From Methanoregula sp. (GTDB taxonomy: Archaea > Halobacteriota > Methanomicrobia > Methanomicrobiales > Methanospirillaceae), in the NCBI RefSeq assembly GCF_028712425.1, contig NZ_JAQTQD010000001.1:23414-87413 (forward strand): a stretch of DNA of 64,000 nt. Direction: 5' to 3'. The notes under the pieces were generated by a model. That model did no database searches. It was not told the DNA's origin and saw nothing but the letters and a program-made list of their open reading frames with translations. This document shows, one piece after another, positions 1-64,000 of the stretch (its first letter is position 1; each line of letters opens with the position of its first letter). The translations under genes were made by a program, and so were the position numbers.

Positions 1-1291
1 GGCAGCGTTTGTCCACGGGGACGTGACGGGAGCGCTCATCCTTGACCCGGAGAAGGTCGGGGAGGTCGCATCCCGGGTTGCCCTCGCTCTTCATCCCAAA
101 CGGAAGAAGCACGGGAGCATGCCGACAAAACACAAGATCGCCGAGATGGCAAAAAAGTGCACGCTCTGCATGCAGTGCCGGCGGGCCTGTCCCAATGACC
201 TGCCGGTTGCACAGGCGGTCAAGCTGGCTGCTTCTGAGAATCTCTCCGGCCTTGACGAACTCTATGATGACTGCCTTGGCTGCGGCAGGTGCGAATCCGC
301 GTGCAAACAGAAACTCCCCATCCACAGTCTCATTGTCAGTGCGGCAGAAAAACAGACCCGCGATGAGACCTACTGCCTCCGGACCGGGCGGGGGGCCATC
401 CAGGACATCGAGATCCGGAAGGTGGGAGGTCCGATCGTGCTCGGGGAGATCCCGGGTATCGTCGCTTTTGTCGGCTGCGCCAATTACCCCAAAGGGTCGC
501 GCGAAGTGGCCGATATGGTTACTGAATTTGCAAAAAGGCGCTATATCGTATGCACCTCCGGGTGCGCAGCAATGTCGGCCGGCATGTCCCGCAACGAAGA
601 GGGAAAGACGGTATACGAGCAGTTCTCCGGGGCATTCGAGGCCGGCGGGGTGGTCAATGTCGGCTCCTGCGTATCGAATGCCCATATCTCGGGAGCGGCC
701 ATCAAGATCGCCAGCATTTTTGCAAAGAGACCCCTGAGGGGGAACTACGAGGAGATCGCTGATTACGTGTACAACCGTGTCGGTGCCGTAGGCGTGGCAT
801 GGGGCGCCATGTCCCAGAAGGCAGCCTCGATTGCTGCAGGCTTCTGGCGGCTTGGCATCCCGGTTGTCGTCGGCCCGCATGGCACGAAGTACCGCCGGAT
901 GCTGCTTGGCCGGGCAGACCGAGGAGACGACTGGATGGTGTATGATGCCCGGTCCGGCGAGAGCGTGTACGGCGGGCCGGTGCCCGAGCACCTCTTCATT
1001 GCCGCAGAGACCAAGGAGGAGGCGATGGTGCTGATCGCCAAGCTTGCCATGCGGCCAAACGACACGAGCAAGGGCCGGGCGAACAAGCTTGCCAACTATA
1101 TCGACCTTCACAAGCGGTATGTCGGCGGCATTCCGGGAGACGTGTACCGCCTTGTCAGGACACCGGCCGACATCCCCCTGACCCTGAAGGACGAAGTGGA
1201 TGCACACCTCGCGGAGCATGACTGGAAAGAATCATCAATCCCCGATCCCACGCTGCTCTCCCGCATGGTGCACGCAAAGAAGGTGGCCTGA
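1..1291 (+). CDS. cdhA: CO dehydrogenase/acetyl-CoA synthase alpha subunit, C-terminal part (5' end lies outside the window)
   Basis: The frame is open from the window edge (ORF track 23..1291). It has two ferredoxin-type motifs, CTLCMQCRRACP and CLGCGRCESACK. cdhB-C-D-E follow directly. Confidence 0.85.
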   Translation, partial: AAFVHGDVTGALILDPEKVGEVASRVALALHPKRKKHGSMPTKHKIAEMAKKCTLCMQCRRACPNDLPVAQAVKLAASENLSGLDELYDDCLGCGRCESACKQKLPIHSLIVSAAEKQTRDETYCLRTGRGAIQDIEIRKVGGPIVLGEIPGIVAFVGCANYPKGSREVADMVTEFAKRRYIVCTSGCAAMSAGMSRNEEGKTVYEQFSGAFEAGGVVNVGSCVSNAHISGAAIKIASIFAKRPLRGNYEEIADYVYNRVGAVGVAWGAMSQKAASIAAGFWRLGIPVVVGPHGTKYRRMLLGRADRGDDWMVYDARSGESVYGGPVPEHLFIAAETKEEAMVLIAKLAMRPNDTSKGRANKLANYIDLHKRYVGGIPGDVYRLVRTPADIPLTLKDEVDAHLAEHDWKESSIPDPTLLSRMVHAKKVA

Positions 1292-1293
1292 TC

Positions 1294-1833
1294 ATGCCGA
1301 TGACGGATGCCTGGCAGACTGCCGAGATCCCCGGCCCCAAGAAGGCCTCGCTCATCCTCAAGCCGGATATCGCTGATGCCCTGATCAGCCGCGCCAAGCG
1401 CCCGATCATGATCGTAGGTCATGGTATTGTCGAGTATGAGGTTGACGGGAAACCGATGATCGAGTGCCTGATTGCCCTTGCGCGGAAGGCGGTCATTCCG
1501 GTTGTTGTGTCGGCAAGCACTAACCGGGAGTTTCTCTCCCGCGAGTTCGAGCCTGCGGCGATCATGTCCGCCGTCGAGATCAGCAGCAGGCTCACCGACC
1601 CGGAATGGAAAGGCCTCGACGGCAAGGAACCGTACGACCTTGCCATATTCGTCGGCCTTCCGTACTCCATGGAGTGGACGATCCTTTCGGGGCTCAAGCA
1701 TTTTGCACCGAATGTCAAGACCATGACCTTCGACTGCGTGTACCAGCCCAATGCAAGCTGGTCATTCCCGAACAGTACTATTAAAGACTGGGCAGCGAAC
1801 CTGAAGGGTATTGTCGAGAACCTCGAGGACTAG
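1294..1833 (+). CDS. cdhB: CODH/ACS epsilon subunit
   Basis: 179-aa ORF starting 3 nt after the cdhA stop. Size and position match the epsilon subunit of archaeal cdh operons. Confidence 0.8.
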   Translation: MPMTDAWQTAEIPGPKKASLILKPDIADALISRAKRPIMIVGHGIVEYEVDGKPMIECLIALARKAVIPVVVSASTNREFLSREFEPAAIMSAVEISSRLTDPEWKGLDGKEPYDLAIFVGLPYSMEWTILSGLKHFAPNVKTMTFDCVYQPNASWSFPNSTIKDWAANLKGIVENLED

Positions 1834-1848
1834 GGCGCGGAGCATACC

Positions 1849-3252
1849 ATGTTTGAGAATATCCCGGTGGAAGTTGGTCTTGTCCATGAAGGGGAGCGTG
1901 TCCGGAAAAACGACATGCAGGTGGAGCTGGGTGGTCCGCAGGAGCCGGAGAAGTTCGAGATTGTACGTGTCCGCCCGGCAGATGCTGTAGAGGACGGGAA
2001 GATCCTCATCAACGGCCCCGACATTGCTGATATGGCCGAGGGAAAGCATTACCCGCTTGGCATTGTCGTGGAGATTTCCGGTGCAAGGCTGGAGCCGGAC
2101 CTTGAAGGAGTTGTCGAACGCCGCATCCACGAGTACTGCAATTATATCGAGGGCTTCATGCACCTTAACCAGCGGTACGACATCTGGATACGTGTCTCAA
2201 AGAAAGCGTTCAAAAAAGGCCTCACGTCCCTGCGCTTTATCGGGGAGGTGATGATCGACCTCTTCCGGAAGGAACTGCCCCTTATCGAGAAGATACAGGT
2301 CACGTTCATCATGGACCCTGCGGCAATAAAGCCCCTGTTTGAAGAGGCCATGAAGACCTACGAGGCGCGTGACGCCCGCGCCCGGGGGCTTTCCGATGAT
2401 GATGTGGATGTCTTCTACGGATGCGCCCTCTGCCAGTCGTTTGCACCCACGCACGTCTGTGTCATCACGCCCCAGCGCTACGCAAACTGCGGCGCCATCA
2501 GCTGGTTTGACGGGCGTGCCGCTGCCGGGGTCGATCCCAAGGGACCGATCTATGCCATCGGGAAGGGTACGTGCATTGATCCGGAAAAGGGAGAATATTC
2601 CGGCGTGAACGAGAGTGCAAAGCAGCGCTCCATGGGGGAGGTGAGCCGGGTCTACCTCTACTCTGCATTCGGTTATCCCCATACCTCCTGCGGGTGTTTC
2701 GAGGGAATTGCGTTCTACATTCCGGAGGTGGACGGCTTCGGGATCGTCCTCCGGGGCTTCCGTGATGTTACGGTCAACGGGCTCCCGTTCTCAACCATGG
2801 CGGATTCAACTGCGGGAGGACGGCAGGTTGACGGCTTCCATGGTATCTCGCTGGAGTACATGCGTTCGCAGAAGTTCATGGCAGCGGATGGCGGGTATGA
2901 TCGCGTTGTCTGGATGCCGCAGGAGACAAAGGAACGCTTACAATCATTCATCCCGGAGTCCGTGTACGGGGCAATCGCCACCGAGCAGGACGCAAAAACC
3001 CTCGATGAATTGAAGGTGTTCCTCCAGTCCCATAACCACCCGGTCACGAAGCGGTGGGAGCAGGACAATCCTGCTGGAGCAGGAGACATGCCGGTCGAAC
3101 GACAGGAGGTCTCCGTTCTTTCGGGACGTGACATCCCGTTTACAGCAGGGGGATTCCGGATCATCCTCAAGAATGCGAAGATCACTGCCGAGAAAGTGAT
3201 CATCCAGCCGATCCGCCCGGGAGGTGAGCGCCATGGCACGCAGAAACCCTGA
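1849..3252 (+). CDS. cdhC: CODH/ACS beta subunit (acetyl-CoA synthase, A-cluster subunit)
   Basis: 467 aa with N-terminus MFENIPVEVG. Cys motifs CALCQSFAPTHVC and TSCGCFE are typical of ACS. Position is third in the cdh operon. Confidence 0.9.
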   Translation: MFENIPVEVGLVHEGERVRKNDMQVELGGPQEPEKFEIVRVRPADAVEDGKILINGPDIADMAEGKHYPLGIVVEISGARLEPDLEGVVERRIHEYCNYIEGFMHLNQRYDIWIRVSKKAFKKGLTSLRFIGEVMIDLFRKELPLIEKIQVTFIMDPAAIKPLFEEAMKTYEARDARARGLSDDDVDVFYGCALCQSFAPTHVCVITPQRYANCGAISWFDGRAAAGVDPKGPIYAIGKGTCIDPEKGEYSGVNESAKQRSMGEVSRVYLYSAFGYPHTSCGCFEGIAFYIPEVDGFGIVLRGFRDVTVNGLPFSTMADSTAGGRQVDGFHGISLEYMRSQKFMAADGGYDRVVWMPQETKERLQSFIPESVYGAIATEQDAKTLDELKVFLQSHNHPVTKRWEQDNPAGAGDMPVERQEVSVLSGRDIPFTAGGFRIILKNAKITAEKVIIQPIRPGGERHGTQKP

Positions 3253-4489
3253 GAACCCGACCCCGCCCTTCGATGCAGCGCAGCTCTTCGCCCTCGCTCC
3301 CCAGCTCCGCGAGCTCTTAAAAGGTGTCAGCCAGGTCGAGCTCGAGCATTTTACGATGGAGATTGGAGACCTTGATCTCTTCATCCCCATGACAGGAACT
3401 GTCGCGTCTCCGGCAACCGCGGACGCACCCGGAACTGTTGTCCAGCCGCCGGTGAAACCTACAGACCTGATCCGCGAGTCTTATACAAAGGTTACTACCG
3501 ACTTCCCCGGCAGGATCCGCGAAGTCCGGCTGGGCGCGACAAAGGCCGAAGGGGGGAGTCGCCGCCACTCGATTACCATTGGCGGTGCAACTGCCCCGGC
3601 CTACTCGGATCCGGCCCGGCCCCCGCTCCATTCACCGGTCATCTCTCTCGATGTTTTCGACATGCCGGTGACCCTTCCCCGGGTCCTCCGGGAAAATGTT
3701 GCCGATGTCATCGAAGACCCGGCCGAATGGGCGAAGATGAATGTTCAGAAGTTTGGTGCGGACGTAGTAACGGTCCACCTGACCAGTACCGACCCGCTCT
3801 TCCGCGATGCTTCGGCTTCGGCTGCGGTGAAGACGGTCGAATCGGTGCTCCAGGCAGTCGATGTCCCGCTCATCATCGGCGGGTGCGGCGACCCGAGAAA
3901 GGATGCCGAGGTATTCTGTGCTGTTGCCGAGATGGCGGAAGGTGAGCGGCTTCTCATCAACTCGGTGACCCTTGACATGGCCGAGGCAGGGATCCTTGAA
4001 CGGGTGGCAACAGCTGCCCGCGATCACGGGCATGCCGTTCTCGCATTTACCGGTCTTGACCTGAACAATGCCAAGGAGCTCAACCGGCGCCTGTACGAGT
4101 ACATCCCCCCGGAACAGATTGTCATGGACCTGACCACCGTTGCCCTTGGATACGGTCTTGAGTACTCCTTCACCATCCATGAACGGGCGAGATATGCCGC
4201 ACTGATGGGCGATACCGAACTCGCCCACCCGACCATCTCCGCAGCAACCAATGCCTGGGCTGCCCGCGAGGCGTGGATGAAGATGGCACCGGAATACGGG
4301 TCGCGCCAGCTCCGCGGCCCGGTCTGGGAGACTGTCAATGCGCTCACGCTGCTCCTTGCCGGCGTTGACCTCTTCCTGATGATGCACCCGGCGGCTGTCC
4401 TCACCATGCGTGAGGTCATCCCGCGGCTCCCGGCTGTAGGGAATGCCCATGCCGGGCAGATCGCCGACTGGGTGGGGGTGCGTTTATGA
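3233..4489 (+). CDS. cdhD: CODH/ACS delta subunit (corrinoid protein small subunit)
   Basis: The ORF track starts at GTG 3224. An in-frame ATG at 3233 is preceded by GGAGGTGA (3220-3227). The ORF overlaps the cdhC end, and its TIM-barrel-like size (about 418 aa) and operon position fit. Confidence 0.8.
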   Translation: MARRNPENPTPPFDAAQLFALAPQLRELLKGVSQVELEHFTMEIGDLDLFIPMTGTVASPATADAPGTVVQPPVKPTDLIRESYTKVTTDFPGRIREVRLGATKAEGGSRRHSITIGGATAPAYSDPARPPLHSPVISLDVFDMPVTLPRVLRENVADVIEDPAEWAKMNVQKFGADVVTVHLTSTDPLFRDASASAAVKTVESVLQAVDVPLIIGGCGDPRKDAEVFCAVAEMAEGERLLINSVTLDMAEAGILERVATAARDHGHAVLAFTGLDLNNAKELNRRLYEYIPPEQIVMDLTTVALGYGLEYSFTIHERARYAALMGDTELAHPTISAATNAWAAREAWMKMAPEYGSRQLRGPVWETVNALTLLLAGVDLFLMMHPAAVLTMREVIPRLPAVGNAHAGQIADWVGVRL

Positions 4490-5922
4490 CCCCAGCAGCG
4501 CCAAAGAAGAAAAAGAGCATCCGCGAGATCAGCCCGATTGACGTGTACAAGCTCCTCCCCCGGACCAACTGCGGGGAATGCGGTGAGGCAAACTGCATGG
4601 CCTATGCAACGCGGCTCGTCAACGGGGAACTCCTCCTTGCCGACTGCCCCCAGGTCCATACGGAAGAATACGCATCCCCGCGGGAGAAACTCGAAATCCT
4701 CCTTGCCCCGCCCGTCCGGACGGTCACCATCGGCACGGGCGATTATGCTATGGATATCGGGGGCAAGTACGTGTTGCAGCGCCATGACTTCACGTACCAT
4801 AATCCCACCCCGATTGCCATCGATGTCAACGACCTGATGAAAGAGGAGGAACTCATCGAGCGTGTCCGCAGGATCGGGGATTTTTCGTACAATTACATTG
4901 GCAGGAAGCTGACCCTCAATGCCATTGCCATCCGCTCTGTATCAAACGATCCGGAAAAATTCCGGAATACCGTCAGGACGGTATCCGGGGCCAGCCGGTT
5001 CCCGCTCATCCTCTGCGCACTGGACGCCCGCGTCATGGCTGCCGGCCTGGAAGCGGCAAAAGGGCGCCGCCCCCTCATCTATGCGGCAACGGAAAGCAAC
5101 TGGAAGGAGATGGCGGATCTCGCCCTTCTGCACAATGCCCCCCTTGCGGTCTTTGCACCCAATGACCTTGCACTGCTCCGGTCCCTTGTTGCTACACTGC
5201 TTGCCTGCGGCATCCGCGATCTTGTCCTCGACCCCGGCACCTTCCCTGATGAAGGACTGGGTGACACCATAACCAATTTCACTGCGATCCGGACCGCGGC
5301 CACAAAGCAGTTCGATGATCTCTTCGGCTTCCCCCTTCTCGGTGTCCCGCTCACGGTCTGGGCCGGCAGCGAGCTCTCCGAGGATGTCCTCAAGTGGCGG
5401 GAGGCCATCACTGCCTCCATGCTCATCTCCCGCTATTCCGACCTTCTGATCATGCACAGTCTCGACGGCTGGGTCATCCTCCCGCAGCTCATCTGGCGGT
5501 TCAACCTCTACACTGACCCGCGGAAACCGGTCTCTGTCGAGGCTGGTGTCAGGACATTCGGCCGGCCGGATACCCGGTCACCGGTCCTCATCACGACCAA
5601 CTATGCCCTCACGTACTTCACGGTAGAATCCGACATCAAGTCGGCGAACCTCGACTGTTACCTGATCGTCGCCGATACCGGGGGTCTCAGTGTCGAGAGC
5701 GCAGTTGCCGGCCGGAATTTCACGGCAGAGGATATTGCACGGGCACTGAACGAGAACAATGTTTCCAGCCTTGTCAGCCATACTACCCTCATCATCCCGG
5801 GACTTGCTGCACGGCTGAGCGGGGAGACTGAGGAGGCGACCGGCTGGAAGATCCTGGTCGGGCCCAAGGACTCCTCGGGGATCTCGCAGTTCCTCCGCGA
5901 TCGCTGGCCTGTGGAAAGCTGA
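4486..5922 (+). CDS. cdhE: CODH/ACS gamma subunit (corrinoid/Fe-S protein large subunit)
   Basis: 478 aa. The ATGA start overlaps the cdhD stop. The N-terminal Fe-S motif CGECGEANCMAYA...C is present. Confidence 0.85.
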   Translation: MTPAAPKKKKSIREISPIDVYKLLPRTNCGECGEANCMAYATRLVNGELLLADCPQVHTEEYASPREKLEILLAPPVRTVTIGTGDYAMDIGGKYVLQRHDFTYHNPTPIAIDVNDLMKEEELIERVRRIGDFSYNYIGRKLTLNAIAIRSVSNDPEKFRNTVRTVSGASRFPLILCALDARVMAAGLEAAKGRRPLIYAATESNWKEMADLALLHNAPLAVFAPNDLALLRSLVATLLACGIRDLVLDPGTFPDEGLGDTITNFTAIRTAATKQFDDLFGFPLLGVPLTVWAGSELSEDVLKWREAITASMLISRYSDLLIMHSLDGWVILPQLIWRFNLYTDPRKPVSVEAGVRTFGRPDTRSPVLITTNYALTYFTVESDIKSANLDCYLIVADTGGLSVESAVAGRNFTAEDIARALNENNVSSLVSHTTLIIPGLAARLSGETEEATGWKILVGPKDSSGISQFLRDRWPVES

Positions 5923-6016
5923 CCTCTATGATCCCTGCCAACCGAAATCCTGCAAATAGCGACGGGGGTCTATGTACCCCGGGTTCACATGCCGCCACGT
6001 ACCCGCGGAGCCTGAG

Positions 6017-7852
6017 ATGACCGGTACTTGTGAGGTCTTTTTCTCTCCCATGGGGAAAACGGTAACCGTAGCCATGGGCTCATCCGTCCTTTCCGCCATC
6101 CAGAAGGCAGGTATCCTCGTGGAGAGCATCTGCGGGGGGAAAGGGGAGTGCAATAAATGCAGGGTGATCCATGTCCGGGGAGACTGCGATGCGGGTGCCC
6201 CGGCAACAGTCCGCGGGCTCACGTCCCAGGAAGTACAGAAAAACTACTGCCGGGCCTGCCAGACCCATATCCTTGGCGACTGTGAGTTTATCATCCCCAT
6301 TGAGAGCCGGACAGACTCCCCGAAGATCCTGCAAAACCACCATGAGTCCGTCAGTGAACTTGACCCGGCGGTGACAAAACACCGTGTTGCCATTACGCAC
6401 ACGGATCACCACAATCTCGCCCACCGTTCAATCCAGCTCGAAGGGTACCGCGGCACCCGGCCTCACATGACGAGGGACCAGCTCCAGAAGATTACCACCG
6501 GCTGTGGGGAGTGTACCGTTACCATCACGCGTTCCGGCGGGTTCCCGGAGGTTATCCGCATCGAGGATGGCGACACGACAGCACGGAATTTCGGACTGGC
6601 AATCGATCTGGGTACTACAACCGTTGTCGGGATTCTTGTTGACCTGAACACCGGCAGGGTTTGCGCCGAGGCATCTGTTCTCAACCAGCAGATCACCCAT
6701 GGGGAGGAACTCCTCACCCGCATTGCCATGGCTAAATCGGAAACCGGGCGGATAAAGCTCCAGTCAGCCGCAATCGACAGCATCAATGCAGTTATCCGGC
6801 AGCTCGCAACGGTTTCCGGCACGGATTCAGGAGATATCTGCGATGCGTGCATTGCATGCAACACGGTTATGACCTGGCTCCTCCTCGGGCAGGATCCCAC
6901 CCGGCTCGAACTGGCAAATGTGGAGATTTCCCGTGAGCCCCGCGTGGTCCTTGCAGGAGCGCTTGGTATTGCCATCAATCCCGATGCCCGTGTCTTCTGC
7001 CTTCCTGACGTAAGCCGGTTTGTGGGAGGCGATGCCGTGGGAAATGTCCTCACGTCCGGCATGAACCATTCCGGCGAACTCACGCTGATTATCGACCTCG
7101 GGACAAACGGCGAGGTGATCCTGGGCAATGCAGACTGGATGGCTTCGGTCTCGTGCGCCTCCGGCCCGGCATTCGAAGGTGCCGGCATCTCCTCCGGCAT
7201 GCGGGCCATGAGAGGGGCAATTGACCATGTTACTATCGATCCCGGCACGGGAGCCGTTGCCTGGACAACCATCGGGGGTGCGAAGCCCCGGGGGATATGC
7301 GGGTCCGGAATTATTGATGCGGCAGCGGCCATGGTGGCAGCAGGGATCCTTGACTTCACCGGGCGGATTGTATCCGGAAAACCCGGTGTTCGGGATGGGC
7401 CGGATGGACCGGAGTATGTCCTGGTGCCCGGTGAGAAGACTGCGACCGGGCAGGATATCATGATCACAAAAAATGACATGGCCTACCTTATCGATTCCAA
7501 GGCTGCTGCTTGCGGGGCAATCGGTGTCCTCATGAATAAGTACCGCGTCGGTATCTCCGATGTCCGCCACGTCTTCCTTGCCGGGGCGTTCGGGGCGTAT
7601 GCGGATATTAAGAAGGTCGTGGAGTTCGGGATCATCCCCGACTTTGTCAACGCAACCGTTCACGGGATCGGGAACGGGGCCCTCTCGGGCGCATGCGCAA
7701 CGATCCTCTCGCGAAAGAAGAGGGAGGAGGCAGCGGACATTGCCCGGAGAATGGTCTACATCGACCTGCTGGTGGATGCCGACTTTATCGAGGAGTATGC
7801 GGCAGCAGTCTATATACCCGGCAAACCCGAGTTTTTTCCCCGCCGCATATAA
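6017..7852 (+). CDS. ASKHA-fold corrinoid activation protein (RACo/AcsV-like) with an N-terminal 2Fe-2S ferredoxin domain
   Basis: Plant-type ferredoxin motif CGGKGECNKCRV, plus ASKHA phosphate motifs DLGTTTV and DLGTNGE. It sits directly downstream of cdhE. The start is uncertain (5972 or 6017). Confidence 0.7.
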   Translation: MTGTCEVFFSPMGKTVTVAMGSSVLSAIQKAGILVESICGGKGECNKCRVIHVRGDCDAGAPATVRGLTSQEVQKNYCRACQTHILGDCEFIIPIESRTDSPKILQNHHESVSELDPAVTKHRVAITHTDHHNLAHRSIQLEGYRGTRPHMTRDQLQKITTGCGECTVTITRSGGFPEVIRIEDGDTTARNFGLAIDLGTTTVVGILVDLNTGRVCAEASVLNQQITHGEELLTRIAMAKSETGRIKLQSAAIDSINAVIRQLATVSGTDSGDICDACIACNTVMTWLLLGQDPTRLELANVEISREPRVVLAGALGIAINPDARVFCLPDVSRFVGGDAVGNVLTSGMNHSGELTLIIDLGTNGEVILGNADWMASVSCASGPAFEGAGISSGMRAMRGAIDHVTIDPGTGAVAWTTIGGAKPRGICGSGIIDAAAAMVAAGILDFTGRIVSGKPGVRDGPDGPEYVLVPGEKTATGQDIMITKNDMAYLIDSKAAACGAIGVLMNKYRVGISDVRHVFLAGAFGAYADIKKVVEFGIIPDFVNATVHGIGNGALSGACATILSRKKREEAADIARRMVYIDLLVDADFIEEYAAAVYIPGKPEFFPRRI

Positions 7853-7924
7853 TCGGGTATTGCCTGTAACAGCAGACAATCCGCACCCGGCAGCCTTTGC
7901 AGGAATGATGATGAGGACAAAACG

Positions 7925-8563
7925 ATGCCGATGAATATGGATTCCCTGCAGGCATCCTGGGAAGCAGATTACCGGAAGAAGGGGCGATTGTACGGCGGTT
8001 CGCCGCGGCAGCTTCCCGCCTTCCCTTCCGGATCCCGGGTCCTTGATCTTGGCTGCGGTGACGGCAAATCCCTGGTATCCATGGAGGACAGGGGCTGGCA
8101 CGTGACAGCTGTCGACTTCTCTCCTGCGGCAGTTTCTCTTGCAAGCGAAGTGGGCGGGAATCCGGCCAATGTTGATTGTATTGTTGCAGATGCCCTGCAG
8201 CTCCCCATAAGGAAAAATTCATTTGATATCGTGACGGCCATCCACCTGCTGGGGCACGTTTCTGTGGATGGGTTGCGCCGTATTTCGCGCGAGATTGACC
8301 GTGTACTCCGGCCGGGCGGAACCCTGTACGCTGTGGTTTTCTCGCAACAGGACTTCCGCTGCGGCACTGGCACCGAGGTTGAGCCGGCTACCTATGCCCG
8401 GGGAAACAGTATCATCACCCGGTATTTCTCGGAACCGGATGTTATCGCGATCTTTCCGGGATATACCGTACGGACTGTTGAGCATATCGAATGGACGCTC
8501 CGCGTACGGGGGAGAGAGTATCCCCGTTCCGAGATTACTGTCCTGTTCTCGAAGCCTCAATGA
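7925..8563 (+). CDS. class I SAM-dependent methyltransferase
   Basis: 212 aa with SAM-binding motif I VLDLGCGDG and a post-I acidic residue (VTAVDFS). Confidence 0.75.
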   Translation: MPMNMDSLQASWEADYRKKGRLYGGSPRQLPAFPSGSRVLDLGCGDGKSLVSMEDRGWHVTAVDFSPAAVSLASEVGGNPANVDCIVADALQLPIRKNSFDIVTAIHLLGHVSVDGLRRISREIDRVLRPGGTLYAVVFSQQDFRCGTGTEVEPATYARGNSIITRYFSEPDVIAIFPGYTVRTVEHIEWTLRVRGREYPRSEITVLFSKPQ

Positions 8564-8624
8564 ACGTTTTTCGTGGATCATTTTTATGGTATCCGCACCC
8601 ATTTTCTCTCACAGGAGAATCCCG

Positions 8625-9932
8625 ATGACGAAGAGATACCTGACATTGTGCATTGCTGCCCTCATCCTGCTGATATGTATTCCCGGAGCATCCGGTCTCG
8701 GTGGCGATGAAGGATGGATTACGGTCTATTGTAATGTGGATGGAGCCTCGGTGTACTTTGACGGCAAGTACATGGGAGAGATCAGCGGCGGGTCTTACAC
8801 GGCCCTGGTATACACGACCGGTGCCCCCTATTCCACGGCAACGGTGGAAAAGAGCGGGTATTTGCCTGCCACAGCTTCCCTCACCATGCCCAAAAAAGGC
8901 CAGACAACAACAGTCTACACAACCCTGAACCCGGTCGTGACCCCGGTCCCGGTGCGGTACGGGTCCATCTTCGTGAGTTCGCAGCCGTCGGGTGCGGAGA
9001 TCTATTTCAATGGCGATTACCGCGGTCTCTCGCCCCTTACCATTGCTGATGTCTGGCCCGGGACGTATACAATCCGGGCAGAGAAGACTGGTTACCAGGA
9101 TTATTCGACAACAGCTTATGTCTCCTCCGGAACACAGACAACCGTCCACTGTCCGCTGACTCCCCATGTGACAAGCGGCTCATTGTACGTGATATCCACA
9201 CCTTCCGGCTCCAGTATTTATCTTGATGCCGCATACAAGGGAAAAACACCCCTCACGATCAGCAATATTGCTGCGGGCACCCATATCCTTGAAGTTGACC
9301 ATGCCGGGTATTATGACTGGAAATCAACGGTGAATGTTCCTGCTGGCGGTACCAGGACCATTGATGCAACGCTGAACCCGATGCCGTCATCCACAAGCGG
9401 TTGGATCTATGTCTCTTCAAGTCCCGGCGGCGCATCAGTAACACTTGACGGCGCCATCATGGGTGAGACCCCGTCATCGGGTTCCCTGAAACTGAATAAC
9501 GTCGCCACGGGAACTCACGCCGTTGTCCTGAACCGCCCCGGTTACCTGCAATATACCGCAACGGTCTCGGTCTCTCCCAATACCGTGACAGAAGTGAGCG
9601 CGCTTCTCCAGCCGACCGCAGCTCCCACCGGATCCGGCGGCCTTACCATCACGTCCACCCCGGCCGGGGCCAATGTCTTCCTCGACAATGCCTTTGTCGG
9701 GATCTCTCCGCTTACCCTGCCCGACGTCACGGCCGGGACGCACACGGTGTCCATGAAGCTTGACGGGTACCAGGAGTACTCTGTCTCAACACAGGTGAAC
9801 AGTGGCGCGGTCAGCACGGTCTCGGCAGCCCTTACCAAAGTGACACCAACACCAAAGTCATCACCGGCCCCTGTCATTGCCGGTATAGCAATCATTGGTG
9901 CAGTCCTTCTCCTCCTCCGCCGGAAGGATTGA
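8625..9932 (+). CDS. secreted PEGA-domain repeat protein with a C-terminal membrane anchor
   Basis: The ORF track begins at 8268, but a signal-like MTKRYLTLCIAALILLICIPGASG starts at ATG 8625. There are about 5 PEGA-like repeats (SxPxGAxVxLDG...G.TP). The C-terminal TM is IAGIAIIGAVLLLLRRKD. Confidence 0.75.
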   Translation: MTKRYLTLCIAALILLICIPGASGLGGDEGWITVYCNVDGASVYFDGKYMGEISGGSYTALVYTTGAPYSTATVEKSGYLPATASLTMPKKGQTTTVYTTLNPVVTPVPVRYGSIFVSSQPSGAEIYFNGDYRGLSPLTIADVWPGTYTIRAEKTGYQDYSTTAYVSSGTQTTVHCPLTPHVTSGSLYVISTPSGSSIYLDAAYKGKTPLTISNIAAGTHILEVDHAGYYDWKSTVNVPAGGTRTIDATLNPMPSSTSGWIYVSSSPGGASVTLDGAIMGETPSSGSLKLNNVATGTHAVVLNRPGYLQYTATVSVSPNTVTEVSALLQPTAAPTGSGGLTITSTPAGANVFLDNAFVGISPLTLPDVTAGTHTVSMKLDGYQEYSVSTQVNSGAVSTVSAALTKVTPTPKSSPAPVIAGIAIIGAVLLLLRRKD

Positions 9933-9941
9933 ACCACGACC

Positions 9942-10040
9942 TTTTTTTTGTTTTTTCTCATCTGAAGAAAACCAGTTTGGGATAGTTTTAGGGAGAGATG
10001 AAGCCACGGGTGCTCGGGATCTCCCAACCCTCGCCCCACG
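9942..10040. repeat. Copy A of a two-copy intergenic element: oligo-T tract, 44-nt spacer, then a 38-nt conserved GC-rich block (10003-10040)
   Basis: GCCACGGGTGCTCGGGATCTCCCAACCCTCGCCCCACG matches 38755-38792 at 33/38 positions. Both copies lie exactly 44 nt after TTTTTCT. Confidence 0.6.
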
Positions 10041-10248
10041 AAGAGTCCATCGGATTCTTCTCATCCTCACGGTCTGTCGACTATTCAGACCGCGGAACTT
10101 AGCCGCCCGGGAGCCTTGAAAAATGGAAATGGGGGTCACACTCGTAATTCCATTGAGAGGATTACAGAAGGATTTCTACAGAGCAGTGTTTTCTGCCGGT
10201 ATGAAAATCTTGTTTTTTTCATGCCAGTAGTCAAAAAAGGAAAGAAGT

Positions 10249-11133
10249 TTACGGTCTGCGGAGAGCCATGAGGGCAAGGCAGAGGGCGATGGCAATACCC
10301 GTGGCAAGCGCGCCGGTGGGTGCTTGTGTTGGAGTAGGTTCAATGGGTGCAAGATAGACCGAGAGCCGGATTGTCGCGCCATTGGTGATGGTAACGTCTT
10401 TTGTTACCGGGGCATAACCCTCTTTTTTGAAGGTGAGTGAATGTGCCCCGGCAGGGATATTGCTGAAGACTGCGGGTGTATTGCCATAGTTGGTCCCGTC
10501 GATCCAGACTGCGACACCCTCCGGCGATGAAGTGACGTTAATAGTACCGGTTTGTGGAGGGGCGGCGGGGGTTGCAGCGAGTGTTACGGCTGAGGTTGCG
10601 GCAGCTTTTGCAGAAGCGGCTTTCACCGGGTCGATAATCGTATGGGTGATCGAGGGCAGCGATTCGATATCCGTGAAAGTACGGACATACCCGTCCGAAA
10701 AGATCAGGGTTGCTGTTGCCGGTGAGAAATCAGCGGAAATGACACTGCTCACAGCGGAGTTCTGGAGTGCAATCTCGGCTTTCCGGAAATCCATGGAACT
10801 GGTCAGGTAATCGGTTCCCTGTGGGCTGTCATAGGTGTTTGCGAATTTTTTCAGGATAATGCTGGCACGGGAGCGGTCCATTGAGACGAGCGTGGGCGGT
10901 TCGGAGCCGGAGGATAGTCCCTTCACGAGCTGTTCCTCGAGCACGGACTGGGGGATGGCATTTTCGATCAAACCCTCCAGGGTGAACCGGAAAACTGCAG
11001 TGGCATCCCCGTTTTTGTCTATCGTAATGTCCAGTGAATCAGCGGTAAATGCCTGGACCGGCACGGCAAGAAAAAGGGCCGTGCACAAGAGGATAACCGC
11101 CATGAGGGCGGGTGAGTTGTTGTATCGTGCCAT
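10249..11133 (-). CDS. secreted protein with a C-terminal PEGA domain and TM anchor
   Basis: Signal-like N-terminus (ALMAVILLCTALFLAVPVQAF). PEGA segment INVTSSPEGVAVWIDGTNYGNTP. Hydrophobic C-terminal tail ending RRP. Confidence 0.7.
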   Translation of the reverse strand: MARYNNSPALMAVILLCTALFLAVPVQAFTADSLDITIDKNGDATAVFRFTLEGLIENAIPQSVLEEQLVKGLSSGSEPPTLVSMDRSRASIILKKFANTYDSPQGTDYLTSSMDFRKAEIALQNSAVSSVISADFSPATATLIFSDGYVRTFTDIESLPSITHTIIDPVKAASAKAAATSAVTLAATPAAPPQTGTINVTSSPEGVAVWIDGTNYGNTPAVFSNIPAGAHSLTFKKEGYAPVTKDVTITNGATIRLSVYLAPIEPTPTQAPTGALATGIAIALCLALMALRRP

Positions 11134-11306
11134 AGGTATTTTCCTGTATCGTCATAAGCAGGGTTTGTTCCCTGAAAGAGCGGACCAATACGGGAGATCC
11201 GTTAATAATGTTTCTTGGGAAAACCGTTAAGTGTTTTCCCCTTGGGGCTGTTTCTGCAGGCAACCACCGACCTTATCTGTAACGATGATGCATTGGTACA
11301 GGATAT

Positions 11307-11975
11307 ATGATCGATTCGTTCCTCCAGATCCTCCTCACCATTGACCAGCAGCTTCCCGCGGTGGTCAACGAATACGGGATCTGGACCTATGTAATCCTGT
11401 TTGTCATCATCTTTTTTGAGACCGGCCTTGTGATCACGCCGTTTCTGCCGGGTGACAGCCTGCTCTTTGTCGGGGGTGCAGCTGCCGCAAGCGGTATCCT
11501 GGACCTCTGGATCCTGATTGCCGTGATTATTGCCGGAGCGGTTCTTGGGGACACGCTCAACTACTGGATTGGGAACCGGATCGGCCTTGGTTTCTTCTGC
11601 GAGCGGTACCCGAATCTGGTAAAGAAAGAGTACATAGACCGGACGAACGGATTTTTCGAGAAATACGGGGGGGCAACCATCTTCGTTGCCCGGTTCATCC
11701 CCATGGTGAGGACATTTGCCCCCTGCCTCGCCGGAATAGGGACCATGCAGTACCGCCGGTTCCTCCTCTGGAATCTCCTCGGTGCAATCGCGTGGTCGTT
11801 CAGCCTTGTTATGGCAGGATACTACCTTGGCACTTTTTCCATTGTGAAAGAGAACATGAGTCTCCTCATGATCGGTGTCATCCTCCTCTCCCTTGGAACA
11901 ATTGTCTTCATCCTTGGTAATCTTGTTTCTGCATACCTGAAGCGGAAGAAGGAAACCGGCGAGTCCCGCCAGTGA
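11307..11975 (+). CDS. DedA/VTT-family membrane protein
   Basis: 222 aa and multi-TM. Characteristic segments are FFETGLVITPFLPGDSLLF and ARFIPMVRTFAP. Confidence 0.75.
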   Translation: MIDSFLQILLTIDQQLPAVVNEYGIWTYVILFVIIFFETGLVITPFLPGDSLLFVGGAAAASGILDLWILIAVIIAGAVLGDTLNYWIGNRIGLGFFCERYPNLVKKEYIDRTNGFFEKYGGATIFVARFIPMVRTFAPCLAGIGTMQYRRFLLWNLLGAIAWSFSLVMAGYYLGTFSIVKENMSLLMIGVILLSLGTIVFILGNLVSAYLKRKKETGESRQ

Positions 11976-12100
11976 ACGCGTGGTGTATCGATTCCACCTT
12001 TTTTTCCTCGTTCAGTTTTCTCCAGCAGGTTTTTTCCCGCAGTAACATGAAGGACTTGTATCTGATTGTATCGTTGCCGTGCGGAGAAAAAGAGGGTGGA

Positions 12101-12604
12101 TCAGACTTCCTGTCCGGTATGCATCAGCTTGAGTGCAAGGGCAAGACCGACCATGGAGGCAGGGATAATGAGGGCCTCCCACCGGAGCGATTCGGACCCG
12201 GCGACAACCACGTACTCGAGCAGGTTCACCGCGAGGATGACAATGATGACCTGCACGAGAGTTGTCTTGAGCTGGCTGATCGTCTCAATACGAAGCCACC
12301 TGGGGAGCTTCATCTGCATCTCCTCTTCCCGGTGGACAAACAGGGTGTAGACCCCGTACGAGAAGATGAGGAGGACGAGTGCAAAGAGGAAAGCGTCTAC
12401 GGCCTGGATCAGGACAACCGAGGCGATTGTGTTCTCGCTCAGGTGGCCCGGCAGGGTAACAACACTGTGGCCGAAAAAGAAGATCTGGTAGGCCTCGATG
12501 GTATGCAATGCCCCGGATAAAAACATCAGGACAGAGCCGGCAAAAAGGGCGACAACTGCAATGACACAGATATAGCGCAGGGTATAGAACCGGGCAAACA
12601 TCAC
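12101..12604 (-). CDS. YqhA-like (UPF0114) membrane protein
   Basis: 167 aa with 4 predicted TM segments. The N-terminal region resembles the YqhA family. Confidence 0.55.
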   Translation of the reverse strand: MMFARFYTLRYICVIAVVALFAGSVLMFLSGALHTIEAYQIFFFGHSVVTLPGHLSENTIASVVLIQAVDAFLFALVLLIFSYGVYTLFVHREEEMQMKLPRWLRIETISQLKTTLVQVIIVILAVNLLEYVVVAGSESLRWEALIIPASMVGLALALKLMHTGQEV

Positions 12605-12655
12605 CCGGACATTAACTTCATGCGATACATGCCTGACTAAAATGATCCGGGAAAA

Positions 12656-13735
12656 TTATGGGGACCGGGTGATGATGAGCCCGGTGTTATCAGACTTTGT
12701 AGCGATGGCGATTTTCAGGCCGAGTGGGTCGATCAGTTTCTTCATTGCATTTTTGTCAAGACCCGTCACAACGGCAATGGACGGGCCCACGGAACTCATG
12801 CCAACGAACTCGAGTTTTTTCTCGCGCAGGAGGTTCATGTAATGGTAGATGCCGTAACTGTGGTGCTCGACTTCTGCCCGTTTCGATCCCCGGAATTCGA
12901 TCTCCCAGATGACGTCGCCGATCTTTTTGAGGTCATCGCGTTCGAGTGCCGGGACGAGGTCCATTAAAAAGAAGTATGCCTTGAGTTCCCGGTCCCGGTA
13001 ATCCAGCGTCCGTGCCTTGTTCATCAAGAGGTCGAATTCCTGCGTGCCGGCCGAGGAGATATCGGTTGGCGGGATGATGATGTATACATTCTTCCCCTCT
13101 GCAAAGGTATGGTGATAGGCGAGCGCGAGCTCATCACCCATCAGTACCATGCCCCCGTGCACGCTGACGGCGGGGCCGACCCCCGTCTCAAACCCGAACG
13201 CGATGTTCCCGTCCGCGGTCTCTTCTACGTAATTATGACCGATGAGGTGCCGGAGCTGGGTGACCGTGAGCGGGGATCCAACGGCTTCGTTGAGCGCTGT
13301 GGCGACCGCGATCATGACGGTGCTCGTGGAGCCGAGCCCCACGTGCTTGTGCTCGTGGTCGGTAACTTTAACCGAGAACCCTCCCTTGTATCCCGTGACT
13401 TTCCGGAAGACCTGGATGAAATTCTCGATGATGGGAGCCCGGTCATAGTCGATGTTGATCGCCTTTTTCGTGCACCGGACTTCTGCGGTACAGTAACATT
13501 GGATGGCAAATCCGATGCCGCCGCCGCCCGGGTGGTCCGGTGCGAAACGGTTCATGTCAAGAACGGTGAGGTGAATCCGGGCCGGAGCCCTGACATGCAC
13601 CTTCTCGCGTATGGGGCGAAGGGAGAATTTCTTCTTCTCAAATCCCAGTGTCTTGAGATTCTTGCCGGGTGCGAAGGTGGAAAACTCGTATTCAACGAGA
13701 TCGAGATCACCCCCGCGTATCTTCATAATCGCCAT
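12656..13735 (-). CDS. beta-ribofuranosylaminobenzene 5'-phosphate (beta-RFAP) synthase-family protein (GHMP-like)
   Basis: PARIHLTVLDMN...GGGGIGFAI, HVGLGSTST and SSVGPSIAVV parallel the motifs of methanogen beta-RFAP synthase. It carries an N-terminal extension of about 45 aa. Confidence 0.6.
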   Translation of the reverse strand: MAIMKIRGGDLDLVEYEFSTFAPGKNLKTLGFEKKKFSLRPIREKVHVRAPARIHLTVLDMNRFAPDHPGGGGIGFAIQCYCTAEVRCTKKAINIDYDRAPIIENFIQVFRKVTGYKGGFSVKVTDHEHKHVGLGSTSTVMIAVATALNEAVGSPLTVTQLRHLIGHNYVEETADGNIAFGFETGVGPAVSVHGGMVLMGDELALAYHHTFAEGKNVYIIIPPTDISSAGTQEFDLLMNKARTLDYRDRELKAYFFLMDLVPALERDDLKKIGDVIWEIEFRGSKRAEVEHHSYGIYHYMNLLREKKLEFVGMSSVGPSIAVVTGLDKNAMKKLIDPLGLKIAIATKSDNTGLIITRSP

Positions 13736-13887
13736 GGGTATAAGATCCCCTTTGTTACATCCAGCGCATAAGGTTTCTTATTCGCATGTGAATTGGTGCA
13801 CGGGGATGGAACATCTGTTGTTGGAGGTCACTCAGTGCAAGCTGTGATGCAAAGGGGGGCTTTTTTTGTCAAAGGATCTGTTGGGAT

Positions 13888-14448
13888 TCAGCGTGATGAT
13901 GGCCGGTCAAAGAAGATGTTCTTGCCGGTTGCCGAGAGCGGGATCGCGTAGGCGACCGTGCAGTCCTTTGGCACAATCCCGAGATCGCGGGCTGCAACCC
14001 CTCCGGAGTACATGATCCGGTTGTCGGCATTGTGTACCTGGGCTGTCTTTACTGCCGAACCGATGGCAATCCCGAGATCGGCCATGCGGATAACGCAGTT
14101 CGGGCCGTCAAAGAAAGGACTCTCTTTCTTCTTCGCTTTTCTTGCCTTCTGGAGTGCGGTGCAGGTTGCAAAACCGCATCCCCCGCAGTTGATGCCAGCA
14201 ATCGTATCTCCGCGAGAAGCAACCACGACGCAGGCATCGGACGCTGCGATGTTCTTTGCATCGCGGATGAAGAACCCGATCTGCATCTCTTCGCCAATCG
14301 TTTCGAGCCGGGTGGCAAGCTTCTTTGTTGCCTTCTTGTCAAGCACGCGGACCTCCAGGGTATCCTCGCCCTTTCCCTTCGGGGCCGTGCGGGCAGCAAG
14401 TGCCATCAGGTCAGCAACAGCCAGAATCGCATTCTGTTCCGGGGTCAT
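13888..14448 (-). CDS. DUF2148-like ferredoxin-domain protein
   Basis: 186 aa with Cys cluster CGGCGFATC and a nitroreductase-like N-terminal segment (LMALAARTAPKGKG). Confidence 0.55.
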   Translation of the reverse strand: MTPEQNAILAVADLMALAARTAPKGKGEDTLEVRVLDKKATKKLATRLETIGEEMQIGFFIRDAKNIAASDACVVVASRGDTIAGINCGGCGFATCTALQKARKAKKKESPFFDGPNCVIRMADLGIAIGSAVKTAQVHNADNRIMYSGGVAARDLGIVPKDCTVAYAIPLSATGKNIFFDRPSSR

Positions 14449-14510
14449 ACCGGGATATGCGCTGCCGGAAAGAAAAAAGGATGCGGATAATAATGCCGGG
14501 ATGGTGAAAC

Positions 14511-14924
14511 TCAGTCTACCCGGAATGCGACCCCGGTGAACTCGGCGATGATCCGGTCGCTGGCATACACCAGCACCCGGCAGGTGTCGCAGGAACCATT
14601 GTCCTGTACCCGTTCCGCAATGGCGACAAGCAGGCCGTTCCCCGGGATAAGATACTGGATGTGAATGGAAACTGCAACGCGGTGTATGCCTGCACAGTTC
14701 TCGGCAATGCCGAATGCCTGGTCGGCAAGGGAGGCTATCGCCCCGCCATGAACAACCCCGGACGGGTTTGCTTTTCCGGTGCAGTCCATAGTAACCCGCG
14801 CGTACCCGTCCCGGGCTTCCTCAACAACTATTCCTAAAAGACGGGCGAATTCGCTCTCATTGAATTTTTGAATTGTAGCCTTGATGGCAGTAGTATCCGG
14901 CAGGAATTCGGGATTACAGGTCAT
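14511..14924 (-). CDS. PaaI-family hotdog-fold thioesterase
   Basis: 137 aa. The motif VHGGAIASLADQAFG is typical of PaaI/4HBT thioesterases. Confidence 0.7.
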   Translation of the reverse strand: MTCNPEFLPDTTAIKATIQKFNESEFARLLGIVVEEARDGYARVTMDCTGKANPSGVVHGGAIASLADQAFGIAENCAGIHRVAVSIHIQYLIPGNGLLVAIAERVQDNGSCDTCRVLVYASDRIIAEFTGVAFRVD

Positions 14925-14944
14925 GGTAAAAAAATTCCCGGCAA

Positions 14945-15649
14945 TTATCCCTTGTAATCTTTCCGGGTGTACGAGTACTTGTCCGTTTCACCGCCATCAG
15001 CCACGATATAAACCCATTCGTACAGCGACTGGAGTGTCCCGAACTGCTGGTAGCGCCGCATTGAGAATCCCACCTTCAGTTTCCCGTCAAACCTGATCCT
15101 GCCAAGGTCATTGAGGCGCATCGCGATCTCGAGATCGTCCCCGGCGTCGATGCACCGGTATCCGCCGGCCTTGATAAACGCATCTTTCCGGAATGCCGTG
15201 TTGCACCCGAGAGTATAATAGAAGGTCCGGCTGTAGTAGCCGATCCGCGAGAAGGTATTGGCAAGGAAGAGGGAGAACTTGTTCCGGAGCCCCTCCTCGA
15301 TGGGGTAGACCGGACCGTAGAGCTGGACAAGTCCTGGGTCCGCCACAAAGTTATCGGCAATCCGCTTGATCCAGCCCGGGGGGAGGATGCAGTCAGCATC
15401 GGTTGTGGTAATAATATCCCCCCTGGCCGCCATCACGCCATCGTTCCGGGCACCCCCGACTTTCCTGCTGGTCTGGGTAAAGACCTGGTCTGCGTACTTC
15501 TTTGCAATCCCGCAGGTGTTGTCTTTTGAACCCCCGTCAACAACAATGATCTCGTACTCGGTTCTCGGGATTGTCTGGTGCGTGAGCGAAACAAGGCACT
15601 GGGCAATATTCTCTTCTTCATTGAACGTTGGGATGACAACTGAGATCAT
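14945..15649 (-). CDS. family 2 glycosyltransferase
   Basis: N-terminus ISVVIPTFNEE, DGGSKDNT, and a DAD (DxD) motif in TTDADC. Confidence 0.8.
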   Translation of the reverse strand: MISVVIPTFNEEENIAQCLVSLTHQTIPRTEYEIIVVDGGSKDNTCGIAKKYADQVFTQTSRKVGGARNDGVMAARGDIITTTDADCILPPGWIKRIADNFVADPGLVQLYGPVYPIEEGLRNKFSLFLANTFSRIGYYSRTFYYTLGCNTAFRKDAFIKAGGYRCIDAGDDLEIAMRLNDLGRIRFDGKLKVGFSMRRYQQFGTLQSLYEWVYIVADGGETDKYSYTRKDYKG

Positions 15650-15712
15650 CGGGATGCAGACTCCTCTCTAGGTTTTTGGTACCACGGATAATAAGGGTGA
15701 TGCCGGAATGGG

Positions 15713-17056
15713 TCAGCCCGCCCTGCCATTGCCGAGAAAATCAAAAACAGAACGGATAACGCCGTCCATGTTCAGGTACTCGAACTGGGCAAAACGCCCC
15801 ACAAGCGGGATCCCGGCGTTTGTGCAATACTCTTTGACTACCGCGATGTTCTCCTGGTACGCAAGGTCGTACACAACATACGCGAAAGGCTGGCGTTCAA
15901 CAGCGCTGAACTCAATCCTGTCCCGGGTGCAGACTCCCATTTCTTCCAGCATGCGTGTCACCTCATCGACCAAGGTTGCATCAGGTAGCGTTGCGACTTC
16001 ATCGCCCGGCTGGTACGTGATCTCGGCAAGGATCGAACTATGCCCTTCCGGTGCTGCGTGACGGCTGAAGTTTGAAGGGAAGGAGAGCCGGTTGGTCATA
16101 CCGAGTTTTTTATCCGGGATGTACATCCAGGAGATTGGGGGAAGTGTTCCCTTTATCCCTATGGTGATGCATGCAATGGAATTGTACACAAGGGCTTCAC
16201 AAGCAGCGTTTACTTCTGTCGGGACACTGTCAAGACACGGGAGCAGGTGCTGGACCGGGATTGTACAGATTACCTTGTCAGCAGGGATCGTCTCGCTGCC
16301 ATTGCTGATCAACCATGCAGTGCCCTTCTTCTTAACAGCTGTGACGCGGAAGCCGGTGCGGATGAACTTCTCCACGGGCTTTGCGATCGCCCTGACAAGG
16401 GCTTCGATGCCCCCATCAACCGGGTAGGAGAAGACAGCCTGGTGGGTATAACCCTCGGTCTCGATCCCGATTGCCGATTTTATGATGTCCTCGACCGGAG
16501 GGCGGGGGATGCGGCCATCGACCCAGTGAAGCGACATCTTCTCCGTGGGGTACTTCCAGATCTTCTCGTTATATGGCACCATGTAGCACTCTGCGAGACC
16601 GGATCCGAATGTGAAATAAATCCACTCCCGGAAGTTGCGGGGTTCTTTTACGTCTCCTTTTTCGACTGCGATCAAGTTCTGGACAAACCCGTTGATGCAG
16701 AGGAACCTGTCATCAGGAGGAAGTTGTGAAAGGCCGTTCTCGAACGGGTACTTGACAAAGGATCCCTTGTAGAAGATCTTGGTATTCCGGTTGTTGCGTT
16801 GTTCGTTTCCGGCAATCATCCTTCGCATGAACGCGAGCACTTCGGCATCGCGGGAGAAGATGATATGGGACCCGCCGATGTCAAAGGTGAATCCGTCTTT
16901 TGTCACGGAGCGGCAGAGCCCGCCGATTACCGGCTCCGCTTCAAGAACAATGACCTCTTCCCCCCGTTCGTGCAGGAGCCGGGCAAGGGTAAGGCCGGTG
17001 AGACCGCCCCCAAGGATTGCTGTTGTCACTGCTCCATAGATTGACTCGCCGGCCAT
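15713..17056 (-). CDS. NAD(P)/FAD-dependent oxidoreductase (amine-oxidase / UDP-galactopyranose-mutase-like fold)
   Basis: Rossmann motif ILGGGLTGL...VLEAEPVIGG sits right after ATG 17056. The longer track ORF (to 17296) overlaps the upstream gene and looks like a spurious extension. Confidence 0.7.
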   Translation of the reverse strand: MAGESIYGAVTTAILGGGLTGLTLARLLHERGEEVIVLEAEPVIGGLCRSVTKDGFTFDIGGSHIIFSRDAEVLAFMRRMIAGNEQRNNRNTKIFYKGSFVKYPFENGLSQLPPDDRFLCINGFVQNLIAVEKGDVKEPRNFREWIYFTFGSGLAECYMVPYNEKIWKYPTEKMSLHWVDGRIPRPPVEDIIKSAIGIETEGYTHQAVFSYPVDGGIEALVRAIAKPVEKFIRTGFRVTAVKKKGTAWLISNGSETIPADKVICTIPVQHLLPCLDSVPTEVNAACEALVYNSIACITIGIKGTLPPISWMYIPDKKLGMTNRLSFPSNFSRHAAPEGHSSILAEITYQPGDEVATLPDATLVDEVTRMLEEMGVCTRDRIEFSAVERQPFAYVVYDLAYQENIAVVKEYCTNAGIPLVGRFAQFEYLNMDGVIRSVFDFLGNGRAG

Positions 17057-17094
17057 ATATTGATAGGGGTGAAACCCTGGCCGATAAGCAGTTG

Positions 17095-17763
17095 CTACAG
17101 AGCCCTGTTGATGGTTGTCGGAGGGGGTGCGCACTGGCCTTTGGAACAGACAAGGCCGGCCGGGCAGTTGTTGGTGCAGATGCCGCAATGGTCGGGATCG
17201 GTTTGAAGGTTGAAACAGCCCTCGACACAGGCAGTTTTTCCGGCCGGGCAGTCCAGTAAACAATGGCCATTGATACAGGCCAGTCCCCGGGTGCACGCAT
17301 TGCCACAGTAACCGCAGTTGCTGCTGTCGGTCAGGGTGTCCGTGCAGTTCGTGCCGCAGAGCCTCCGGTCTGTCGGGCAGGTGCCGTACTTCGGGGTCTT
17401 CATGGTTGGCGGGATTTCAGTTGGAAGCGCTGGTGTGGGTGGAGGCATGGTCACCGGGCTCGTTGTTGCCGGTATCTCTGTTTCGATGAGGACATAGGAA
17501 CCAGATGGGAAAGACTGGTTTGCCGTAGCAGAGCCTGAAGGTGCGTTCAATCCACCTTTCATAAAAACAGCTCCGGCAGCAATAATGAGAATGATGATAC
17601 CCATCCCAAGGGCAATGAAAATGGTTTTTTTAGCTGTACGCGGTACATTGGAGGACTGTTCAACAGTCCCGGCCCCCGGGGCCGGCTCCAGTGGTGAGCC
17701 GCACTGCCCGCAGAATTTATCGACAGGTTTTGCTGGTGCACCACAGGATGGACATGACCGCAA
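17095..17763 (-). CDS. zinc-ribbon / single-TM protein with an extracytoplasmic Stig1-like Cys-rich domain
   Basis: N-terminal CPSCG...CGQCG zinc ribbon and TM segment IFIALGMGIIILIIAAGAVF. Two C-terminal repeats fit the pattern D..NCG.CGN.C..GL.C..G.C. Confidence 0.7.
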   Translation of the reverse strand: MRSCPSCGAPAKPVDKFCGQCGSPLEPAPGAGTVEQSSNVPRTAKKTIFIALGMGIIILIIAAGAVFMKGGLNAPSGSATANQSFPSGSYVLIETEIPATTSPVTMPPPTPALPTEIPPTMKTPKYGTCPTDRRLCGTNCTDTLTDSSNCGYCGNACTRGLACINGHCLLDCPAGKTACVEGCFNLQTDPDHCGICTNNCPAGLVCSKGQCAPPPTTINRAL

Positions 17764-17869
17764 CGGGAATCACCGGTTTTCGCTTACCACACCTTTCCCG
17801 GCAGAAAGAAAAAAGATTTCTTTACAGTTTATGCACTGTGGCTCTGGTCTTGTAGCCGGAGGAAAAAAG

Positions 17870-19375
17870 TTATCTCCGGATATACCACCCGGTCATTGTC
17901 TCGTCCAGCACCTTCTTCGAGGTCTTCTTTGTCACCATGCTGACAACGATCATCGCAACAAGCGAGATGACAAAGGCGTAGAACGAGAAGTGCATGGGCA
18001 TAGCGAAGAGTTGGATCTTGAAGTAACTCAGGCCGCCGAAGAAGAGTGCTGCGATCAGGCCAAGCGCCATCGAGGCAAGGGCACCCTCACGGGTTGCACC
18101 ACGCCAGTAGAGCCCTGCAAGCAGCGGCACGGCAAACGTGGCGAACATGATCCCGATACCGGCCCAGATGAGCCAGACGAGCATGTCCGGCGGGCTGATT
18201 GCCATCAGGAGCGTGATGACAGCAGCACCCAGCACCGAGAGCTGGCTGACAAGGAGGACCTGCTTATCCGGTGCATCCGGCTTTAAGATCTTCTTGTAGA
18301 TATCCCATGAAAAGTATGTCCCGATAGTGAGCATCAGGCGGTCGGTCGTGGACATGACCGCAGCAAGGATGATGACACCGAGAATGCCCCAGAGAAGGAC
18401 GCTCGGGAGCGCATATTCAATCCCGGCAACGAAGATATAGTCCGATGCATTTTTCACATCCGGCAGGACGATAAGTCCTTCCTTTACCATGGACATGCCC
18501 GCGAACCCGGCAAACTTCAGGAGGAACATCACGATGCCGTATACGACAAACGCGATGATCGGCGCCCACTTGAAGTACGAGATGTCCTTTACCGCCAGTA
18601 CATTGTTGATCACGTGCGGGGCGCAGGCAAGGCCGATGGTGAGAAGGAGGAGGAAGGATACCACGTACTCAGGGCAGAAGACGCCCCCGGCAACCCACGG
18701 ATCAACGTTCGAAGGGTTGATGGATGCCATAACTTCATTGACATGCGTGAATCCGCCGGCCGCCATAATGACGAAGGGGGCCATGATGAGGACACCTGCG
18801 ATAAGGATGACACCCTGGACGAGCGTAGTCCATGAGACGGCGTACAATCCACCGATGACCGTGTAGATCGTGACAATGGCAGCACCGATCAGGAGTGCCC
18901 AGAGATGGGGGATCTTGAAGAGCCACATCAGGACGATGCTGACTGCGGTGTACTGGCCGGCAAGGTAGATCATGGACACGACAATCCCCGATACGGCAGA
19001 AAGGCCGCGGAGTGCCGTGTTGCTCTCAAACCGGTGGGCGAGATAGTCCTGCACGGTTATGTAACCAGACTTCTTTGCCACCGCGTACATCTTGACACCA
19101 AAGAAGATAATACAGAATGCGATGGAGAGCGGGACAGCGATCTGCTCCCAGATGGTGGGCCAGGCAAACTTGAATCCCAGGCCCGAGACACCGAGAAGCG
19201 ACATCCCCGAGCAGACCGATCCAATCATCAGGAGGGTGAAAACCCAGAAACCGAGAGACCTTCCTGCAACAACATAGTCCTCCATGTTATGGATCTTCTT
19301 TGAGGCCCACACCCCAATCCCCACCATGGCAAGGAAATAGATTGCCACAAGGACAATGGTCACTATATCGCTCAT
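17870..19375 (-). CDS. sodium:solute symporter (SSF) family transporter
   Basis: 501 aa with about 13 TM segments and SSF-like sequence throughout. Confidence 0.8.
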   Translation of the reverse strand: MSDIVTIVLVAIYFLAMVGIGVWASKKIHNMEDYVVAGRSLGFWVFTLLMIGSVCSGMSLLGVSGLGFKFAWPTIWEQIAVPLSIAFCIIFFGVKMYAVAKKSGYITVQDYLAHRFESNTALRGLSAVSGIVVSMIYLAGQYTAVSIVLMWLFKIPHLWALLIGAAIVTIYTVIGGLYAVSWTTLVQGVILIAGVLIMAPFVIMAAGGFTHVNEVMASINPSNVDPWVAGGVFCPEYVVSFLLLLTIGLACAPHVINNVLAVKDISYFKWAPIIAFVVYGIVMFLLKFAGFAGMSMVKEGLIVLPDVKNASDYIFVAGIEYALPSVLLWGILGVIILAAVMSTTDRLMLTIGTYFSWDIYKKILKPDAPDKQVLLVSQLSVLGAAVITLLMAISPPDMLVWLIWAGIGIMFATFAVPLLAGLYWRGATREGALASMALGLIAALFFGGLSYFKIQLFAMPMHFSFYAFVISLVAMIVVSMVTKKTSKKVLDETMTGWYIRR

Positions 19376-19479
19376 GACGCGTTCTCCTTAAAGGTAAGTC
19401 CCCAGTACAGCAATGCAGCAATGATGACGAGCACAACCCCGCCAACGACAATAACAGTCAAATCCGGTAACCCAAACAT
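19372..19479 (-). CDS. 35-aa single-TM micro-protein, putative symporter small accessory subunit
   Basis: Below the ORF-track cutoff. Hand translation gives MFGLPDLTVIVVGGVVLVIIAALLYWGLTFKENAS. Its TGA overlaps the symporter ATG (TCATGA). Confidence 0.5.
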   Translation of the reverse strand: MFGLPDLTVIVVGGVVLVIIAALLYWGLTFKENAS

Positions 19480-19602
19480 TGTACCGTGTTAGGTTGAAGC
19501 ATGCTAACATATAACACGTTCGAAATTGGTCGGAGTGATGCACCGGTATCTTTTTTATGCTCCATGATAACATATGACATAATTCCGGCTTCGTGATCAT
19601 TC

Positions 19603-20331
19603 GTGCTCTCTCTTTCCGGTGTCACCAAGCAGATCGGCGGCCTTACTGCAGTGAACAATGTTGATCTTACGATGAGTGCCGGCCAGATCGTCGGCCTTGT
19701 GGGACCGAACGGGGCCGGTAAAACAACGCTCCTCAATATCATCTCCGGCATGGTTCCCCCGACTGGCGGGAAGATCACGTTTCTTGGTGAAGACATCACG
19801 GGCCTGAGTGCTGACCGGATCTGCCGCAGAGGCATAGCAAAGACGTTCCAGATCGCCGAGTCATTCCCCAACCTGAACGCTGAACAGTGCGTGATGATCG
19901 GTGTCCTGTTCGGGAACACCCGTTCCCCTGACATGAGGCAGGCCCGTATTGAGGCCCGGGAGATCCTTTCCTTTGTCAATTTCCCGGAGGAGAAGGCCGG
20001 TACCCTGACACGGAACCTCAATGTTGTCGAGCTCAAGCGGCTCCAGCTTGCCCGGGCGCTTGCGAGTCATCCAAAACTCCTTCTCTTAGACGAACTCACC
20101 ACCGGGCTCAACCCGAAGGAGAGTAGTGAGGCGGTGGGCCTGATCCGGAAGATCCGCGATGACGGGACCTCAATCCTGATCATCGAGCATGTCATGAGCG
20201 TCATCATGGGGGTCTCGAACCGTATTGTTGTCCTCGATCATGGCGAGAAGATTGCCGACGGCTACCCGCATGACGTGGTGAACAACCAGCGGGTCATCGA
20301 CACCTATCTCGGTGACATCGACGCATTTTGA
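19603..20331 (+). CDS. livG: branched-chain amino acid ABC transporter ATP-binding protein (LivG type)
   Basis: Walker A GPNGAGKTT and Walker B LLLLDE. The start is GTG, the first start codon after an in-frame stop at 19594. Confidence 0.8.
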   Translation: MLSLSGVTKQIGGLTAVNNVDLTMSAGQIVGLVGPNGAGKTTLLNIISGMVPPTGGKITFLGEDITGLSADRICRRGIAKTFQIAESFPNLNAEQCVMIGVLFGNTRSPDMRQARIEAREILSFVNFPEEKAGTLTRNLNVVELKRLQLARALASHPKLLLLDELTTGLNPKESSEAVGLIRKIRDDGTSILIIEHVMSVIMGVSNRIVVLDHGEKIADGYPHDVVNNQRVIDTYLGDIDAF

Positions 20332-20346
20332 GGAGGTTTATCTGCC

Positions 20347-21042
<696 letters not shown>

Positions 21043-21111
21043 TTGGGGAGATGAGGCGTTCCGGCACCCTTGTTCCGGTTTAAACAGGGAAAAACAGGAA
21101 CCGGGTCCTGG

Positions 21112-22101
21112 TTATTTTCCCGTCAATGGATGAGTTTCCATCTTTCTTTTTTTCCGTGCCATCCATTCCACAAGACGTTCCGGCAGGCTGACAAGCCCTT
21201 TAGGCAGGAAGATGATCGTGAGGATGAGGATGATGCCGATGATGACATACCGGGCAAAGGTCATGCCGGTCTCTTTGAGCCCTTCCCAGATAACGGTGAG
21301 TGCAACCGTGCCGATAATGGGGCCCGCGATGGTGCCCAGCCCGCCCAGAATGACGTATGTAATCGGCCAGAACGAATTGTCGACACCAAACAATTCCGGG
21401 GTAATGTACCCGATATGGTGGATCTGGAGCGCCCCGGCGATCCCCGCGATGAACGCTGATATGGCAAATGCGAGGAGCCGGTACCGGACCGGGTCGATCC
21501 CGGCAGCCCGCGCCTCGGTCTCGTTCTCGCGGATCGCGAGAAACGCGAGGCCTGCCTTTGACCGCATAATGTACCAGATGGCAATGATTGTCGCTATGGT
21601 GATGAGGAGGATGGCATAGTACTCGATCAGCTGGTAGCCCGGTATGGCCGGGCTGACAAGCCGGGGCGAAGGTATTCCGTCCCATCCCCCGGTCATGGGC
21701 GCGAGCACGCTGACCACGAGTGTCTGGACGATGATGGCGAACCCGAACGTGACCATGGCAAGGAACCATTCCTTCAGTCGCACGCAGGTGAGGCCGATAA
21801 GGATCCCGATGACCGCGGCCACGCCGGCACCAATGAAGATGGTGATGAACGGGGTGATACCAAGAGACACGGCAACCAGGGTTGATGCGTACGCCCCGAT
21901 GCCAAAGAACGCTGCATGACCAAGCGACCCCTGGCCCGAGCAGGCAAGAAGGTTCCAGGCTGAAGCGAAGATGATGGCAATAAGCATCAGGACCGCAAGG
22001 TTCACGATAAACATGTTGTCGGTGAGGAAGGGGAGCGCCACAGCAGCGATGACCGCTAGGGCAGTCGCATACCGGAGCGATAGCGGTATATTCGAAAGCA
22101 T
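21112..22101 (-). CDS. livM: branched-chain amino acid ABC transporter permease (LivM type)
   Basis: The hydrophobic permease sequence starts at MLSNIPLSLRY (ATG 22101). The upstream part of the track ORF overlaps livH and is non-membrane-like. Confidence 0.75.
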   Translation of the reverse strand: MLSNIPLSLRYATALAVIAAVALPFLTDNMFIVNLAVLMLIAIIFASAWNLLACSGQGSLGHAAFFGIGAYASTLVAVSLGITPFITIFIGAGVAAVIGILIGLTCVRLKEWFLAMVTFGFAIIVQTLVVSVLAPMTGGWDGIPSPRLVSPAIPGYQLIEYYAILLITIATIIAIWYIMRSKAGLAFLAIRENETEARAAGIDPVRYRLLAFAISAFIAGIAGALQIHHIGYITPELFGVDNSFWPITYVILGGLGTIAGPIIGTVALTVIWEGLKETGMTFARYVIIGIILILTIIFLPKGLVSLPERLVEWMARKKRKMETHPLTGK

Positions 22102-22103
22102 CT

Positions 22104-22982
22104 TTATCCCTCCTTCCCGCCAAAGAGCCCGGTCGGCCGTATTACCAGGACAACGATCAGGACAATAAACGAGACCGCGTCTTTCCAGATCCCGCCCAGC
22201 AAAAACGCGGCGCCGTTCTCGGCAAGTCCCATCAGGAGCCCTCCGATGATGGCCCCGGGAATGCTCCCGAGGCCGCCAAGGATGATGATGGCAAAGGCCT
22301 TGACTGCGGGGATTGCGCCCATGTACGGGTTGAAGACCTGCCCGCTCACTACCCAGAGCGTGCCGGCAGCCGCCGCAAGCGCACAACCGAGGCCGAAACT
22401 GATGATATCGATACGTTCCACGTTAATACCGACAAGCATCGCACCCTTCCGGTTCTGGCTCGTTGCCTGCATCTGCATGCCGATGGTCGTCTTTTTCAAA
22501 AAGAGGTACAGCCCACAGAGGATCAGGGCTGTCACGACCATGATAATGATATAGTCAAGAGGAACGGATAATGGGCCGACCGGCACGGAGATCCCATCAT
22601 ACGGGCTCTTGACGCTCTGCCATGCATCCCCCCAGATCATGGCGGCCCCGTTCTGGAAGATATAGATGAGCCCGATAGAGAGGAAGATCTCGTTGAGCTT
22701 GCCGGTCCCGAGAATGGGACGGAAGCAGAGCCGTTCAACTATAGCGCCGATCCCGACAAGCGCGAGCATCGAGAGGAGGAGGATGACGTACGGGTTGAAA
22801 CCGGTAAAAAGGAAAACGGTGAACGTGATGTAGGCGCCCACCATCAGAAACTCGCCGTGCGCGAAGTTGACGACCTTCATCACGCCGAAGATCAGGTTCA
22901 GTCCCGTGGCAAGCAGGATGTAGATGCATCCGGCATAGAGCCCCCAGAAAAGGATCTGGAGGATGATAGAGAGGTCTTCCAT
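22104..22982 (-). CDS. livH: branched-chain amino acid ABC transporter permease (LivH type)
   Basis: Starts at MEDLSIILQILFWGL (ATG 22982). 292 aa and multi-TM. Its stop lies 2 nt before the livM start. Confidence 0.75.
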   Translation of the reverse strand: MEDLSIILQILFWGLYAGCIYILLATGLNLIFGVMKVVNFAHGEFLMVGAYITFTVFLFTGFNPYVILLLSMLALVGIGAIVERLCFRPILGTGKLNEIFLSIGLIYIFQNGAAMIWGDAWQSVKSPYDGISVPVGPLSVPLDYIIIMVVTALILCGLYLFLKKTTIGMQMQATSQNRKGAMLVGINVERIDIISFGLGCALAAAAGTLWVVSGQVFNPYMGAIPAVKAFAIIILGGLGSIPGAIIGGLLMGLAENGAAFLLGGIWKDAVSFIVLIVVLVIRPTGLFGGKEG

Positions 22983-23052
22983 GCGTCGATCAGCACCTGC
23001 CTGTGTATAGGGAAAACATCGTGATGCAAGGAATAAAAAGGGATGGTATGGC

Positions 23053-24384
23053 CTATGCGCTGCTTCCTGCCTCGTACCATGACGGCAGGACAAATTCCGT
23101 TGTCTTCAGGTTGTCAGGCCAGACGATCTTCGGTCGTGTTTCACCGGCAGCCGCGTCCGGGTACAGCTGCTCCATCCAGAGATCGAACGAGGACTCGCGG
23201 AAACCGGAAGAGAAGGAGATGGTCGAGTCCTTCATTGCTTCGATGACCTGTGGCATCTTCATGGTGGTAAGTGTCTGCCGGACTGTTGCCTTGTCTGTGG
23301 TTCCGGCCTGTTTGATCGCTTCCGCGGCGATGAAAACTCCTTCATAGGTCGAGGCACCCATCATGTCCGGGTACGTCCCGAATTTTTTGAAATATGCCTG
23401 CTTGAACTCATCCTGTGCTGCGGCTACTGCTCCCGCAGGTGCTGTATAGGGAGAGAACCGGCTCTCGATAACAGCACCCTCGCCATATTGCCCAACGTCC
23501 TTGTAGAACTGGGCGTTGTCATTGTTTTCGACATTGAGGAAGATGGTATTCAGGCCAATGTCACGACGTGCCTGGACGATTGCAGGGGCACCTTCGTTCG
23601 GGAACGCCCCGATATAGACAGCATCCGGCTTTGCAGCCTTGATCGCGGTCAGCTGGGTGCGGAAGTCGCTCTCGCCCATCTTGAAACTCTGCTGGGAAAC
23701 AAGCACGATGTTGAGGTTCTTAGTCTTGATGGTGTTGTCTACGGCAGTCTGGACACCCTTGCCAAACGCGGTGTCCTGGTACAGGACTGCAAGCCGGAAC
23801 GGCCGGTCAGATGGTGCTCCCAGTTTCTTATTCACTGCCGCACGAACGACTTCGTCAATAAACTGTGTTGTGTATTCCCCATACGTGTCAGTGGTGGGAC
23901 AGTGGTGGAAGACATAACTTGTGTCTATGTCTGTGCGGTGCGTGATGATCGGGCTTGATGCACCGGTCACGATATACGGAACTTTGTACTCGGCAATGGT
24001 CTGTTCGTATGCCGAGGTGACGGCACTCGAGTATCCCCCGACAAGGATGTCGACCTTGTCATCGGTGATGAGCTTGGTTGCAGCCTTCTGGCCGCCGGCC
24101 TGGGTGGATTCATCGTCCCCCACAATGAGCTTTACCTGCTTTGTTGTACCGTCTTTTAACGTAACGCCACCGGCAGCATTGATCTTTTCTCCGGCAACCT
24201 GTGCCGATTGCCACATGTTCGTGCCGACATTGCTCGCCGGCCCGGTCAGTGATGCAATAACACCGACCTTGATCGTGTCTTGTGATGCAGCTGGCGACTG
24301 CGTTGATGCCTGCTGTTGTGTACAACCGGCAATGCATGCGGCTGCGATTAGCAGGGCCGCAATGATGAAAACAGAATATTTCAT
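23053..24384 (-). CDS. ABC transporter substrate-binding protein (Leu/Ile/Val-binding family), lipobox-like signal
   Basis: MKYSVFIIAALLIAAACIAGC signal. Periplasmic-binding-protein type I size and composition. Heads the livH-livM genes. Confidence 0.75.
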   Translation of the reverse strand: MKYSVFIIAALLIAAACIAGCTQQQASTQSPAASQDTIKVGVIASLTGPASNVGTNMWQSAQVAGEKINAAGGVTLKDGTTKQVKLIVGDDESTQAGGQKAATKLITDDKVDILVGGYSSAVTSAYEQTIAEYKVPYIVTGASSPIITHRTDIDTSYVFHHCPTTDTYGEYTTQFIDEVVRAAVNKKLGAPSDRPFRLAVLYQDTAFGKGVQTAVDNTIKTKNLNIVLVSQQSFKMGESDFRTQLTAIKAAKPDAVYIGAFPNEGAPAIVQARRDIGLNTIFLNVENNDNAQFYKDVGQYGEGAVIESRFSPYTAPAGAVAAAQDEFKQAYFKKFGTYPDMMGASTYEGVFIAAEAIKQAGTTDKATVRQTLTTMKMPQVIEAMKDSTISFSSGFRESSFDLWMEQLYPDAAAGETRPKIVWPDNLKTTEFVLPSWYEAGSSA

Positions 24385-24658
24385 GGGACTCCCTTCTATG
24401 CTATGATATAGCATGACAAAGAATTGGTGGTTGCCGCCGTAATAATAATTATCGGTTTATCCCTGGGGTGGTGCACACCAGGATTGTTGTCATATCAAAG
24501 GCAACACCCGGTATCCAATTCAGGGTTGTTGAGTAAAATACCTGCCATACGAAACGATAATGTTTTGGTGAAAGCCTCCTAGTTATGTCGGACCTAAACG
24601 ATATGGTTTTCCTTGATCCTGTCCAACAGCTCAGGACAGACTTACCGGGTAGTTCATC

Positions 24659-26224
24659 GTGGACCTTGCTTTCCAGTTCCTTCTTGCCATCCTTCCCATT
24701 ATCCTGATCTTCATCGGGCTCGTCTTCCTGAAACAGTCGGGTACGCTCATGGGCATCCTTGGCTGGCTCCTGACGGTTATCATTGCCGTGATCTTCTTCC
24801 AGACCTCAATCTCCGTTGCGCTCGCAGCATCCTGGGCCGGCGTTCTCTCGTCATTTGGCATATCACTCATGGTCCTTTTCACCATTCTCCAGGTAACGAT
24901 GATGGATCTGACCGGGGCTATCAGCCGGATTACTGCATACGTTAAATCGATTGCAGCCGAGCGTTACGAGCAGATCATGATCCTGAACGTGGGATTCGGA
25001 TCCTTTCTCGTATCAATCGGCGCAACTCCGGTCACCATGCTCCCGCCCATCATGATGGCGCTCGGCTTCTCTCCCCTTGCGGCAGTTGCCCTCCCCTGTC
25101 TCGGGTACGACCCGCTCACCTCCTTCTCGCTCCTTGCAGTTCCCATCACGATCCCGGCTGCAGCCTTCGGCTTTGACGCAAAAGCGCTCGGCTGCCAGGT
25201 TGCGCTTTTCCTGCCTGTTGTCTCCACTGGCATCGCACTTGGTATGCTCTGGATCGCGGATGGATTTGCCGGAATCCGGAAAGGTCTCTTCACCGCAGTT
25301 GTCGCCGGACTGACGCTCGGGTTCTCCGCCATCCTGTTTGTGAATATCCTCCCGGCATCTGCCATTGGTCTTGTCGGCGTCTTCTCTGGGCTCGTCACCA
25401 TTTTTGTTCTTTTTATCCTGCGGGCCCTGCGGGGAAAACCGATGGACGCCGCCCCGGTCCTTACCCTCGCAGAGGACGGCATGCCGCTCTGGAAGGCCTC
25501 TTTTCCCTGGATCCTGCTCGTCTCGTTTGCGATCATCATCAGTATCCCGCTCATCCAGTCGGGGCTCTACAACATCCTTGGCCCCGTGCAGAAAGTCCCG
25601 GTCATTGCCGACAAGGTCATTGACTTAAAACTCCTCAACCAGGCCTACTTCTGGGTGGTCGTGAGTACGCTCATCTCCGCCCCGCTCCTTGTCCATAACC
25701 GGCAAGAGGCAAAAACCATCCTCTCGCTCTGGGTGAAACGGGCATGGAGCCCGACACTCGCTGCCATGGTCTTCTTTGCTATCGCGTACGTTATGGACTG
25801 GTCCGGTCGGTCGGTCATCGGGGGCACGCTTGGTTTCCTTCCCGGTGCTGATGCATTCAACATGAACGCGGTCATCGGACTCATGCTTGCGCTCACGTTC
25901 GGTATCGGGTTCCCGCTCATCTCCCCGCTTCTGGGCCTCTTCGGTTCGTTCATCTCCGGCAGCGAGGCTTCTTCGAATGTGATGTTCTACGGCATCATCG
26001 ACAAATCGACAAACGTCCTTTCGCTTGACTTCATGCCGGTATATGCTGCCCACGCAACGGCCGGGGGAGTTGCTTCCGGAGTGGCCGTGGCAAAGATCGT
26101 GAACGCGGCAGCTGTTATCGATAAGATCGGGATCGAGGGCGAAGTGGTCCGGCGTGTTGCCCCGGTTGCAATAGCACTCACGCTGATTATCGGTATAATG
26201 CTCTGTGTGATGCTGGCACTCTGA
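24659..26224 (+). CDS. L-lactate permease (LctP) family transporter
   Basis: 521 aa, highly hydrophobic, with an LctP-like N-terminus (LAILPIILIFIGLVFLK). GTG start as given in the track. Confidence 0.7.
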   Translation: MDLAFQFLLAILPIILIFIGLVFLKQSGTLMGILGWLLTVIIAVIFFQTSISVALAASWAGVLSSFGISLMVLFTILQVTMMDLTGAISRITAYVKSIAAERYEQIMILNVGFGSFLVSIGATPVTMLPPIMMALGFSPLAAVALPCLGYDPLTSFSLLAVPITIPAAAFGFDAKALGCQVALFLPVVSTGIALGMLWIADGFAGIRKGLFTAVVAGLTLGFSAILFVNILPASAIGLVGVFSGLVTIFVLFILRALRGKPMDAAPVLTLAEDGMPLWKASFPWILLVSFAIIISIPLIQSGLYNILGPVQKVPVIADKVIDLKLLNQAYFWVVVSTLISAPLLVHNRQEAKTILSLWVKRAWSPTLAAMVFFAIAYVMDWSGRSVIGGTLGFLPGADAFNMNAVIGLMLALTFGIGFPLISPLLGLFGSFISGSEASSNVMFYGIIDKSTNVLSLDFMPVYAAHATAGGVASGVAVAKIVNAAAVIDKIGIEGEVVRRVAPVAIALTLIIGIMLCVMLAL

Positions 26225-26309
26225 ACTTTTTTTAGCCCGGGCATCCGGGCAGGAAAAACAGCGCGTGACGGCCGGGCCGGCCGATTGCAAAAAAGATTAA
26301 GCAGCCGGT

Positions 26310-26960
26310 TTATCCCAACGCCGTCTTACGTTTCCAGACATTGTGGTGGGTGAAGATTGCGACCACCGGAACAAGCATGTACACCATCTGGCTGTACTGG
26401 TTCCCGGTCAGGGCTATGAGGATCCCGAGCAGGGAAAGGCAGGGGACAACGAGCGTGTTGATAGTCACGTGCCGGATAAAGCGGGGTTCCAAATCCTGCT
26501 CGACCAGCCGGAAATTCCCGGTTGCGTACTTCCACTGGAAGAACATCCCCATACCAATGGCAAGGAGGTTGGCTTCGAACACCAGGGCGCCGATCGATGT
26601 CCCGTGGAGGTCTCCCGCAAACGAGGTGGAGAACGGCAAAAGCGAGACAAAGAGCAGGGTGCCGAGGTTCAGCCAGACAAAGATCCGGTCCAGGCCTTTT
26701 ACCGGGTGGACCAGGACATGGTGGGTTAGCCAGAATGCCCCGAGGATGAGGAAGGCAAGGACATAGTGGAAGAAGTCTGAGTACAGCGACAGGAGGAGGT
26801 GGGTTGCATAGGCCGGGGACTGGACGATCTGGGACTTGTCCGGGAGGTCGATGCTGATGACAAGCAGCGTCATGGCAAACGCAAAGATTCCGTCCGAGAG
26901 TGTCTCAAGACGGCTTTTTGTGAGGTGCATGGCCTCAAAAGACGATGGTTCTTCTGTCAT
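26310..26960 (-). CDS. TMEM175/DUF1211-family putative K+ channel
   Basis: The signature RLETLSDGIFAFAMTLLV is near the N-terminus. 6 TM segments, 216 aa. Confidence 0.65.
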   Translation of the reverse strand: MTEEPSSFEAMHLTKSRLETLSDGIFAFAMTLLVISIDLPDKSQIVQSPAYATHLLLSLYSDFFHYVLAFLILGAFWLTHHVLVHPVKGLDRIFVWLNLGTLLFVSLLPFSTSFAGDLHGTSIGALVFEANLLAIGMGMFFQWKYATGNFRLVEQDLEPRFIRHVTINTLVVPCLSLLGILIALTGNQYSQMVYMLVPVVAIFTHHNVWKRKTALG

Positions 26961-27088
26961 GAGGTGCCGGAGAATTCTGCGTTGAAACGGAATAAGGGTT
27001 GCTCTGTGCCGCCCGGACAGCCGTCCCGCTTCGACCCGGATCTCCTTTGCGGATAACCCTTAACCGTTTTGCCGGGGCATGCATTACC

Positions 27089-27685
27089 ATGAGAAATCTG
27101 TCATTTTCCCTCATGATCGTCCTCATGTCCGCGGGAATCGTCTTCTGTGCCGGTATTGCGGGCTGCACGAATACCGCTCCCGCACAGCCCGCAACCGGGC
27201 AGAAACTCTCAACCCTCGAACCCGCAAAGATGGCGCTGCAGGCATCCGACCTCCCGGCAAACTACACGCTGGTGGAGGAATTCGAGCGGAATGCGTCCGA
27301 CACTCGGGAATGGGCGCTGGGAAAGGGCTGGAAGAAAGGGTATGCTATCTCCTTTGAAACCCAGCGCCCGGATGCCCGCGGGCTCGACCAGCTGATCTCC
27401 GTGTACCCAGCGGAAAATATCACGCTCATTGTCCCCGATACCGTGTCGAGCTTCAAGAACTGGACCGTCGAAGACCAAAATGTCACGGTTGAAGATCTGC
27501 CGTCGCCCGGTATCGGCGATGCGAGCAGTGCGCTGAAACTGACCCAGGCTGGCGAACCTGTCGACTATTACATTATCGCATTCGTGAAATACGATGTATA
27601 CGAGGAGTTATACATAAACGGCACTGCCAGCGATTATGAGGTGCTGAAGGCTGTTGCAAGCAAGGCTGCGGAAAAGATTAGGTAA
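27089..27685 (+). CDS. hypothetical lipoprotein
   Basis: Signal plus lipobox MRNLSFSLMIVLMSAGIVFCAGIAGC at ATG 27089. No recognisable domain. Confidence 0.6.
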   Translation: MRNLSFSLMIVLMSAGIVFCAGIAGCTNTAPAQPATGQKLSTLEPAKMALQASDLPANYTLVEEFERNASDTREWALGKGWKKGYAISFETQRPDARGLDQLISVYPAENITLIVPDTVSSFKNWTVEDQNVTVEDLPSPGIGDASSALKLTQAGEPVDYYIIAFVKYDVYEELYINGTASDYEVLKAVASKAAEKIR

Positions 27686-27686
27686 A

Positions 27687-27718
27687 TTTTTCCTTTTTTT
27701 CTGGTTTTTGTTTTGTTC
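27687..27718 (+). terminator. oligo-T archaeal-type terminator region
   Basis: Runs TTTTT, TTTTTTT, TTTTT and TTTT lie immediately after the stop codon at 27683-27685. Confidence 0.5.
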
Positions 27719-27767
27719 TGAGATAGCATTGAAAAATTTCGCTCAGTTGAGATCCTTTGAAGTATTG

Positions 27768-27868
27768 ATGGGGGCTGATGCCCCCATACCCCCATTAAGA
27801 TGCTTGCCGCTGCCAAAGTCGAAGGCTGATGCCTTCTCCAGGTAATCCTCGCTGATGCGACGATTACC
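27768..27868. ncRNA. cluster of three stem-loops sharing a GC-TGAT-GC apex; candidate structured RNA of unknown class
   Basis: The three hairpins are ATGGGGGC-TGAT-GCCCCCAT (27768-27787), GAAGGC-TGAT-GCCTTC (27821-27836), and GGTAATC.TCGC-TGAT-GCGA.GATTACC (27841-27868). The stems differ while the loops are identical. Confidence 0.4.
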
Positions 27869-28138
27869 TCCCAGAAGGGCGAGTCGAAGGTATCACTTCT
27901 CCACAGCCTGCGACTGTCCCCGCAGCGGCCTCAATTTCTTTTTATGAAAATAACTCTGTGTCGGTTTTTCCCCTTTAGGTAATACAGAGGCATCGCCAGC
28001 GCCCCTTGGGGCGGGCTGGTGCAAGGGGGGCTATCATTACAGGAAGAATTCAATCGTAGTTATAAAACCCCGGCTTTGAAAAATGACTCAAAGCGAAGCA
28101 TACACATATTGATACTACGGCATCCTAAGACTCCATTG

Positions 28139-28155
28139 AAAAAAAGAAAAGAAAA
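28139..28155 (-). terminator. oligo-T terminator (minus strand)
   Basis: The minus strand reads TTTTCTTTTCTTTTTTT directly after the stop at 28159-28161. Confidence 0.5.
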
Positions 28156-28158
28156 TCC

Positions 28159-28962
28159 CTACCCCATTACATCCGGCGCCGCTGCCTGCGGCTCGCTGTG
28201 CTCGTACACGCGGGTGATGTAGCGAGCGGAAAAGACCGTATAGAACGGGATGAAAACGAGCTGGACGATATCACCCACGTACGGGATGAGCGAGATGGCG
28301 CTGATGGCCACGAAGAAGATGATCCCGATAACGAATAGGACGACTAGAGCGATGAAATAGTTCACCCAGCCGATGGACCGCAGGGTCTCTGTGATGGCTG
28401 TAAACCGGATCCCTTCACGGATGCTCCCCGTGCGTGCGCAGCGGATGATTCCCATCATGCTGTAGATGACCCCGATGATGGCAAGGACGAGCATGAGGAT
28501 GAGAGAGATAATGGTTATGCCGATACCGGGGGCCCCGGACAGAGCGCTGTCAGACGAGAATCCTACAATCGCGAATGCTACCATCAGTACAAATGCCAAA
28601 ATCATTGGAATGAACCAGAGAAACCCGGTTACGGCGATCTTGATCCCGTCAATGTAGAGCGGGCCCCAGTTGTCAAACTCCGGCGGGGTTGTTGCGCCAC
28701 GGTAGATCCGGGCCAGGTACCCCGAGAGGATGAACGAGAGGAGGAATGCTACAAGGAACAGGACTGCGATCTCCTTCCACGGGATCAGGTCCCAGCTGAA
28801 TGTGGTTGCATTTGCTATCTTCTCCGGGTTGAACACGAACGGGAAGAGGGCCATGGGCAGACCGCAGATAATAAAGATGACCCAGCGGATCCATTTCCCA
28901 AGAAGCGTCTCCTTTGCATAGTTGAACGATTCGGTAACGATTAATCCGTTATCCATGTTCAT
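28159..28962 (-). CDS. multi-pass membrane protein (DUF4013-like)
   Basis: Hydrophobic protein. The N-terminal region MNMDNGLIVTESFNYAKETLLGKW resembles DUF4013 proteins. The start is uncertain (28956 to 29043). Confidence 0.5.
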   Translation of the reverse strand: MNMDNGLIVTESFNYAKETLLGKWIRWVIFIICGLPMALFPFVFNPEKIANATTFSWDLIPWKEIAVLFLVAFLLSFILSGYLARIYRGATTPPEFDNWGPLYIDGIKIAVTGFLWFIPMILAFVLMVAFAIVGFSSDSALSGAPGIGITIISLILMLVLAIIGVIYSMMGIIRCARTGSIREGIRFTAITETLRSIGWVNYFIALVVLFVIGIIFFVAISAISLIPYVGDIVQLVFIPFYTVFSARYITRVYEHSEPQAAAPDVMG

Positions 28963-29145
28963 CGATCGTAATTCCGGGATATTAAGTGCATGGGAAAAAT
29001 CCGCCATTCCCGACAGGATCCGGGCTGCCGGGACGTCCCGCACCGCGGATCGCGCACCGGTTATGAGGATACCGTCGAAGCGCTCTTTGTTTATACCCCC
29101 TATCCGACCAAAAAGGATGGATAGAAAACAGGAAAAGATCCCGGT

Positions 29146-29307
29146 ATGTCAGATACCGTGAAGACAACCCGGTTCTGGTACCGCCACGACGCCCCGCGGG
29201 AGCGGAGGCATATGAACAAGGAGTTCCGGATGGAGGAGAAGCAGTTCTTCCAGAAGTTTGGCGAACTGTTGCGGAAGTACAAATCCCGGGGCTGGAAGTC
29301 GCATTGA
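29146..29307 (+). CDS. 53-aa highly basic small protein (hypothetical)
   Basis: Hand translation gives MSDTVKTTRFWYRHDAPRERRHMNKEFRMEEKQFFQKFGELLRKYKSRGWKSH. A TTTATA box at 29090-29095 lies about 50 nt upstream. Codons are GC3-rich like host genes. Confidence 0.4.
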   Translation: MSDTVKTTRFWYRHDAPRERRHMNKEFRMEEKQFFQKFGELLRKYKSRGWKSH

Positions 29308-29396
29308 CCCGCCCCGATTTTTTCCTGTATTTTCGTTTCTGGCGTTAAGGAATGCAGGCGGGCTCTGGTATCACACTCTTTGGAAAACAGCGTTCT

Positions 29397-29972
29397 TCAT
29401 CCACGACCTGGGTGCCCGTCTTCTCCGGTCTTCACTCCAGCCCCCGGCCGCTGTCGAACCTGCTCCAGGATCTTTGCGACAACCCGCTCGAAATCATAGC
29501 CGGAGCAGTCGATTGTAATGTCGGCATATTTCTCGTACAGCGGGACGCGCTGGTCGTAAACAGCGCGGAGTGTCTGGCCTTTCTCCAGTACAATGCCCCG
29601 TGTCGTAATGTTAACCAGTCTTTTTTCGATCTCGGTGAGAGAAACGTTCAGGTACACGATAATCCCGTCTTTCTTCAGGTGCCCCATCGCCTTATGGCTC
29701 AGGACAACGCTCCCCCCGGTTGCGATCACCGTGTTGTGGAACCGGCGCGAGATGATGATATCTTCCTCGATCTTCCGGAACGTGGCTGTACCGTCCGCGT
29801 CCAGGATCCCCTGCAGGTGCCGGCCGGTTGTTTCCTGGATCAAAAGGTCCGTATCAACGAACTTCTTGTTGAGCGCCTTCGCCAGGACAACGCCTATGGT
29901 ACTCTTCCCAGCACCTGGCATCCCGATCAGGACAATGTTTTTCACGGACTTTCCCGGTAAGCCGTATCTCAT
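29397..29972 (-). CDS. aroK: AroK-type (P-loop) shikimate kinase
   Basis: Walker A GMPGAGKSTIG, followed by DTDLLIQ, FRKIEE and ATGGSVV, as in bacterial-type shikimate kinases. Confidence 0.7.
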   Translation of the reverse strand: MRYGLPGKSVKNIVLIGMPGAGKSTIGVVLAKALNKKFVDTDLLIQETTGRHLQGILDADGTATFRKIEEDIIISRRFHNTVIATGGSVVLSHKAMGHLKKDGIIVYLNVSLTEIEKRLVNITTRGIVLEKGQTLRAVYDQRVPLYEKYADITIDCSGYDFERVVAKILEQVRQRPGAGVKTGEDGHPGRG

Positions 29973-30009
29973 TCAATCCCTATCAAGCATTGCGCCAGCG
30001 TACAGCCGG

Positions 30010-30693
30010 TTATTCTTTTAGTACAATGTTCTCAAATTTCAATTCGAAGTGCTCTTCTGAGACCGGCAGAGGGAGAGTGCAGGAGACAAGGCTCTTGCGG
30101 CTCACGTGCCCGCCGGCTGCAAGGGTGCCAAGGTTCAGGGCATTCCAGCAGGCCATCCTCCCCCGGTAATAGAAGTTGGCTGAGACGGTCACCTCCCGGG
30201 CAGCTGCAGTTCCGGTGTTGAAAGCCTCTGTATGGACAACCAACGGGACCGGGTTCTCTGTTGTCACACGTCCCTCCGGGTATTCCCAGTACCCGTCAAC
30301 ATGAATCTTCGGGGCTGCATGTGGTGAAACGGATGGCGCAGAGGTGGTAACCGGAACGATACTATCCCCTGCAATGAGTTCTGCGGTGATAGTCTCGTTC
30401 TGCTTATTGCCGGTGGACAAAGAAACCGACCAGGATTCATATCCGGCCATTGTGAGCCGGATCACGTGCTTTCCGGCCGGGATGTCTTCCAGGGTCAAAG
30501 GTGTGAGTCCCCGGAATACCTCGTCGAGGGATATCTCCGCGCCCGGCGGATGGGAGATAATAGTGATGGTTCCGCCTTCCTGTCCGGTTTCCGTTGCGAT
30601 GATCGGTGCTGCAGGAGCGATACAGCCGGACGATGCAACACAGAGAGTGATCCATGCAAGGGAGAGGATCAGCAGCAAGAGGAAGCGGGACAT
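30010..30693 (-). CDS. secreted PEGA-domain protein
   Basis: Signal MSRFLLLLILSLAWITLCVASSGC at ATG 30693. PEGA segment ITIISHPPGAEISLDEVFRGLTPLTLEDIPAGKHVIRL. Confidence 0.65.
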   Translation of the reverse strand: MSRFLLLLILSLAWITLCVASSGCIAPAAPIIATETGQEGGTITIISHPPGAEISLDEVFRGLTPLTLEDIPAGKHVIRLTMAGYESWSVSLSTGNKQNETITAELIAGDSIVPVTTSAPSVSPHAAPKIHVDGYWEYPEGRVTTENPVPLVVHTEAFNTGTAAAREVTVSANFYYRGRMACWNALNLGTLAAGGHVSRKSLVSCTLPLPVSEEHFELKFENIVLKE

Positions 30694-30939
30694 ATCTTCT
30701 CGGTTTTTCGTGGAACCGGGAGAATATATGAATTGGGCTGATGGTCCTGGTTCAACGGTTTCCGGCAATGGGATACGATTTTTACCAGATATCACAGGGA
30801 GTGTGAATCCAGATATCCTGTTTTATCAGGAAAGTTAGTGTCAGTACCAGGAAATAGCCGGGCCCGGGAAACCGTGTTCCCAATAATATCTGCCATATCT
30901 TTTTTCTCCTGCCGCGCCCAACAACACGTTCAGACTACT

Positions 30940-31152
30940 ATGGATATCCAGCAGGTTTACCACACCTTCACGAACCCGAAGGTGGTGACAAGCATGATGC
31001 TCATTGCCATTGGCCTCGGTCTCGTCCTCTCGGCCATGCTGAAGTATCTTTCCGGGCAATGGTACATGCCCACGCTCTTTGTTAGTCTCTGTCTTTTGAC
31101 GGCCCTCATTTACATGTACTGGCTCGACCACATGGACTGGCGGGACGACTGA
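30940..31152 (+). CDS. 70-aa two-TM membrane protein (hypothetical)
   Basis: MDIQQVYHTF... with two hydrophobic segments. Start chosen at the internal ATG 30940 of track ORF 30838..31152. Confidence 0.4.
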   Translation: MDIQQVYHTFTNPKVVTSMMLIAIGLGLVLSAMLKYLSGQWYMPTLFVSLCLLTALIYMYWLDHMDWRDD

Positions 31153-31555
31153 CCGCGACAGGGTTGTTGCTGATATCGGGATAGTAATGGATAGAGTCCC
31201 TGCAAAAGGAAAAAAGGAATGGATTGTTGCCCGGTTTTCTGCCTTGTTATTTCTTTGCGGATAAGAGTGCCTGGAGCTGGTTTATGATCCCGTTGATCTG
31301 TTCTTCCCCCATTCGTTCAACCGTTTTTCCAGCTGCCCCGCTCTTCGATTCATGCAAGCAGGTATGTATTGCGTATACAGGACGCGGGCAATTCAACACA
31401 CCTGCGGAGATTCAGAGAACTGCCCGGTCATCCATTCCCGCATGCCCCGCGTTCCGGAGGTGGAGGAGAACTTAGGGTGCAATTCCTGCCCGGATACACA
31501 ATAAAATAAGAAATTATTGATAAAATTGATAACTTCATGAAGTGGATATATCGGT

Positions 31556-32467
31556 ATGAGTGCTGAGGCAAAAAAGATAACACGACTGCCCCACTTCAAG
31601 ATGCTTGTTGACATTTTTATCATCGCCGTCTTTGCCGTGGTCGTGTATATTGCTGCGTATTTCATGAACCTGCCGGAGGTTCTGATCCGGGCTCTCGAAT
31701 CGTCCGGTGCACAGCAGACAAGTGCATTTTTTATTGCCGCAATCTTCCTCACGGTGGGCTTTGTCTTCTTTGCCGTCCGCAGGTGGAATGAAATATCACA
31801 GGTAACAGGGGAGACGGACCGACTCCAGGATGCGCTGGAGCGGGCAAACGCGAAACTCATGTTCCTCAACAACATCACCCGGTACGATATCTTAAACGAG
31901 CTGACCCAGCTCCACCGGGATTTGGAACCGGCCGAGAAGACGCCGGAAGTGAAGCGGGTGAACGAGGCCATCGAGCGGATCCGCCGGCAGATCAAGTTCA
32001 CCAAGGAGTACCAGGACATCGGGGCAATCCCGCCATCGTGGCAGAACGTGGCAGACGCCATCATGCGGGCAAAGGTCGGGGTGGACCTCGGCCATGTCAG
32101 TTTCGAGATGGAGATCCACGACCTTGAAGTCTATGCCGACCCGCTGCTTGAGAAGGTCTTCTTCTACCTGATCAGCAACTCCATGAAGTATGGCGGGCCC
32201 AAGCTCACACAGATCCGGATCTACCGGAAGAAAGCAGACGAGAAGATGATCATTGTCTTTGAGGACGACGGGATCGGGATCTCGCAGGAGATGAAGGCCT
32301 TCCTCTTCCCGAAGGAATGGGGCAGCCGGAAGCACGCCGGCTACGGCCTCTTCCTGATAAGGGAGACCCTCGCGGTCAGCGGCATCACCATCTTCGAGTC
32401 CGGCACCCCCGGCCAGGGCGCAAGGTTTGAGATTGCGGTGCCAAAGGGCGTGTTCCGGCAGATCTGA
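31556..32467 (+). CDS. membrane-anchored sensor histidine-kinase-like protein (HATPase_c), with Tyr at the expected phospho-His position
   Basis: Two N-terminal TMs. N, G1 and G2 boxes are present (NSMKYG, EDDGIGIS, GYGLFL). The H-box-like stretch reads NNITRYDILNEL, with TAC at 31883-31885. Confidence 0.7.
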   Translation: MSAEAKKITRLPHFKMLVDIFIIAVFAVVVYIAAYFMNLPEVLIRALESSGAQQTSAFFIAAIFLTVGFVFFAVRRWNEISQVTGETDRLQDALERANAKLMFLNNITRYDILNELTQLHRDLEPAEKTPEVKRVNEAIERIRRQIKFTKEYQDIGAIPPSWQNVADAIMRAKVGVDLGHVSFEMEIHDLEVYADPLLEKVFFYLISNSMKYGGPKLTQIRIYRKKADEKMIIVFEDDGIGISQEMKAFLFPKEWGSRKHAGYGLFLIRETLAVSGITIFESGTPGQGARFEIAVPKGVFRQI

Positions 32468-32473
32468 TCCGGG

Positions 32474-32510
32474 TTTTTCCCCTCATTTTTTTCTTCTCGT
32501 TCTTTTTTTG
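32474..32510 (+). terminator. oligo-T terminator region
   Basis: TTTTT, TTTTTTT and TTTTTTT runs begin 7 nt after the kinase stop codon. Confidence 0.45.
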
Positions 32511-32530
32511 ATTACACCGTACGGGGACAG

Positions 32531-33439
32531 TTACCGGATAGTTCCGTCAATCGTAACAATCTTTTCCTGAAGCGGAATCTTTTTGCCGGCTTTTTCCATG
32601 GCTTTTTCCACAACATGCCGCACTCCGCCACAGCAGGGGACTTCCATCCTGAGAACCATAACCGATTTTATCGCGTGCATGGAAAAGATGGCAGCAAGCT
32701 TGTCAATATATCCCTCAATATCTGCATCGAGTTTCGGACAGAAGATGATCAGGATGCGGCCTTTTAAGAACTCTTCATGGAATTGTGCAAACGCAAACGG
32801 GGTACAGTCGGCCGCTACCAGCAGGTCTGCATTCTTGAAGTATGCTGCTGCCGGGTTCAGCAGCGCCAGTTGCACCGGCCATTGCCGGAGTTCGGATGAT
32901 GATGCCCCGGCAACCGGCTGCCCCGGGCCCGTTCGCGGTGCTTCCCGCGATATGCTCTGTGCTGCTGCACCAGGACAACCGATAAAGGGATTGGGCTCAT
33001 GAGGCCCGGCATGGCATACCGCGGCCGGTGCTGCCCGGGTTGAACGGGTACCGAATGGGGCTGGTTTTTTTGCCGCAGGTGGCTTATGCTCGGGGATGGG
33101 AGTGCCGTACTCGATAAGATACTCGATGGCCTCGTTATACAACGCAGTCTCGCCATGGCCTGCCAGGTGTTCCAGGTGCGCTTTAATTACCGCAGCGCCC
33201 TGCTTTACGATAACCTCCATGACTCTCCGTTCATCGTAGGGCTCGGCTTCGCGTTCGATTACGCTGATTGCACCTTCCGGGCAGGTGCCGATACAAGCAC
33301 CAAGGCCATCACAAAAGAGATCGCTCACGAGCCGGGCCTTACCATCGATGAGCTGGAGTGCTCCTTCCGGGCAGTCTGGTATACACTGGCCGCAACCCGT
33401 GCATTTCATATCGTCAATACTGATAATCTTCCGTTTCAT
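32531..33439 (-). CDS. 4Fe-4S dicluster ferredoxin-domain protein with a Cys-containing C-terminal domain
   Basis: CTGCGQCIPDCP and CDGLGACIGTCP motifs, an Ala/Pro-rich linker, and a C-terminal domain containing CPKLD and VPCCGG. Confidence 0.7.
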   Translation of the reverse strand: MKRKIISIDDMKCTGCGQCIPDCPEGALQLIDGKARLVSDLFCDGLGACIGTCPEGAISVIEREAEPYDERRVMEVIVKQGAAVIKAHLEHLAGHGETALYNEAIEYLIEYGTPIPEHKPPAAKKPAPFGTRSTRAAPAAVCHAGPHEPNPFIGCPGAAAQSISREAPRTGPGQPVAGASSSELRQWPVQLALLNPAAAYFKNADLLVAADCTPFAFAQFHEEFLKGRILIIFCPKLDADIEGYIDKLAAIFSMHAIKSVMVLRMEVPCCGGVRHVVEKAMEKAGKKIPLQEKIVTIDGTIR

Positions 33440-33885
33440 TGAATCTCCCGCGGAGGATATTATCTGAACAGCGTATTAAGATTGCGAACGGGGAACCTGG
33501 TCGTTAAAAATCTGTTTTGTCCAACGGTATTAGGTCCATCCTAGAGAACCGTTTCCGGTTGCCCGTTCTCGTACGATATCGCGAGTACCTTTCCTTTCTC
33601 CTGACTCTGTACTGCCCTGTAGTAGGCGTGTTTTCTTCTGAAATACCGGCAGATCCCCGGTCTCCACTCCTCCCAGTTCCGTGCTGCACCCTGTTTTTTT
33701 GTAAAAACGCTGCTGTAACTCTGCTAAATACTGTCATTTCAAAGTGCAATATGAGCGCATTGCAGCCAATAGGGGGCCAAAATGAACGTTTCCCAAAATT
33801 ACCCTGTTGGTTTTTCCGGTTACTGTGTTGGTCGGACCACCTTTATGAGAAATCGAAGGCCAAATTGGGCTCTGTTTGCCTCACC

Positions 33886-34641
33886 TCACCTTTCCACTTC
33901 AGGCTTCCCCGGAGGTAGTGTGCGATCCCTGCTGTTGACAGGAGTTCCGTCACATGGCATTATTTTCCGGCCAGCAATACCAGGTTCACCGGTTGGCGCT
34001 CCAAGCCCGGCAATTGGACCCGGGTTACTGCCAGCGGCCGGTTTTTTGTGTACACAATTTTTATCTGAAGCAGGATCGCCCGAACGTATGGGATTGTTTT
34101 CTTCCGGTTCCGGTTTTTTGCCGGCTTGCTTTTTCCCGGACCGGTGTATGGCCGGGCTTCTTGTAGTATTTGGGCTGCGACCCGGCTCGGTTATTGCCGG
34201 CCCGGGACCACCCGAAACGGGAACCACGGTTCCGGACGGGAGCGGATTTATTCGGGGATTTGTCGGCAGTGTGATGACCGGCTTCCCGTTTACGAACAAG
34301 AATCCGTGGCAATCGATCTCGACAAGACCCGTTTCAAGCACCCGGAAAAACCGCATGGTACCATAGCGCGAGTAAAGCCAAAGCTCGCGGGAGATCGGGC
34401 CCCCGAATGGAAGTGTCGAGAGCCCGGCAATTGCACCGGAAAATCTCCAGCTGATCTCCGCCACGGTTTCATGAAGCCGGGTAGTTGCCATGATCCGTAC
34501 CAGGGCAAAGATTCCGTTACCCGTGATGGAAAAATCGCAGACATGTTCCGGCAGCTGCTGGAAGAGCATCACGCTCCCCCGGCCCATGGCAATGGGGATT
34601 GTGATATCAAATCCTCTGGTAGGCGGGGGACCTCGTCTCAT
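33886..34641 (-). CDS. hypothetical protein: globular N-terminal domain of about 130 aa plus a Pro/Gly/Lys-rich, likely disordered tail
   Basis: 251-aa ORF. The N-terminal half uses host-like GC3-rich codons, while the tail uses many AAA/AAT/ATA codons. An AT-rich promoter-like tract lies at 34670-34715. I did not recognise a family. Confidence 0.5.
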   Translation of the reverse strand: MRRGPPPTRGFDITIPIAMGRGSVMLFQQLPEHVCDFSITGNGIFALVRIMATTRLHETVAEISWRFSGAIAGLSTLPFGGPISRELWLYSRYGTMRFFRVLETGLVEIDCHGFLFVNGKPVITLPTNPRINPLPSGTVVPVSGGPGPAITEPGRSPNTTRSPAIHRSGKKQAGKKPEPEENNPIRSGDPASDKNCVHKKPAAGSNPGPIAGLGAPTGEPGIAGRKIMPCDGTPVNSRDRTLPPGKPEVER

Positions 34642-34907
34642 GAAGTCTCCCGATTAGTGTTCTGTGACATGTGATAAGATAAATATGATATTTCTATTGA
34701 TATAATTTTCATACTTTGCGGTTCCAGGGTAGATCCACCGGGTTATCCCATTGAGAATGAACCCGTCTGGTGACGCAGGCTAAGAGAAAACGGCACCTCA
34801 TGTTCCCATTGGTGCTGAATGCTGAAAGGTTCTCCCGGGAATAAGAGTTTCCCCGTAGTGGCGCCCGGTTCTTGCAGGATAGGTTATCGATTGTGAAGGA
34901 TATTGCC

Positions 34908-34913
34908 AAAAAA
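34908..34913 (-). terminator. T6 run downstream of ilvN
   Basis: The minus strand reads CTCTTTTTTGG, 14 nt after the ilvN stop. Confidence 0.4.
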
Positions 34914-34926
34914 GAGGGTGGTGAAA

Positions 34927-35430
34927 TTACTTTCCGCTCGTCACGGTTTTGGATCCGCGGAGGATCCCGACCGTGCCGGTACGGACAAACTCTTTCACAC
35001 CGTATTGCCGGAGCAGTTTCTCCAGCGCATCGATCTTGTCGGTATCCCCGATGACCTGGAGGATCAGCGTTTTTGCCCCGACATCCACGATCGAGGCCCG
35101 GAAGATGGACGCGATCTGCATGATCTCGGCCCGCGAGGTGCCGAGCTCTGCCGTGACCTTAATCAGGGCGAGTTCGCGCTCGACCCGTTCGTTATCGGTA
35201 AGGTCGGAGACCTTGATGACATCGATCAGCTTGTTGAGCTGTTTCATCACCTGCTCGACCTGGGCATCGTCACCGATAACGACAATGGTGATCCGGCTCA
35301 TGTCCGGCTCCTCGCAGGGGCCGACGGCCAGGCTCTCGATATTGAACCCGCGACGGGAGAAGAGCCCGGTGACCCGCGAGAGAACGCCGGCCTTGTTCTC
35401 GACAAGGATGGACAACGTATGCGGTTTCAT
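34927..35430 (-). CDS. ilvN: acetolactate synthase small (regulatory) subunit
   Basis: 167 aa with ACT-domain start HTLSILVENKAGVLSRVTGLFSRRGFNIESL. Overlaps the ilvB stop by 4 nt. Confidence 0.9.
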   Translation of the reverse strand: MKPHTLSILVENKAGVLSRVTGLFSRRGFNIESLAVGPCEEPDMSRITIVVIGDDAQVEQVMKQLNKLIDVIKVSDLTDNERVERELALIKVTAELGTSRAEIMQIASIFRASIVDVGAKTLILQVIGDTDKIDALEKLLRQYGVKEFVRTGTVGILRGSKTVTSGK

Positions 35431-37100
35431 CGCGAGTGCCCCCCGATCATCTCGTTGATTGCAGCACCGGCCGGAACCATCGGGAAGACGTTCTCCTCCC
35501 GTTCAATCCGGAAGTCCAGGACAAACGGGCCGTCGCATTCTATCGCAGCCTTCAGGGCCGGCATGACGTCGTCCGGGGACTCAACCTTGATGCCTTCGAT
35601 ACCGTACGCGTTGGCAATCTTGACAAACTCCACAGACGGCAGCTCGGTGTAGGAATACCGCCGGTCATAGAAGAGTTCCTGCCATTGCCGGACCATGCCA
35701 AGATACCTGTTGTTCAGGATCGCGACCTTGACCGGAATGTTGTAGTGGGCGATGGTGCCGAACTCCTGGATGTTCATCTGGATGCTGCCGTCGCCGGCTA
35801 CATCGAAGACCGGGACATCCGGCCGGGCAAAGTGCGCTCCCATTGCTGCCGGAAGGCCATAGCCCATCGTGCCAAGCCCTCCGCTCGTGATCCAGGTCCG
35901 AGGGTGACGGAAGCAGAAGTGCTGGGCAGCCCACATCTGGTTCTGGCCGACTTCGGAGACAATCACCGCATCGCCTTTCAAGAGTTCGCTCATCTGCCGG
36001 ATAATGTACTGCGGGTGGAGGCAGCCGTCGTCCGGGCACTTGAGCGGGTGGTGCTGCTTCCAGTGTTTGATCTTCTTGATCCAGGCATCATGGATGCCCT
36101 TCTTCTTCATGCAGGCAAGCATGTCTGTCAGGACCGTCTTCGTGTCGCCGACAATGGGGACATCGACCCGCTTGTTCTTGCCGATCTCGGCCGGGTCAAT
36201 GTCGATGTGGATAATCTTTGCATGCGGGGCAAAGGTCTCGGTCTTGCCGGTTACCCGGTCATCGAACCGGACACCAATGGCAAAGAGGACGTCGCACTCG
36301 GTGATCGCAAAGTTCGCGTACTCCGTGCCGTGCATGCCAAGCATGCCGAGGTTGAGCGGATGGTCGCACGGGATACAGCCAAGGCCCATCAGCGTTGTCG
36401 TGACCGGGATCCCCAGTTCCGTTGCAATGCGGATGAGCTCGGCAGAGGCATTCGAGAGGATGACTCCGCCTCCTGCATAGATGACCGGCCGCTCGGCTGC
36501 CATGATGAGCTGGAGCGCCTTCTCGATCTGCCGCTTGTGCCCGGAGTAGGTCGGGTTATAGCCCCGGAGGTGGACTTGTTCGGGAACCGGTACGTCCTTT
36601 ACGGATGTGGTGCTGACATCCTTTGGGATGTCAACGAGCACCGGGCCCGGCCGTCCGGTCCCCGCGATATAGAATGCTTCCTTGATGACCCGGCTTACGT
36701 CCCCGGCATCCTTCAGAAGGTAGTTGTGCTTTGTGACCGGCATCGTGATGCCGGTGATGTCGGACTCCTGGAAGGCGTCGTTGCCCAGCAGGTTTGTTGG
36801 GACCTGCCCGGTAAGCGCAACAATGGGGACCGAGTCCATATAGGCAGTGGCTATGCCGGTGACAAGGTTGCATGCACCGGGGCCGCTCGTTGCAAGGCAT
36901 ACGCCTACACGACCGCTTGCGCGTGCATAGCCGTCTGCGGCATGCGCGGCAGCCTGTTCGTGCCGTACGAGAATGTGCCGAAGAGACGAATCATAGAGTT
37001 CATCATAGATCGGCAGCACTACACCGCCCGGGTACCCGAAGATGATCTCGGTCCCTTCGCGCTGCAGTGATTCAACGAGGATTTTTGCCCCGGTCTTCAT
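35427..37100 (-). CDS. ilvB: acetolactate synthase large subunit
   Basis: 557 aa with ThDP motif GGLGTMGYGLPAAMGA...AGDGS and an N-terminal GYPGG. Confidence 0.9.
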   Translation of the reverse strand: MKTGAKILVESLQREGTEIIFGYPGGVVLPIYDELYDSSLRHILVRHEQAAAHAADGYARASGRVGVCLATSGPGACNLVTGIATAYMDSVPIVALTGQVPTNLLGNDAFQESDITGITMPVTKHNYLLKDAGDVSRVIKEAFYIAGTGRPGPVLVDIPKDVSTTSVKDVPVPEQVHLRGYNPTYSGHKRQIEKALQLIMAAERPVIYAGGGVILSNASAELIRIATELGIPVTTTLMGLGCIPCDHPLNLGMLGMHGTEYANFAITECDVLFAIGVRFDDRVTGKTETFAPHAKIIHIDIDPAEIGKNKRVDVPIVGDTKTVLTDMLACMKKKGIHDAWIKKIKHWKQHHPLKCPDDGCLHPQYIIRQMSELLKGDAVIVSEVGQNQMWAAQHFCFRHPRTWITSGGLGTMGYGLPAAMGAHFARPDVPVFDVAGDGSIQMNIQEFGTIAHYNIPVKVAILNNRYLGMVRQWQELFYDRRYSYTELPSVEFVKIANAYGIEGIKVESPDDVMPALKAAIECDGPFVLDFRIEREENVFPMVPAGAAINEMIGGHSR

Positions 37101-38587
37101 GTCCTGTCCCTCAATAGTCTGTTCATGCCGGCGATCATCGCCTCGACACTTGCCATGATGATGTCGGTGCGGGCGCCGCGTGAAGTAATTATCTTCCCGT
37201 CTTTACTTAATCTTACTGTTACTTCGACGAGAGCATCCGTCCCGCCGCTGATCGCGTCCACATGGTACTCTTCGAGCCGGATATCAGCAACATCGGAGAC
37301 GCACTTTCTGAGCACTTCCATGGCTGCATCAACCGGCCCGTCCCCGGTTGCTGCACCGGTCATCTCCTGGCCGTTGACGACCAGCGTGACAGACGCAGTA
37401 GGGATCATATGGCTGCCGGAGGTTGCGGTGAACTGCCGCATCTTGATGACCGGTTTGCACTCGATCGAGAGCACGGCATCGGCCACTGCCATCAGATCTG
37501 CATCCGTGACGCGTTTGCCTTCGTCGCCAAGCTGCTTGACCCGTTTCACGATCTCTTTTACCTGTTTTTCGTCGGCATTGTAGTCCATTTCGTGCAGGGC
37601 AGCTTCGACCGATGCCGTCCCCGAGTGCTTGCCAAGAACGATCCGCCGCTTACGCCCCACCATCTCGGGTTTCACGGACTCGTACGTGGAGGGGTCGCGC
37701 ATCACGCCATGGGCATGGATGCCGCTCTCGTGCGTGAATGCCATCTCGCCGACAATGGCTTTGTTTACCGCCAGCGGGACACCGGTATGCCGGGAGACGA
37801 GGCTTGAGAGCGGGTAGATCTTCTCCTTGACAATCCGTGTTTGGTACCCGTACAATGCTTCAAGTGCCATCACAACCTCTTCGAAAGGCGTGTTGCCCGC
37901 CCGTTCTCCGAGGCCGTTGATGGTCACGTGGGCACAGTTTGCCCCGGCTTTCAAGGCTGCCATGGTGTTCGTCAGGGCAAACCCGAGATCGTCATGGCAG
38001 TGGATCGAGAGCGGGGCGATCGCTGCAAGCGGCGGGATGAACTCTGCGGTCTTCTCGGGTGTCAGGAGACCGACGGTGTCGCAGAAGCAGAGCCGATCAG
38101 CTCCCCGCTCTAAACCACCTTTGAAGATCTCGTGCAGGAATGCCTGGTCGGCCCTTGATGCATCTTCCCCGGAGAGTTCGACAATGAGCCCGCGGCTTTT
38201 TGCATACTCCACGGCATCATAAGCCATTTTTGCAACCTGCTCGCGATCTTTCCGCAGCTTCTTTGCTATATGCAGGTCACTTACCGGGATAACGAGGTGA
38301 ACCGAATCCGCCCCCAGGTCAGCAGCATAATCGATGTCCTCCCTGAGGGCACGGACATAGGTACAGATCTCTGCTTTCAGCCCGGCATCCGCAATGCGGC
38401 GGATTGCTTCCCGCTCGCCATCGGATGCAGCCGCGGATCCTGCTTCAATGACATCAATGCCAATGTCCGAGAGCCTGGATGCGATCTCAAATTTCTGTTC
38501 AGGATTCAGCGAGACGCCGGGAGTCTGTTCCCCGTCCCGTAATGTTGTGTCGAAAAAGCGCAGGTTATCGGCGAATAAAACACTCAC
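37097..38587 (-). CDS. cimA: (R)-citramalate synthase / 2-isopropylmalate synthase family enzyme; the pattern favours CimA
   Basis: FDTTLRDGEQTPGV, HCHDDLG and a C-terminal LeuA-dimer regulatory domain. It aligns closely by eye with methanogen CimA (ICTYVRAL, GLIVELSGEDASR). Assigning CimA rather than LeuA is an inference. Confidence 0.75.
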   Translation of the reverse strand: MSVLFADNLRFFDTTLRDGEQTPGVSLNPEQKFEIASRLSDIGIDVIEAGSAAASDGEREAIRRIADAGLKAEICTYVRALREDIDYAADLGADSVHLVIPVSDLHIAKKLRKDREQVAKMAYDAVEYAKSRGLIVELSGEDASRADQAFLHEIFKGGLERGADRLCFCDTVGLLTPEKTAEFIPPLAAIAPLSIHCHDDLGFALTNTMAALKAGANCAHVTINGLGERAGNTPFEEVVMALEALYGYQTRIVKEKIYPLSSLVSRHTGVPLAVNKAIVGEMAFTHESGIHAHGVMRDPSTYESVKPEMVGRKRRIVLGKHSGTASVEAALHEMDYNADEKQVKEIVKRVKQLGDEGKRVTDADLMAVADAVLSIECKPVIKMRQFTATSGSHMIPTASVTLVVNGQEMTGAATGDGPVDAAMEVLRKCVSDVADIRLEEYHVDAISGGTDALVEVTVRLSKDGKIITSRGARTDIIMASVEAMIAGMNRLLRDRT

Positions 38588-38688
38588 TCATGGTATACAC
38601 CATGAGTAATCGTGGGAATGGAGAATATAAAAAGGATTGCTGCACCAGATTTTTCGATATTTATCACACATCCCCGGATGTTCCATCG

Positions 38689-38792
38689 TTTTGATTTGTT
38701 TTGTTTTTCTGGTTGGTAGAACACCTGGAAGGGAATATGTCTGATGGGGATGGGGCCACGGGCGCTCGGGATCTTCCGACCCTCGCCCCGTG
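38689..38792. repeat. Copy B of the two-copy intergenic element (oligo-T tract, 44-nt spacer, 38-nt block at 38755-38792)
   Basis: GCCACGGGCGCTCGGGATCTTCCGACCCTCGCCCCGTG. It forms a 9-bp stem CCACGGGCG / CGCCCCGTGG with one bulge. See copy A at 10003-10040. Confidence 0.6.
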
Positions 38793-39105
38793 GAAATTTG
38801 CTGTATGTGGGCCAAAAAAGAGGATCATCGTCGCAATGCCCCCGTTAATCGTGAGAATGATTTTTCCTGGGCAGGAGTTTTTAAAATCCCTTACCTGCAT
38901 CTCGGCCTGCTAGTGGCGGCAGTTCGAAGTGTCGAATCTCATCAGATATGAGACATGATAAGAACCTGAAAGGTTCCTCGAATGATGGGGGGATTGGAGA
39001 AAGACAACATATCTGATTATTATGATTTTCTTTATTCTGCCGTGTACCGACCGCAGATACTATATTGTCACTCTTCATATCATCCGGTAACCAGGGAACA
39101 TCCCG

Positions 39106-39780
39106 ATGAAATTATTCAGCAGGAAACCTGACAGTACAGAATTTCCGGACACGCCCATAGGACAGCAGTGCCGGGAACTCAGAGAAGCAAAAACCTGTGG
39201 CGAACTGGGCGAACAGATAGCCCGGCTCGTGCTCACCCATTCCCCTGCCGATATCCAGCAGATGAAGAGGAATTTCGAGACGAAAGTCAGGGATCTTGAC
39301 CCGGTATACCGAGAGAAGGTAACCGCGAAGATCACCGGGCACCTGCTCGGGACATACCAGCGGATAAGGCTTGACAACCAGCAGGGCGTGTATAAAACCC
39401 TGAAAGAACCGATCTTACCGGAGAAGAAGAAATACTGGGAGATGGTAGCCGGGCAGTGCGGTGATGAAGACGGTGGGGATGCACCGGCAATCCGGTTCCT
39501 CAAGTATCTCCTTGCCGGTTATTCTATGCTGGTTCTTGAGGAACCGGGCCATGCCGTGGGAACACCGTTCCCGGGCGGTGACGAAATCGAGCTGGTGAAC
39601 GGGGTCTATTATTGTCCCGTGCGGGAGAAGGCCGGTGATGTGGATGCCGCCCTCTGCCCGTTCTGTCCCGCAAAACAGACGCCATCCATCGGGTATCTCT
39701 GCCCTGCAACAAAACCCACGGAACGGAACAAACAGGAATTTATCGACAACTGCTACCGGTATCACAACTTCAATGGGTAA
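39106..39780 (+). CDS. DUF2115 (UPF0305)-like protein
   Basis: 224 aa. The C-terminal segment HAVGTPFPGG...YYCPVREK...CPFCP resembles the methanogen UPF0305 family. Confidence 0.5.
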   Translation: MKLFSRKPDSTEFPDTPIGQQCRELREAKTCGELGEQIARLVLTHSPADIQQMKRNFETKVRDLDPVYREKVTAKITGHLLGTYQRIRLDNQQGVYKTLKEPILPEKKKYWEMVAGQCGDEDGGDAPAIRFLKYLLAGYSMLVLEEPGHAVGTPFPGGDEIELVNGVYYCPVREKAGDVDAALCPFCPAKQTPSIGYLCPATKPTERNKQEFIDNCYRYHNFNG

Positions 39781-39935
39781 CGTGCGGGTGAGGATATCCT
39801 TCCGGGGCACCCGAGAATACAAGAGAGTAACCTGTTGTTCCTGCCGTCAGAGAAGAGTATATTTCATTGCAGATCCATCACTACTGGTGGACATGCCGGG
39901 GAGCGTTATCCCGGCGGTTATCTTTGGGGGAATGG

Positions 39936-42038
39936 ATGACGTTGCAGGAAGTGCAGTATGATGATCCATCGCTCTATATCAACCGCGAACTGAGCTGGAT
40001 ACGGTTCAACCGGCATGTGCTGGATGAGGCTCTGGACGAGAGCCACCCCCTCCTTGAACGGGTGAAGTTCCTCTCTATCTTTGCCAACAACCTGGACGAG
40101 TTCTTCATGATCCGGGTCTCAGGTCTCCAGCGCCAGCTTGCAAAAGGTGTGCTCAAGGCGCCACCAGACGGCATGACAGCCGGCCAGCAGCTGGATGCCA
40201 TTCATACCATGCTCCTCCCGGACCTCCAGGCACAGGACGAATGCTGGCACAACGAATTGCTGCCCAAACTTGCCGAACAGGGGATTCTCCTGCGGAAATA
40301 TGATGCCCTGACTGACCGGCAGAAATCGGCAATGGACCGGTTCTTTGTTGAAGAGATCTTCCCGGTCCTCACCCCGCTTGCGTTCGACAGCTCGCACCCG
40401 TTCCCGTTTATCTCGAACCTCTCCCTCAATCTTGCCATCATTGTCCGGGACCATTCCGGCAAAGAGTTCTTTGCCCGGGTCAAGGTCCCGACCAAGCTCT
40501 TCCCGCGGCTGGTCAGGATTCCCGGGGCGGATGGCAGTCTGAAGAACGACGACTCCCTTGTACAGTTCGTGTATCTCGAGGAGATCATTGCCGCACACCT
40601 GGACATGCTCTTCCCCGGGCTCGATGTCATCGCCTCGTTTCCGTTCCGCATCACGCGGGATGCCGACCTGGAGATTGAAGTGGACGAGGCTTCCGACCTC
40701 CTCACCACGGTCGAGGAGGTTGTGGAGCAGCGAGCCCGGGGAAAACCGGTTCGCATTGAAGTCGAATGTTCCATGCATGACGGTATCTGCCATACACTCG
40801 GCTCAAAACTCGGTGTGCCCAAATCCATGATCTACCATGTTGCCCACCCGGTGGGAATGGCCGACCTGATGCAGCTGATGTCGCTTGACCGCCCGGAACT
40901 CAAGGACACCCCCTTCCTCCCCTCCATGCCGGATGACCTTACCGATGACATGGACGTTTTCTCAGCGATACGCCGTCACGACATTCTCCTCTATCACCCG
41001 TATGACAGTTTCACGCCGGTCGTCAACTTCATCCGGCAGGCAGCCCGCGACCCGGATGTGCTCGCGATCAAGATTACCCTCTACCGCGTTGGTTCGAATT
41101 CACCGATTGTCAATGCCCTGATGGAAGCACGGGAGAATGGGAAGACTGTGGCAGCCCTGATCGAACTCAAAGCACGGTTCGATGAGGAGAACAATATTGG
41201 CTGGGCCCGGGCACTGGAACGGCTTGGCGTCCACGTCGTGTACGGGGTTGTCAACCTGAAAGTCCATGCCAAACTCTGCATGGTGGTCCGGCGCGAGAAA
41301 GACGGGATCCGCCGGTACATGCACCTGGGGACCGGGAACTACAATGCAGCAACCGCCCGGATTTATACCGATTTCGGGCTCATGACCTGTGATCCCGGTA
41401 TTGGGGAGGACGTTGCTAATCTCTTCAATTTCCTTACCGGGTATGCCCGCATCGAGGAGTACACCAAGCTGATGGTGGCCCCGGTCACGATCCGGAAGAT
41501 GATCCTTGAAAAGATCGAGAGGGAGATCGCCCGCCAGAGATCGCATGGCGACGGGCATCTCATCTTCAAGATGAATGCCCTTGTCGACGCAGCCTGTATT
41601 GCGGCTCTGTACCGTGCTTCTGCCGCCGGCGTGAAGGTTGACCTCCAGGTACGGGGGATCTGCTGTCTCCGCCCGGGACTGCCCGGGATCAGCGAGAACA
41701 TCCGCGTATCGGCGATTGTCGGTCGATTCCTCGAACATGCCCGGGCCTACTACTTCTATAATGGCGGGAACGAGGAACTCTGGCTGGGCAGTGCAGACCT
41801 CATGCCGCGGAACCTTGACAAGCGCGTGGAAGTCCTCTTCCCGGTGGAAAACGAACCGCTGAAAAAAGCTGTCATCAAGACCATCCTGCCGGTCCAGCTG
41901 GGCGATAACTCCAAGTCAAGAATTCTTCTGCCGGACGGCACCTATTCCCGCAGGAGACCGGACAAGAGCGAAGAACCGTTGAATGCACAGTCGTGGCTTG
42001 TCGGGCACAGGGGTGCATGGTATGACCGTCATTCCTGA
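39936..42038 (+). CDS. ppk1: polyphosphate kinase 1
   Basis: INRELSWIRFNRHVL, NLDEFFMIRV, and two PLD-like HxK-type segments (KVHAK, HLGTGNYN). Start taken at ATG 39936. Confidence 0.9.
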   Translation: MTLQEVQYDDPSLYINRELSWIRFNRHVLDEALDESHPLLERVKFLSIFANNLDEFFMIRVSGLQRQLAKGVLKAPPDGMTAGQQLDAIHTMLLPDLQAQDECWHNELLPKLAEQGILLRKYDALTDRQKSAMDRFFVEEIFPVLTPLAFDSSHPFPFISNLSLNLAIIVRDHSGKEFFARVKVPTKLFPRLVRIPGADGSLKNDDSLVQFVYLEEIIAAHLDMLFPGLDVIASFPFRITRDADLEIEVDEASDLLTTVEEVVEQRARGKPVRIEVECSMHDGICHTLGSKLGVPKSMIYHVAHPVGMADLMQLMSLDRPELKDTPFLPSMPDDLTDDMDVFSAIRRHDILLYHPYDSFTPVVNFIRQAARDPDVLAIKITLYRVGSNSPIVNALMEARENGKTVAALIELKARFDEENNIGWARALERLGVHVVYGVVNLKVHAKLCMVVRREKDGIRRYMHLGTGNYNAATARIYTDFGLMTCDPGIGEDVANLFNFLTGYARIEEYTKLMVAPVTIRKMILEKIEREIARQRSHGDGHLIFKMNALVDAACIAALYRASAAGVKVDLQVRGICCLRPGLPGISENIRVSAIVGRFLEHARAYYFYNGGNEELWLGSADLMPRNLDKRVEVLFPVENEPLKKAVIKTILPVQLGDNSKSRILLPDGTYSRRRPDKSEEPLNAQSWLVGHRGAWYDRHS

Positions 42039-43638
42039 TGCCCTGCCCGGCTCTGTCGGCCAGTGCTGGTTTGCGACGCAGAGACTGCCCCCGCTTCTTG
42101 AAGCATTCGCAAAGGAGATCGAAGGTGTTCGCAGTGGAGACGATATTGAATACATCCATCGCATGCGGGTTGCATCCCGGCGTCTCCGGGCCGCACTCCC
42201 CCTCTTTCGTTCGTGCTTTCCGGCAAAGCAGTATGCCCGCTGGATGCAGGAGATCGCAACAATCACGCGCGCACTGGGAAATGCACGGGACGCGGATGTC
42301 CAGATTGCGTTTCTGGTAAAATATCGGAAAAAGAGTTCTGCAGTACGGAATAAAAAAAATCCTGAAGGATCTCCGCAGGAAAAACCGCTCGAACCGGCGA
42401 TTGCTTACCTCCTGCAGGACCTGAAAAAAAGCCGGCAGCAGCTCCAGGACCGGGTCCTGTCAGCACTTGATTCCCTGGAGAAGAGCGGGATTATAGATGA
42501 GATGCGGGCCGCGTTTGCTCTCAGGATGATATCCTGCCGCAGGACCCCGGTACAGTCTGCTGCCTACGGGATCCCGACAATTGCAGCTTTCCGGATTGTA
42601 TCGCGTCTCAATACGATGTGTTCGTTTGGAGACTGGGTGTCGCATGCTGATGCTGTTGCCGAACACCACGCCATGAGGATAGCGGCAAAAAAGCTCCGGT
42701 ACACCATGGAAGTGTACGGCCCTGTTTACCAACGGGGGCTGAAGCGATCTCATGCACAGGTAAAATACCTTCAGGAGATCCTGGGAGATCTCCATGACTG
42801 TGATGTCTGGATCGACCATGTCACCCTGCTCCTCCTCCGGGAACGCGGGCGCATGAGGAGTGGTCGCAATGATAAGCACCCGGATACGGCAACGCTCGCC
42901 AGCCTGCGCTTGTTCCTCGCGGCCCGGGAGAGGGAACGTACGCTCCTCCACCGGAGGTTCATGCGGTACTGGCAGTCTCTTATCGACAATACAGCATGGG
43001 ATCAACTTCGCATGGATCTCACGCAAAAGAGAAAGCAGATGTTTATCCCTGCCGGGGATGGGACAAAGAAGGATATCTGCACCGTGTGCAATACCCTTTC
43101 AGCATCCTATCCGGAAGGGCTTTCCCATCACAAAACCGTTACCCGCCTTGCGCTCATGTTCTTTGACAGCCTTCTTCCGCTTCATGCACTGACCCGGCAT
43201 GACCGGAACCTGCTCGAATGCGCAGGGATGCTCCATGATATGGGCTGGCAGGAAGGGGCACGAAAGCACAATATCCGGTCGGCCCGTTGGATCTTTTCCG
43301 AGGAATCCCTTCCCCTGGATATCCGTGACCGGAGCATTGCAGGACTCATGGCCCATGCCCACCGCGGGCGCGTGAAGATCGAATCCCACCCTCTCTTCCT
43401 GCTGCTCACGAAAGAGGACCAGAAAAAGACACTCCTGCTGTCCGCAATTCTCCGTGTCGCAGACGGGCTCGACTATCTCCATACCGGCACGGTGCAGGAA
43501 GTTCATTGTATCATTGGTGAAGCAGAAGTCACTTGTGATGTTATCTCCCTCTCAGATTGTACTAAGGAGAAAGAACGGGCAGGGTCCAAATCCGCCCTGT
43601 TCGCCCGCGAATTCGGCAGGGAGCTGGTATTCCGGTGA
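42022..43638 (+). CDS. CHAD-domain protein fused to a C-terminal HD domain
   Basis: The CHAD signature HRMRVASRRLRAAL is repeated (HAMRIAAKKLRYTM). The C-terminal HD segment is AGMLHDMGW. It overlaps the ppk1 end by 17 nt. Confidence 0.75.
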   Translation: MTVIPDALPGSVGQCWFATQRLPPLLEAFAKEIEGVRSGDDIEYIHRMRVASRRLRAALPLFRSCFPAKQYARWMQEIATITRALGNARDADVQIAFLVKYRKKSSAVRNKKNPEGSPQEKPLEPAIAYLLQDLKKSRQQLQDRVLSALDSLEKSGIIDEMRAAFALRMISCRRTPVQSAAYGIPTIAAFRIVSRLNTMCSFGDWVSHADAVAEHHAMRIAAKKLRYTMEVYGPVYQRGLKRSHAQVKYLQEILGDLHDCDVWIDHVTLLLLRERGRMRSGRNDKHPDTATLASLRLFLAARERERTLLHRRFMRYWQSLIDNTAWDQLRMDLTQKRKQMFIPAGDGTKKDICTVCNTLSASYPEGLSHHKTVTRLALMFFDSLLPLHALTRHDRNLLECAGMLHDMGWQEGARKHNIRSARWIFSEESLPLDIRDRSIAGLMAHAHRGRVKIESHPLFLLLTKEDQKKTLLLSAILRVADGLDYLHTGTVQEVHCIIGEAEVTCDVISLSDCTKEKERAGSKSALFAREFGRELVFR

Positions 43639-45230
43639 GTGAAGGGGAGATCGGGCCCGAAGGACGGGTTGTCACCTTCATTGACCTTGGAACGAACTCG
43701 TTCAGGATGCTCATTGTCCGCATCAACGCGAACCACTCGTATACGATCCTCTCGCGCCAGAAGCAGCAGGTGCGTCTCGGAGAAGGAGCGTTCGAAGATG
43801 AGGAGATTACTCCTCCCGCCATGGATCGCGCGGTTATCGTTGCAAAGAAGTTCGTGGATCTTGCGTGCACATTCCATACCGAGGAATTTGTGGCAGTAGC
43901 CACGTCAGCGACACGGGAAGCCACTAACCAGAATGAGCTGCTGCACCGGCTCCGGCAGGAAGCCGGACTTGATATACGGATCATCTCCGGCCGCGAAGAG
44001 GCACGCCTCATCTACCTTGGTGTTGCGGGCACCGTTAATCCTGCCAACCGGACAATCTTCTGTATCGACATCGGTGGCGGCAGTACCGAAATTGCGGTTG
44101 GCGATGCACGGGGATACCACCATCTTGACAGTTTCCCCATCGGGGCGATACGGCTTGCCAATCTCTATCCCTGTCCTGATGAACGGGGAATTATTACACC
44201 CGCCCAGCAGAAACAGATCCACCAGCATGCCAGAGACGCAATAGGCCCCGTGCTGGTTCCCGTACGGTCGTTGAAGCCCGATTGCGCCATCGGGAGTTCC
44301 GGCACGATCATGAACCTTGCTGAGATCGCAGGAAAAGCGCTCCATTCCGGTTCAGTGCCATTACAAGGATCAAATGGTCAGACGCTGAAATACAAGGAGC
44401 TGAAGAAGGTAATCGAGCTCCTGTCTTCCATGACCCTTGAACAACGCAGGCGGGTGCCCGGGATCAACCCGGACCGGGCGGACATCATCGTTCCCGGGGC
44501 CATTATTCTCGAAGTATTCATGAAGGAACTGGGATTGTCTGAGATCTCTGTCACCAATCGCAGCCTGCAGGACGGACTTCTTGCCGATTACCTCTCACGG
44601 ATGGACACCTTTCCCCTGATGGGAGAACTGACACCCCGGCAGCGGAGCGTCCTCCAGCTGGGACGGTCCTGCGGGATCAATGAAGTCCATGCCCGGACGG
44701 TCACTATGCTTGTTCTTGAGATGTTCGACTCGGCAAAGACCAAGAAACTCCATGACTTTTCCGATGCCGAGCGAGAACTCCTTGAATATGCAGCATTTCT
44801 CCATGATATCGGGTCATTCCTGTCGTTCACCAACCACCATGCGCACTCGTATTATATTATCCGGAATTCCGAACTTCTCGGGTTCAATGAACGGGAGGTG
44901 AACCTTATCGCCATGCTGGCCCGGTTCCACCGTAAAAAGAGCCCCCGGAAAAAAGATTCCTTTGTCACGGACCTGGATCCCCGGGACCAGCGCGCTCTCC
45001 TCCTGCTCTCCTGTTTCCTCCGGCTGGGCGAGAGCCTTGACCGGAGCCATGCTGCCCTTGTGCAGCATGTCCGTTTCTCTGCTGCCGGCAAGAATACGGC
45101 ACGGCTTGAGATCCAGGCCCGGGGGGAATGCCAGCTGGAGATGTGGGGGATCGAGAATGAGAAACGTGCATTCGAGAAAGCGTTTGGCCGAAACATTATC
45201 TTTTCAGTTGTGGAGACCACACCTTCCTGA
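43635..45230 (+). CDS. ppx: Ppx/GppA-family exopolyphosphatase with a C-terminal HD domain
   Basis: ASKHA motifs DLGTNSFRM and DIGGGSTE. HD segment AAFLHDIGSF. The GTG start overlaps the CHAD stop by 4 nt. Confidence 0.85.
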   Translation: MSEGEIGPEGRVVTFIDLGTNSFRMLIVRINANHSYTILSRQKQQVRLGEGAFEDEEITPPAMDRAVIVAKKFVDLACTFHTEEFVAVATSATREATNQNELLHRLRQEAGLDIRIISGREEARLIYLGVAGTVNPANRTIFCIDIGGGSTEIAVGDARGYHHLDSFPIGAIRLANLYPCPDERGIITPAQQKQIHQHARDAIGPVLVPVRSLKPDCAIGSSGTIMNLAEIAGKALHSGSVPLQGSNGQTLKYKELKKVIELLSSMTLEQRRRVPGINPDRADIIVPGAIILEVFMKELGLSEISVTNRSLQDGLLADYLSRMDTFPLMGELTPRQRSVLQLGRSCGINEVHARTVTMLVLEMFDSAKTKKLHDFSDAERELLEYAAFLHDIGSFLSFTNHHAHSYYIIRNSELLGFNEREVNLIAMLARFHRKKSPRKKDSFVTDLDPRDQRALLLLSCFLRLGESLDRSHAALVQHVRFSAAGKNTARLEIQARGECQLEMWGIENEKRAFEKAFGRNIIFSVVETTPS

Positions 45231-45253
45231 TTGGTATCCCTTTGGTTAATACT

Positions 45254-46114
45254 TCAACCGAATTTTTTTAACGCTGCTTCGGCTTCAGAAGCAACCTGCA
45301 GATTGCTGCTGTTCAGAAATCTCGTCAGGGGGGTAATTGCCCGGCGGTTCCCTATCTCGCCAAGTGCCCAGACGATTGCCGTGATCCACTCCCTGCCCGT
45401 TTCGAGCAGGGCAATGAGTGGTTCCGTAGCATCCTGCGCCCGGAGTGCTCCAAGAACAAGCACGGCACGGGTGACCACCTGTTCGTGCGAGTCCCCAAGC
45501 GCTTCGATCAGGGGTGGCACGGCAGGTTCCCCCATGTGAACAAGTGCATCAAACGCTGCCTCCCTAACCCTCCATAAAGGGTTTTCCAATCCTATGATCA
45601 GGAGACGAATTGTTTCGGTATCCGGTGAATCCCCCATTGCGTGAATTGCGGAAAAGCAGATTTCAGGATCGCCGGATTCTAACTGCCGGGCCCATTCAGC
45701 ACGTTGTTCCCATACCTTGCCGGTTGTCATATCCTCCGGAAAGGAGATTCCCGGTATCCGTTTCAAAGCACCCTGCAGGGCGCTGTTTTTCTTGGTATCG
45801 GAAACCGTACCGGCCCCGAGTGCCGCTGCCCAGGTATCCACGGCCCATTGTGCAGCCTCATCAGAAAAGGCCAGTTCGTCCTCCAGGCGTTTTTTCAGGA
45901 AACCCCGGAACAGTTCCGGGGGAAGCGAATGACGGGGGGAGAGGAGGTCGGCCGGAATTTGCTGGCGCACGGCATTGACCAGGACGAAGATCTCCTGGCG
46001 GCACCGCGGGCAGGTGTCGCGAAGCAGCGCTTCGCACCGCAGCGGATCAAACGCAAGGGATGTCCCGTGGCGGGAAACAAGGGAAAGAAGGATGCGGGCT
46101 GCTTCTTCGTTCAT
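45254..46114 (-). CDS. HEAT-repeat protein with a distinct N-terminal domain of about 100 aa; fourth gene of the vWA-PP2C-kinase operon
   Basis: C-terminal HEAT/PBS-lyase-like repeats (LENPLWRVREAAFDALVHMGEPAVPPLIEAL...). The start ATG overlaps the kinase stop (ATGA). Confidence 0.7.
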   Translation of the reverse strand: MNEEAARILLSLVSRHGTSLAFDPLRCEALLRDTCPRCRQEIFVLVNAVRQQIPADLLSPRHSLPPELFRGFLKKRLEDELAFSDEAAQWAVDTWAAALGAGTVSDTKKNSALQGALKRIPGISFPEDMTTGKVWEQRAEWARQLESGDPEICFSAIHAMGDSPDTETIRLLIIGLENPLWRVREAAFDALVHMGEPAVPPLIEALGDSHEQVVTRAVLVLGALRAQDATEPLIALLETGREWITAIVWALGEIGNRRAITPLTRFLNSSNLQVASEAEAALKKFG

Positions 46115-47472
46115 GGTGTCACCATGGAGTCTGGTGCGGTAATGGTTATGGTGACTCCGTCAATCATGATCGCGGCCCCGGGATTCAGCGGTATGGCCCG
46201 GCCCGGGGGAACAACTGATTTGCTGCCATCAGGGAATTCAGCATTCCATGGCGCCCTTGTAGCATTCCGGATTCCGGATGCGCCGGGAATAGCAGGGTGG
46301 GGGACAACAATGCCAATGATTGCGGACCCGTCATCATTGGCCGGTGACAAGGTGACATGCCTTCGCCGGAGTGTGGTGCCGTTCGAGAGGGCGATGAATG
46401 TTTCGGCGGAATGACGACGAACAACCAGAAACGGGGGATGGGGAAGAGAGGTACTACAGTTCCAGCAGGTACCCGGATTGCCCGACAAGTCAAGAAAATT
46501 CTCGGCACGGCACCGCGGGCAGGAAATGATCCGGTCCTTGATTCTGGAGAAGAGGTTCTGCCATTCTCCTTCAGTGACCCTTCGTGAGGGATCCTTCAGC
46601 CCGTCAGTAAATGCGCGGATGAACATATCCTGCAGGTCGGTCGGACACAGGCTCCAGCGTTCCCGTGCAATCCCATAATCAGGATCTGTGGGCAGGCGGT
46701 TATCCGGGTTTTCCGGGTCGAAGACAAAGATCGGTGTTTCCCCGTACACTTTTTTCTTTGCCGGGATGTCCCAGCAGTGGAAACGGTATTCCATCTCACC
46801 GTGGAACGGATGGTGCCACACCCAGAGGTAGAATAGGAGGATGGCAAGTGAGTGGAGATCGGTCTGGGTTGAGGGATCGGCCTCGCCACGGATGATCTCG
46901 GGTGCCATGTACTCCATCGTACCCCAGACCTGGCAGCGGGACTGGCGGTTCACTCCCACATTGTCATTATCGCAGATCAGGATATCGCCGGAGACGGGCT
47001 CAAACATGAGGTTGCCTGCGGAGATATCGCGATAGCAATGACCGGAGAGGTGGAGTGCACGATAGCTGTTTGCGAGCTGGTACGAGATTTCAGACAGCGA
47101 TGAAAAGTTCGGGACAGGTTTGAGGTGTGCCCAGACCTCGCCCAGTTCCGCAAATTTCTGTGTGTCGATCCGTGCCATAAGGTACCCGAACTGGCCCGAT
47201 CCCTCCCGTGTGACAAGGTCCAGCGGCCAGATAAACCGCCGGCCCGCTGCTCCGAACGGTGGGCCGGTCCGGACGAGATAGAGAATTGCCGATCGCTGTT
47301 CGGCTGTTGCCTGTTCAGGCTTGTACCATTTCACTGCCTGGTAGCCCTGTGGCCCTTCGACAAGGTACACTTCTCCCTGCGTTCCCTCGCCAAGTTTCCG
47401 GAGTACATGCAGTTCCGTGCCGGAAAGTTCAGCTTTTACGCGCTGTCCGATTGCGAGAGGCATTACCAGCAC
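46111..47472 (-). CDS. Ser/Thr protein kinase with a C4 zinc ribbon and an FHA-like C-terminal domain
   Basis: Gly loop GEGTQGEVY, Lys in AVKWY, catalytic loop YRDISAGN, ICDNDNVG in place of DFG, MEYMAPE, Zn ribbon CPRC...CWNC, and an FHA-like tail ending MIDGVTITI. Confidence 0.8.
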   Translation of the reverse strand: MLVMPLAIGQRVKAELSGTELHVLRKLGEGTQGEVYLVEGPQGYQAVKWYKPEQATAEQRSAILYLVRTGPPFGAAGRRFIWPLDLVTREGSGQFGYLMARIDTQKFAELGEVWAHLKPVPNFSSLSEISYQLANSYRALHLSGHCYRDISAGNLMFEPVSGDILICDNDNVGVNRQSRCQVWGTMEYMAPEIIRGEADPSTQTDLHSLAILLFYLWVWHHPFHGEMEYRFHCWDIPAKKKVYGETPIFVFDPENPDNRLPTDPDYGIARERWSLCPTDLQDMFIRAFTDGLKDPSRRVTEGEWQNLFSRIKDRIISCPRCRAENFLDLSGNPGTCWNCSTSLPHPPFLVVRRHSAETFIALSNGTTLRRRHVTLSPANDDGSAIIGIVVPHPAIPGASGIRNATRAPWNAEFPDGSKSVVPPGRAIPLNPGAAIMIDGVTITITAPDSMVTP

Positions 47473-48377
47473 TCCGTGAGACCGGGGACAGTCTCATCTT
47501 TATCCTGTTCCTGTTCAGACCGGGATAAATCTGTTTCATGGGGATTGATACTGACAAAGACGATGGTCATGTCATCCCCGCTTGCGAGCTCGGAATACCG
47601 GTCAAGCCATCCTGCCATCGAGCCGGCAACGCTTTCGATCCCAAACTCTTTCACCCGGTCAACGAGGCTTTTGATAAAGGTAAAAAATTCCCCGCCTTCC
47701 GTTGTGTCGAATGAATCTGAAACGCCATCGGTTGCAGCGATAAGGACCCCGCCATCTCCCCGGTCAAGGGTTGCGGTACGCCAGAGAAGGTGGGCATCGC
47801 GGGATGAGAGCGAGTGGGTCTCTTTTCCCACGAGCCGGGTCTCCATGGGAATGGGGCATTCAATGGAGCCGTCTGGTCGCACAAGGACAATATCCCCGTC
47901 ACCGATCTGGCCGATGAGGATGGTATCGGCAACGATAAGGGATGCAATGAGGGTAGAGCCATATCGGACATAGGGATCCGTTTCCGGGCCGGCTATCTCC
48001 CGGCCGGACGCGTCAGACTGCACATATTCCCTCCATCGGCGGGTAACTCTCCTTGGGAAATCCGCTTTGAACTCCGAGCGGAGAATATGCGAAGGGATTG
48101 TATGAACATGCATCCGGTGGAAACTGGTCAGTTCATCCATGCCTGCCTGTACCCCGAGAGATGCTCCGGTCCTGCTCTGGTCATGCCGGGGATCGCCATG
48201 CCCGTCAGCAATGGCTACCGCGATCCAGGGAATCGCACCCGAGGCACCGCTGCAGATGGCATAAGCATCTTCGCAGGGACGGGAGAGCCGGAGGTGGGAT
48301 GCCCCTCGACGGCTGCACCCGAACGCCCAGCCAAGCGTTGGATCGGATGCACAGAGGAACTGTCGGTGCTCGGGCAT
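47463..48377 (-). CDS. PP2C-family protein phosphatase
   Basis: CEDAY, IADGHGD and AATDGVSD metal-binding motifs. It overlaps the kinase start by 10 nt. Confidence 0.75.
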   Translation of the reverse strand: MPEHRQFLCASDPTLGWAFGCSRRGASHLRLSRPCEDAYAICSGASGAIPWIAVAIADGHGDPRHDQSRTGASLGVQAGMDELTSFHRMHVHTIPSHILRSEFKADFPRRVTRRWREYVQSDASGREIAGPETDPYVRYGSTLIASLIVADTILIGQIGDGDIVLVRPDGSIECPIPMETRLVGKETHSLSSRDAHLLWRTATLDRGDGGVLIAATDGVSDSFDTTEGGEFFTFIKSLVDRVKEFGIESVAGSMAGWLDRYSELASGDDMTIVFVSINPHETDLSRSEQEQDKDETVPGLTECW

Positions 48378-48384
48378 GAACGAT

Positions 48385-49188
48385 CTAGAATAAATCGGTG
48401 TTGGAGGTTATCATCGGGGGTGGCGATTCAAGGGATACGTTCGAGGTGTCGTCCATACCGGTGCTGCGGCTCCTTCCCCGTGACGAGGCAACCGATGCCG
48501 ATACAGAGGCCCACTTGATATAGGTGACCAGTTCCTCGGGCGAATGCGCTTTGAGGAGCCCGATCTGGTCCTGGTTGACAAATTTTAAGAGTTCGGGCTC
48601 ATTATAATCAGACTCGTCACCGATAGCAATAGCAAGCCGGACCGCTTTTACTCCCCAGGGGATTTTCGAGAGTTCGGCAATGGCATTGTCGTATTCATCG
48701 CGGGGATCGGTACAGAAACCATCGGAGACAAGGATGCAGACCGGGGGGAGTCCCCGGCGGGGCATGTGTTCGATTGAGAGTTCACCGGTGAGGAGGTTGA
48801 TTGCCTTTGCCGTTGCGGTCAGGCCGGAAGTCTCAAGCTCGGGCCAGGTAAAATCCTCGAGCGGGACAGCTTCGGGGCCGACATGCCACGAAGCATCATC
48901 GGAGAATTTGATTGCCCGCATGAAGATCTCGACCTGGGGATACGCGGCAACAGCCTTCTGGACTTCAGGGATTGCCTCGCGGATCGCCTGGTTCAGGGTC
49001 GCTATCTTCTTGCCCCGCATAGAGTCGGAACAATCTGCGAGCCAGAAAAAGTGCAGCTTCTTTTTGGCAACCTGCCCATCGGGAATCGGAATTGTATCGT
49101 CTATGATAATACCCCCTCGCTTACCATTCAATCTGCCAGATAACCATATAAGTTCACCGTTTTCGGGCTTTTTGCTGAAGGCGGACAC
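48385..49188 (-). CDS. von Willebrand factor type A (vWA) protein, TerY-like
   Basis: MIDAS DCSDS (DxSxS), a later LTAT, and a VSDG motif. The C-terminal tail is Ser/Thr/Arg-rich. Its stop lies 7 nt before the PP2C start. Confidence 0.75.
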   Translation of the reverse strand: MSAFSKKPENGELIWLSGRLNGKRGGIIIDDTIPIPDGQVAKKKLHFFWLADCSDSMRGKKIATLNQAIREAIPEVQKAVAAYPQVEIFMRAIKFSDDASWHVGPEAVPLEDFTWPELETSGLTATAKAINLLTGELSIEHMPRRGLPPVCILVSDGFCTDPRDEYDNAIAELSKIPWGVKAVRLAIAIGDESDYNEPELLKFVNQDQIGLLKAHSPEELVTYIKWASVSASVASSRGRSRSTGMDDTSNVSLESPPPMITSNTDLF

Positions 49189-49236
49189 GGTACTGTCCGG
49201 TTCGTGAAAACAGGGAAAAAAGAGTTTTTGGGAATG

Positions 49237-50622
49237 TTACAATTTCTTGAGTGCCTGCACGAGTTTCCCGACGGTTTCCTGTGCATCACCATAAAGCATT
49301 TTGGTATTGTCCCGGTAGAACAGGTCGTTCTCGATCCCGGCAAAGCCCCTGCCCTGGCCGCGTTTCAGCACGATGACGTTCTTTGCCTGCTCGACATCGA
49401 GGACCGGCATACCAAAGAGCGGGCTGCCCTGGCGGTGTGCTGCCGGGTTGACCGTGTCGTTGGCACCAATGACAAGAACGACATCGGTTGCCGGAAACTC
49501 AGGATTGATCTCGTCCCGGTCAAAGAGCTGATCGTACGAAACCCCGGCCTCGGCAAGCAGGACATTCATATGCCCGGGCATCCGCCCTGCAACAGGATGG
49601 ATGGCGAACTTGACCGTGATGTCCTTCTTCCCCAGCAGGTCCGTGAGTTCCTTGACCTTCTGCTGGGCCTGCGCAACGGCCATACCATAGCCGGGCGCGA
49701 TGATCACTTTGGTTGCATAGGCAAGGAGGATCGCGGCATCGTCTGCCTCGATCGCCTTCATGCTGCCCTTCACTTCCCCGCCGCTCTCGTCCTTTGCACC
49801 AAATGCCCCAAAGAAGACATTTGTCAGGGAACGGTTCATGGCTTTTGCCATCTGGAGAGTCAGGATTGATCCGGCAGCCCCGACAATGACACCGGCAACG
49901 ATCATGGCATAGTTGGGGGATGCAAATGAGAACCCGTCCAGTGCCACCGCAAGGCCGGTGAATGCATTGTACATCGAGATAACTACCGGCATATCCGCTC
50001 CACCGATGGGAAGAGTCATCAGGAGCCCGAAGCCGAGTGCCAGGACAAAGAAGAGCGGCAGGTACATGGAGACTGCCAGCGGGATAAATGCCGGCTGGAT
50101 GATGATGCAGGCCCCGGAGATCGCCGCAAGGAGGAAGATGAGAAGGTTTAAGACCTGCTGCCCGGTAAACGAGATGGCCCGGGCAGGCATCCAGCCCTGG
50201 AGTTTTAAGAAGGCGATAATGCTGCCCGAGAAGGAGACAGCACCAATGAGGCCGCCGACAACTGCAAGGGAACCGGTGACTTCTGTCGGGGTGCCGAGGA
50301 GCACAACCGCGGAGATGCAGGCTGCTGCGCCACCGCCCATGCCATTATAGAGAGCAATCATCTGCGGCATGTCGGTCATGGCAACCCTCTTGGCTGCAAT
50401 ATACCCGAACCCGCCTCCAATGACAATGGCAATCGCGATGAGGGCAAGGTTCGTGAGGTTGGGCATGAAGAATGTCACGATGGTTGCAATGAACATCGCG
50501 GCACCGGCCCAGACAATGCCGGTCCGTGCTGTAAGCGGGTGGCTCATGCGCTGGAGGCCCACGATGAAGAAGAAGATCGTGGCAATGTAGACCGGTTCGA
50601 TGAAAAACGAGAGATCGGTCAT
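49237..50622 (-). CDS. pntB: NAD(P) transhydrogenase beta subunit
   Basis: 461 aa with a membrane N-terminal half and a C-terminal NADP(H)-binding dIII (GYGMAVAQAQ, ANDTVNPAA). Confidence 0.85.
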   Translation of the reverse strand: MTDLSFFIEPVYIATIFFFIVGLQRMSHPLTARTGIVWAGAAMFIATIVTFFMPNLTNLALIAIAIVIGGGFGYIAAKRVAMTDMPQMIALYNGMGGGAAACISAVVLLGTPTEVTGSLAVVGGLIGAVSFSGSIIAFLKLQGWMPARAISFTGQQVLNLLIFLLAAISGACIIIQPAFIPLAVSMYLPLFFVLALGFGLLMTLPIGGADMPVVISMYNAFTGLAVALDGFSFASPNYAMIVAGVIVGAAGSILTLQMAKAMNRSLTNVFFGAFGAKDESGGEVKGSMKAIEADDAAILLAYATKVIIAPGYGMAVAQAQQKVKELTDLLGKKDITVKFAIHPVAGRMPGHMNVLLAEAGVSYDQLFDRDEINPEFPATDVVLVIGANDTVNPAAHRQGSPLFGMPVLDVEQAKNVIVLKRGQGRGFAGIENDLFYRDNTKMLYGDAQETVGKLVQALKKL

Positions 50623-50623
50623 T

Positions 50624-50935
50624 TTACGCCTCCTTTCCGGGCTTCCTGCCGCTCTTGTCGAACATCTGGAGGATCCGTTCCGTCACGACATATCCGCCGG
50701 TGACGTTCGCAGCGCCGAGAACCACCGCGACAAAGCCGATGACCTGTTCGAGCGGGGTTGTGGCAAGACCGAGCGCCACCATGGCGCCTACCAGCACGAT
50801 ACCGTGAATGAAGTTCGACCCGCTCATCAGTGGCGTGTGCAGGATGACCGGCACCCGGCTGATGACTACGTACCCGGTGAACGCTGCAAGCATTGCGATA
50901 TAGATGGCTGTCCAGAACGCACTGATCTCGATCAT
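50624..50935 (-). CDS. pntAB: NAD(P) transhydrogenase alpha subunit part 2 (membrane)
   Basis: 103 aa with 3-4 TM segments, located between pntAA and pntB with 1-4 nt junctions. Confidence 0.8.
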   Translation of the reverse strand: MIEISAFWTAIYIAMLAAFTGYVVISRVPVILHTPLMSGSNFIHGIVLVGAMVALGLATTPLEQVIGFVAVVLGAANVTGGYVVTERILQMFDKSGRKPGKEA

Positions 50936-52146
50936 GGTTTTACACCCCCGATGATATTACGAGCCGGAGCAAAGCATACCTCGCCGGCATGTGTGAGCAG
51001 GCTTGCGACAAGAATTTCGTCCGTGTAGTCTTTTACGAGAGAGCCTTCTTTATTGACAAGAAGCGCGAGAAATGCCTGGAGGTTCTTTGCATACATCTGG
51101 CTGGAGTGGAACGGCACGCGGGCAGGGAGGTTCCTTGGCCCGATGATAGTGACGCCGTGCTCCTGGATTGTTTTCCCTGCCTGGGTCAGTTCACAGTTTC
51201 CTCCGGTCTCTGCTGCGAGATCCACGATGACCGCGCCGGGGCGCATCCGAAGAACGGTCTCTTTCGTGATGAGGACCGGAGCTTTCCGGCCGGGGATGGC
51301 CGCGGTGGTGATGACGATATCTGCCCGGGCAACAGCAGCGGAGACCATCTCCTGCTCGAGTGCTTTCTCTTCCGGGGTGAGCTCGCGGGCATATCCTCCC
51401 TGACCCTCGGCATTGATCTCAAGTTCCAGGAACTTTGCTCCGAGACTGCGGACCTGCTCTCCGGCTGCGCGCCGGACATCATAGGCCTCAACCAGGGCGC
51501 CAAGGCGCTTTGCCGTGGCAATGGCCATCAGGCCGGCAACACCGGCACCAAGGATGAGTACAGTTGCCGGGCGGATCGTCCCGGCAGCCGTGGTAAGCAT
51601 GGGAAGGAATTTCGGGCAGTTTCCTGCACCCAGTATCACTGCGGAATATCCGCCGGCCGTTGCCTGAGAGCTGAGGGCATCCATGCCCTGGGCGCGGGTG
51701 ATACGCGGGACCAGCTCAAGGGCAAACGAGGTGATCTTCCGGTCGCGCATCGCTTTTATGGCATCGATATTTCCTGAAGGGTTCATGAACCCAACAAGGA
51801 GAGAACCTTCGGAAACCTGCTCCACATCGCCAACAGTCGGGGGCTGGACACAGAGAACGATGTCAGCGCCCTTTAAGAGATCCGCCCGGCTTGCTGCAAT
51901 CGTTGCACCAGCTGCAGTATAGAGTTCGTCAGGATAAAAGGCGCCTGTGCCGGCGCTGTGCTCAATCCTGACCTGGTGGCCGGAACTGACCAGTTTCTGG
52001 ACAACATCGGGAACGGTCGCAACGCGCAATTCGCCTTCAGCCGATTCCTTTACCACAGCGATAACGGCCGGTCTTTCCCCTGAACCGGACGGAGCGCTCA
52101 CGAGAGCCACCCGGCCTGACTGTTTTTCACAACTAAGGACAATCAA
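50932..52146 (-). CDS. pntAA: NAD(P) transhydrogenase alpha subunit part 1 (dI, alanine-dehydrogenase-like)
   Basis: Rossmann motif ILGAGVAGL. The track start is TTG 52146, and the real start may be one of the downstream GTGs (52110 or 52101). Confidence 0.8.
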   Translation of the reverse strand: MIVLSCEKQSGRVALVSAPSGSGERPAVIAVVKESAEGELRVATVPDVVQKLVSSGHQVRIEHSAGTGAFYPDELYTAAGATIAASRADLLKGADIVLCVQPPTVGDVEQVSEGSLLVGFMNPSGNIDAIKAMRDRKITSFALELVPRITRAQGMDALSSQATAGGYSAVILGAGNCPKFLPMLTTAAGTIRPATVLILGAGVAGLMAIATAKRLGALVEAYDVRRAAGEQVRSLGAKFLELEINAEGQGGYARELTPEEKALEQEMVSAAVARADIVITTAAIPGRKAPVLITKETVLRMRPGAVIVDLAAETGGNCELTQAGKTIQEHGVTIIGPRNLPARVPFHSSQMYAKNLQAFLALLVNKEGSLVKDYTDEILVASLLTHAGEVCFAPARNIIGGVKP

Positions 52147-52188
52147 TTCACTCCATCGATGATACGCAATGTAGCGTACTGGTTGGTT

Positions 52189-53823
52189 TTACAGTCTTTT
52201 TATCTTACGCACCCGGACCGCTACTCCGCGCTTCGAGCGGTGCATCTCTCCCGCCGGAAGTGCTGCACGGCCGGTTGCAAGGGCGCGCTTTCCGGTAACA
52301 AGGACCTCGTCCCCCTCCCGGATAGCCGGATCAGCGCCGGTAACCCCGGGAACGAGGACGTCACCTTCCGGGATAAAATCATCGATGGTAACGCGGTAAC
52401 ATTCCGGGAGGAGCGCCCAGCCGTCGAATGTCGGGCGGATGAGACCGGTGCCGGTATCGATGGAGAAGAGCTGGGTATTGCCCCTGCTGTAAAAGAGTTC
52501 GGGAAACCGGCCTCGCGCAACAATGCCCTTTGTTACAACATCGGCCCCGAACTGGTATGAAAGCATACCATGCAGGCGGTCATCCCTGATCCGCCGTTCT
52601 CCGGCAAGGGCTGCGTCAAGCGCATTGAGCGCGGCAGGCCCCGCCGGGTCACCGGCACAGGAATATTCAAGCGTGATACCGCAGGCTTCAGCTGCCTGGC
52701 GGGCAACCTGGAGAGCGCCGCCATCGAGGTGTGCAATGATCCGCCGGTACGGGAATTTTGCGAAATAGCGGGCCAGGATATTGGATAAAACAGCACATTC
52801 CTCGGCGTCCCAGTACCCGGTGACCGGGACATCGTAGTGCCCGGCAGGGTAGATGCATTCGAGCTCGCGGGGAACCAGCCCGAGCGGCGATGTGATGATC
52901 AGCTCGTGCGCCCGCCCGCCGATTGCTGCCTGGAACCTCCGGTGACTCTGCGAAAGCGAGTAGGGTTTTTTTGCCGAGCAGGGCAGGAGCACTGCCACAT
53001 CGCACTTCTCTGGCGGGATGTAGCGGGTCAGGACCCGTTCGGCAAAGCGCTGCACTTCAGCGCGCTGCATTGATTCGCCTGAGTTGGCCCGCATGATCAC
53101 AGCCCGGGCAATTGGCTGGGCTGCCTCCATGAACGCATAGTGACGGTCCAGGTGGCGGAGGATCGCGACCTGGTTTGCATCCATGCGGCAGCGGGACTCG
53201 ACCAGATCGCGCAGTTGTGCCTGCCGGATGAACCGGGTGATGAGGGCAAGTTCCTGACGGAGGGCTTGGCGGTTGTGCTCCCGCAGGTCACCAGCCCTGC
53301 AACCGGGACAGGTGCAGATGCCGTCACCCAGCGCAGTGGCGGGGAACTCTCCTTCCGGGGTACAGAAGATCCCCTGTGCGGAGCGGAGGTCCACGGCGGT
53401 GTAATCGAAGAGGTCGAAACCCGAGTAGCAGAGGATGGCTGCGGTTGACGGAAGGGCTGCCGCAGGGCCATACCATGCGGTATCGGCCGGGGTCTTCTCC
53501 TTGAGAGAGACCAGCCAGTTCACGTAGTTACGGGGATTGGCAAATGAGGTATGCCAGTTTGTCACGAGAACACAGTCCCCGCTCTGTGCCGTATTCTTCA
53601 ATGCGGGATGAATGATGACCGGCCCCCCGGGAATGGCGGGGGGGAATTCTTCTGCAAGGTTTGCCGGTGCGGCAAGAGGCATGTTGACAGATGTGGGCGT
53701 GACCAGTGCAGGGAAGATGGTCTCTGTCTCCGCTGCTGCCGGGAGGTTAATGGAGGTTGTGCCGGTATCGAGAACCCCGGTGCGGGCAAGACCGTCCCTT
53801 CTCCGGATATCAAACTTCGTCAT
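52189..53823 (-). CDS. arcS: archaeosine synthase alpha subunit-like protein (ArcS; DUF5591 plus C-terminal PUA)
   Basis: The [11 protein letters not shown] motif and a C-terminal PUA-like segment ([17 protein letters not shown]). The start at ATG 53823 overlaps the tgtA end by 14 nt. Confidence 0.7.
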
Positions 53824-55264
53824 CGGTAATCTCCATGCCGGAAAGTTCCTGCCGGACGATCCCTTCCCAGCGGGAGCTGCATGCAAGCACAATCCTGCTT
53901 CCGGGATGCGTGTCAGCAAGTATCCGGATACCCTGGCATCCCTTGCGTACCATGGCCGCATCCCATTCCGGGATCTCGCAGGGGCCGATGGGGAACGTCT
54001 CTTTCAGCTCCACCGGGTAGGGACCAAACGGGGGCCGGAAGAAAAGCGTGTCATCATAACCTTCCGAAGGTTTGCCATCCAGGACAACCAGTACCTTTTG
54101 CCCCAGCGGAAGCCGGGCCAGCTGCTGCTGGTATCGGATCACTTCGGTGCGGAGGCAGCTCTCATCGCCGCGGTAAAAAAACCGCCGTTTGGATACCCGG
54201 TCATGGCCGGCAAGCGTTGGGGCATGGGAGAGAAGTTCGCGGTACCCGTCAAGCAGGCGCGGGTGGCTCCGGCACCGTTCATCAACAAGTTCCCAGAGTG
54301 TCCCATCAACAATCGCCTGCCGGACCCGGGAGATCTCGGCAAGCGTAACATACAGGTTATGGAGCGCGAGAAGGCGCTCCCGGTCCGGGGCGGCCCGGAG
54401 TTCTTCAGCAGAATGAGACCGGCAGACACTACAGGCACAGGGGAGATCGACAAGGTCCTCGATCCGGTATGAGCCATGAGCGGTTAGGTATCGGCCGTCC
54501 TTTGCATAGAGCGCGTACGCGGCCGAATCGAAGAGATCGCATCCCATTGCCGTTGCAAGGGCAAACATCGAGGGATGACCGGCACCAAAGAGATGGACAC
54601 AAGCGGATGGGGAGAGGGCGCGTTTTGATGCCATGACAACCCGGACGAGATCGCGATACCGGTATGATTCCATGAGCGGGACAACGGCACCAACAGGGCA
54701 GAACGGGAAGCCGAGGTCCATCACCTCGCGTGCAGACTTTTCACGGAGATCCTCAAATGTCCCACCCTGGACCGGCCCGGCAAGGGGTGCATCGGGGCCA
54801 AAGACCTCTTTAGCCTCGGCAAGTCGCTGGAGCGTGATGGCAAGATCGCGCGCTGTCGTGTCACGGTCCGCTGTTGGAGATGTAGGGATATCGAGGGGAA
54901 CCCAGATGTCGCTTCCGATATCGCGCTGGAAGGAAAGTGTTTCTGTGTTGGTGATGGATACTTCACCATAAACCGAGAGCTGGAAGGACCCGGAGTCGGT
55001 CATAATAACGCCACTAAAGTCAAGGACCGAATGAAGCCCTTCAGCAAGGGCCCGTTCTCGGAATTGTCTGCTCTGGGAAAAAATATAGGCATTCGTGATG
55101 AGGGCCTCGACTCCCATGGACGCCATCTCCTTCGGGGTCACGAGCTGGAGGTGGGGGTTAATGACCGGGAGAAGAGCGGGAGTCCGGATCGTCTTTTTAC
55201 CAACCGTCAGTTTGCCGATCCGCCCGGCAATATCGCTGTACAGGCTCTCAAATGCAATGGCCAT
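53810..55264 (-). CDS. tgtA: tRNA-guanine(15) transglycosylase (archaeosine TGT), short form without an obvious PUA domain
   Basis: TGT-like N-terminus [19 protein letters not shown] and Zn site CxCxxC (CACSVC). 484 aa. Confidence 0.8.
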
Positions 55265-55318
55265 TATGCACCCTGATCGCCTTGTACATGCGTGTTCTTG
55301 TATGTTAAACGGTTGCCC

Positions 55319-55882
55319 TCACTGTTTCTCGGTGAAGATCTGGCCCTCGAAGGTGAGGACTTCTACCGAAGGATAGGTCCAGCACCGGTTGGGGAGACCT
55401 GCCTTCATGCAGGTATGTTCGAGAAATGTCGCGGCATCCCACCCGTATTCTGTTGCCACCTGGGGGAGAAGGAGCCCGCTTGTGCGCATTCCCCGGATGA
55501 TCAGCCCGTGTTTTCCGACAACAATGGCATCCGGTCGTTTTTCGGGTTCCCCGGGAAGCGAAACGGGGATTGTCAGGATCGTTACCTCAACGGCAATTTC
55601 CGGCAGTTCGGGTTTTCCGACCGGAGGAAAGCGGGGATCTTCTGTTGCTGCTGCAATCGCAGCGTGTTCGATTGCATCCCCAAGCGGCATTATCGGGTAG
55701 GGTAGACCGATGCACCCGCGGAGCTGTCCTTTTTTGGTCAGGGTGACAAAAACGCCGCGTTTTTCCTCGAATACCGGTGTGAGTTTCAGTAGCGGTTTCG
55801 GTTTTTTTGCGCACACATACTCAACGGCGCCGCGTGCAGAGCGGATCGCCATGAGCCCCTCATCATTGGTGAGCAGTTCCAT
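55319..55882 (-). CDS. AMMECR1-domain protein
   Basis: RGVFVTL...GQLRGCIG signature. Start at ATG 55882; the upstream track extension is unlikely to be coding. Confidence 0.8.
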   Translation of the reverse strand: MELLTNDEGLMAIRSARGAVEYVCAKKPKPLLKLTPVFEEKRGVFVTLTKKGQLRGCIGLPYPIMPLGDAIEHAAIAAATEDPRFPPVGKPELPEIAVEVTILTIPVSLPGEPEKRPDAIVVGKHGLIIRGMRTSGLLLPQVATEYGWDAATFLEHTCMKAGLPNRCWTYPSVEVLTFEGQIFTEKQ

Positions 55883-56017
55883 GGCAGGTTCCTTCTTCTG
55901 TGTGTCAGACTGGAGTGAACCTTGTATACCAATGTATCGGATGAATATTGGGGGCAACCTTGCCTGAATATGGTGCGCGGCATTGTCCTTATTATCTTTC
56001 ACGACCTATAGAATAAT

Positions 56018-56355
56018 GAGAGGGAGAGAGCGGCTGACGGTGACAGCAATGTTGCTGAGGAAAGTCCCCCCACCCACCGGGCACGCAGCCGTACGCAAGT
56101 ACGGGTGGCGAGAGTCACGGCAATGGCACAGAAACGACACGGCCTGCCAACAGTCATGATGCGGTTGAGCCTAAGGGCGAGAAGCATGGTCTCCATGCGA
56201 GTAACCCGCTGAGCGTTCACGGGCAGGATACGGTGAAACGGCGAATCCCTGCGGGTGCAAGTCAGAACAGGACAGATGGATCGTCCGGTATCCGTCCGGG
56301 TATGACGCAGAGCTGAATGCCGCTTTGAACAGAAGGAGGCTTACTCCTCCCACTC
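56018..56355 (+). ncRNA. rnpB: RNase P RNA (archaeal type A)
   Basis: Conserved elements GAGGAAAGTCC (56057-56067), ACAGAAA, GGTGAAACGGC and a terminal AGAAGGAGGCTTAC. The 5' GAGAGGGAG pairs with the 3' CTCCCACTC as P1. Ends are approximate, within about 10 nt. Confidence 0.85.
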
Positions 56356-56486
56356 ACTTTTCCTGCTGGATCCTTTACATTAGATACTGCGACTGGTTTT
56401 CAACATCCGTGGATCATAACCCCTTGGGGATACCTGCAACAGGATATTAAACCGGCATTCCCAGAGTACGGTAGGAGGATTCCATC

Positions 56487-57551
56487 ATGAGTATTCCCAT
56501 TATCCCGGGACGATCTGTCATGCGTTGTTCACTTGCCCTTGTCATTTTCGTTTTACTGATCCTGCCTGTTACGGCCGTCACCCTGACTCCCGGTGCATCC
56601 TCCGGTTCCACAATAATATCCAAAGGTGATCCCGTGTATATTAACGGCGTAGCGACCGGTCACCCGCAAAACGGTCTCCAGGTCTGGCTCATCGGTAATA
56701 ACATGGTGAGGATCACCACCGTGCAAGTCAAAAGCGACAATACCTATACCTACGAGATTACCTCAACGGAGACACAGAATTTTGCTCCCGGCCAGTACCT
56801 TGTGATTGTGCAGCACCCCATGATGAACGGGCAGTTTGATATTGTCTACTCTGCCGCAACAGGACAGGTGATCAACCGCCAGATGCAGCCCGGCAGAGGG
56901 GGCACCAGCGGGACAGTTATCTTCCAGCTGACCAGCGCCAGCAGCCTCCAGGGCCCGGATGCGGCGTCAGCGCTCATGCGGGCAATTGGCAGCCAGAATG
57001 TCGATGATACCTTTGCCACGGCATCATTTTTCATCAATCCGCCAAATGCATTTGTCAATCCGGTTGGCGACCATGTTGTCGGGGAGAAATTCATGATCTC
57101 CGGCACGACAAACCTTGCAGCCGGGGACAAACTTCAGGTAGATGTCTATTCTTCCTCGTTTTCCCCCACGAAAAAGAGCCAGTCCGGAGCATATTCCGGG
57201 GCAAGCGATGTTGTTGAAGTGACTGCAGGAACCGGTGGGAAAAACCAGTGGTCGTTTGCCATCGACTCTGCGACATTCAGACCGGATGAATATATCGTTA
57301 CTGTTGAGGGGATCTTACAGGATGTGAAAGGCTCGACCACCTTCGATCTCCTTGCAGCAACTCCGGTTCCGACAGTGCCGGTTGATACACCAGGCACAAC
57401 ACTATCAGAAACCAAGATTCCCTCTGCCATCGCAACTACTCCTGCGGTAAGGAGTGTCGAACCTGCAACAACTCATACCGCAGTGCCCTTGTGGATAATT
57501 CTCACGGGTCTTGTTGCCGGTATGATGCTCCAGATCAGCAGGAGACGATAA
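56487..57551 (+). CDS. secreted cell-surface protein with a C-terminal TM anchor (hypothetical)
   Basis: Signal-like CSLALVIFVLLILPVTAV. A Thr/Pro-rich stalk precedes the TM VPLWIILTGLVAGMMLQISRRR. Confidence 0.6.
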   Translation: MSIPIIPGRSVMRCSLALVIFVLLILPVTAVTLTPGASSGSTIISKGDPVYINGVATGHPQNGLQVWLIGNNMVRITTVQVKSDNTYTYEITSTETQNFAPGQYLVIVQHPMMNGQFDIVYSAATGQVINRQMQPGRGGTSGTVIFQLTSASSLQGPDAASALMRAIGSQNVDDTFATASFFINPPNAFVNPVGDHVVGEKFMISGTTNLAAGDKLQVDVYSSSFSPTKKSQSGAYSGASDVVEVTAGTGGKNQWSFAIDSATFRPDEYIVTVEGILQDVKGSTTFDLLAATPVPTVPVDTPGTTLSETKIPSAIATTPAVRSVEPATTHTAVPLWIILTGLVAGMMLQISRRR

Positions 57552-57560
57552 CAGGGGACG

Positions 57561-58991
57561 TTACCACCCGAGCAGCAGGGTCTTCGTGCGGGAGTAATTG
57601 TCCAGTGCATGGAGACCATTTTCCCGTCCAAAACCACTCTCGTTCATCCCGCCGAACGGGATTTCCGGGGGAATGGTAAGGTGCCGGTTCACCCAGATAA
57701 TGCCTGCGTGGATCTCGTCGAAAGCGCGTTTTACCGCAGGAAGACTGCTTGTCCAGATCGATGCCCCAAGACCATATGCAGTCCGGTTTGCCTCTGTTAT
57801 CGCAGCGTCCAGGTCAGGTACCGGCATGACAGGAAGGACTGGTCCGAATACTTCACCGGTCATGAGCCCGCTGGTCTTCTCCACATCAGATACTACTGTG
57901 GGCCGGTAGAAAAATCCCTGTGAATACTCTGCTCCCCCGGGCCTTGTTCCCCCGGTAAGTACCGTTCCCTGTCCCGTATCCCGGACCCTGTCAATGAGTT
58001 TTTCGATACGCTCGCGCTGGATAGCACTGTTGAGCGGACCCATGTCCGTACCGGCATCAAGACCATTCCCTAGTTTTAGTGACTCTGTCTTCTGTTTCAG
58101 CCTGCGGGAGAATTCTGCGGCGATTGACTCATGGACAAAGAGACGTTTTACTGCAGTGCAGGTCTGCCCTGCATTATAGAACCTCCCCCTGATTGCCCCG
58201 TCAACAGCTTTGTCGATGTCAGCATCGGGCATAACAATCATCGGGTCGGAACCCCCGAGTTCGAGCGTAAGCTCCTTGAGACTTCCGGCAGCAAGTTCAC
58301 GGATCCGTTGTCCAGTTGCACAACTCCCCGTAAAGGAGAGTTTTTTTATTGCCGGGTGTCCTGCCATGGCTTCTCCAATTGTCTCACCCACCCCGGTGAC
58401 GGTGTTCAGGGTCCCGGGAGGTAATCCTGCTTCATCGAGGATCTCGGTAAGACGGAGCGCAGTCAGGGGAGCGGTGGATGCAGGTTTGAGTAAAAGGGTA
58501 TTTCCCGCTAGCAGCGCGGGACCGATCTTCCAGCCCATGATAAGGGCTGGCATGTTCCAGGGAATGATGGCAGCGCAGATTCCCATCGGTTCACGGGTGA
58601 TTATGGCATCTCCTGTGGCACCCAGCCGGACCAGTTCCCCTTTCTGGGCTGCGGAGATCCCGGCATAAAATTCAAGGATATTAGCAAATCCCCGAATCTC
58701 GTCAATGGATTCCTTTAGGGGTTTTCCCTGTTCCGTAGTAAGGAGACGGGCCAGATCCTTGTGCCGCTCCCGCACAATCCCGGCAGCACGAAAAAGGACC
58801 ATCCCCCGTTCGCGCTGCGTTTTTCTCTTCCATGAGGAAAATGCCGTATCCGCAGCGGTCACTGCGCGTTCGAGATCGTCCTTTGTCCCGGCCGGTACAC
58901 GGTCGATCTCATCTCCTGTGGCAGGATTAATCACGGGTATCCATTTGTTTTCATCCGTTCCTGCACCAGCCCCGCCAACCCGCATCAGCAT
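57561..58991 (-). CDS. NAD(P)+-dependent aldehyde dehydrogenase family enzyme (possibly lactaldehyde dehydrogenase)
   Basis: ELGGSDP (catalytic Glu) and GQTCTAVKR (catalytic Cys). 476 aa. The substrate assignment is only an inference. Confidence 0.8.
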   Translation of the reverse strand: MLMRVGGAGAGTDENKWIPVINPATGDEIDRVPAGTKDDLERAVTAADTAFSSWKRKTQRERGMVLFRAAGIVRERHKDLARLLTTEQGKPLKESIDEIRGFANILEFYAGISAAQKGELVRLGATGDAIITREPMGICAAIIPWNMPALIMGWKIGPALLAGNTLLLKPASTAPLTALRLTEILDEAGLPPGTLNTVTGVGETIGEAMAGHPAIKKLSFTGSCATGQRIRELAAGSLKELTLELGGSDPMIVMPDADIDKAVDGAIRGRFYNAGQTCTAVKRLFVHESIAAEFSRRLKQKTESLKLGNGLDAGTDMGPLNSAIQRERIEKLIDRVRDTGQGTVLTGGTRPGGAEYSQGFFYRPTVVSDVEKTSGLMTGEVFGPVLPVMPVPDLDAAITEANRTAYGLGASIWTSSLPAVKRAFDEIHAGIIWVNRHLTIPPEIPFGGMNESGFGRENGLHALDNYSRTKTLLLGW

Positions 58992-59131
58992 CTGTTATCG
59001 CATCCTTTCCGGAACATTAGCAGTCCCGTAGTACTGGTTTACTTTGCGATTGCGCCCTAAAAATCCCATCTGTCAGGTTCAAGAACCATCCGGCAGAAGA
59101 TGGTAATTCGATAGCCGGAAATGACCGGGAA

Positions 59132-60364
59132 TTACTGGTGCCCGGATGATGGCACGGAACGGCTGCACCCGGATTTGACAGCAGCATTGGCCACTGCTTT
59201 GGCCACTCGTCTTGTCACGCTCTTATCAAGGATACTGGGAAGGATACAATCCGGGCGCGGTTGTCGGATGCATCCGGCAATAGCATGTGCGGCCGCGATC
59301 TTCATCTCATCGGTAATCCTTGTGGCCCGGGCATCCAGCGCACCCCGGAATATTCCGGGGAACGCCAGCACATTGTTGATCTGGTTGGGAAAGTCACTCC
59401 TCCCAGTGCCGATAACCGCTGCTCCGGCCTCTTTTGCAGCATCCGGCATGATCTCCGGAACGGGATTTGCCATAGCAAAGACAATGGGATTTTTGTTCAT
59501 TGATTTGATCATGTCCTGTGTCACAAGACCCGGAGCAGAGACTCCGATGAACACATCTGCTCCGCACAATGCATCGGCAAGAGTGCCCTTGAGCGCGACC
59601 CTGTTGGTCTCTTCCGAGATGATGAATTTATACTTGTTTCCATAGAGCCCTTCCCTGCCCCGGAATATCATCCCTTTCGTATCACAGACAATGATCTCGT
59701 TAACCCGGGTACAGACATCCGGGCTGTAGCCGATGCATTTCAACATTCTCGTAATAGCGTAACCGGCCGCACCGGCTCCGCTGATAACGATAGTGAGATC
59801 GCTGTAGTTTTTTCCTGTTACCTTACAGGCATTGATGAGTGCAGCAAGGACGACAATTGCTGTTCCGTGCTGGTCATCGTGCATGACCGGGATCCCGATG
59901 TCCTGGAGAGCATCTTCAACCTCAAAGCATTTCGGAGCAGCAATGTCCTCAAGGTTGATGCCGCCGAAGACCGGTGCGATATTCTTAACCTTGTCTACAA
60001 AATCCGTCTCGTAACTTTCAAAGCAGATCGGGAAAGCATCCACACCTGCGAATTCCTTGAACAGGATCGCTTTTCCCTCCATCACCGGGATTGCTGCATA
60101 TCCCCCGATATTTCCCAACCCGAGGACCGCCGAACCATCCGTAACAATGGCGATGGTATTTGCCTTCAGGGTATATTCGTATGCCATGTCCCGGTTACGG
60201 AGTATTTCCCGGCTGACTTCAGCGACACCGGGAGTGTAGGCCAGGGACAGGTCATGCCGTGTTTTTAAGAGTACCTTTGGCCGGATGGCCAGTTTCCCAC
60301 GGTGTTTTTCATGAAGGACGAGGGATTCCCTGTACAGGGAATCACTGCCGGGCGAGAAGGGCAT
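59132..60364 (-). CDS. NAD(P)-dependent malic enzyme (short, archaeal/bacterial type)
   Basis: [17 protein letters not shown] and ISGAGAAG motifs. 410 aa. Confidence 0.85.
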
Positions 60365-60480
60365 GCAGGAGTCTCACTGTACGTGACAGTGATGGCGTTG
60401 GTCATGAATATAGCGGTCGAAACGGGTTACCCCCGAATAATACTATGCCGGGATAATAAAGCGGTGCTTCCAGAAAGCAA

Positions 60481-60531
60481 TATTTAATACACAAATGAAC
60501 AAATGTATACATCAAGGTATACAAAATTCAT
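60481..60531 (+). promoter_or_regulatory. TATA-like box (TATTTAATA, 60481-60489) followed by a dyad ATGAA-N4-TGTATAC / GTATACA-N3-TTCAT (60495-60531)
   Basis: The perfect palindrome TGTATACA is at 60504-60511 and a 7/8 copy GGTATACA at 60517-60524. The dyad centre lies about 24 nt after the TATA box, which is where the transcription start is expected. Confidence 0.4.
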
Positions 60532-60591
60532 TGCGCGGCCCTTTCTCTGCGGCCCGTCTTCCTTGTTACCTGGAATATGGTTGTGCTAATC

Positions 60592-61125
60592 ATGAAGTCA
60601 AAAGATATTGCAATCGTGGGCATCCTGCTCGCTATCGGGGCCATCCTCCGGTATTTCCTTGCGATGCTCCACACTCCCCTGACACCGAACATGATCATCG
60701 CGTTTTACTGTCTTGCGATCATCCTGATACGGCCGAAGATTCTCGAAGCGCTCGGAATCGGTCTTGTTGCAGGTGTCCTCTCGATGGTGATCTCGAGTTC
60801 AATGTTCCCTCCGGCGAATATCATCAGCGAGCCAATCGGTGCACTGGTCTGCTTCGTCATCTATGCAGCCCTCCGGGAACGGACGAAACTCGCCCCAACC
60901 GTCACTACGTTCCTTACAACCCTGGCAAGCGGCTTCTCCTTTGCCGCGATAGCAATGATGTTTGTCGGCGCAAGCGTGCTCTCCAGCCCCAAATACGGGG
61001 GAGACATCATGGCCTTTGTTGCCGTGTTCGTGCCGATCGTGGTCATAACGGCAGTCTTTAATGCAATCGTGGTCCAGTTCCTCTACATCCCTTCCAGCAG
61101 GGTGCTTCTTAGAGGACAGGAATGA
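60592..61125 (+). CDS. trpP: ECF transporter substrate-specific (S) component, TrpP-like
   Basis: MKSKDIAIVGILLAIGAIL..PNMIIAF..RPKILEALGIGLVAGVLS..PANIISEPIGAL parallels Bacillus TrpP by eye. The start is 60577 or 60592. Confidence 0.6.
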   Translation: MKSKDIAIVGILLAIGAILRYFLAMLHTPLTPNMIIAFYCLAIILIRPKILEALGIGLVAGVLSMVISSSMFPPANIISEPIGALVCFVIYAALRERTKLAPTVTTFLTTLASGFSFAAIAMMFVGASVLSSPKYGGDIMAFVAVFVPIVVITAVFNAIVVQFLYIPSSRVLLRGQE

Positions 61126-62549
61126 TCGACTTAACAAACATCACGTACACATATCCCCACACGGTGCAACCGGCCCTGCACCGTGTTTCTCTCTCTCTCG
61201 AAAAAGGTCGATGCGTTATGGTGACCGGGCCCTCCGGAGCCGGTAAAACATCGCTCTGCCTTGCAGCGTCCGGGATTCTTCACCATGAGTATGGCGGGAA
61301 GAAGGAGGGTTCCGTGATTGTTGACGGGAAAGACGTGGCGGAATACACGACTCTCTCGGATCTCGCGCAGAACGTGGGGGTTGTCTTTGACGATCCTGAA
61401 GCCCAGATGATCTTCACGACCGTTGAAGAGGAGATCCTGTCAGCCCTGGAGCACCGTGGTTTACCCGCATCTGTTATCGAGGAAAGGCTTGCCGCGATCA
61501 TGAAGACCACCTACCTGGAAAACCTCCGGGACAGGTCCCCGCATCATCTCTCCGGCGGCCAGAAACAGCGTGTTGCCCTCGCAGCAACGCTCGCGCTGGG
61601 AAACGATATCCTTATTCTCGATGAACCGACATCAGAGCTCGACGAGTACGCAACGAAAAGGATTGCAGCCATCCTCTCCGATCTCAAGCAACAGGGCAAG
61701 ACCATCCTTCTCGTGGAACACAAGTTTAACCATTTCAGGGACATCGTGGATACTCTTGTCATCATGGAAGCCGGGGCGGTAACGAGCACCGGAACGCCCG
61801 AACATGTCCTGAGTGATGAACGGATCCGCGCCATGGTGATGCCCGACTTCTCGACCATCCGGAGAACCGTGCCACCACCACAGGCGGACACACCTATCAT
61901 TTCCGTACAAAATCTCCATCACTCGTATGGCGATGTCGAAGCCCTTTGCGGTATCAGCCTCACAATCCGGCGAGGTGAATTCGTTGCAATCGTTGGTGAG
62001 AACGGATCCGGAAAGACAACGCTTGTCAAGCACTTCAACCGTCTCCTGACACCGACAAGCGGGGATGTTATCGTCAATGGGAAGAATACCCGCGAATGCA
62101 GTATTGCTATGCTCGCCCATGACGTCGGCCTTGTCTTCCAGAACCCGGACCACATGTTCTTTGCAGATTCGGTCAGGGACGAGATCGCGTATGGCGTCAA
62201 CAACCTGGGTATTGAAAACGCTGACACGGTCATCGATGCCGCGCTCCGGGATGCGGGACTCTCCAGTTCGGCGGATCTTTATCCACGGTGGCTCTCGCGT
62301 GGGGAGCGCCAGCGCCTCGCGATTGCCTGTGTGGTTGCCATGCAACCGGGTGTCATCGTACTGGACGAGCCCACTACCGGGCTTGACGGGAACGAAGCGA
62401 GTGTGGTCATTGATATGTTAAAAGACCTCCAGGAGAAAGGGCATACCATCCTCATCATTACCCACAACAAAGAGATCGCACAGCACTGTGCCGACCGCGT
62501 CATACTCATGGAGAACGGGAAAATCGTATCAGATACACGAGGTGCGTGA
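61122..62549 (+). CDS. ECF transporter fused duplicated ATPase (EcfA-EcfA')
   Basis: Two Walker A motifs (GPSGAGKTS, GENGSGKTT), two signature motifs (LSGGQKQR, LSRGERQR) and two Walker B motifs (ILILDEPT, VIVLDEPT). Confidence 0.85.
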   Translation: MIDLTNITYTYPHTVQPALHRVSLSLEKGRCVMVTGPSGAGKTSLCLAASGILHHEYGGKKEGSVIVDGKDVAEYTTLSDLAQNVGVVFDDPEAQMIFTTVEEEILSALEHRGLPASVIEERLAAIMKTTYLENLRDRSPHHLSGGQKQRVALAATLALGNDILILDEPTSELDEYATKRIAAILSDLKQQGKTILLVEHKFNHFRDIVDTLVIMEAGAVTSTGTPEHVLSDERIRAMVMPDFSTIRRTVPPPQADTPIISVQNLHHSYGDVEALCGISLTIRRGEFVAIVGENGSGKTTLVKHFNRLLTPTSGDVIVNGKNTRECSIAMLAHDVGLVFQNPDHMFFADSVRDEIAYGVNNLGIENADTVIDAALRDAGLSSSADLYPRWLSRGERQRLAIACVVAMQPGVIVLDEPTTGLDGNEASVVIDMLKDLQEKGHTILIITHNKEIAQHCADRVILMENGKIVSDTRGA

Positions 62550-63346
62550 CCGTGGCGGAGATCCTCCAGTACGTACACAAGGATGCATTCCTGCACCAGC
62601 TCCATCCCTATTCCAAGATCTTCTTTATCATCATTGTCTCGCTCATGGCGATCATTGCGACAAGCATCCCGTTCCTTGTCTTCATGGTCGTTGCCATGCT
62701 TGGATTTGCTGCCTGCGGTAAATTGCTCCGCGAATCTCTCCAGCAGCTCAAACTGATCCTGGTGATGAGTGTCATCTTCATCCTCATCACGGTCATCACA
62801 ATGCCCGGCGGTGAGACCCTGGGATATGTTATTCCGGCAGGGATTCCGGTCATCGGGGGTTTTATACCGATCACGAGCGGCGGGCTTATGATTGGGATAG
62901 TGCTTACGCTACGGTTCATGATCCTCATCTTTGCGTTCCAGCTCTTCCTGATCTCGACCCAGCCCCGCGATATTATCCATGCCATGGAGAAAGTCGGGCT
63001 TCCCATCGACTATATCCTGATGTTCATCATCGCGCTTCGGTTTATCCCGACGCTCCAGATCGAGGGACAACGGATTCATGAAGCACAGCTGGCCCGGGGA
63101 TTCAATCCCGGAACAGGTATCACAGGAAAAGTCCGGAGCGTTGCACCGATTGTCATCCCGCTTGTCTCCAATGCCCTTCTCCGCTCAAATGTCCTTGGTC
63201 TTACGATTGACATGCGGGGATACCGGATGGGAAAAAGGACCCATGTCCGCGAACGGATTTTATTCTCCCGGGATTATGCGGTTATGGGTATTCTTGCATT
63301 CGTAGGTTGCGGATTTATCGCATTGTTCATCGGGCAGATGGTATAG
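62546..63346 (+). CDS. ecfT: ECF transporter transmembrane (T) component (CbiQ/EcfT family)
   Basis: 266 aa, multi-TM, with a conserved ARG region (HEAQLARGF). The GTG start overlaps the ATPase stop. Confidence 0.8.
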   Translation: MTVAEILQYVHKDAFLHQLHPYSKIFFIIIVSLMAIIATSIPFLVFMVVAMLGFAACGKLLRESLQQLKLILVMSVIFILITVITMPGGETLGYVIPAGIPVIGGFIPITSGGLMIGIVLTLRFMILIFAFQLFLISTQPRDIIHAMEKVGLPIDYILMFIIALRFIPTLQIEGQRIHEAQLARGFNPGTGITGKVRSVAPIVIPLVSNALLRSNVLGLTIDMRGYRMGKRTHVRERILFSRDYAVMGILAFVGCGFIALFIGQMV

Positions 63347-63424
63347 GGATATAATCCAATTCTCTTTTTTGTAAAAGCATTGTTAATGAGACCTTTAGGA
63401 AAAGATTTGCTTTAGAAAAAGATA

Positions 63425-63496
63425 CGCCCCGGCCGGGACTTGAACCCGGGTCAAAAGCTCCGCAGGCTTCTAGGATATCCACTACCCCACCGGGAC
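63425..63496 (-). tRNA. tRNA-Arg (anticodon GCG)
   Basis: Folded by hand from the minus strand. Acceptor GTCCCGG/CCGGGGC, T arm CCGGG-TTCAAGT-CCCGG, anticodon stem GAAGC/GCTTT with loop CTGCGGA. There is no intron and CCA is not encoded. Confidence 0.85.
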
Positions 63497-63607
63497 GCGA
63501 GGTTATGCGCCTGCCTTACTAAAATTGCTGTTATCGCTTATATATGTCACTCTCATCAGAGATAATCAGCCAGAAAAAGCCAGTATCTAAAAATTGGATT
63601 TGAATGT

Positions 63608-63991
63608 TTATTTTTTAAATGTCCAGGTTGGAGTGGGGGTGCTTGTTTCCAATGCTATGGGGAGATTGTCCCGTGTAGTCTGGCTCCAGTACGTACAGTT
63701 ATCAAATTTCATTGAGTCCGGATCAGCGAAATTACCCACGGGTTTCACCCAGACTTCGATAGTGCCTTTAATCCGATTTCCCTTAATTTCGATATACATG
63801 TCTGCACTGTTGAGGACTTTTAAGGTACGGGTCGTGTATTGCGTATAATCTGTACCAAATCCATCCTGAAGGTAGACTTCCCCGGTTTCCTTATTTTTTA
63901 CGGTAATTTCCATAAAGGAAAGGGGATCAAACGTATCGTATTCGAGAAGATATTCGGTTTTATTGGTACTGTGGGTTCTCACCTTCCGCAC
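63608..63991 (-). CDS. hypothetical protein in a low-GC segment
   Basis: 127-aa ORF in a region that is about 42% GC by hand count, against about 57% for the rest of the window. I did not recognise a family. Its start lies near the window edge. Confidence 0.4.
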   Translation of the reverse strand: MRKVRTHSTNKTEYLLEYDTFDPLSFMEITVKNKETGEVYLQDGFGTDYTQYTTRTLKVLNSADMYIEIKGNRIKGTIEVWVKPVGNFADPDSMKFDNCTYWSQTTRDNLPIALETSTPTPTWTFKK

Positions 63992-64000
63992 CTCTATTTC

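Follow-up and report, generated by a model that had tools for sequence, protein, structure and literature searches.

The window analyzed here, a 64,000-nucleotide stretch of a Methanoregula sp. contig (NZ_JAQTQD010000001.1), contains four closely packed genes on the minus strand, and re-reading of the sequence placed all of them at the coordinates given in the initial annotation. They encode a vWA (TerY/ArnB-like) protein of 267 amino acids (48385-49188), a PP2C-type Ser/Thr phosphatase of 304 amino acids (47463-48377), a Ser/Thr kinase with a zinc ribbon and an FHA-fold domain (46111-47472, 453 amino acids when read from a GTG) and a fourth component of 286 amino acids, in which an N-terminal domain, designated ND, precedes HEAT repeats (45254-46114). 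A spacer of 7 nt separates the TAG stop codon of the vWA gene from the PP2C ATG, and the stop of the kinase gene shares the letters ATGA with the start of the HEAT protein gene, both as described before. The 10-nt overlap proposed for the PP2C and kinase genes exists only with the GTG start, but shrinks to 1 nt with an ATG. The database gene call for the window kinase and its Methanoregula homologues is 450 amino acids long, which fits an ATG located three codons after the GTG. The kinase therefore probably starts with the ATG at 47463, yielding a product of 450 amino acids and a 1-nt overlap (TAATG) with the PP2C gene. Translational coupling of the two genes holds for either start.

Pfam VWA stayed below threshold for the window vWA protein (E 0.012), yet a profile built from 30 family members matched the vWA domain of ArnB (PDB 8S05) at E 1.4e-9, such that the vWA call holds. 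ArnB and ArnE (5A8J, E 1.1e-5), both from Sulfolobus, were the sole solved relatives when this profile was searched against PDB sequences, and the alignment to ArnB is restricted to the vWA core. E. coli YegL was matched by the same profile at 26.6 bits. The DxSxS motif of the MIDAS (D52-C-S54-D-S56; 49021-49035, minus strand) is completed by T124 and D156. In full agreement with the intact site noted earlier, all 30 sequences of the family alignment share D52, S54, S56, T124 and D156. The C-terminal tail (residues 228-267; 48388-48507, minus strand) is rich in Ser/Thr, with 15 of these residues in the final 40 amino acids, and this feature recurs across 64 homologues. The tail ends in D-L-F in the window protein, in D-[VL]-[WF] in most of the 64 homologues and in E-P-F in some archaeal ones. 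In the family alignment, S228 never varies and S236 hardly does, and the tail of E. coli YegL resembles that of the window protein. We regard the tail as a candidate phospho-acceptor and docking peptide.

Profile searches upheld the assignments of both the phosphatase (PP2C_2, PF13672, E 5.7e-31) and the kinase (Pkinase, E 8.6e-17). The metal-binding aspartates of the phosphatase are intact (D37, D58-G-H-G61, D160, D217 and D268-D269, at least 95% conserved in 69 sequences), and the protein shares 24% identity with E. coli PphC (E 3e-8). The catalytic domain of the kinase (residues ~20-300; 46573-47415, minus strand) carries GxGxxG, K48, Y-R-D149, N154, D168-N-D170 and APE. Its previously listed motifs are borne out by conservation, with G30, K48, D149, N154, D168, D170, N171 and A190-P191-E192 being invariant and Y147 of the YRD motif at least 90% conserved. 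The catalytic region is homologous to E. coli YegI and, on sequence grounds, the window kinase can be classed as YegI-type with a D-x-D motif; YegI is active and its D-S-D motif is essential (bioRxiv 10.1101/819920). At E<=1e-30 the kinase family comprises 664 clusters (50% identity), and the best matches listed align across almost the whole length. A fusion to a caspase (P0307) or TIR (P0366) domain occurs in rare family members.

Behind the catalytic domain lies a C4 zinc ribbon (46456-46521, minus strand), the cysteines of which (C318, C321, C336 and C339) are conserved in the family as expected from the initial annotation, and its profile weakly matches the zinc ribbons of Rpo12/RpoP and S27e. 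The description of the kinase tail (residues ~346-446; 46135-46437, minus strand) as FHA-like proved correct at the fold level: the AF2 model has a pLDDT of 92, and the top 50 Foldseek matches in PDB are all FHA domains, with target-normalised TM scores mostly of about 0.5-0.67. Pfam FHA did not match the kinase tail in the profile search. The pocket of the domain is non-canonical. In the family alignment, invariance or near-invariance is limited to P393, N403 and W409. The phosphothreonine pocket is without its canonical Arg and Ser, so that phospho-reading by this domain is doubtful.

The fourth gene had been regarded as a fixed HEAT component. The gene with its N-terminal domain of ~105 amino acids is indeed fixed, but the HEAT body is lineage-specific. 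The HEAT repeats (PBS-lyase type, residues ~145-286; 45257-45682, minus strand; HEAT_2 2.1e-21, HEAT_PBS 5.2e-15) are restricted to Methanoregula(ceae) loci, and full-length ND-HEAT homologues stem from Methanoregula-type contigs, with every named match being Methanoregula. The C-terminal partner of ND is a beta-helix or FGE-sulfatase domain in other Methanomicrobiales and a WD40, LRR, TPR, Sel1, YARHG or other domain in bacteria, and part of these ND-X proteins carry their C-terminal domain behind a membrane (TM) helix. Hypervariable repeat or binding C-termini, some of them after a TM helix, form the pattern expected for sensors. The N-terminal domain of about 100 residues noticed earlier is real, conserved and the sole part kept across loci. 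ND (residues 1-105; 45800-46114, minus strand) is all-alpha, with seven helices predicted by AF2 (pLDDT 89.8). It had no sequence match in Pfam, NCBIfam or PDB, and a structure search with the AF2 model returned no fold neighbour in PDB or BFVD. D33 is near-invariant, and there is no conserved Ser or Thr. ND is a newly recognized helical domain of ~105 amino acids.

When trio loci were collected via the kinase, an ND gene was present in 59 of 65, and three of the six misses are truncated contigs. When ND alone was used for the search, all 32 contigs of at least 7 kb carried trio genes (kinase-HMM match in 30, vWA in 27, PP2C in 27), and two short ND-only proteins likewise reside within trio loci. 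ND is an obligate fourth component of the trio. Across the 65 loci, ND usually adjoins the kinase gene and vWA-PP2C is kept as a unit; in seven, ND is located after vWA-PP2C instead of beside the kinase. Several ND paralogues can share a single locus, and in 89 of the 140 cases in which an ND gene has an FHA-fold gene in its locus, the two are direct neighbours. One metagenomic lineage interleaves its ND genes with genes for membrane proteins that lack a kinase domain and retain the FHA-fold domain alone. Note that kinase-independent ND/FHA-fold pairing was observed essentially in this lineage of near-identical contigs and in one Bacillales locus. On the basis of kinase adjacency, of this ND/FHA-fold-only lineage and of YegI, which has no FHA-fold domain and whose locus has no ND, we propose that ND may pair with the FHA-fold domain. 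A genome scan confirmed at least 581 loci. Of the 80 loci retained from it, about 60 are bacterial and about 20 belong to Methanomicrobiales, and the system is thus, contrary to the earlier assumption, not distinctively archaeal.

All three trio proteins are homologous to E. coli YegL, PphC and YegI, and the trio therefore belongs, as originally suggested, in the known TerY-P class (Anantharaman, Iyer & Aravind 2012; Gao et al. 2020). Common to both are a MIDAS vWA with a Ser-rich tail, a PP2C, a D-x-D kinase with a zinc ribbon and a single operon, and a further tie is a small TerY_C (PF15616) protein accompanying some bacterial members of the window subfamily. In contrast to TerY-P, this subfamily has the obligate ND-X and the FHA-fold domain after the kinase zinc ribbon, whereas YegI has TM segments and no FHA-fold domain, and the E. 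coli locus has no ND. The C-terminus of Gao-type TerY-P kinases is described as an OB fold by Bell et al. (PMC11090510). In addition, ter, restriction and CoCoNuT genes are absent from the vicinity. In line with the earlier remark on missing ter genes, the flanks in the window contain genes for polyphosphate kinase, CHAD and Ppx/GppA, pntAA-AB-B and a TGT-like gene (names taken from the translations as read and from homologous loci).

Part of the module has been noted before. [quoted passage not shown] However, the beta-rich domain is not termed FHA-like there, an ND-type fourth component is not mentioned, and the loci studied here are without GTPase linkage. The operon DRA0331-0334 of Deinococcus radiodurans (vWA, STPK, FHA protein, KI-FHA-PP2C) likewise brings vWA, kinase, FHA and PP2C functions together in one self-sufficient unit of phospho-control. 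Compared by description, it differs in having a transmembrane kinase, no ND-X and canonical FHA domains, which are carried by the phosphatase or by proteins of their own. In Sulfolobus acidocaldarius, ArnA (ZnF-FHA) and ArnB (vWA) form a motility-repression module with the kinases ArnC/ArnD and PP2A. It resembles the window module in combining a vWA protein with a phosphorylated C-terminal region (ArnB) and a ZnF-FHA reader (ArnA), and ArnB grips the zinc finger of ArnA when unphosphorylated and its FHA domain when phosphorylated (PMC12852372). Here, by contrast, the kinase itself carries the zinc ribbon and the FHA fold, the latter with a non-canonical pocket, the phosphatase is an operon-encoded PP2C, the vWA protein lacks the beta-sandwich and the helical ArnB_C domain of ArnB, and ND-X is present as a fourth protein.

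The locus is best explained as a four-component Ser/Thr phospho-switch of the TerY-P class (vWA, PP2C and kinase), and we assign this explanation, including its mechanism, a probability of roughly 0.55. ND-X would provide the input, with the signal bound by the variable domain, and ND would dock it onto the non-catalytic zinc ribbon/FHA-fold module of the kinase. The kinase would be active as a D-x-D type, as shown for YegI, and by analogy with ArnC/ArnB may phosphorylate the Ser/Thr-rich tail of the vWA protein. This would alter the partners of the vWA/MIDAS, just as phosphorylation of ArnB alters its grip on ArnA, until the PP2C with its intact catalytic aspartates resets the switch; the downstream output would be encoded outside the operon. 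All four Methanoregula proteins are cytosolic, and within Methanoregula the cluster has a fixed chromosomal position between the TGT-like gene and Ppx-CHAD-Ppk1. This makes a housekeeping switch, in stress response or regulation, our preferred reading of the Methanoregula copy, ahead of a mobile defence cassette.

A purely housekeeping role is, however, opposed by hallmarks of conflict systems, i.e., the variable sensor-like domains, the caspase and TIR fusions and the reports that TerY-P-like modules constitute antiphage systems by themselves (Gao 2020, cited by PMC11090510). Antiviral defence of the TerY-P type is accordingly possible, albeit clearly less probable than the phospho-switch outlined above. 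ND-X would then be the pattern-recognition receptor that senses a component of the virus, and the activated kinase would phosphorylate many host proteins and arrest growth (abortive infection, cf. Stk2), while PP2C and vWA would maintain the off-state in uninfected cells. The C-termini of ND proteins (WD40, LRR, TPR, HEAT, FGE-sulfatase) are of the immune-sensor type, the occurrence of several ND paralogues per locus fits such a role, and the kinase gave generic matches to defence kinases, e.g. mad6 and PD-T4-6; neither the trio nor the E. coli control was matched by the PADLOC library. On the other hand, there is no effector among the four genes, restriction or nuclease neighbours beyond them are not conserved across the 80 loci, and the stable Methanoregula site lies amid housekeeping genes with no evident defence island. 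The family is nearly absent from plasmids (2 of 72,556), phages (one partial) and viral contigs (9 of 2.9 million), and the tested Gao system differs in the kinase C-terminus as outlined above.

ND could equally serve as an output adaptor. Sites of the MIDAS type in vWA domains bind acidic ligand residues, and the near-invariant D33 together with the lack of conserved Ser/Thr in ND would suit capture of ND-X, as a scaffold or target, by the MIDAS (e.g. via Asp33) or by the vWA tail in its phosphorylated state, with the variable domain recruiting lineage-specific clients to the switch. The seven loci with ND away from the kinase agree with this arrangement. We nevertheless consider it rather unlikely, given that the kinase or FHA-fold gene is more often found beside ND, that ND co-occurs with FHA-fold proteins without a kinase domain, and that extracellular C-terminal domains after a TM helix resemble sensors and not clients. 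Direct functional equivalence to ArnA/ArnB, with control of archaellum or surface-structure expression, is improbable. The solved relatives of the vWA protein and the zinc ribbon/FHA-fold pair, which is the domain pair of ArnA, point in this direction, but the vWA protein has only 267 amino acids and aligns with ArnB solely in the core, family members are mostly bacterial and archaellum genes are absent from the locus flanks. Least probable is that the cluster extends the pntAA-AB-B transhydrogenase operon or the polyphosphate genes and thereby controls the metabolism of redox equivalents or polyphosphate. In its favour, pntB precedes the cluster on the same strand, as stated before, with a gap of 48 nt, and Ppx-CHAD-Ppk1 lies on the far side in the window and at least nine related loci. 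However, the pntB stop is succeeded by a stretch rich in T, and pnt adjacency fails as a conserved trait even inside Methanoregula: the TGT-like gene and Ppx were found without pnt at the related loci L009 and L015, and pnt was undetected at four further loci with less complete flanks. In other Methanomicrobiales and all bacteria, moreover, the four genes reside in unrelated contexts.

The phospho-switch in the window represents a widespread, mostly bacterial subfamily, the hallmarks of which are the kinase zinc ribbon with a degenerate FHA fold and the obligate ND-X protein. A known trio is extended by a fourth protein with a new head domain that is conserved and a body that is swapped between lineages.

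Four minus-strand ORFs at 45254-49188, encoding a vWA protein, a PP2C phosphatase, a kinase and a HEAT-repeat protein, lie exactly where the initial annotation had placed them. Seven nucleotides separate the TAG stop of the vWA gene from the ATG of the PP2C gene, and the kinase and HEAT genes meet in an ATGA junction, both as originally described. The 10-nt overlap claimed for the PP2C and kinase genes holds if the kinase starts with GTG; with an ATG start it shrinks to a single nucleotide (TAATG). Since database calls for the window kinase and its Methanoregula homologues agree on 450 aa, the start is probably the ATG three codons in, with the 1-nt overlap. By the names of its nearest homologues, the window belongs to Methanoregula.

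Pfam profiles bore out the assignments of the phosphatase (PF13672, PP2C_2, E 5.7e-31), the kinase (Pkinase, E 8.6e-17, kinase core only) and the HEAT protein (HEAT_2 2.1e-21, HEAT_PBS 5.2e-15 and HEAT 4.2e-8, all in a body spanning residues ~145-286). The phosphatase is homologous to E. coli PphC (3e-8) and keeps all metal-binding aspartates (D37, DGHG at 58-61, D160, D217 and D268-269). In the kinase, the glycine loop, K48, D149, N154, D168-N-D170 and the APE motif are all retained. It is related to E. coli YegI (BLAST 1e-9; 79 bits with the family profile) and shares with it a D-x-D motif in place of DFG. This motif reads D-S-D in YegI, an active enzyme whose activity is abolished when the motif is changed to DFG (bioRxiv 10.1101/819920). 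A caspase (Peptidase_C14) domain at the N terminus, or a TIR domain, is found in rare members of the kinase family (P0307 and P0366, respectively), and two others (P0270 and P0301) are PP2C-kinase fusions.

The vWA call did not survive the Pfam scan as such, as the VWA score stayed below threshold (E 0.012). It was upheld by a profile of 30 family members (A7) compared with all PDB sequences, which retrieved 8S05_A (E 1.4e-9), identified as Sulfolobus ArnB in PMC12852372, and 5A8J, the ArnB paralogue ArnE/vWA2 (E 1.1e-5), and nothing further at E<=0.01. We regard the assignment as settled by this match. The family profile also finds E. coli YegL (26.6 bits, E 3.6e-5 at Z=177,635), whose Ser-rich tail is similar. 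The MIDAS residues D52, S54, S56, T124 and D156 (DxSxS...T...D) are invariant in the 30-sequence family alignment. The last 40 residues of the window protein include 15 Ser/Thr, and such a Ser/Thr-rich tail recurs in 64 homologues, most of which end in D-[VL]-[WF]. At some Methanoregula loci (L006:4232-4471 and others) the mechanically called vWA ORF is 212 aa long, its start falling within the MIDAS motif. The frame remains open and conserved further upstream, which speaks for unusual start codons or an artefact of ORF calling and against truncated proteins.

Behind the kinase domain follow a C4 zinc ribbon with conserved cysteines and a beta-rich C-terminal domain, for which an FHA-like character had been proposed. 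The fold part of this proposal stands: the AF2 model of the domain (pLDDT 92) has an FHA fold, and Foldseek ranks nothing but FHA domains, that of ArnA included, among its 50 best PDB matches (E 2e-3 to 5e-2). Pfam FHA (PF00498) gave no match in the tail at E<=0.1. N403 is invariant, P393 and W409 are fixed or nearly so and a histidine is frequent, while the positions of the canonical Gly-Arg and Ser are not conserved, as judged by mapping onto the canonical phosphothreonine pocket by eye rather than by structural superposition. A phospho-reading role is therefore putative.

The initial annotation has to be corrected for the fourth gene, whose HEAT protein had been taken as a fixed component. 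In a Methanomicrobiales relative whose kinase is 63% identical, the kinase gene is followed by one for a 494-aa beta-helix protein rather than for a HEAT protein. This protein matches the HEAT protein with an E value of 4e-23, the match being confined to residues 9-123. The fourth proteins of the different loci share their first ~105 aa alone (alignment A5), a domain termed ND here, and among the loci compared HEAT repeats follow it in Methanoregula(ceae) only. Elsewhere its place is taken by WD40 repeats (10 of 44 proteins), beta-helix/NosD, two kinds of LRR, TPR, Sel1, FGE-sulfatase, YARHG, a TcaA NTF2-like domain, Big_2 plus SH3 or multi-TM regions. We refer to these proteins collectively as ND-X. 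Several have a transmembrane helix directly after ND, and the variable part of these would be extracellular. These architectures were taken from the loci because a homologue search with the ND profile returned only 28 short proteins and hence no census of architectures. No Pfam family lies over ND in the window protein and none covers it in common in the 44 members; NCBIfam and PDB sequences gave no significant match either. AF2 predicts a confident seven-helix bundle (pLDDT 89.8), for which fold searches of the PDB (best E 0.65) and BFVD turned up no neighbour. ND could become a new Pfam or InterPro family in its own right.

The linkage of ND to the trio of vWA, PP2C and kinase genes was seen from both directions. 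In the 65 complete-trio loci retrieved with the kinase, vWA and PP2C genes are adjacent throughout, with vWA always first, and an ND HMM finds one or more ND genes in 59; in three of the other six, the contig breaks off at the expected position of ND. Conversely, when metagenome contigs were scanned for ND alone with a seven-sequence alignment (A8), all 32 loci of at least 7 kb contained trio genes (kinase-HMM match in 30, vWA in 27, PP2C in 27, all three in 23). Two short proteins consisting of ND only both lie inside trio loci. A hypothetical protein encoded after PP2C on a Prevotella plasmid (NZ_CP091789; L085:8437-9336) is negative with the ND HMM, and its N-terminal helical region looks ND-like by eye; it may be a divergent ND, and the ND counts would then be lower bounds.

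Gene order is variable, with ND usually adjoining the kinase. In one metagenomic lineage (L106, L110 and L116, about 1178-9201; also L107-L109, L111 and L115), ND genes alternate with genes for membrane proteins of 403-565 aa that have only the C-terminal FHA-fold domain and no kinase domain, and PP2C lies at the locus edge. One such kinase-less FHA-fold protein also occurs at a Bacillales locus. E. coli YegI has no FHA-fold domain, and ND is absent from the yegI locus. The position of ND beside the kinase, its pairing with the FHA-fold domain where the kinase domain is missing and the joint absence of both from the YegI locus suggest a partnership between ND and the FHA-fold domain.

The cluster is not an archaeal speciality. 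The full-length kinase architecture comprises 664 clusters at 50% identity (E<=1e-30), and a scan of one genome per species with a 10-sequence kinase alignment (A2) confirmed at least 581 loci. Among the best 80 of these, about 20 belong to Methanoregula(ceae) and other Methanomicrobiales and the rest, with 38-57% identity, to bacteria, including Desulfobacteraceae, Thiomargarita, Geobacillus, Clostridium, Planctomycetota, Chloroflexota, Acidobacteriota and Lachnospiraceae. No broadly conserved fifth gene was found across the 80 loci, where neighbours are lineage-restricted, and no conserved ter or restriction genes. One such neighbour, a metal-binding TerY_C protein (PF15616) of ~120-150 aa, is encoded beside the kinase, vWA and PP2C genes at nine Firmicutes loci (for example L035:3741-4190) and on the Prevotella plasmid (L085:4585-4950), and is absent from the archaeal loci.

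All three trio proteins are homologous to E. coli YegL, PphC and YegI, and the trio is, as proposed initially, of a known kind. Kaur et al. (eLife 2020) had already noted, in actinobacteria, a kinase with zinc ribbon and beta-rich domain accompanied by a PP2C and a separate vWA protein. In PMC11090510 and PMC4978471, TerY-P is made up of a TerY-like vWA protein, a PP2C and a kinase-zinc ribbon fusion, and the window cluster resembles it in the intact MIDAS of the vWA protein, the adjacent PP2C and the C-terminal zinc ribbon of the kinase. It differs in having a fourth gene (present in 59/65 loci) in place of a three-gene composition. TerY-P is also linked to ter or DNA-processing/restriction genes; no ter gene, as the initial annotation had noted, or restriction gene flanks the window locus. 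The PADLOC v2.0.0 library did not match the window vWA and PP2C proteins; the E. coli YegL/PphC/YegI control was negative as well, so that the library probably holds no TerY-P model and the result is uninformative rather than evidence against TerY-P. The second comparison is with ArnA/ArnB, in which the zinc finger binds unphosphorylated and the FHA domain phosphorylated ArnB (PMC12852372). The window vWA protein is homologous to ArnB, but ArnB has 387 aa, with a beta-sandwich split by vWA and a helical ArnB_C, whereas the window protein has 267 aa; the two align in the vWA core alone (ArnB residues 33-209), after which the window protein continues into its 40-aa tail. While ArnA is a separate ZnF-FHA protein, zinc ribbon and FHA fold are fused to the kinase here, and there is no stand-alone FHA gene in the window operon. 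What is new is the obligate ND-X component, together with the FHA fold in the tail of the kinase and the link to ArnB. As a whole, the initial observation is confirmed and its interpretation partly supported.

Beyond the observed genes, domains, intact catalytic residues, homologies and co-occurrence, a scheme can be modelled on ArnA/ArnB, in which we infer interactions, substrate and direction of signalling. ND-X would form the input arm, its variable domain sensing and ND docking on the zinc ribbon/FHA-fold module of the kinase; the kinase would phosphorylate the vWA tail, PP2C would reverse this, and the phosphorylation state would change the partners of the vWA/MIDAS module. We give a probability of roughly 0.3 to the reading that ND-X proteins serve as receptors in a four-component kinase sensing system, possibly immune, that is widespread in bacteria and Methanomicrobiales. 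In this reading ND, a helical adaptor domain not described before, joins interchangeable sensors (WD40, LRR, TPR, HEAT, beta-helix or FGE-sulfatase) to the degenerate FHA domain of a YegI-type kinase, with read-out via phosphorylation of an ArnB/TerY-like vWA protein.

In Methanoregula the cluster occupies a stable chromosomal site between a TGT-like gene and Ppx-CHAD-Ppk1; in other Methanomicrobiales and in bacteria, the four genes lie in unrelated surroundings. Mobile elements rarely carry the system (2 of 72,556 plasmid records, one partial match in phage genomes, 9 of 2.9 million IMG/VR contigs). Together with the lack of an effector, this position and scarcity lead us to favour a regulatory role for the Methanoregula copy. 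The same three points speak against an immune system, which we consider less likely. It would fit the sensor-like diversity of ND-X, the caspase or TIR domains carried by rare kinases of the family and the antiphage activity reported for TerY-P-like modules (PMC11090510). A functional link to pnt or polyphosphate was rejected on the grounds of variable synteny. The pntAA-pntAB-pntB block (49237-52146, minus strand), whose place ahead of the cluster had been noted initially, lies directly upstream of the cluster, and only a T-rich stretch is seen in the pntB-vWA gap. The pnt operon adjoins the cluster in six relatives and is missing from two Methanoregula loci (L009 and L015) in which both flanking markers are still detected; it looks like a variable insertion at the site and, given the unrelated contexts elsewhere, is a neighbour and not a component. 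On the other side, Ppk1-, CHAD- and Ppx/GppA-like ORFs (39867-45230, plus strand; identities from reading the translations, not from an HMM scan) converge on the HEAT gene, and this trio accompanies the cluster at nine or more Methanoregula-type loci besides the window. Two minus-strand ORFs of 590 and 484 aa at 52189-55264, overlapping by ~150 nt, resemble tRNA-guanine transglycosylase (TGT) or archaeosine-pathway proteins and may form a tgtA/arcS-like pair, the downstream one probably being called with too early a start.

TerY-P-class trios include one version reported as antiphage and another in E. coli K-12. With its constant adaptor domain and interchangeable binding domain, the fourth protein is the probable entry point of input. 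Were the receptor reading true, TerY-P-class systems would gain a defined input arm and a mechanistic link to the ArnA/ArnB switch. Judging by the profile link between the vWA protein and ArnB and by the zinc ribbon/FHA-fold pair of the kinase, bacterial TerY-P and the archaeal phospho-switch that has been studied best may be variations on one design.
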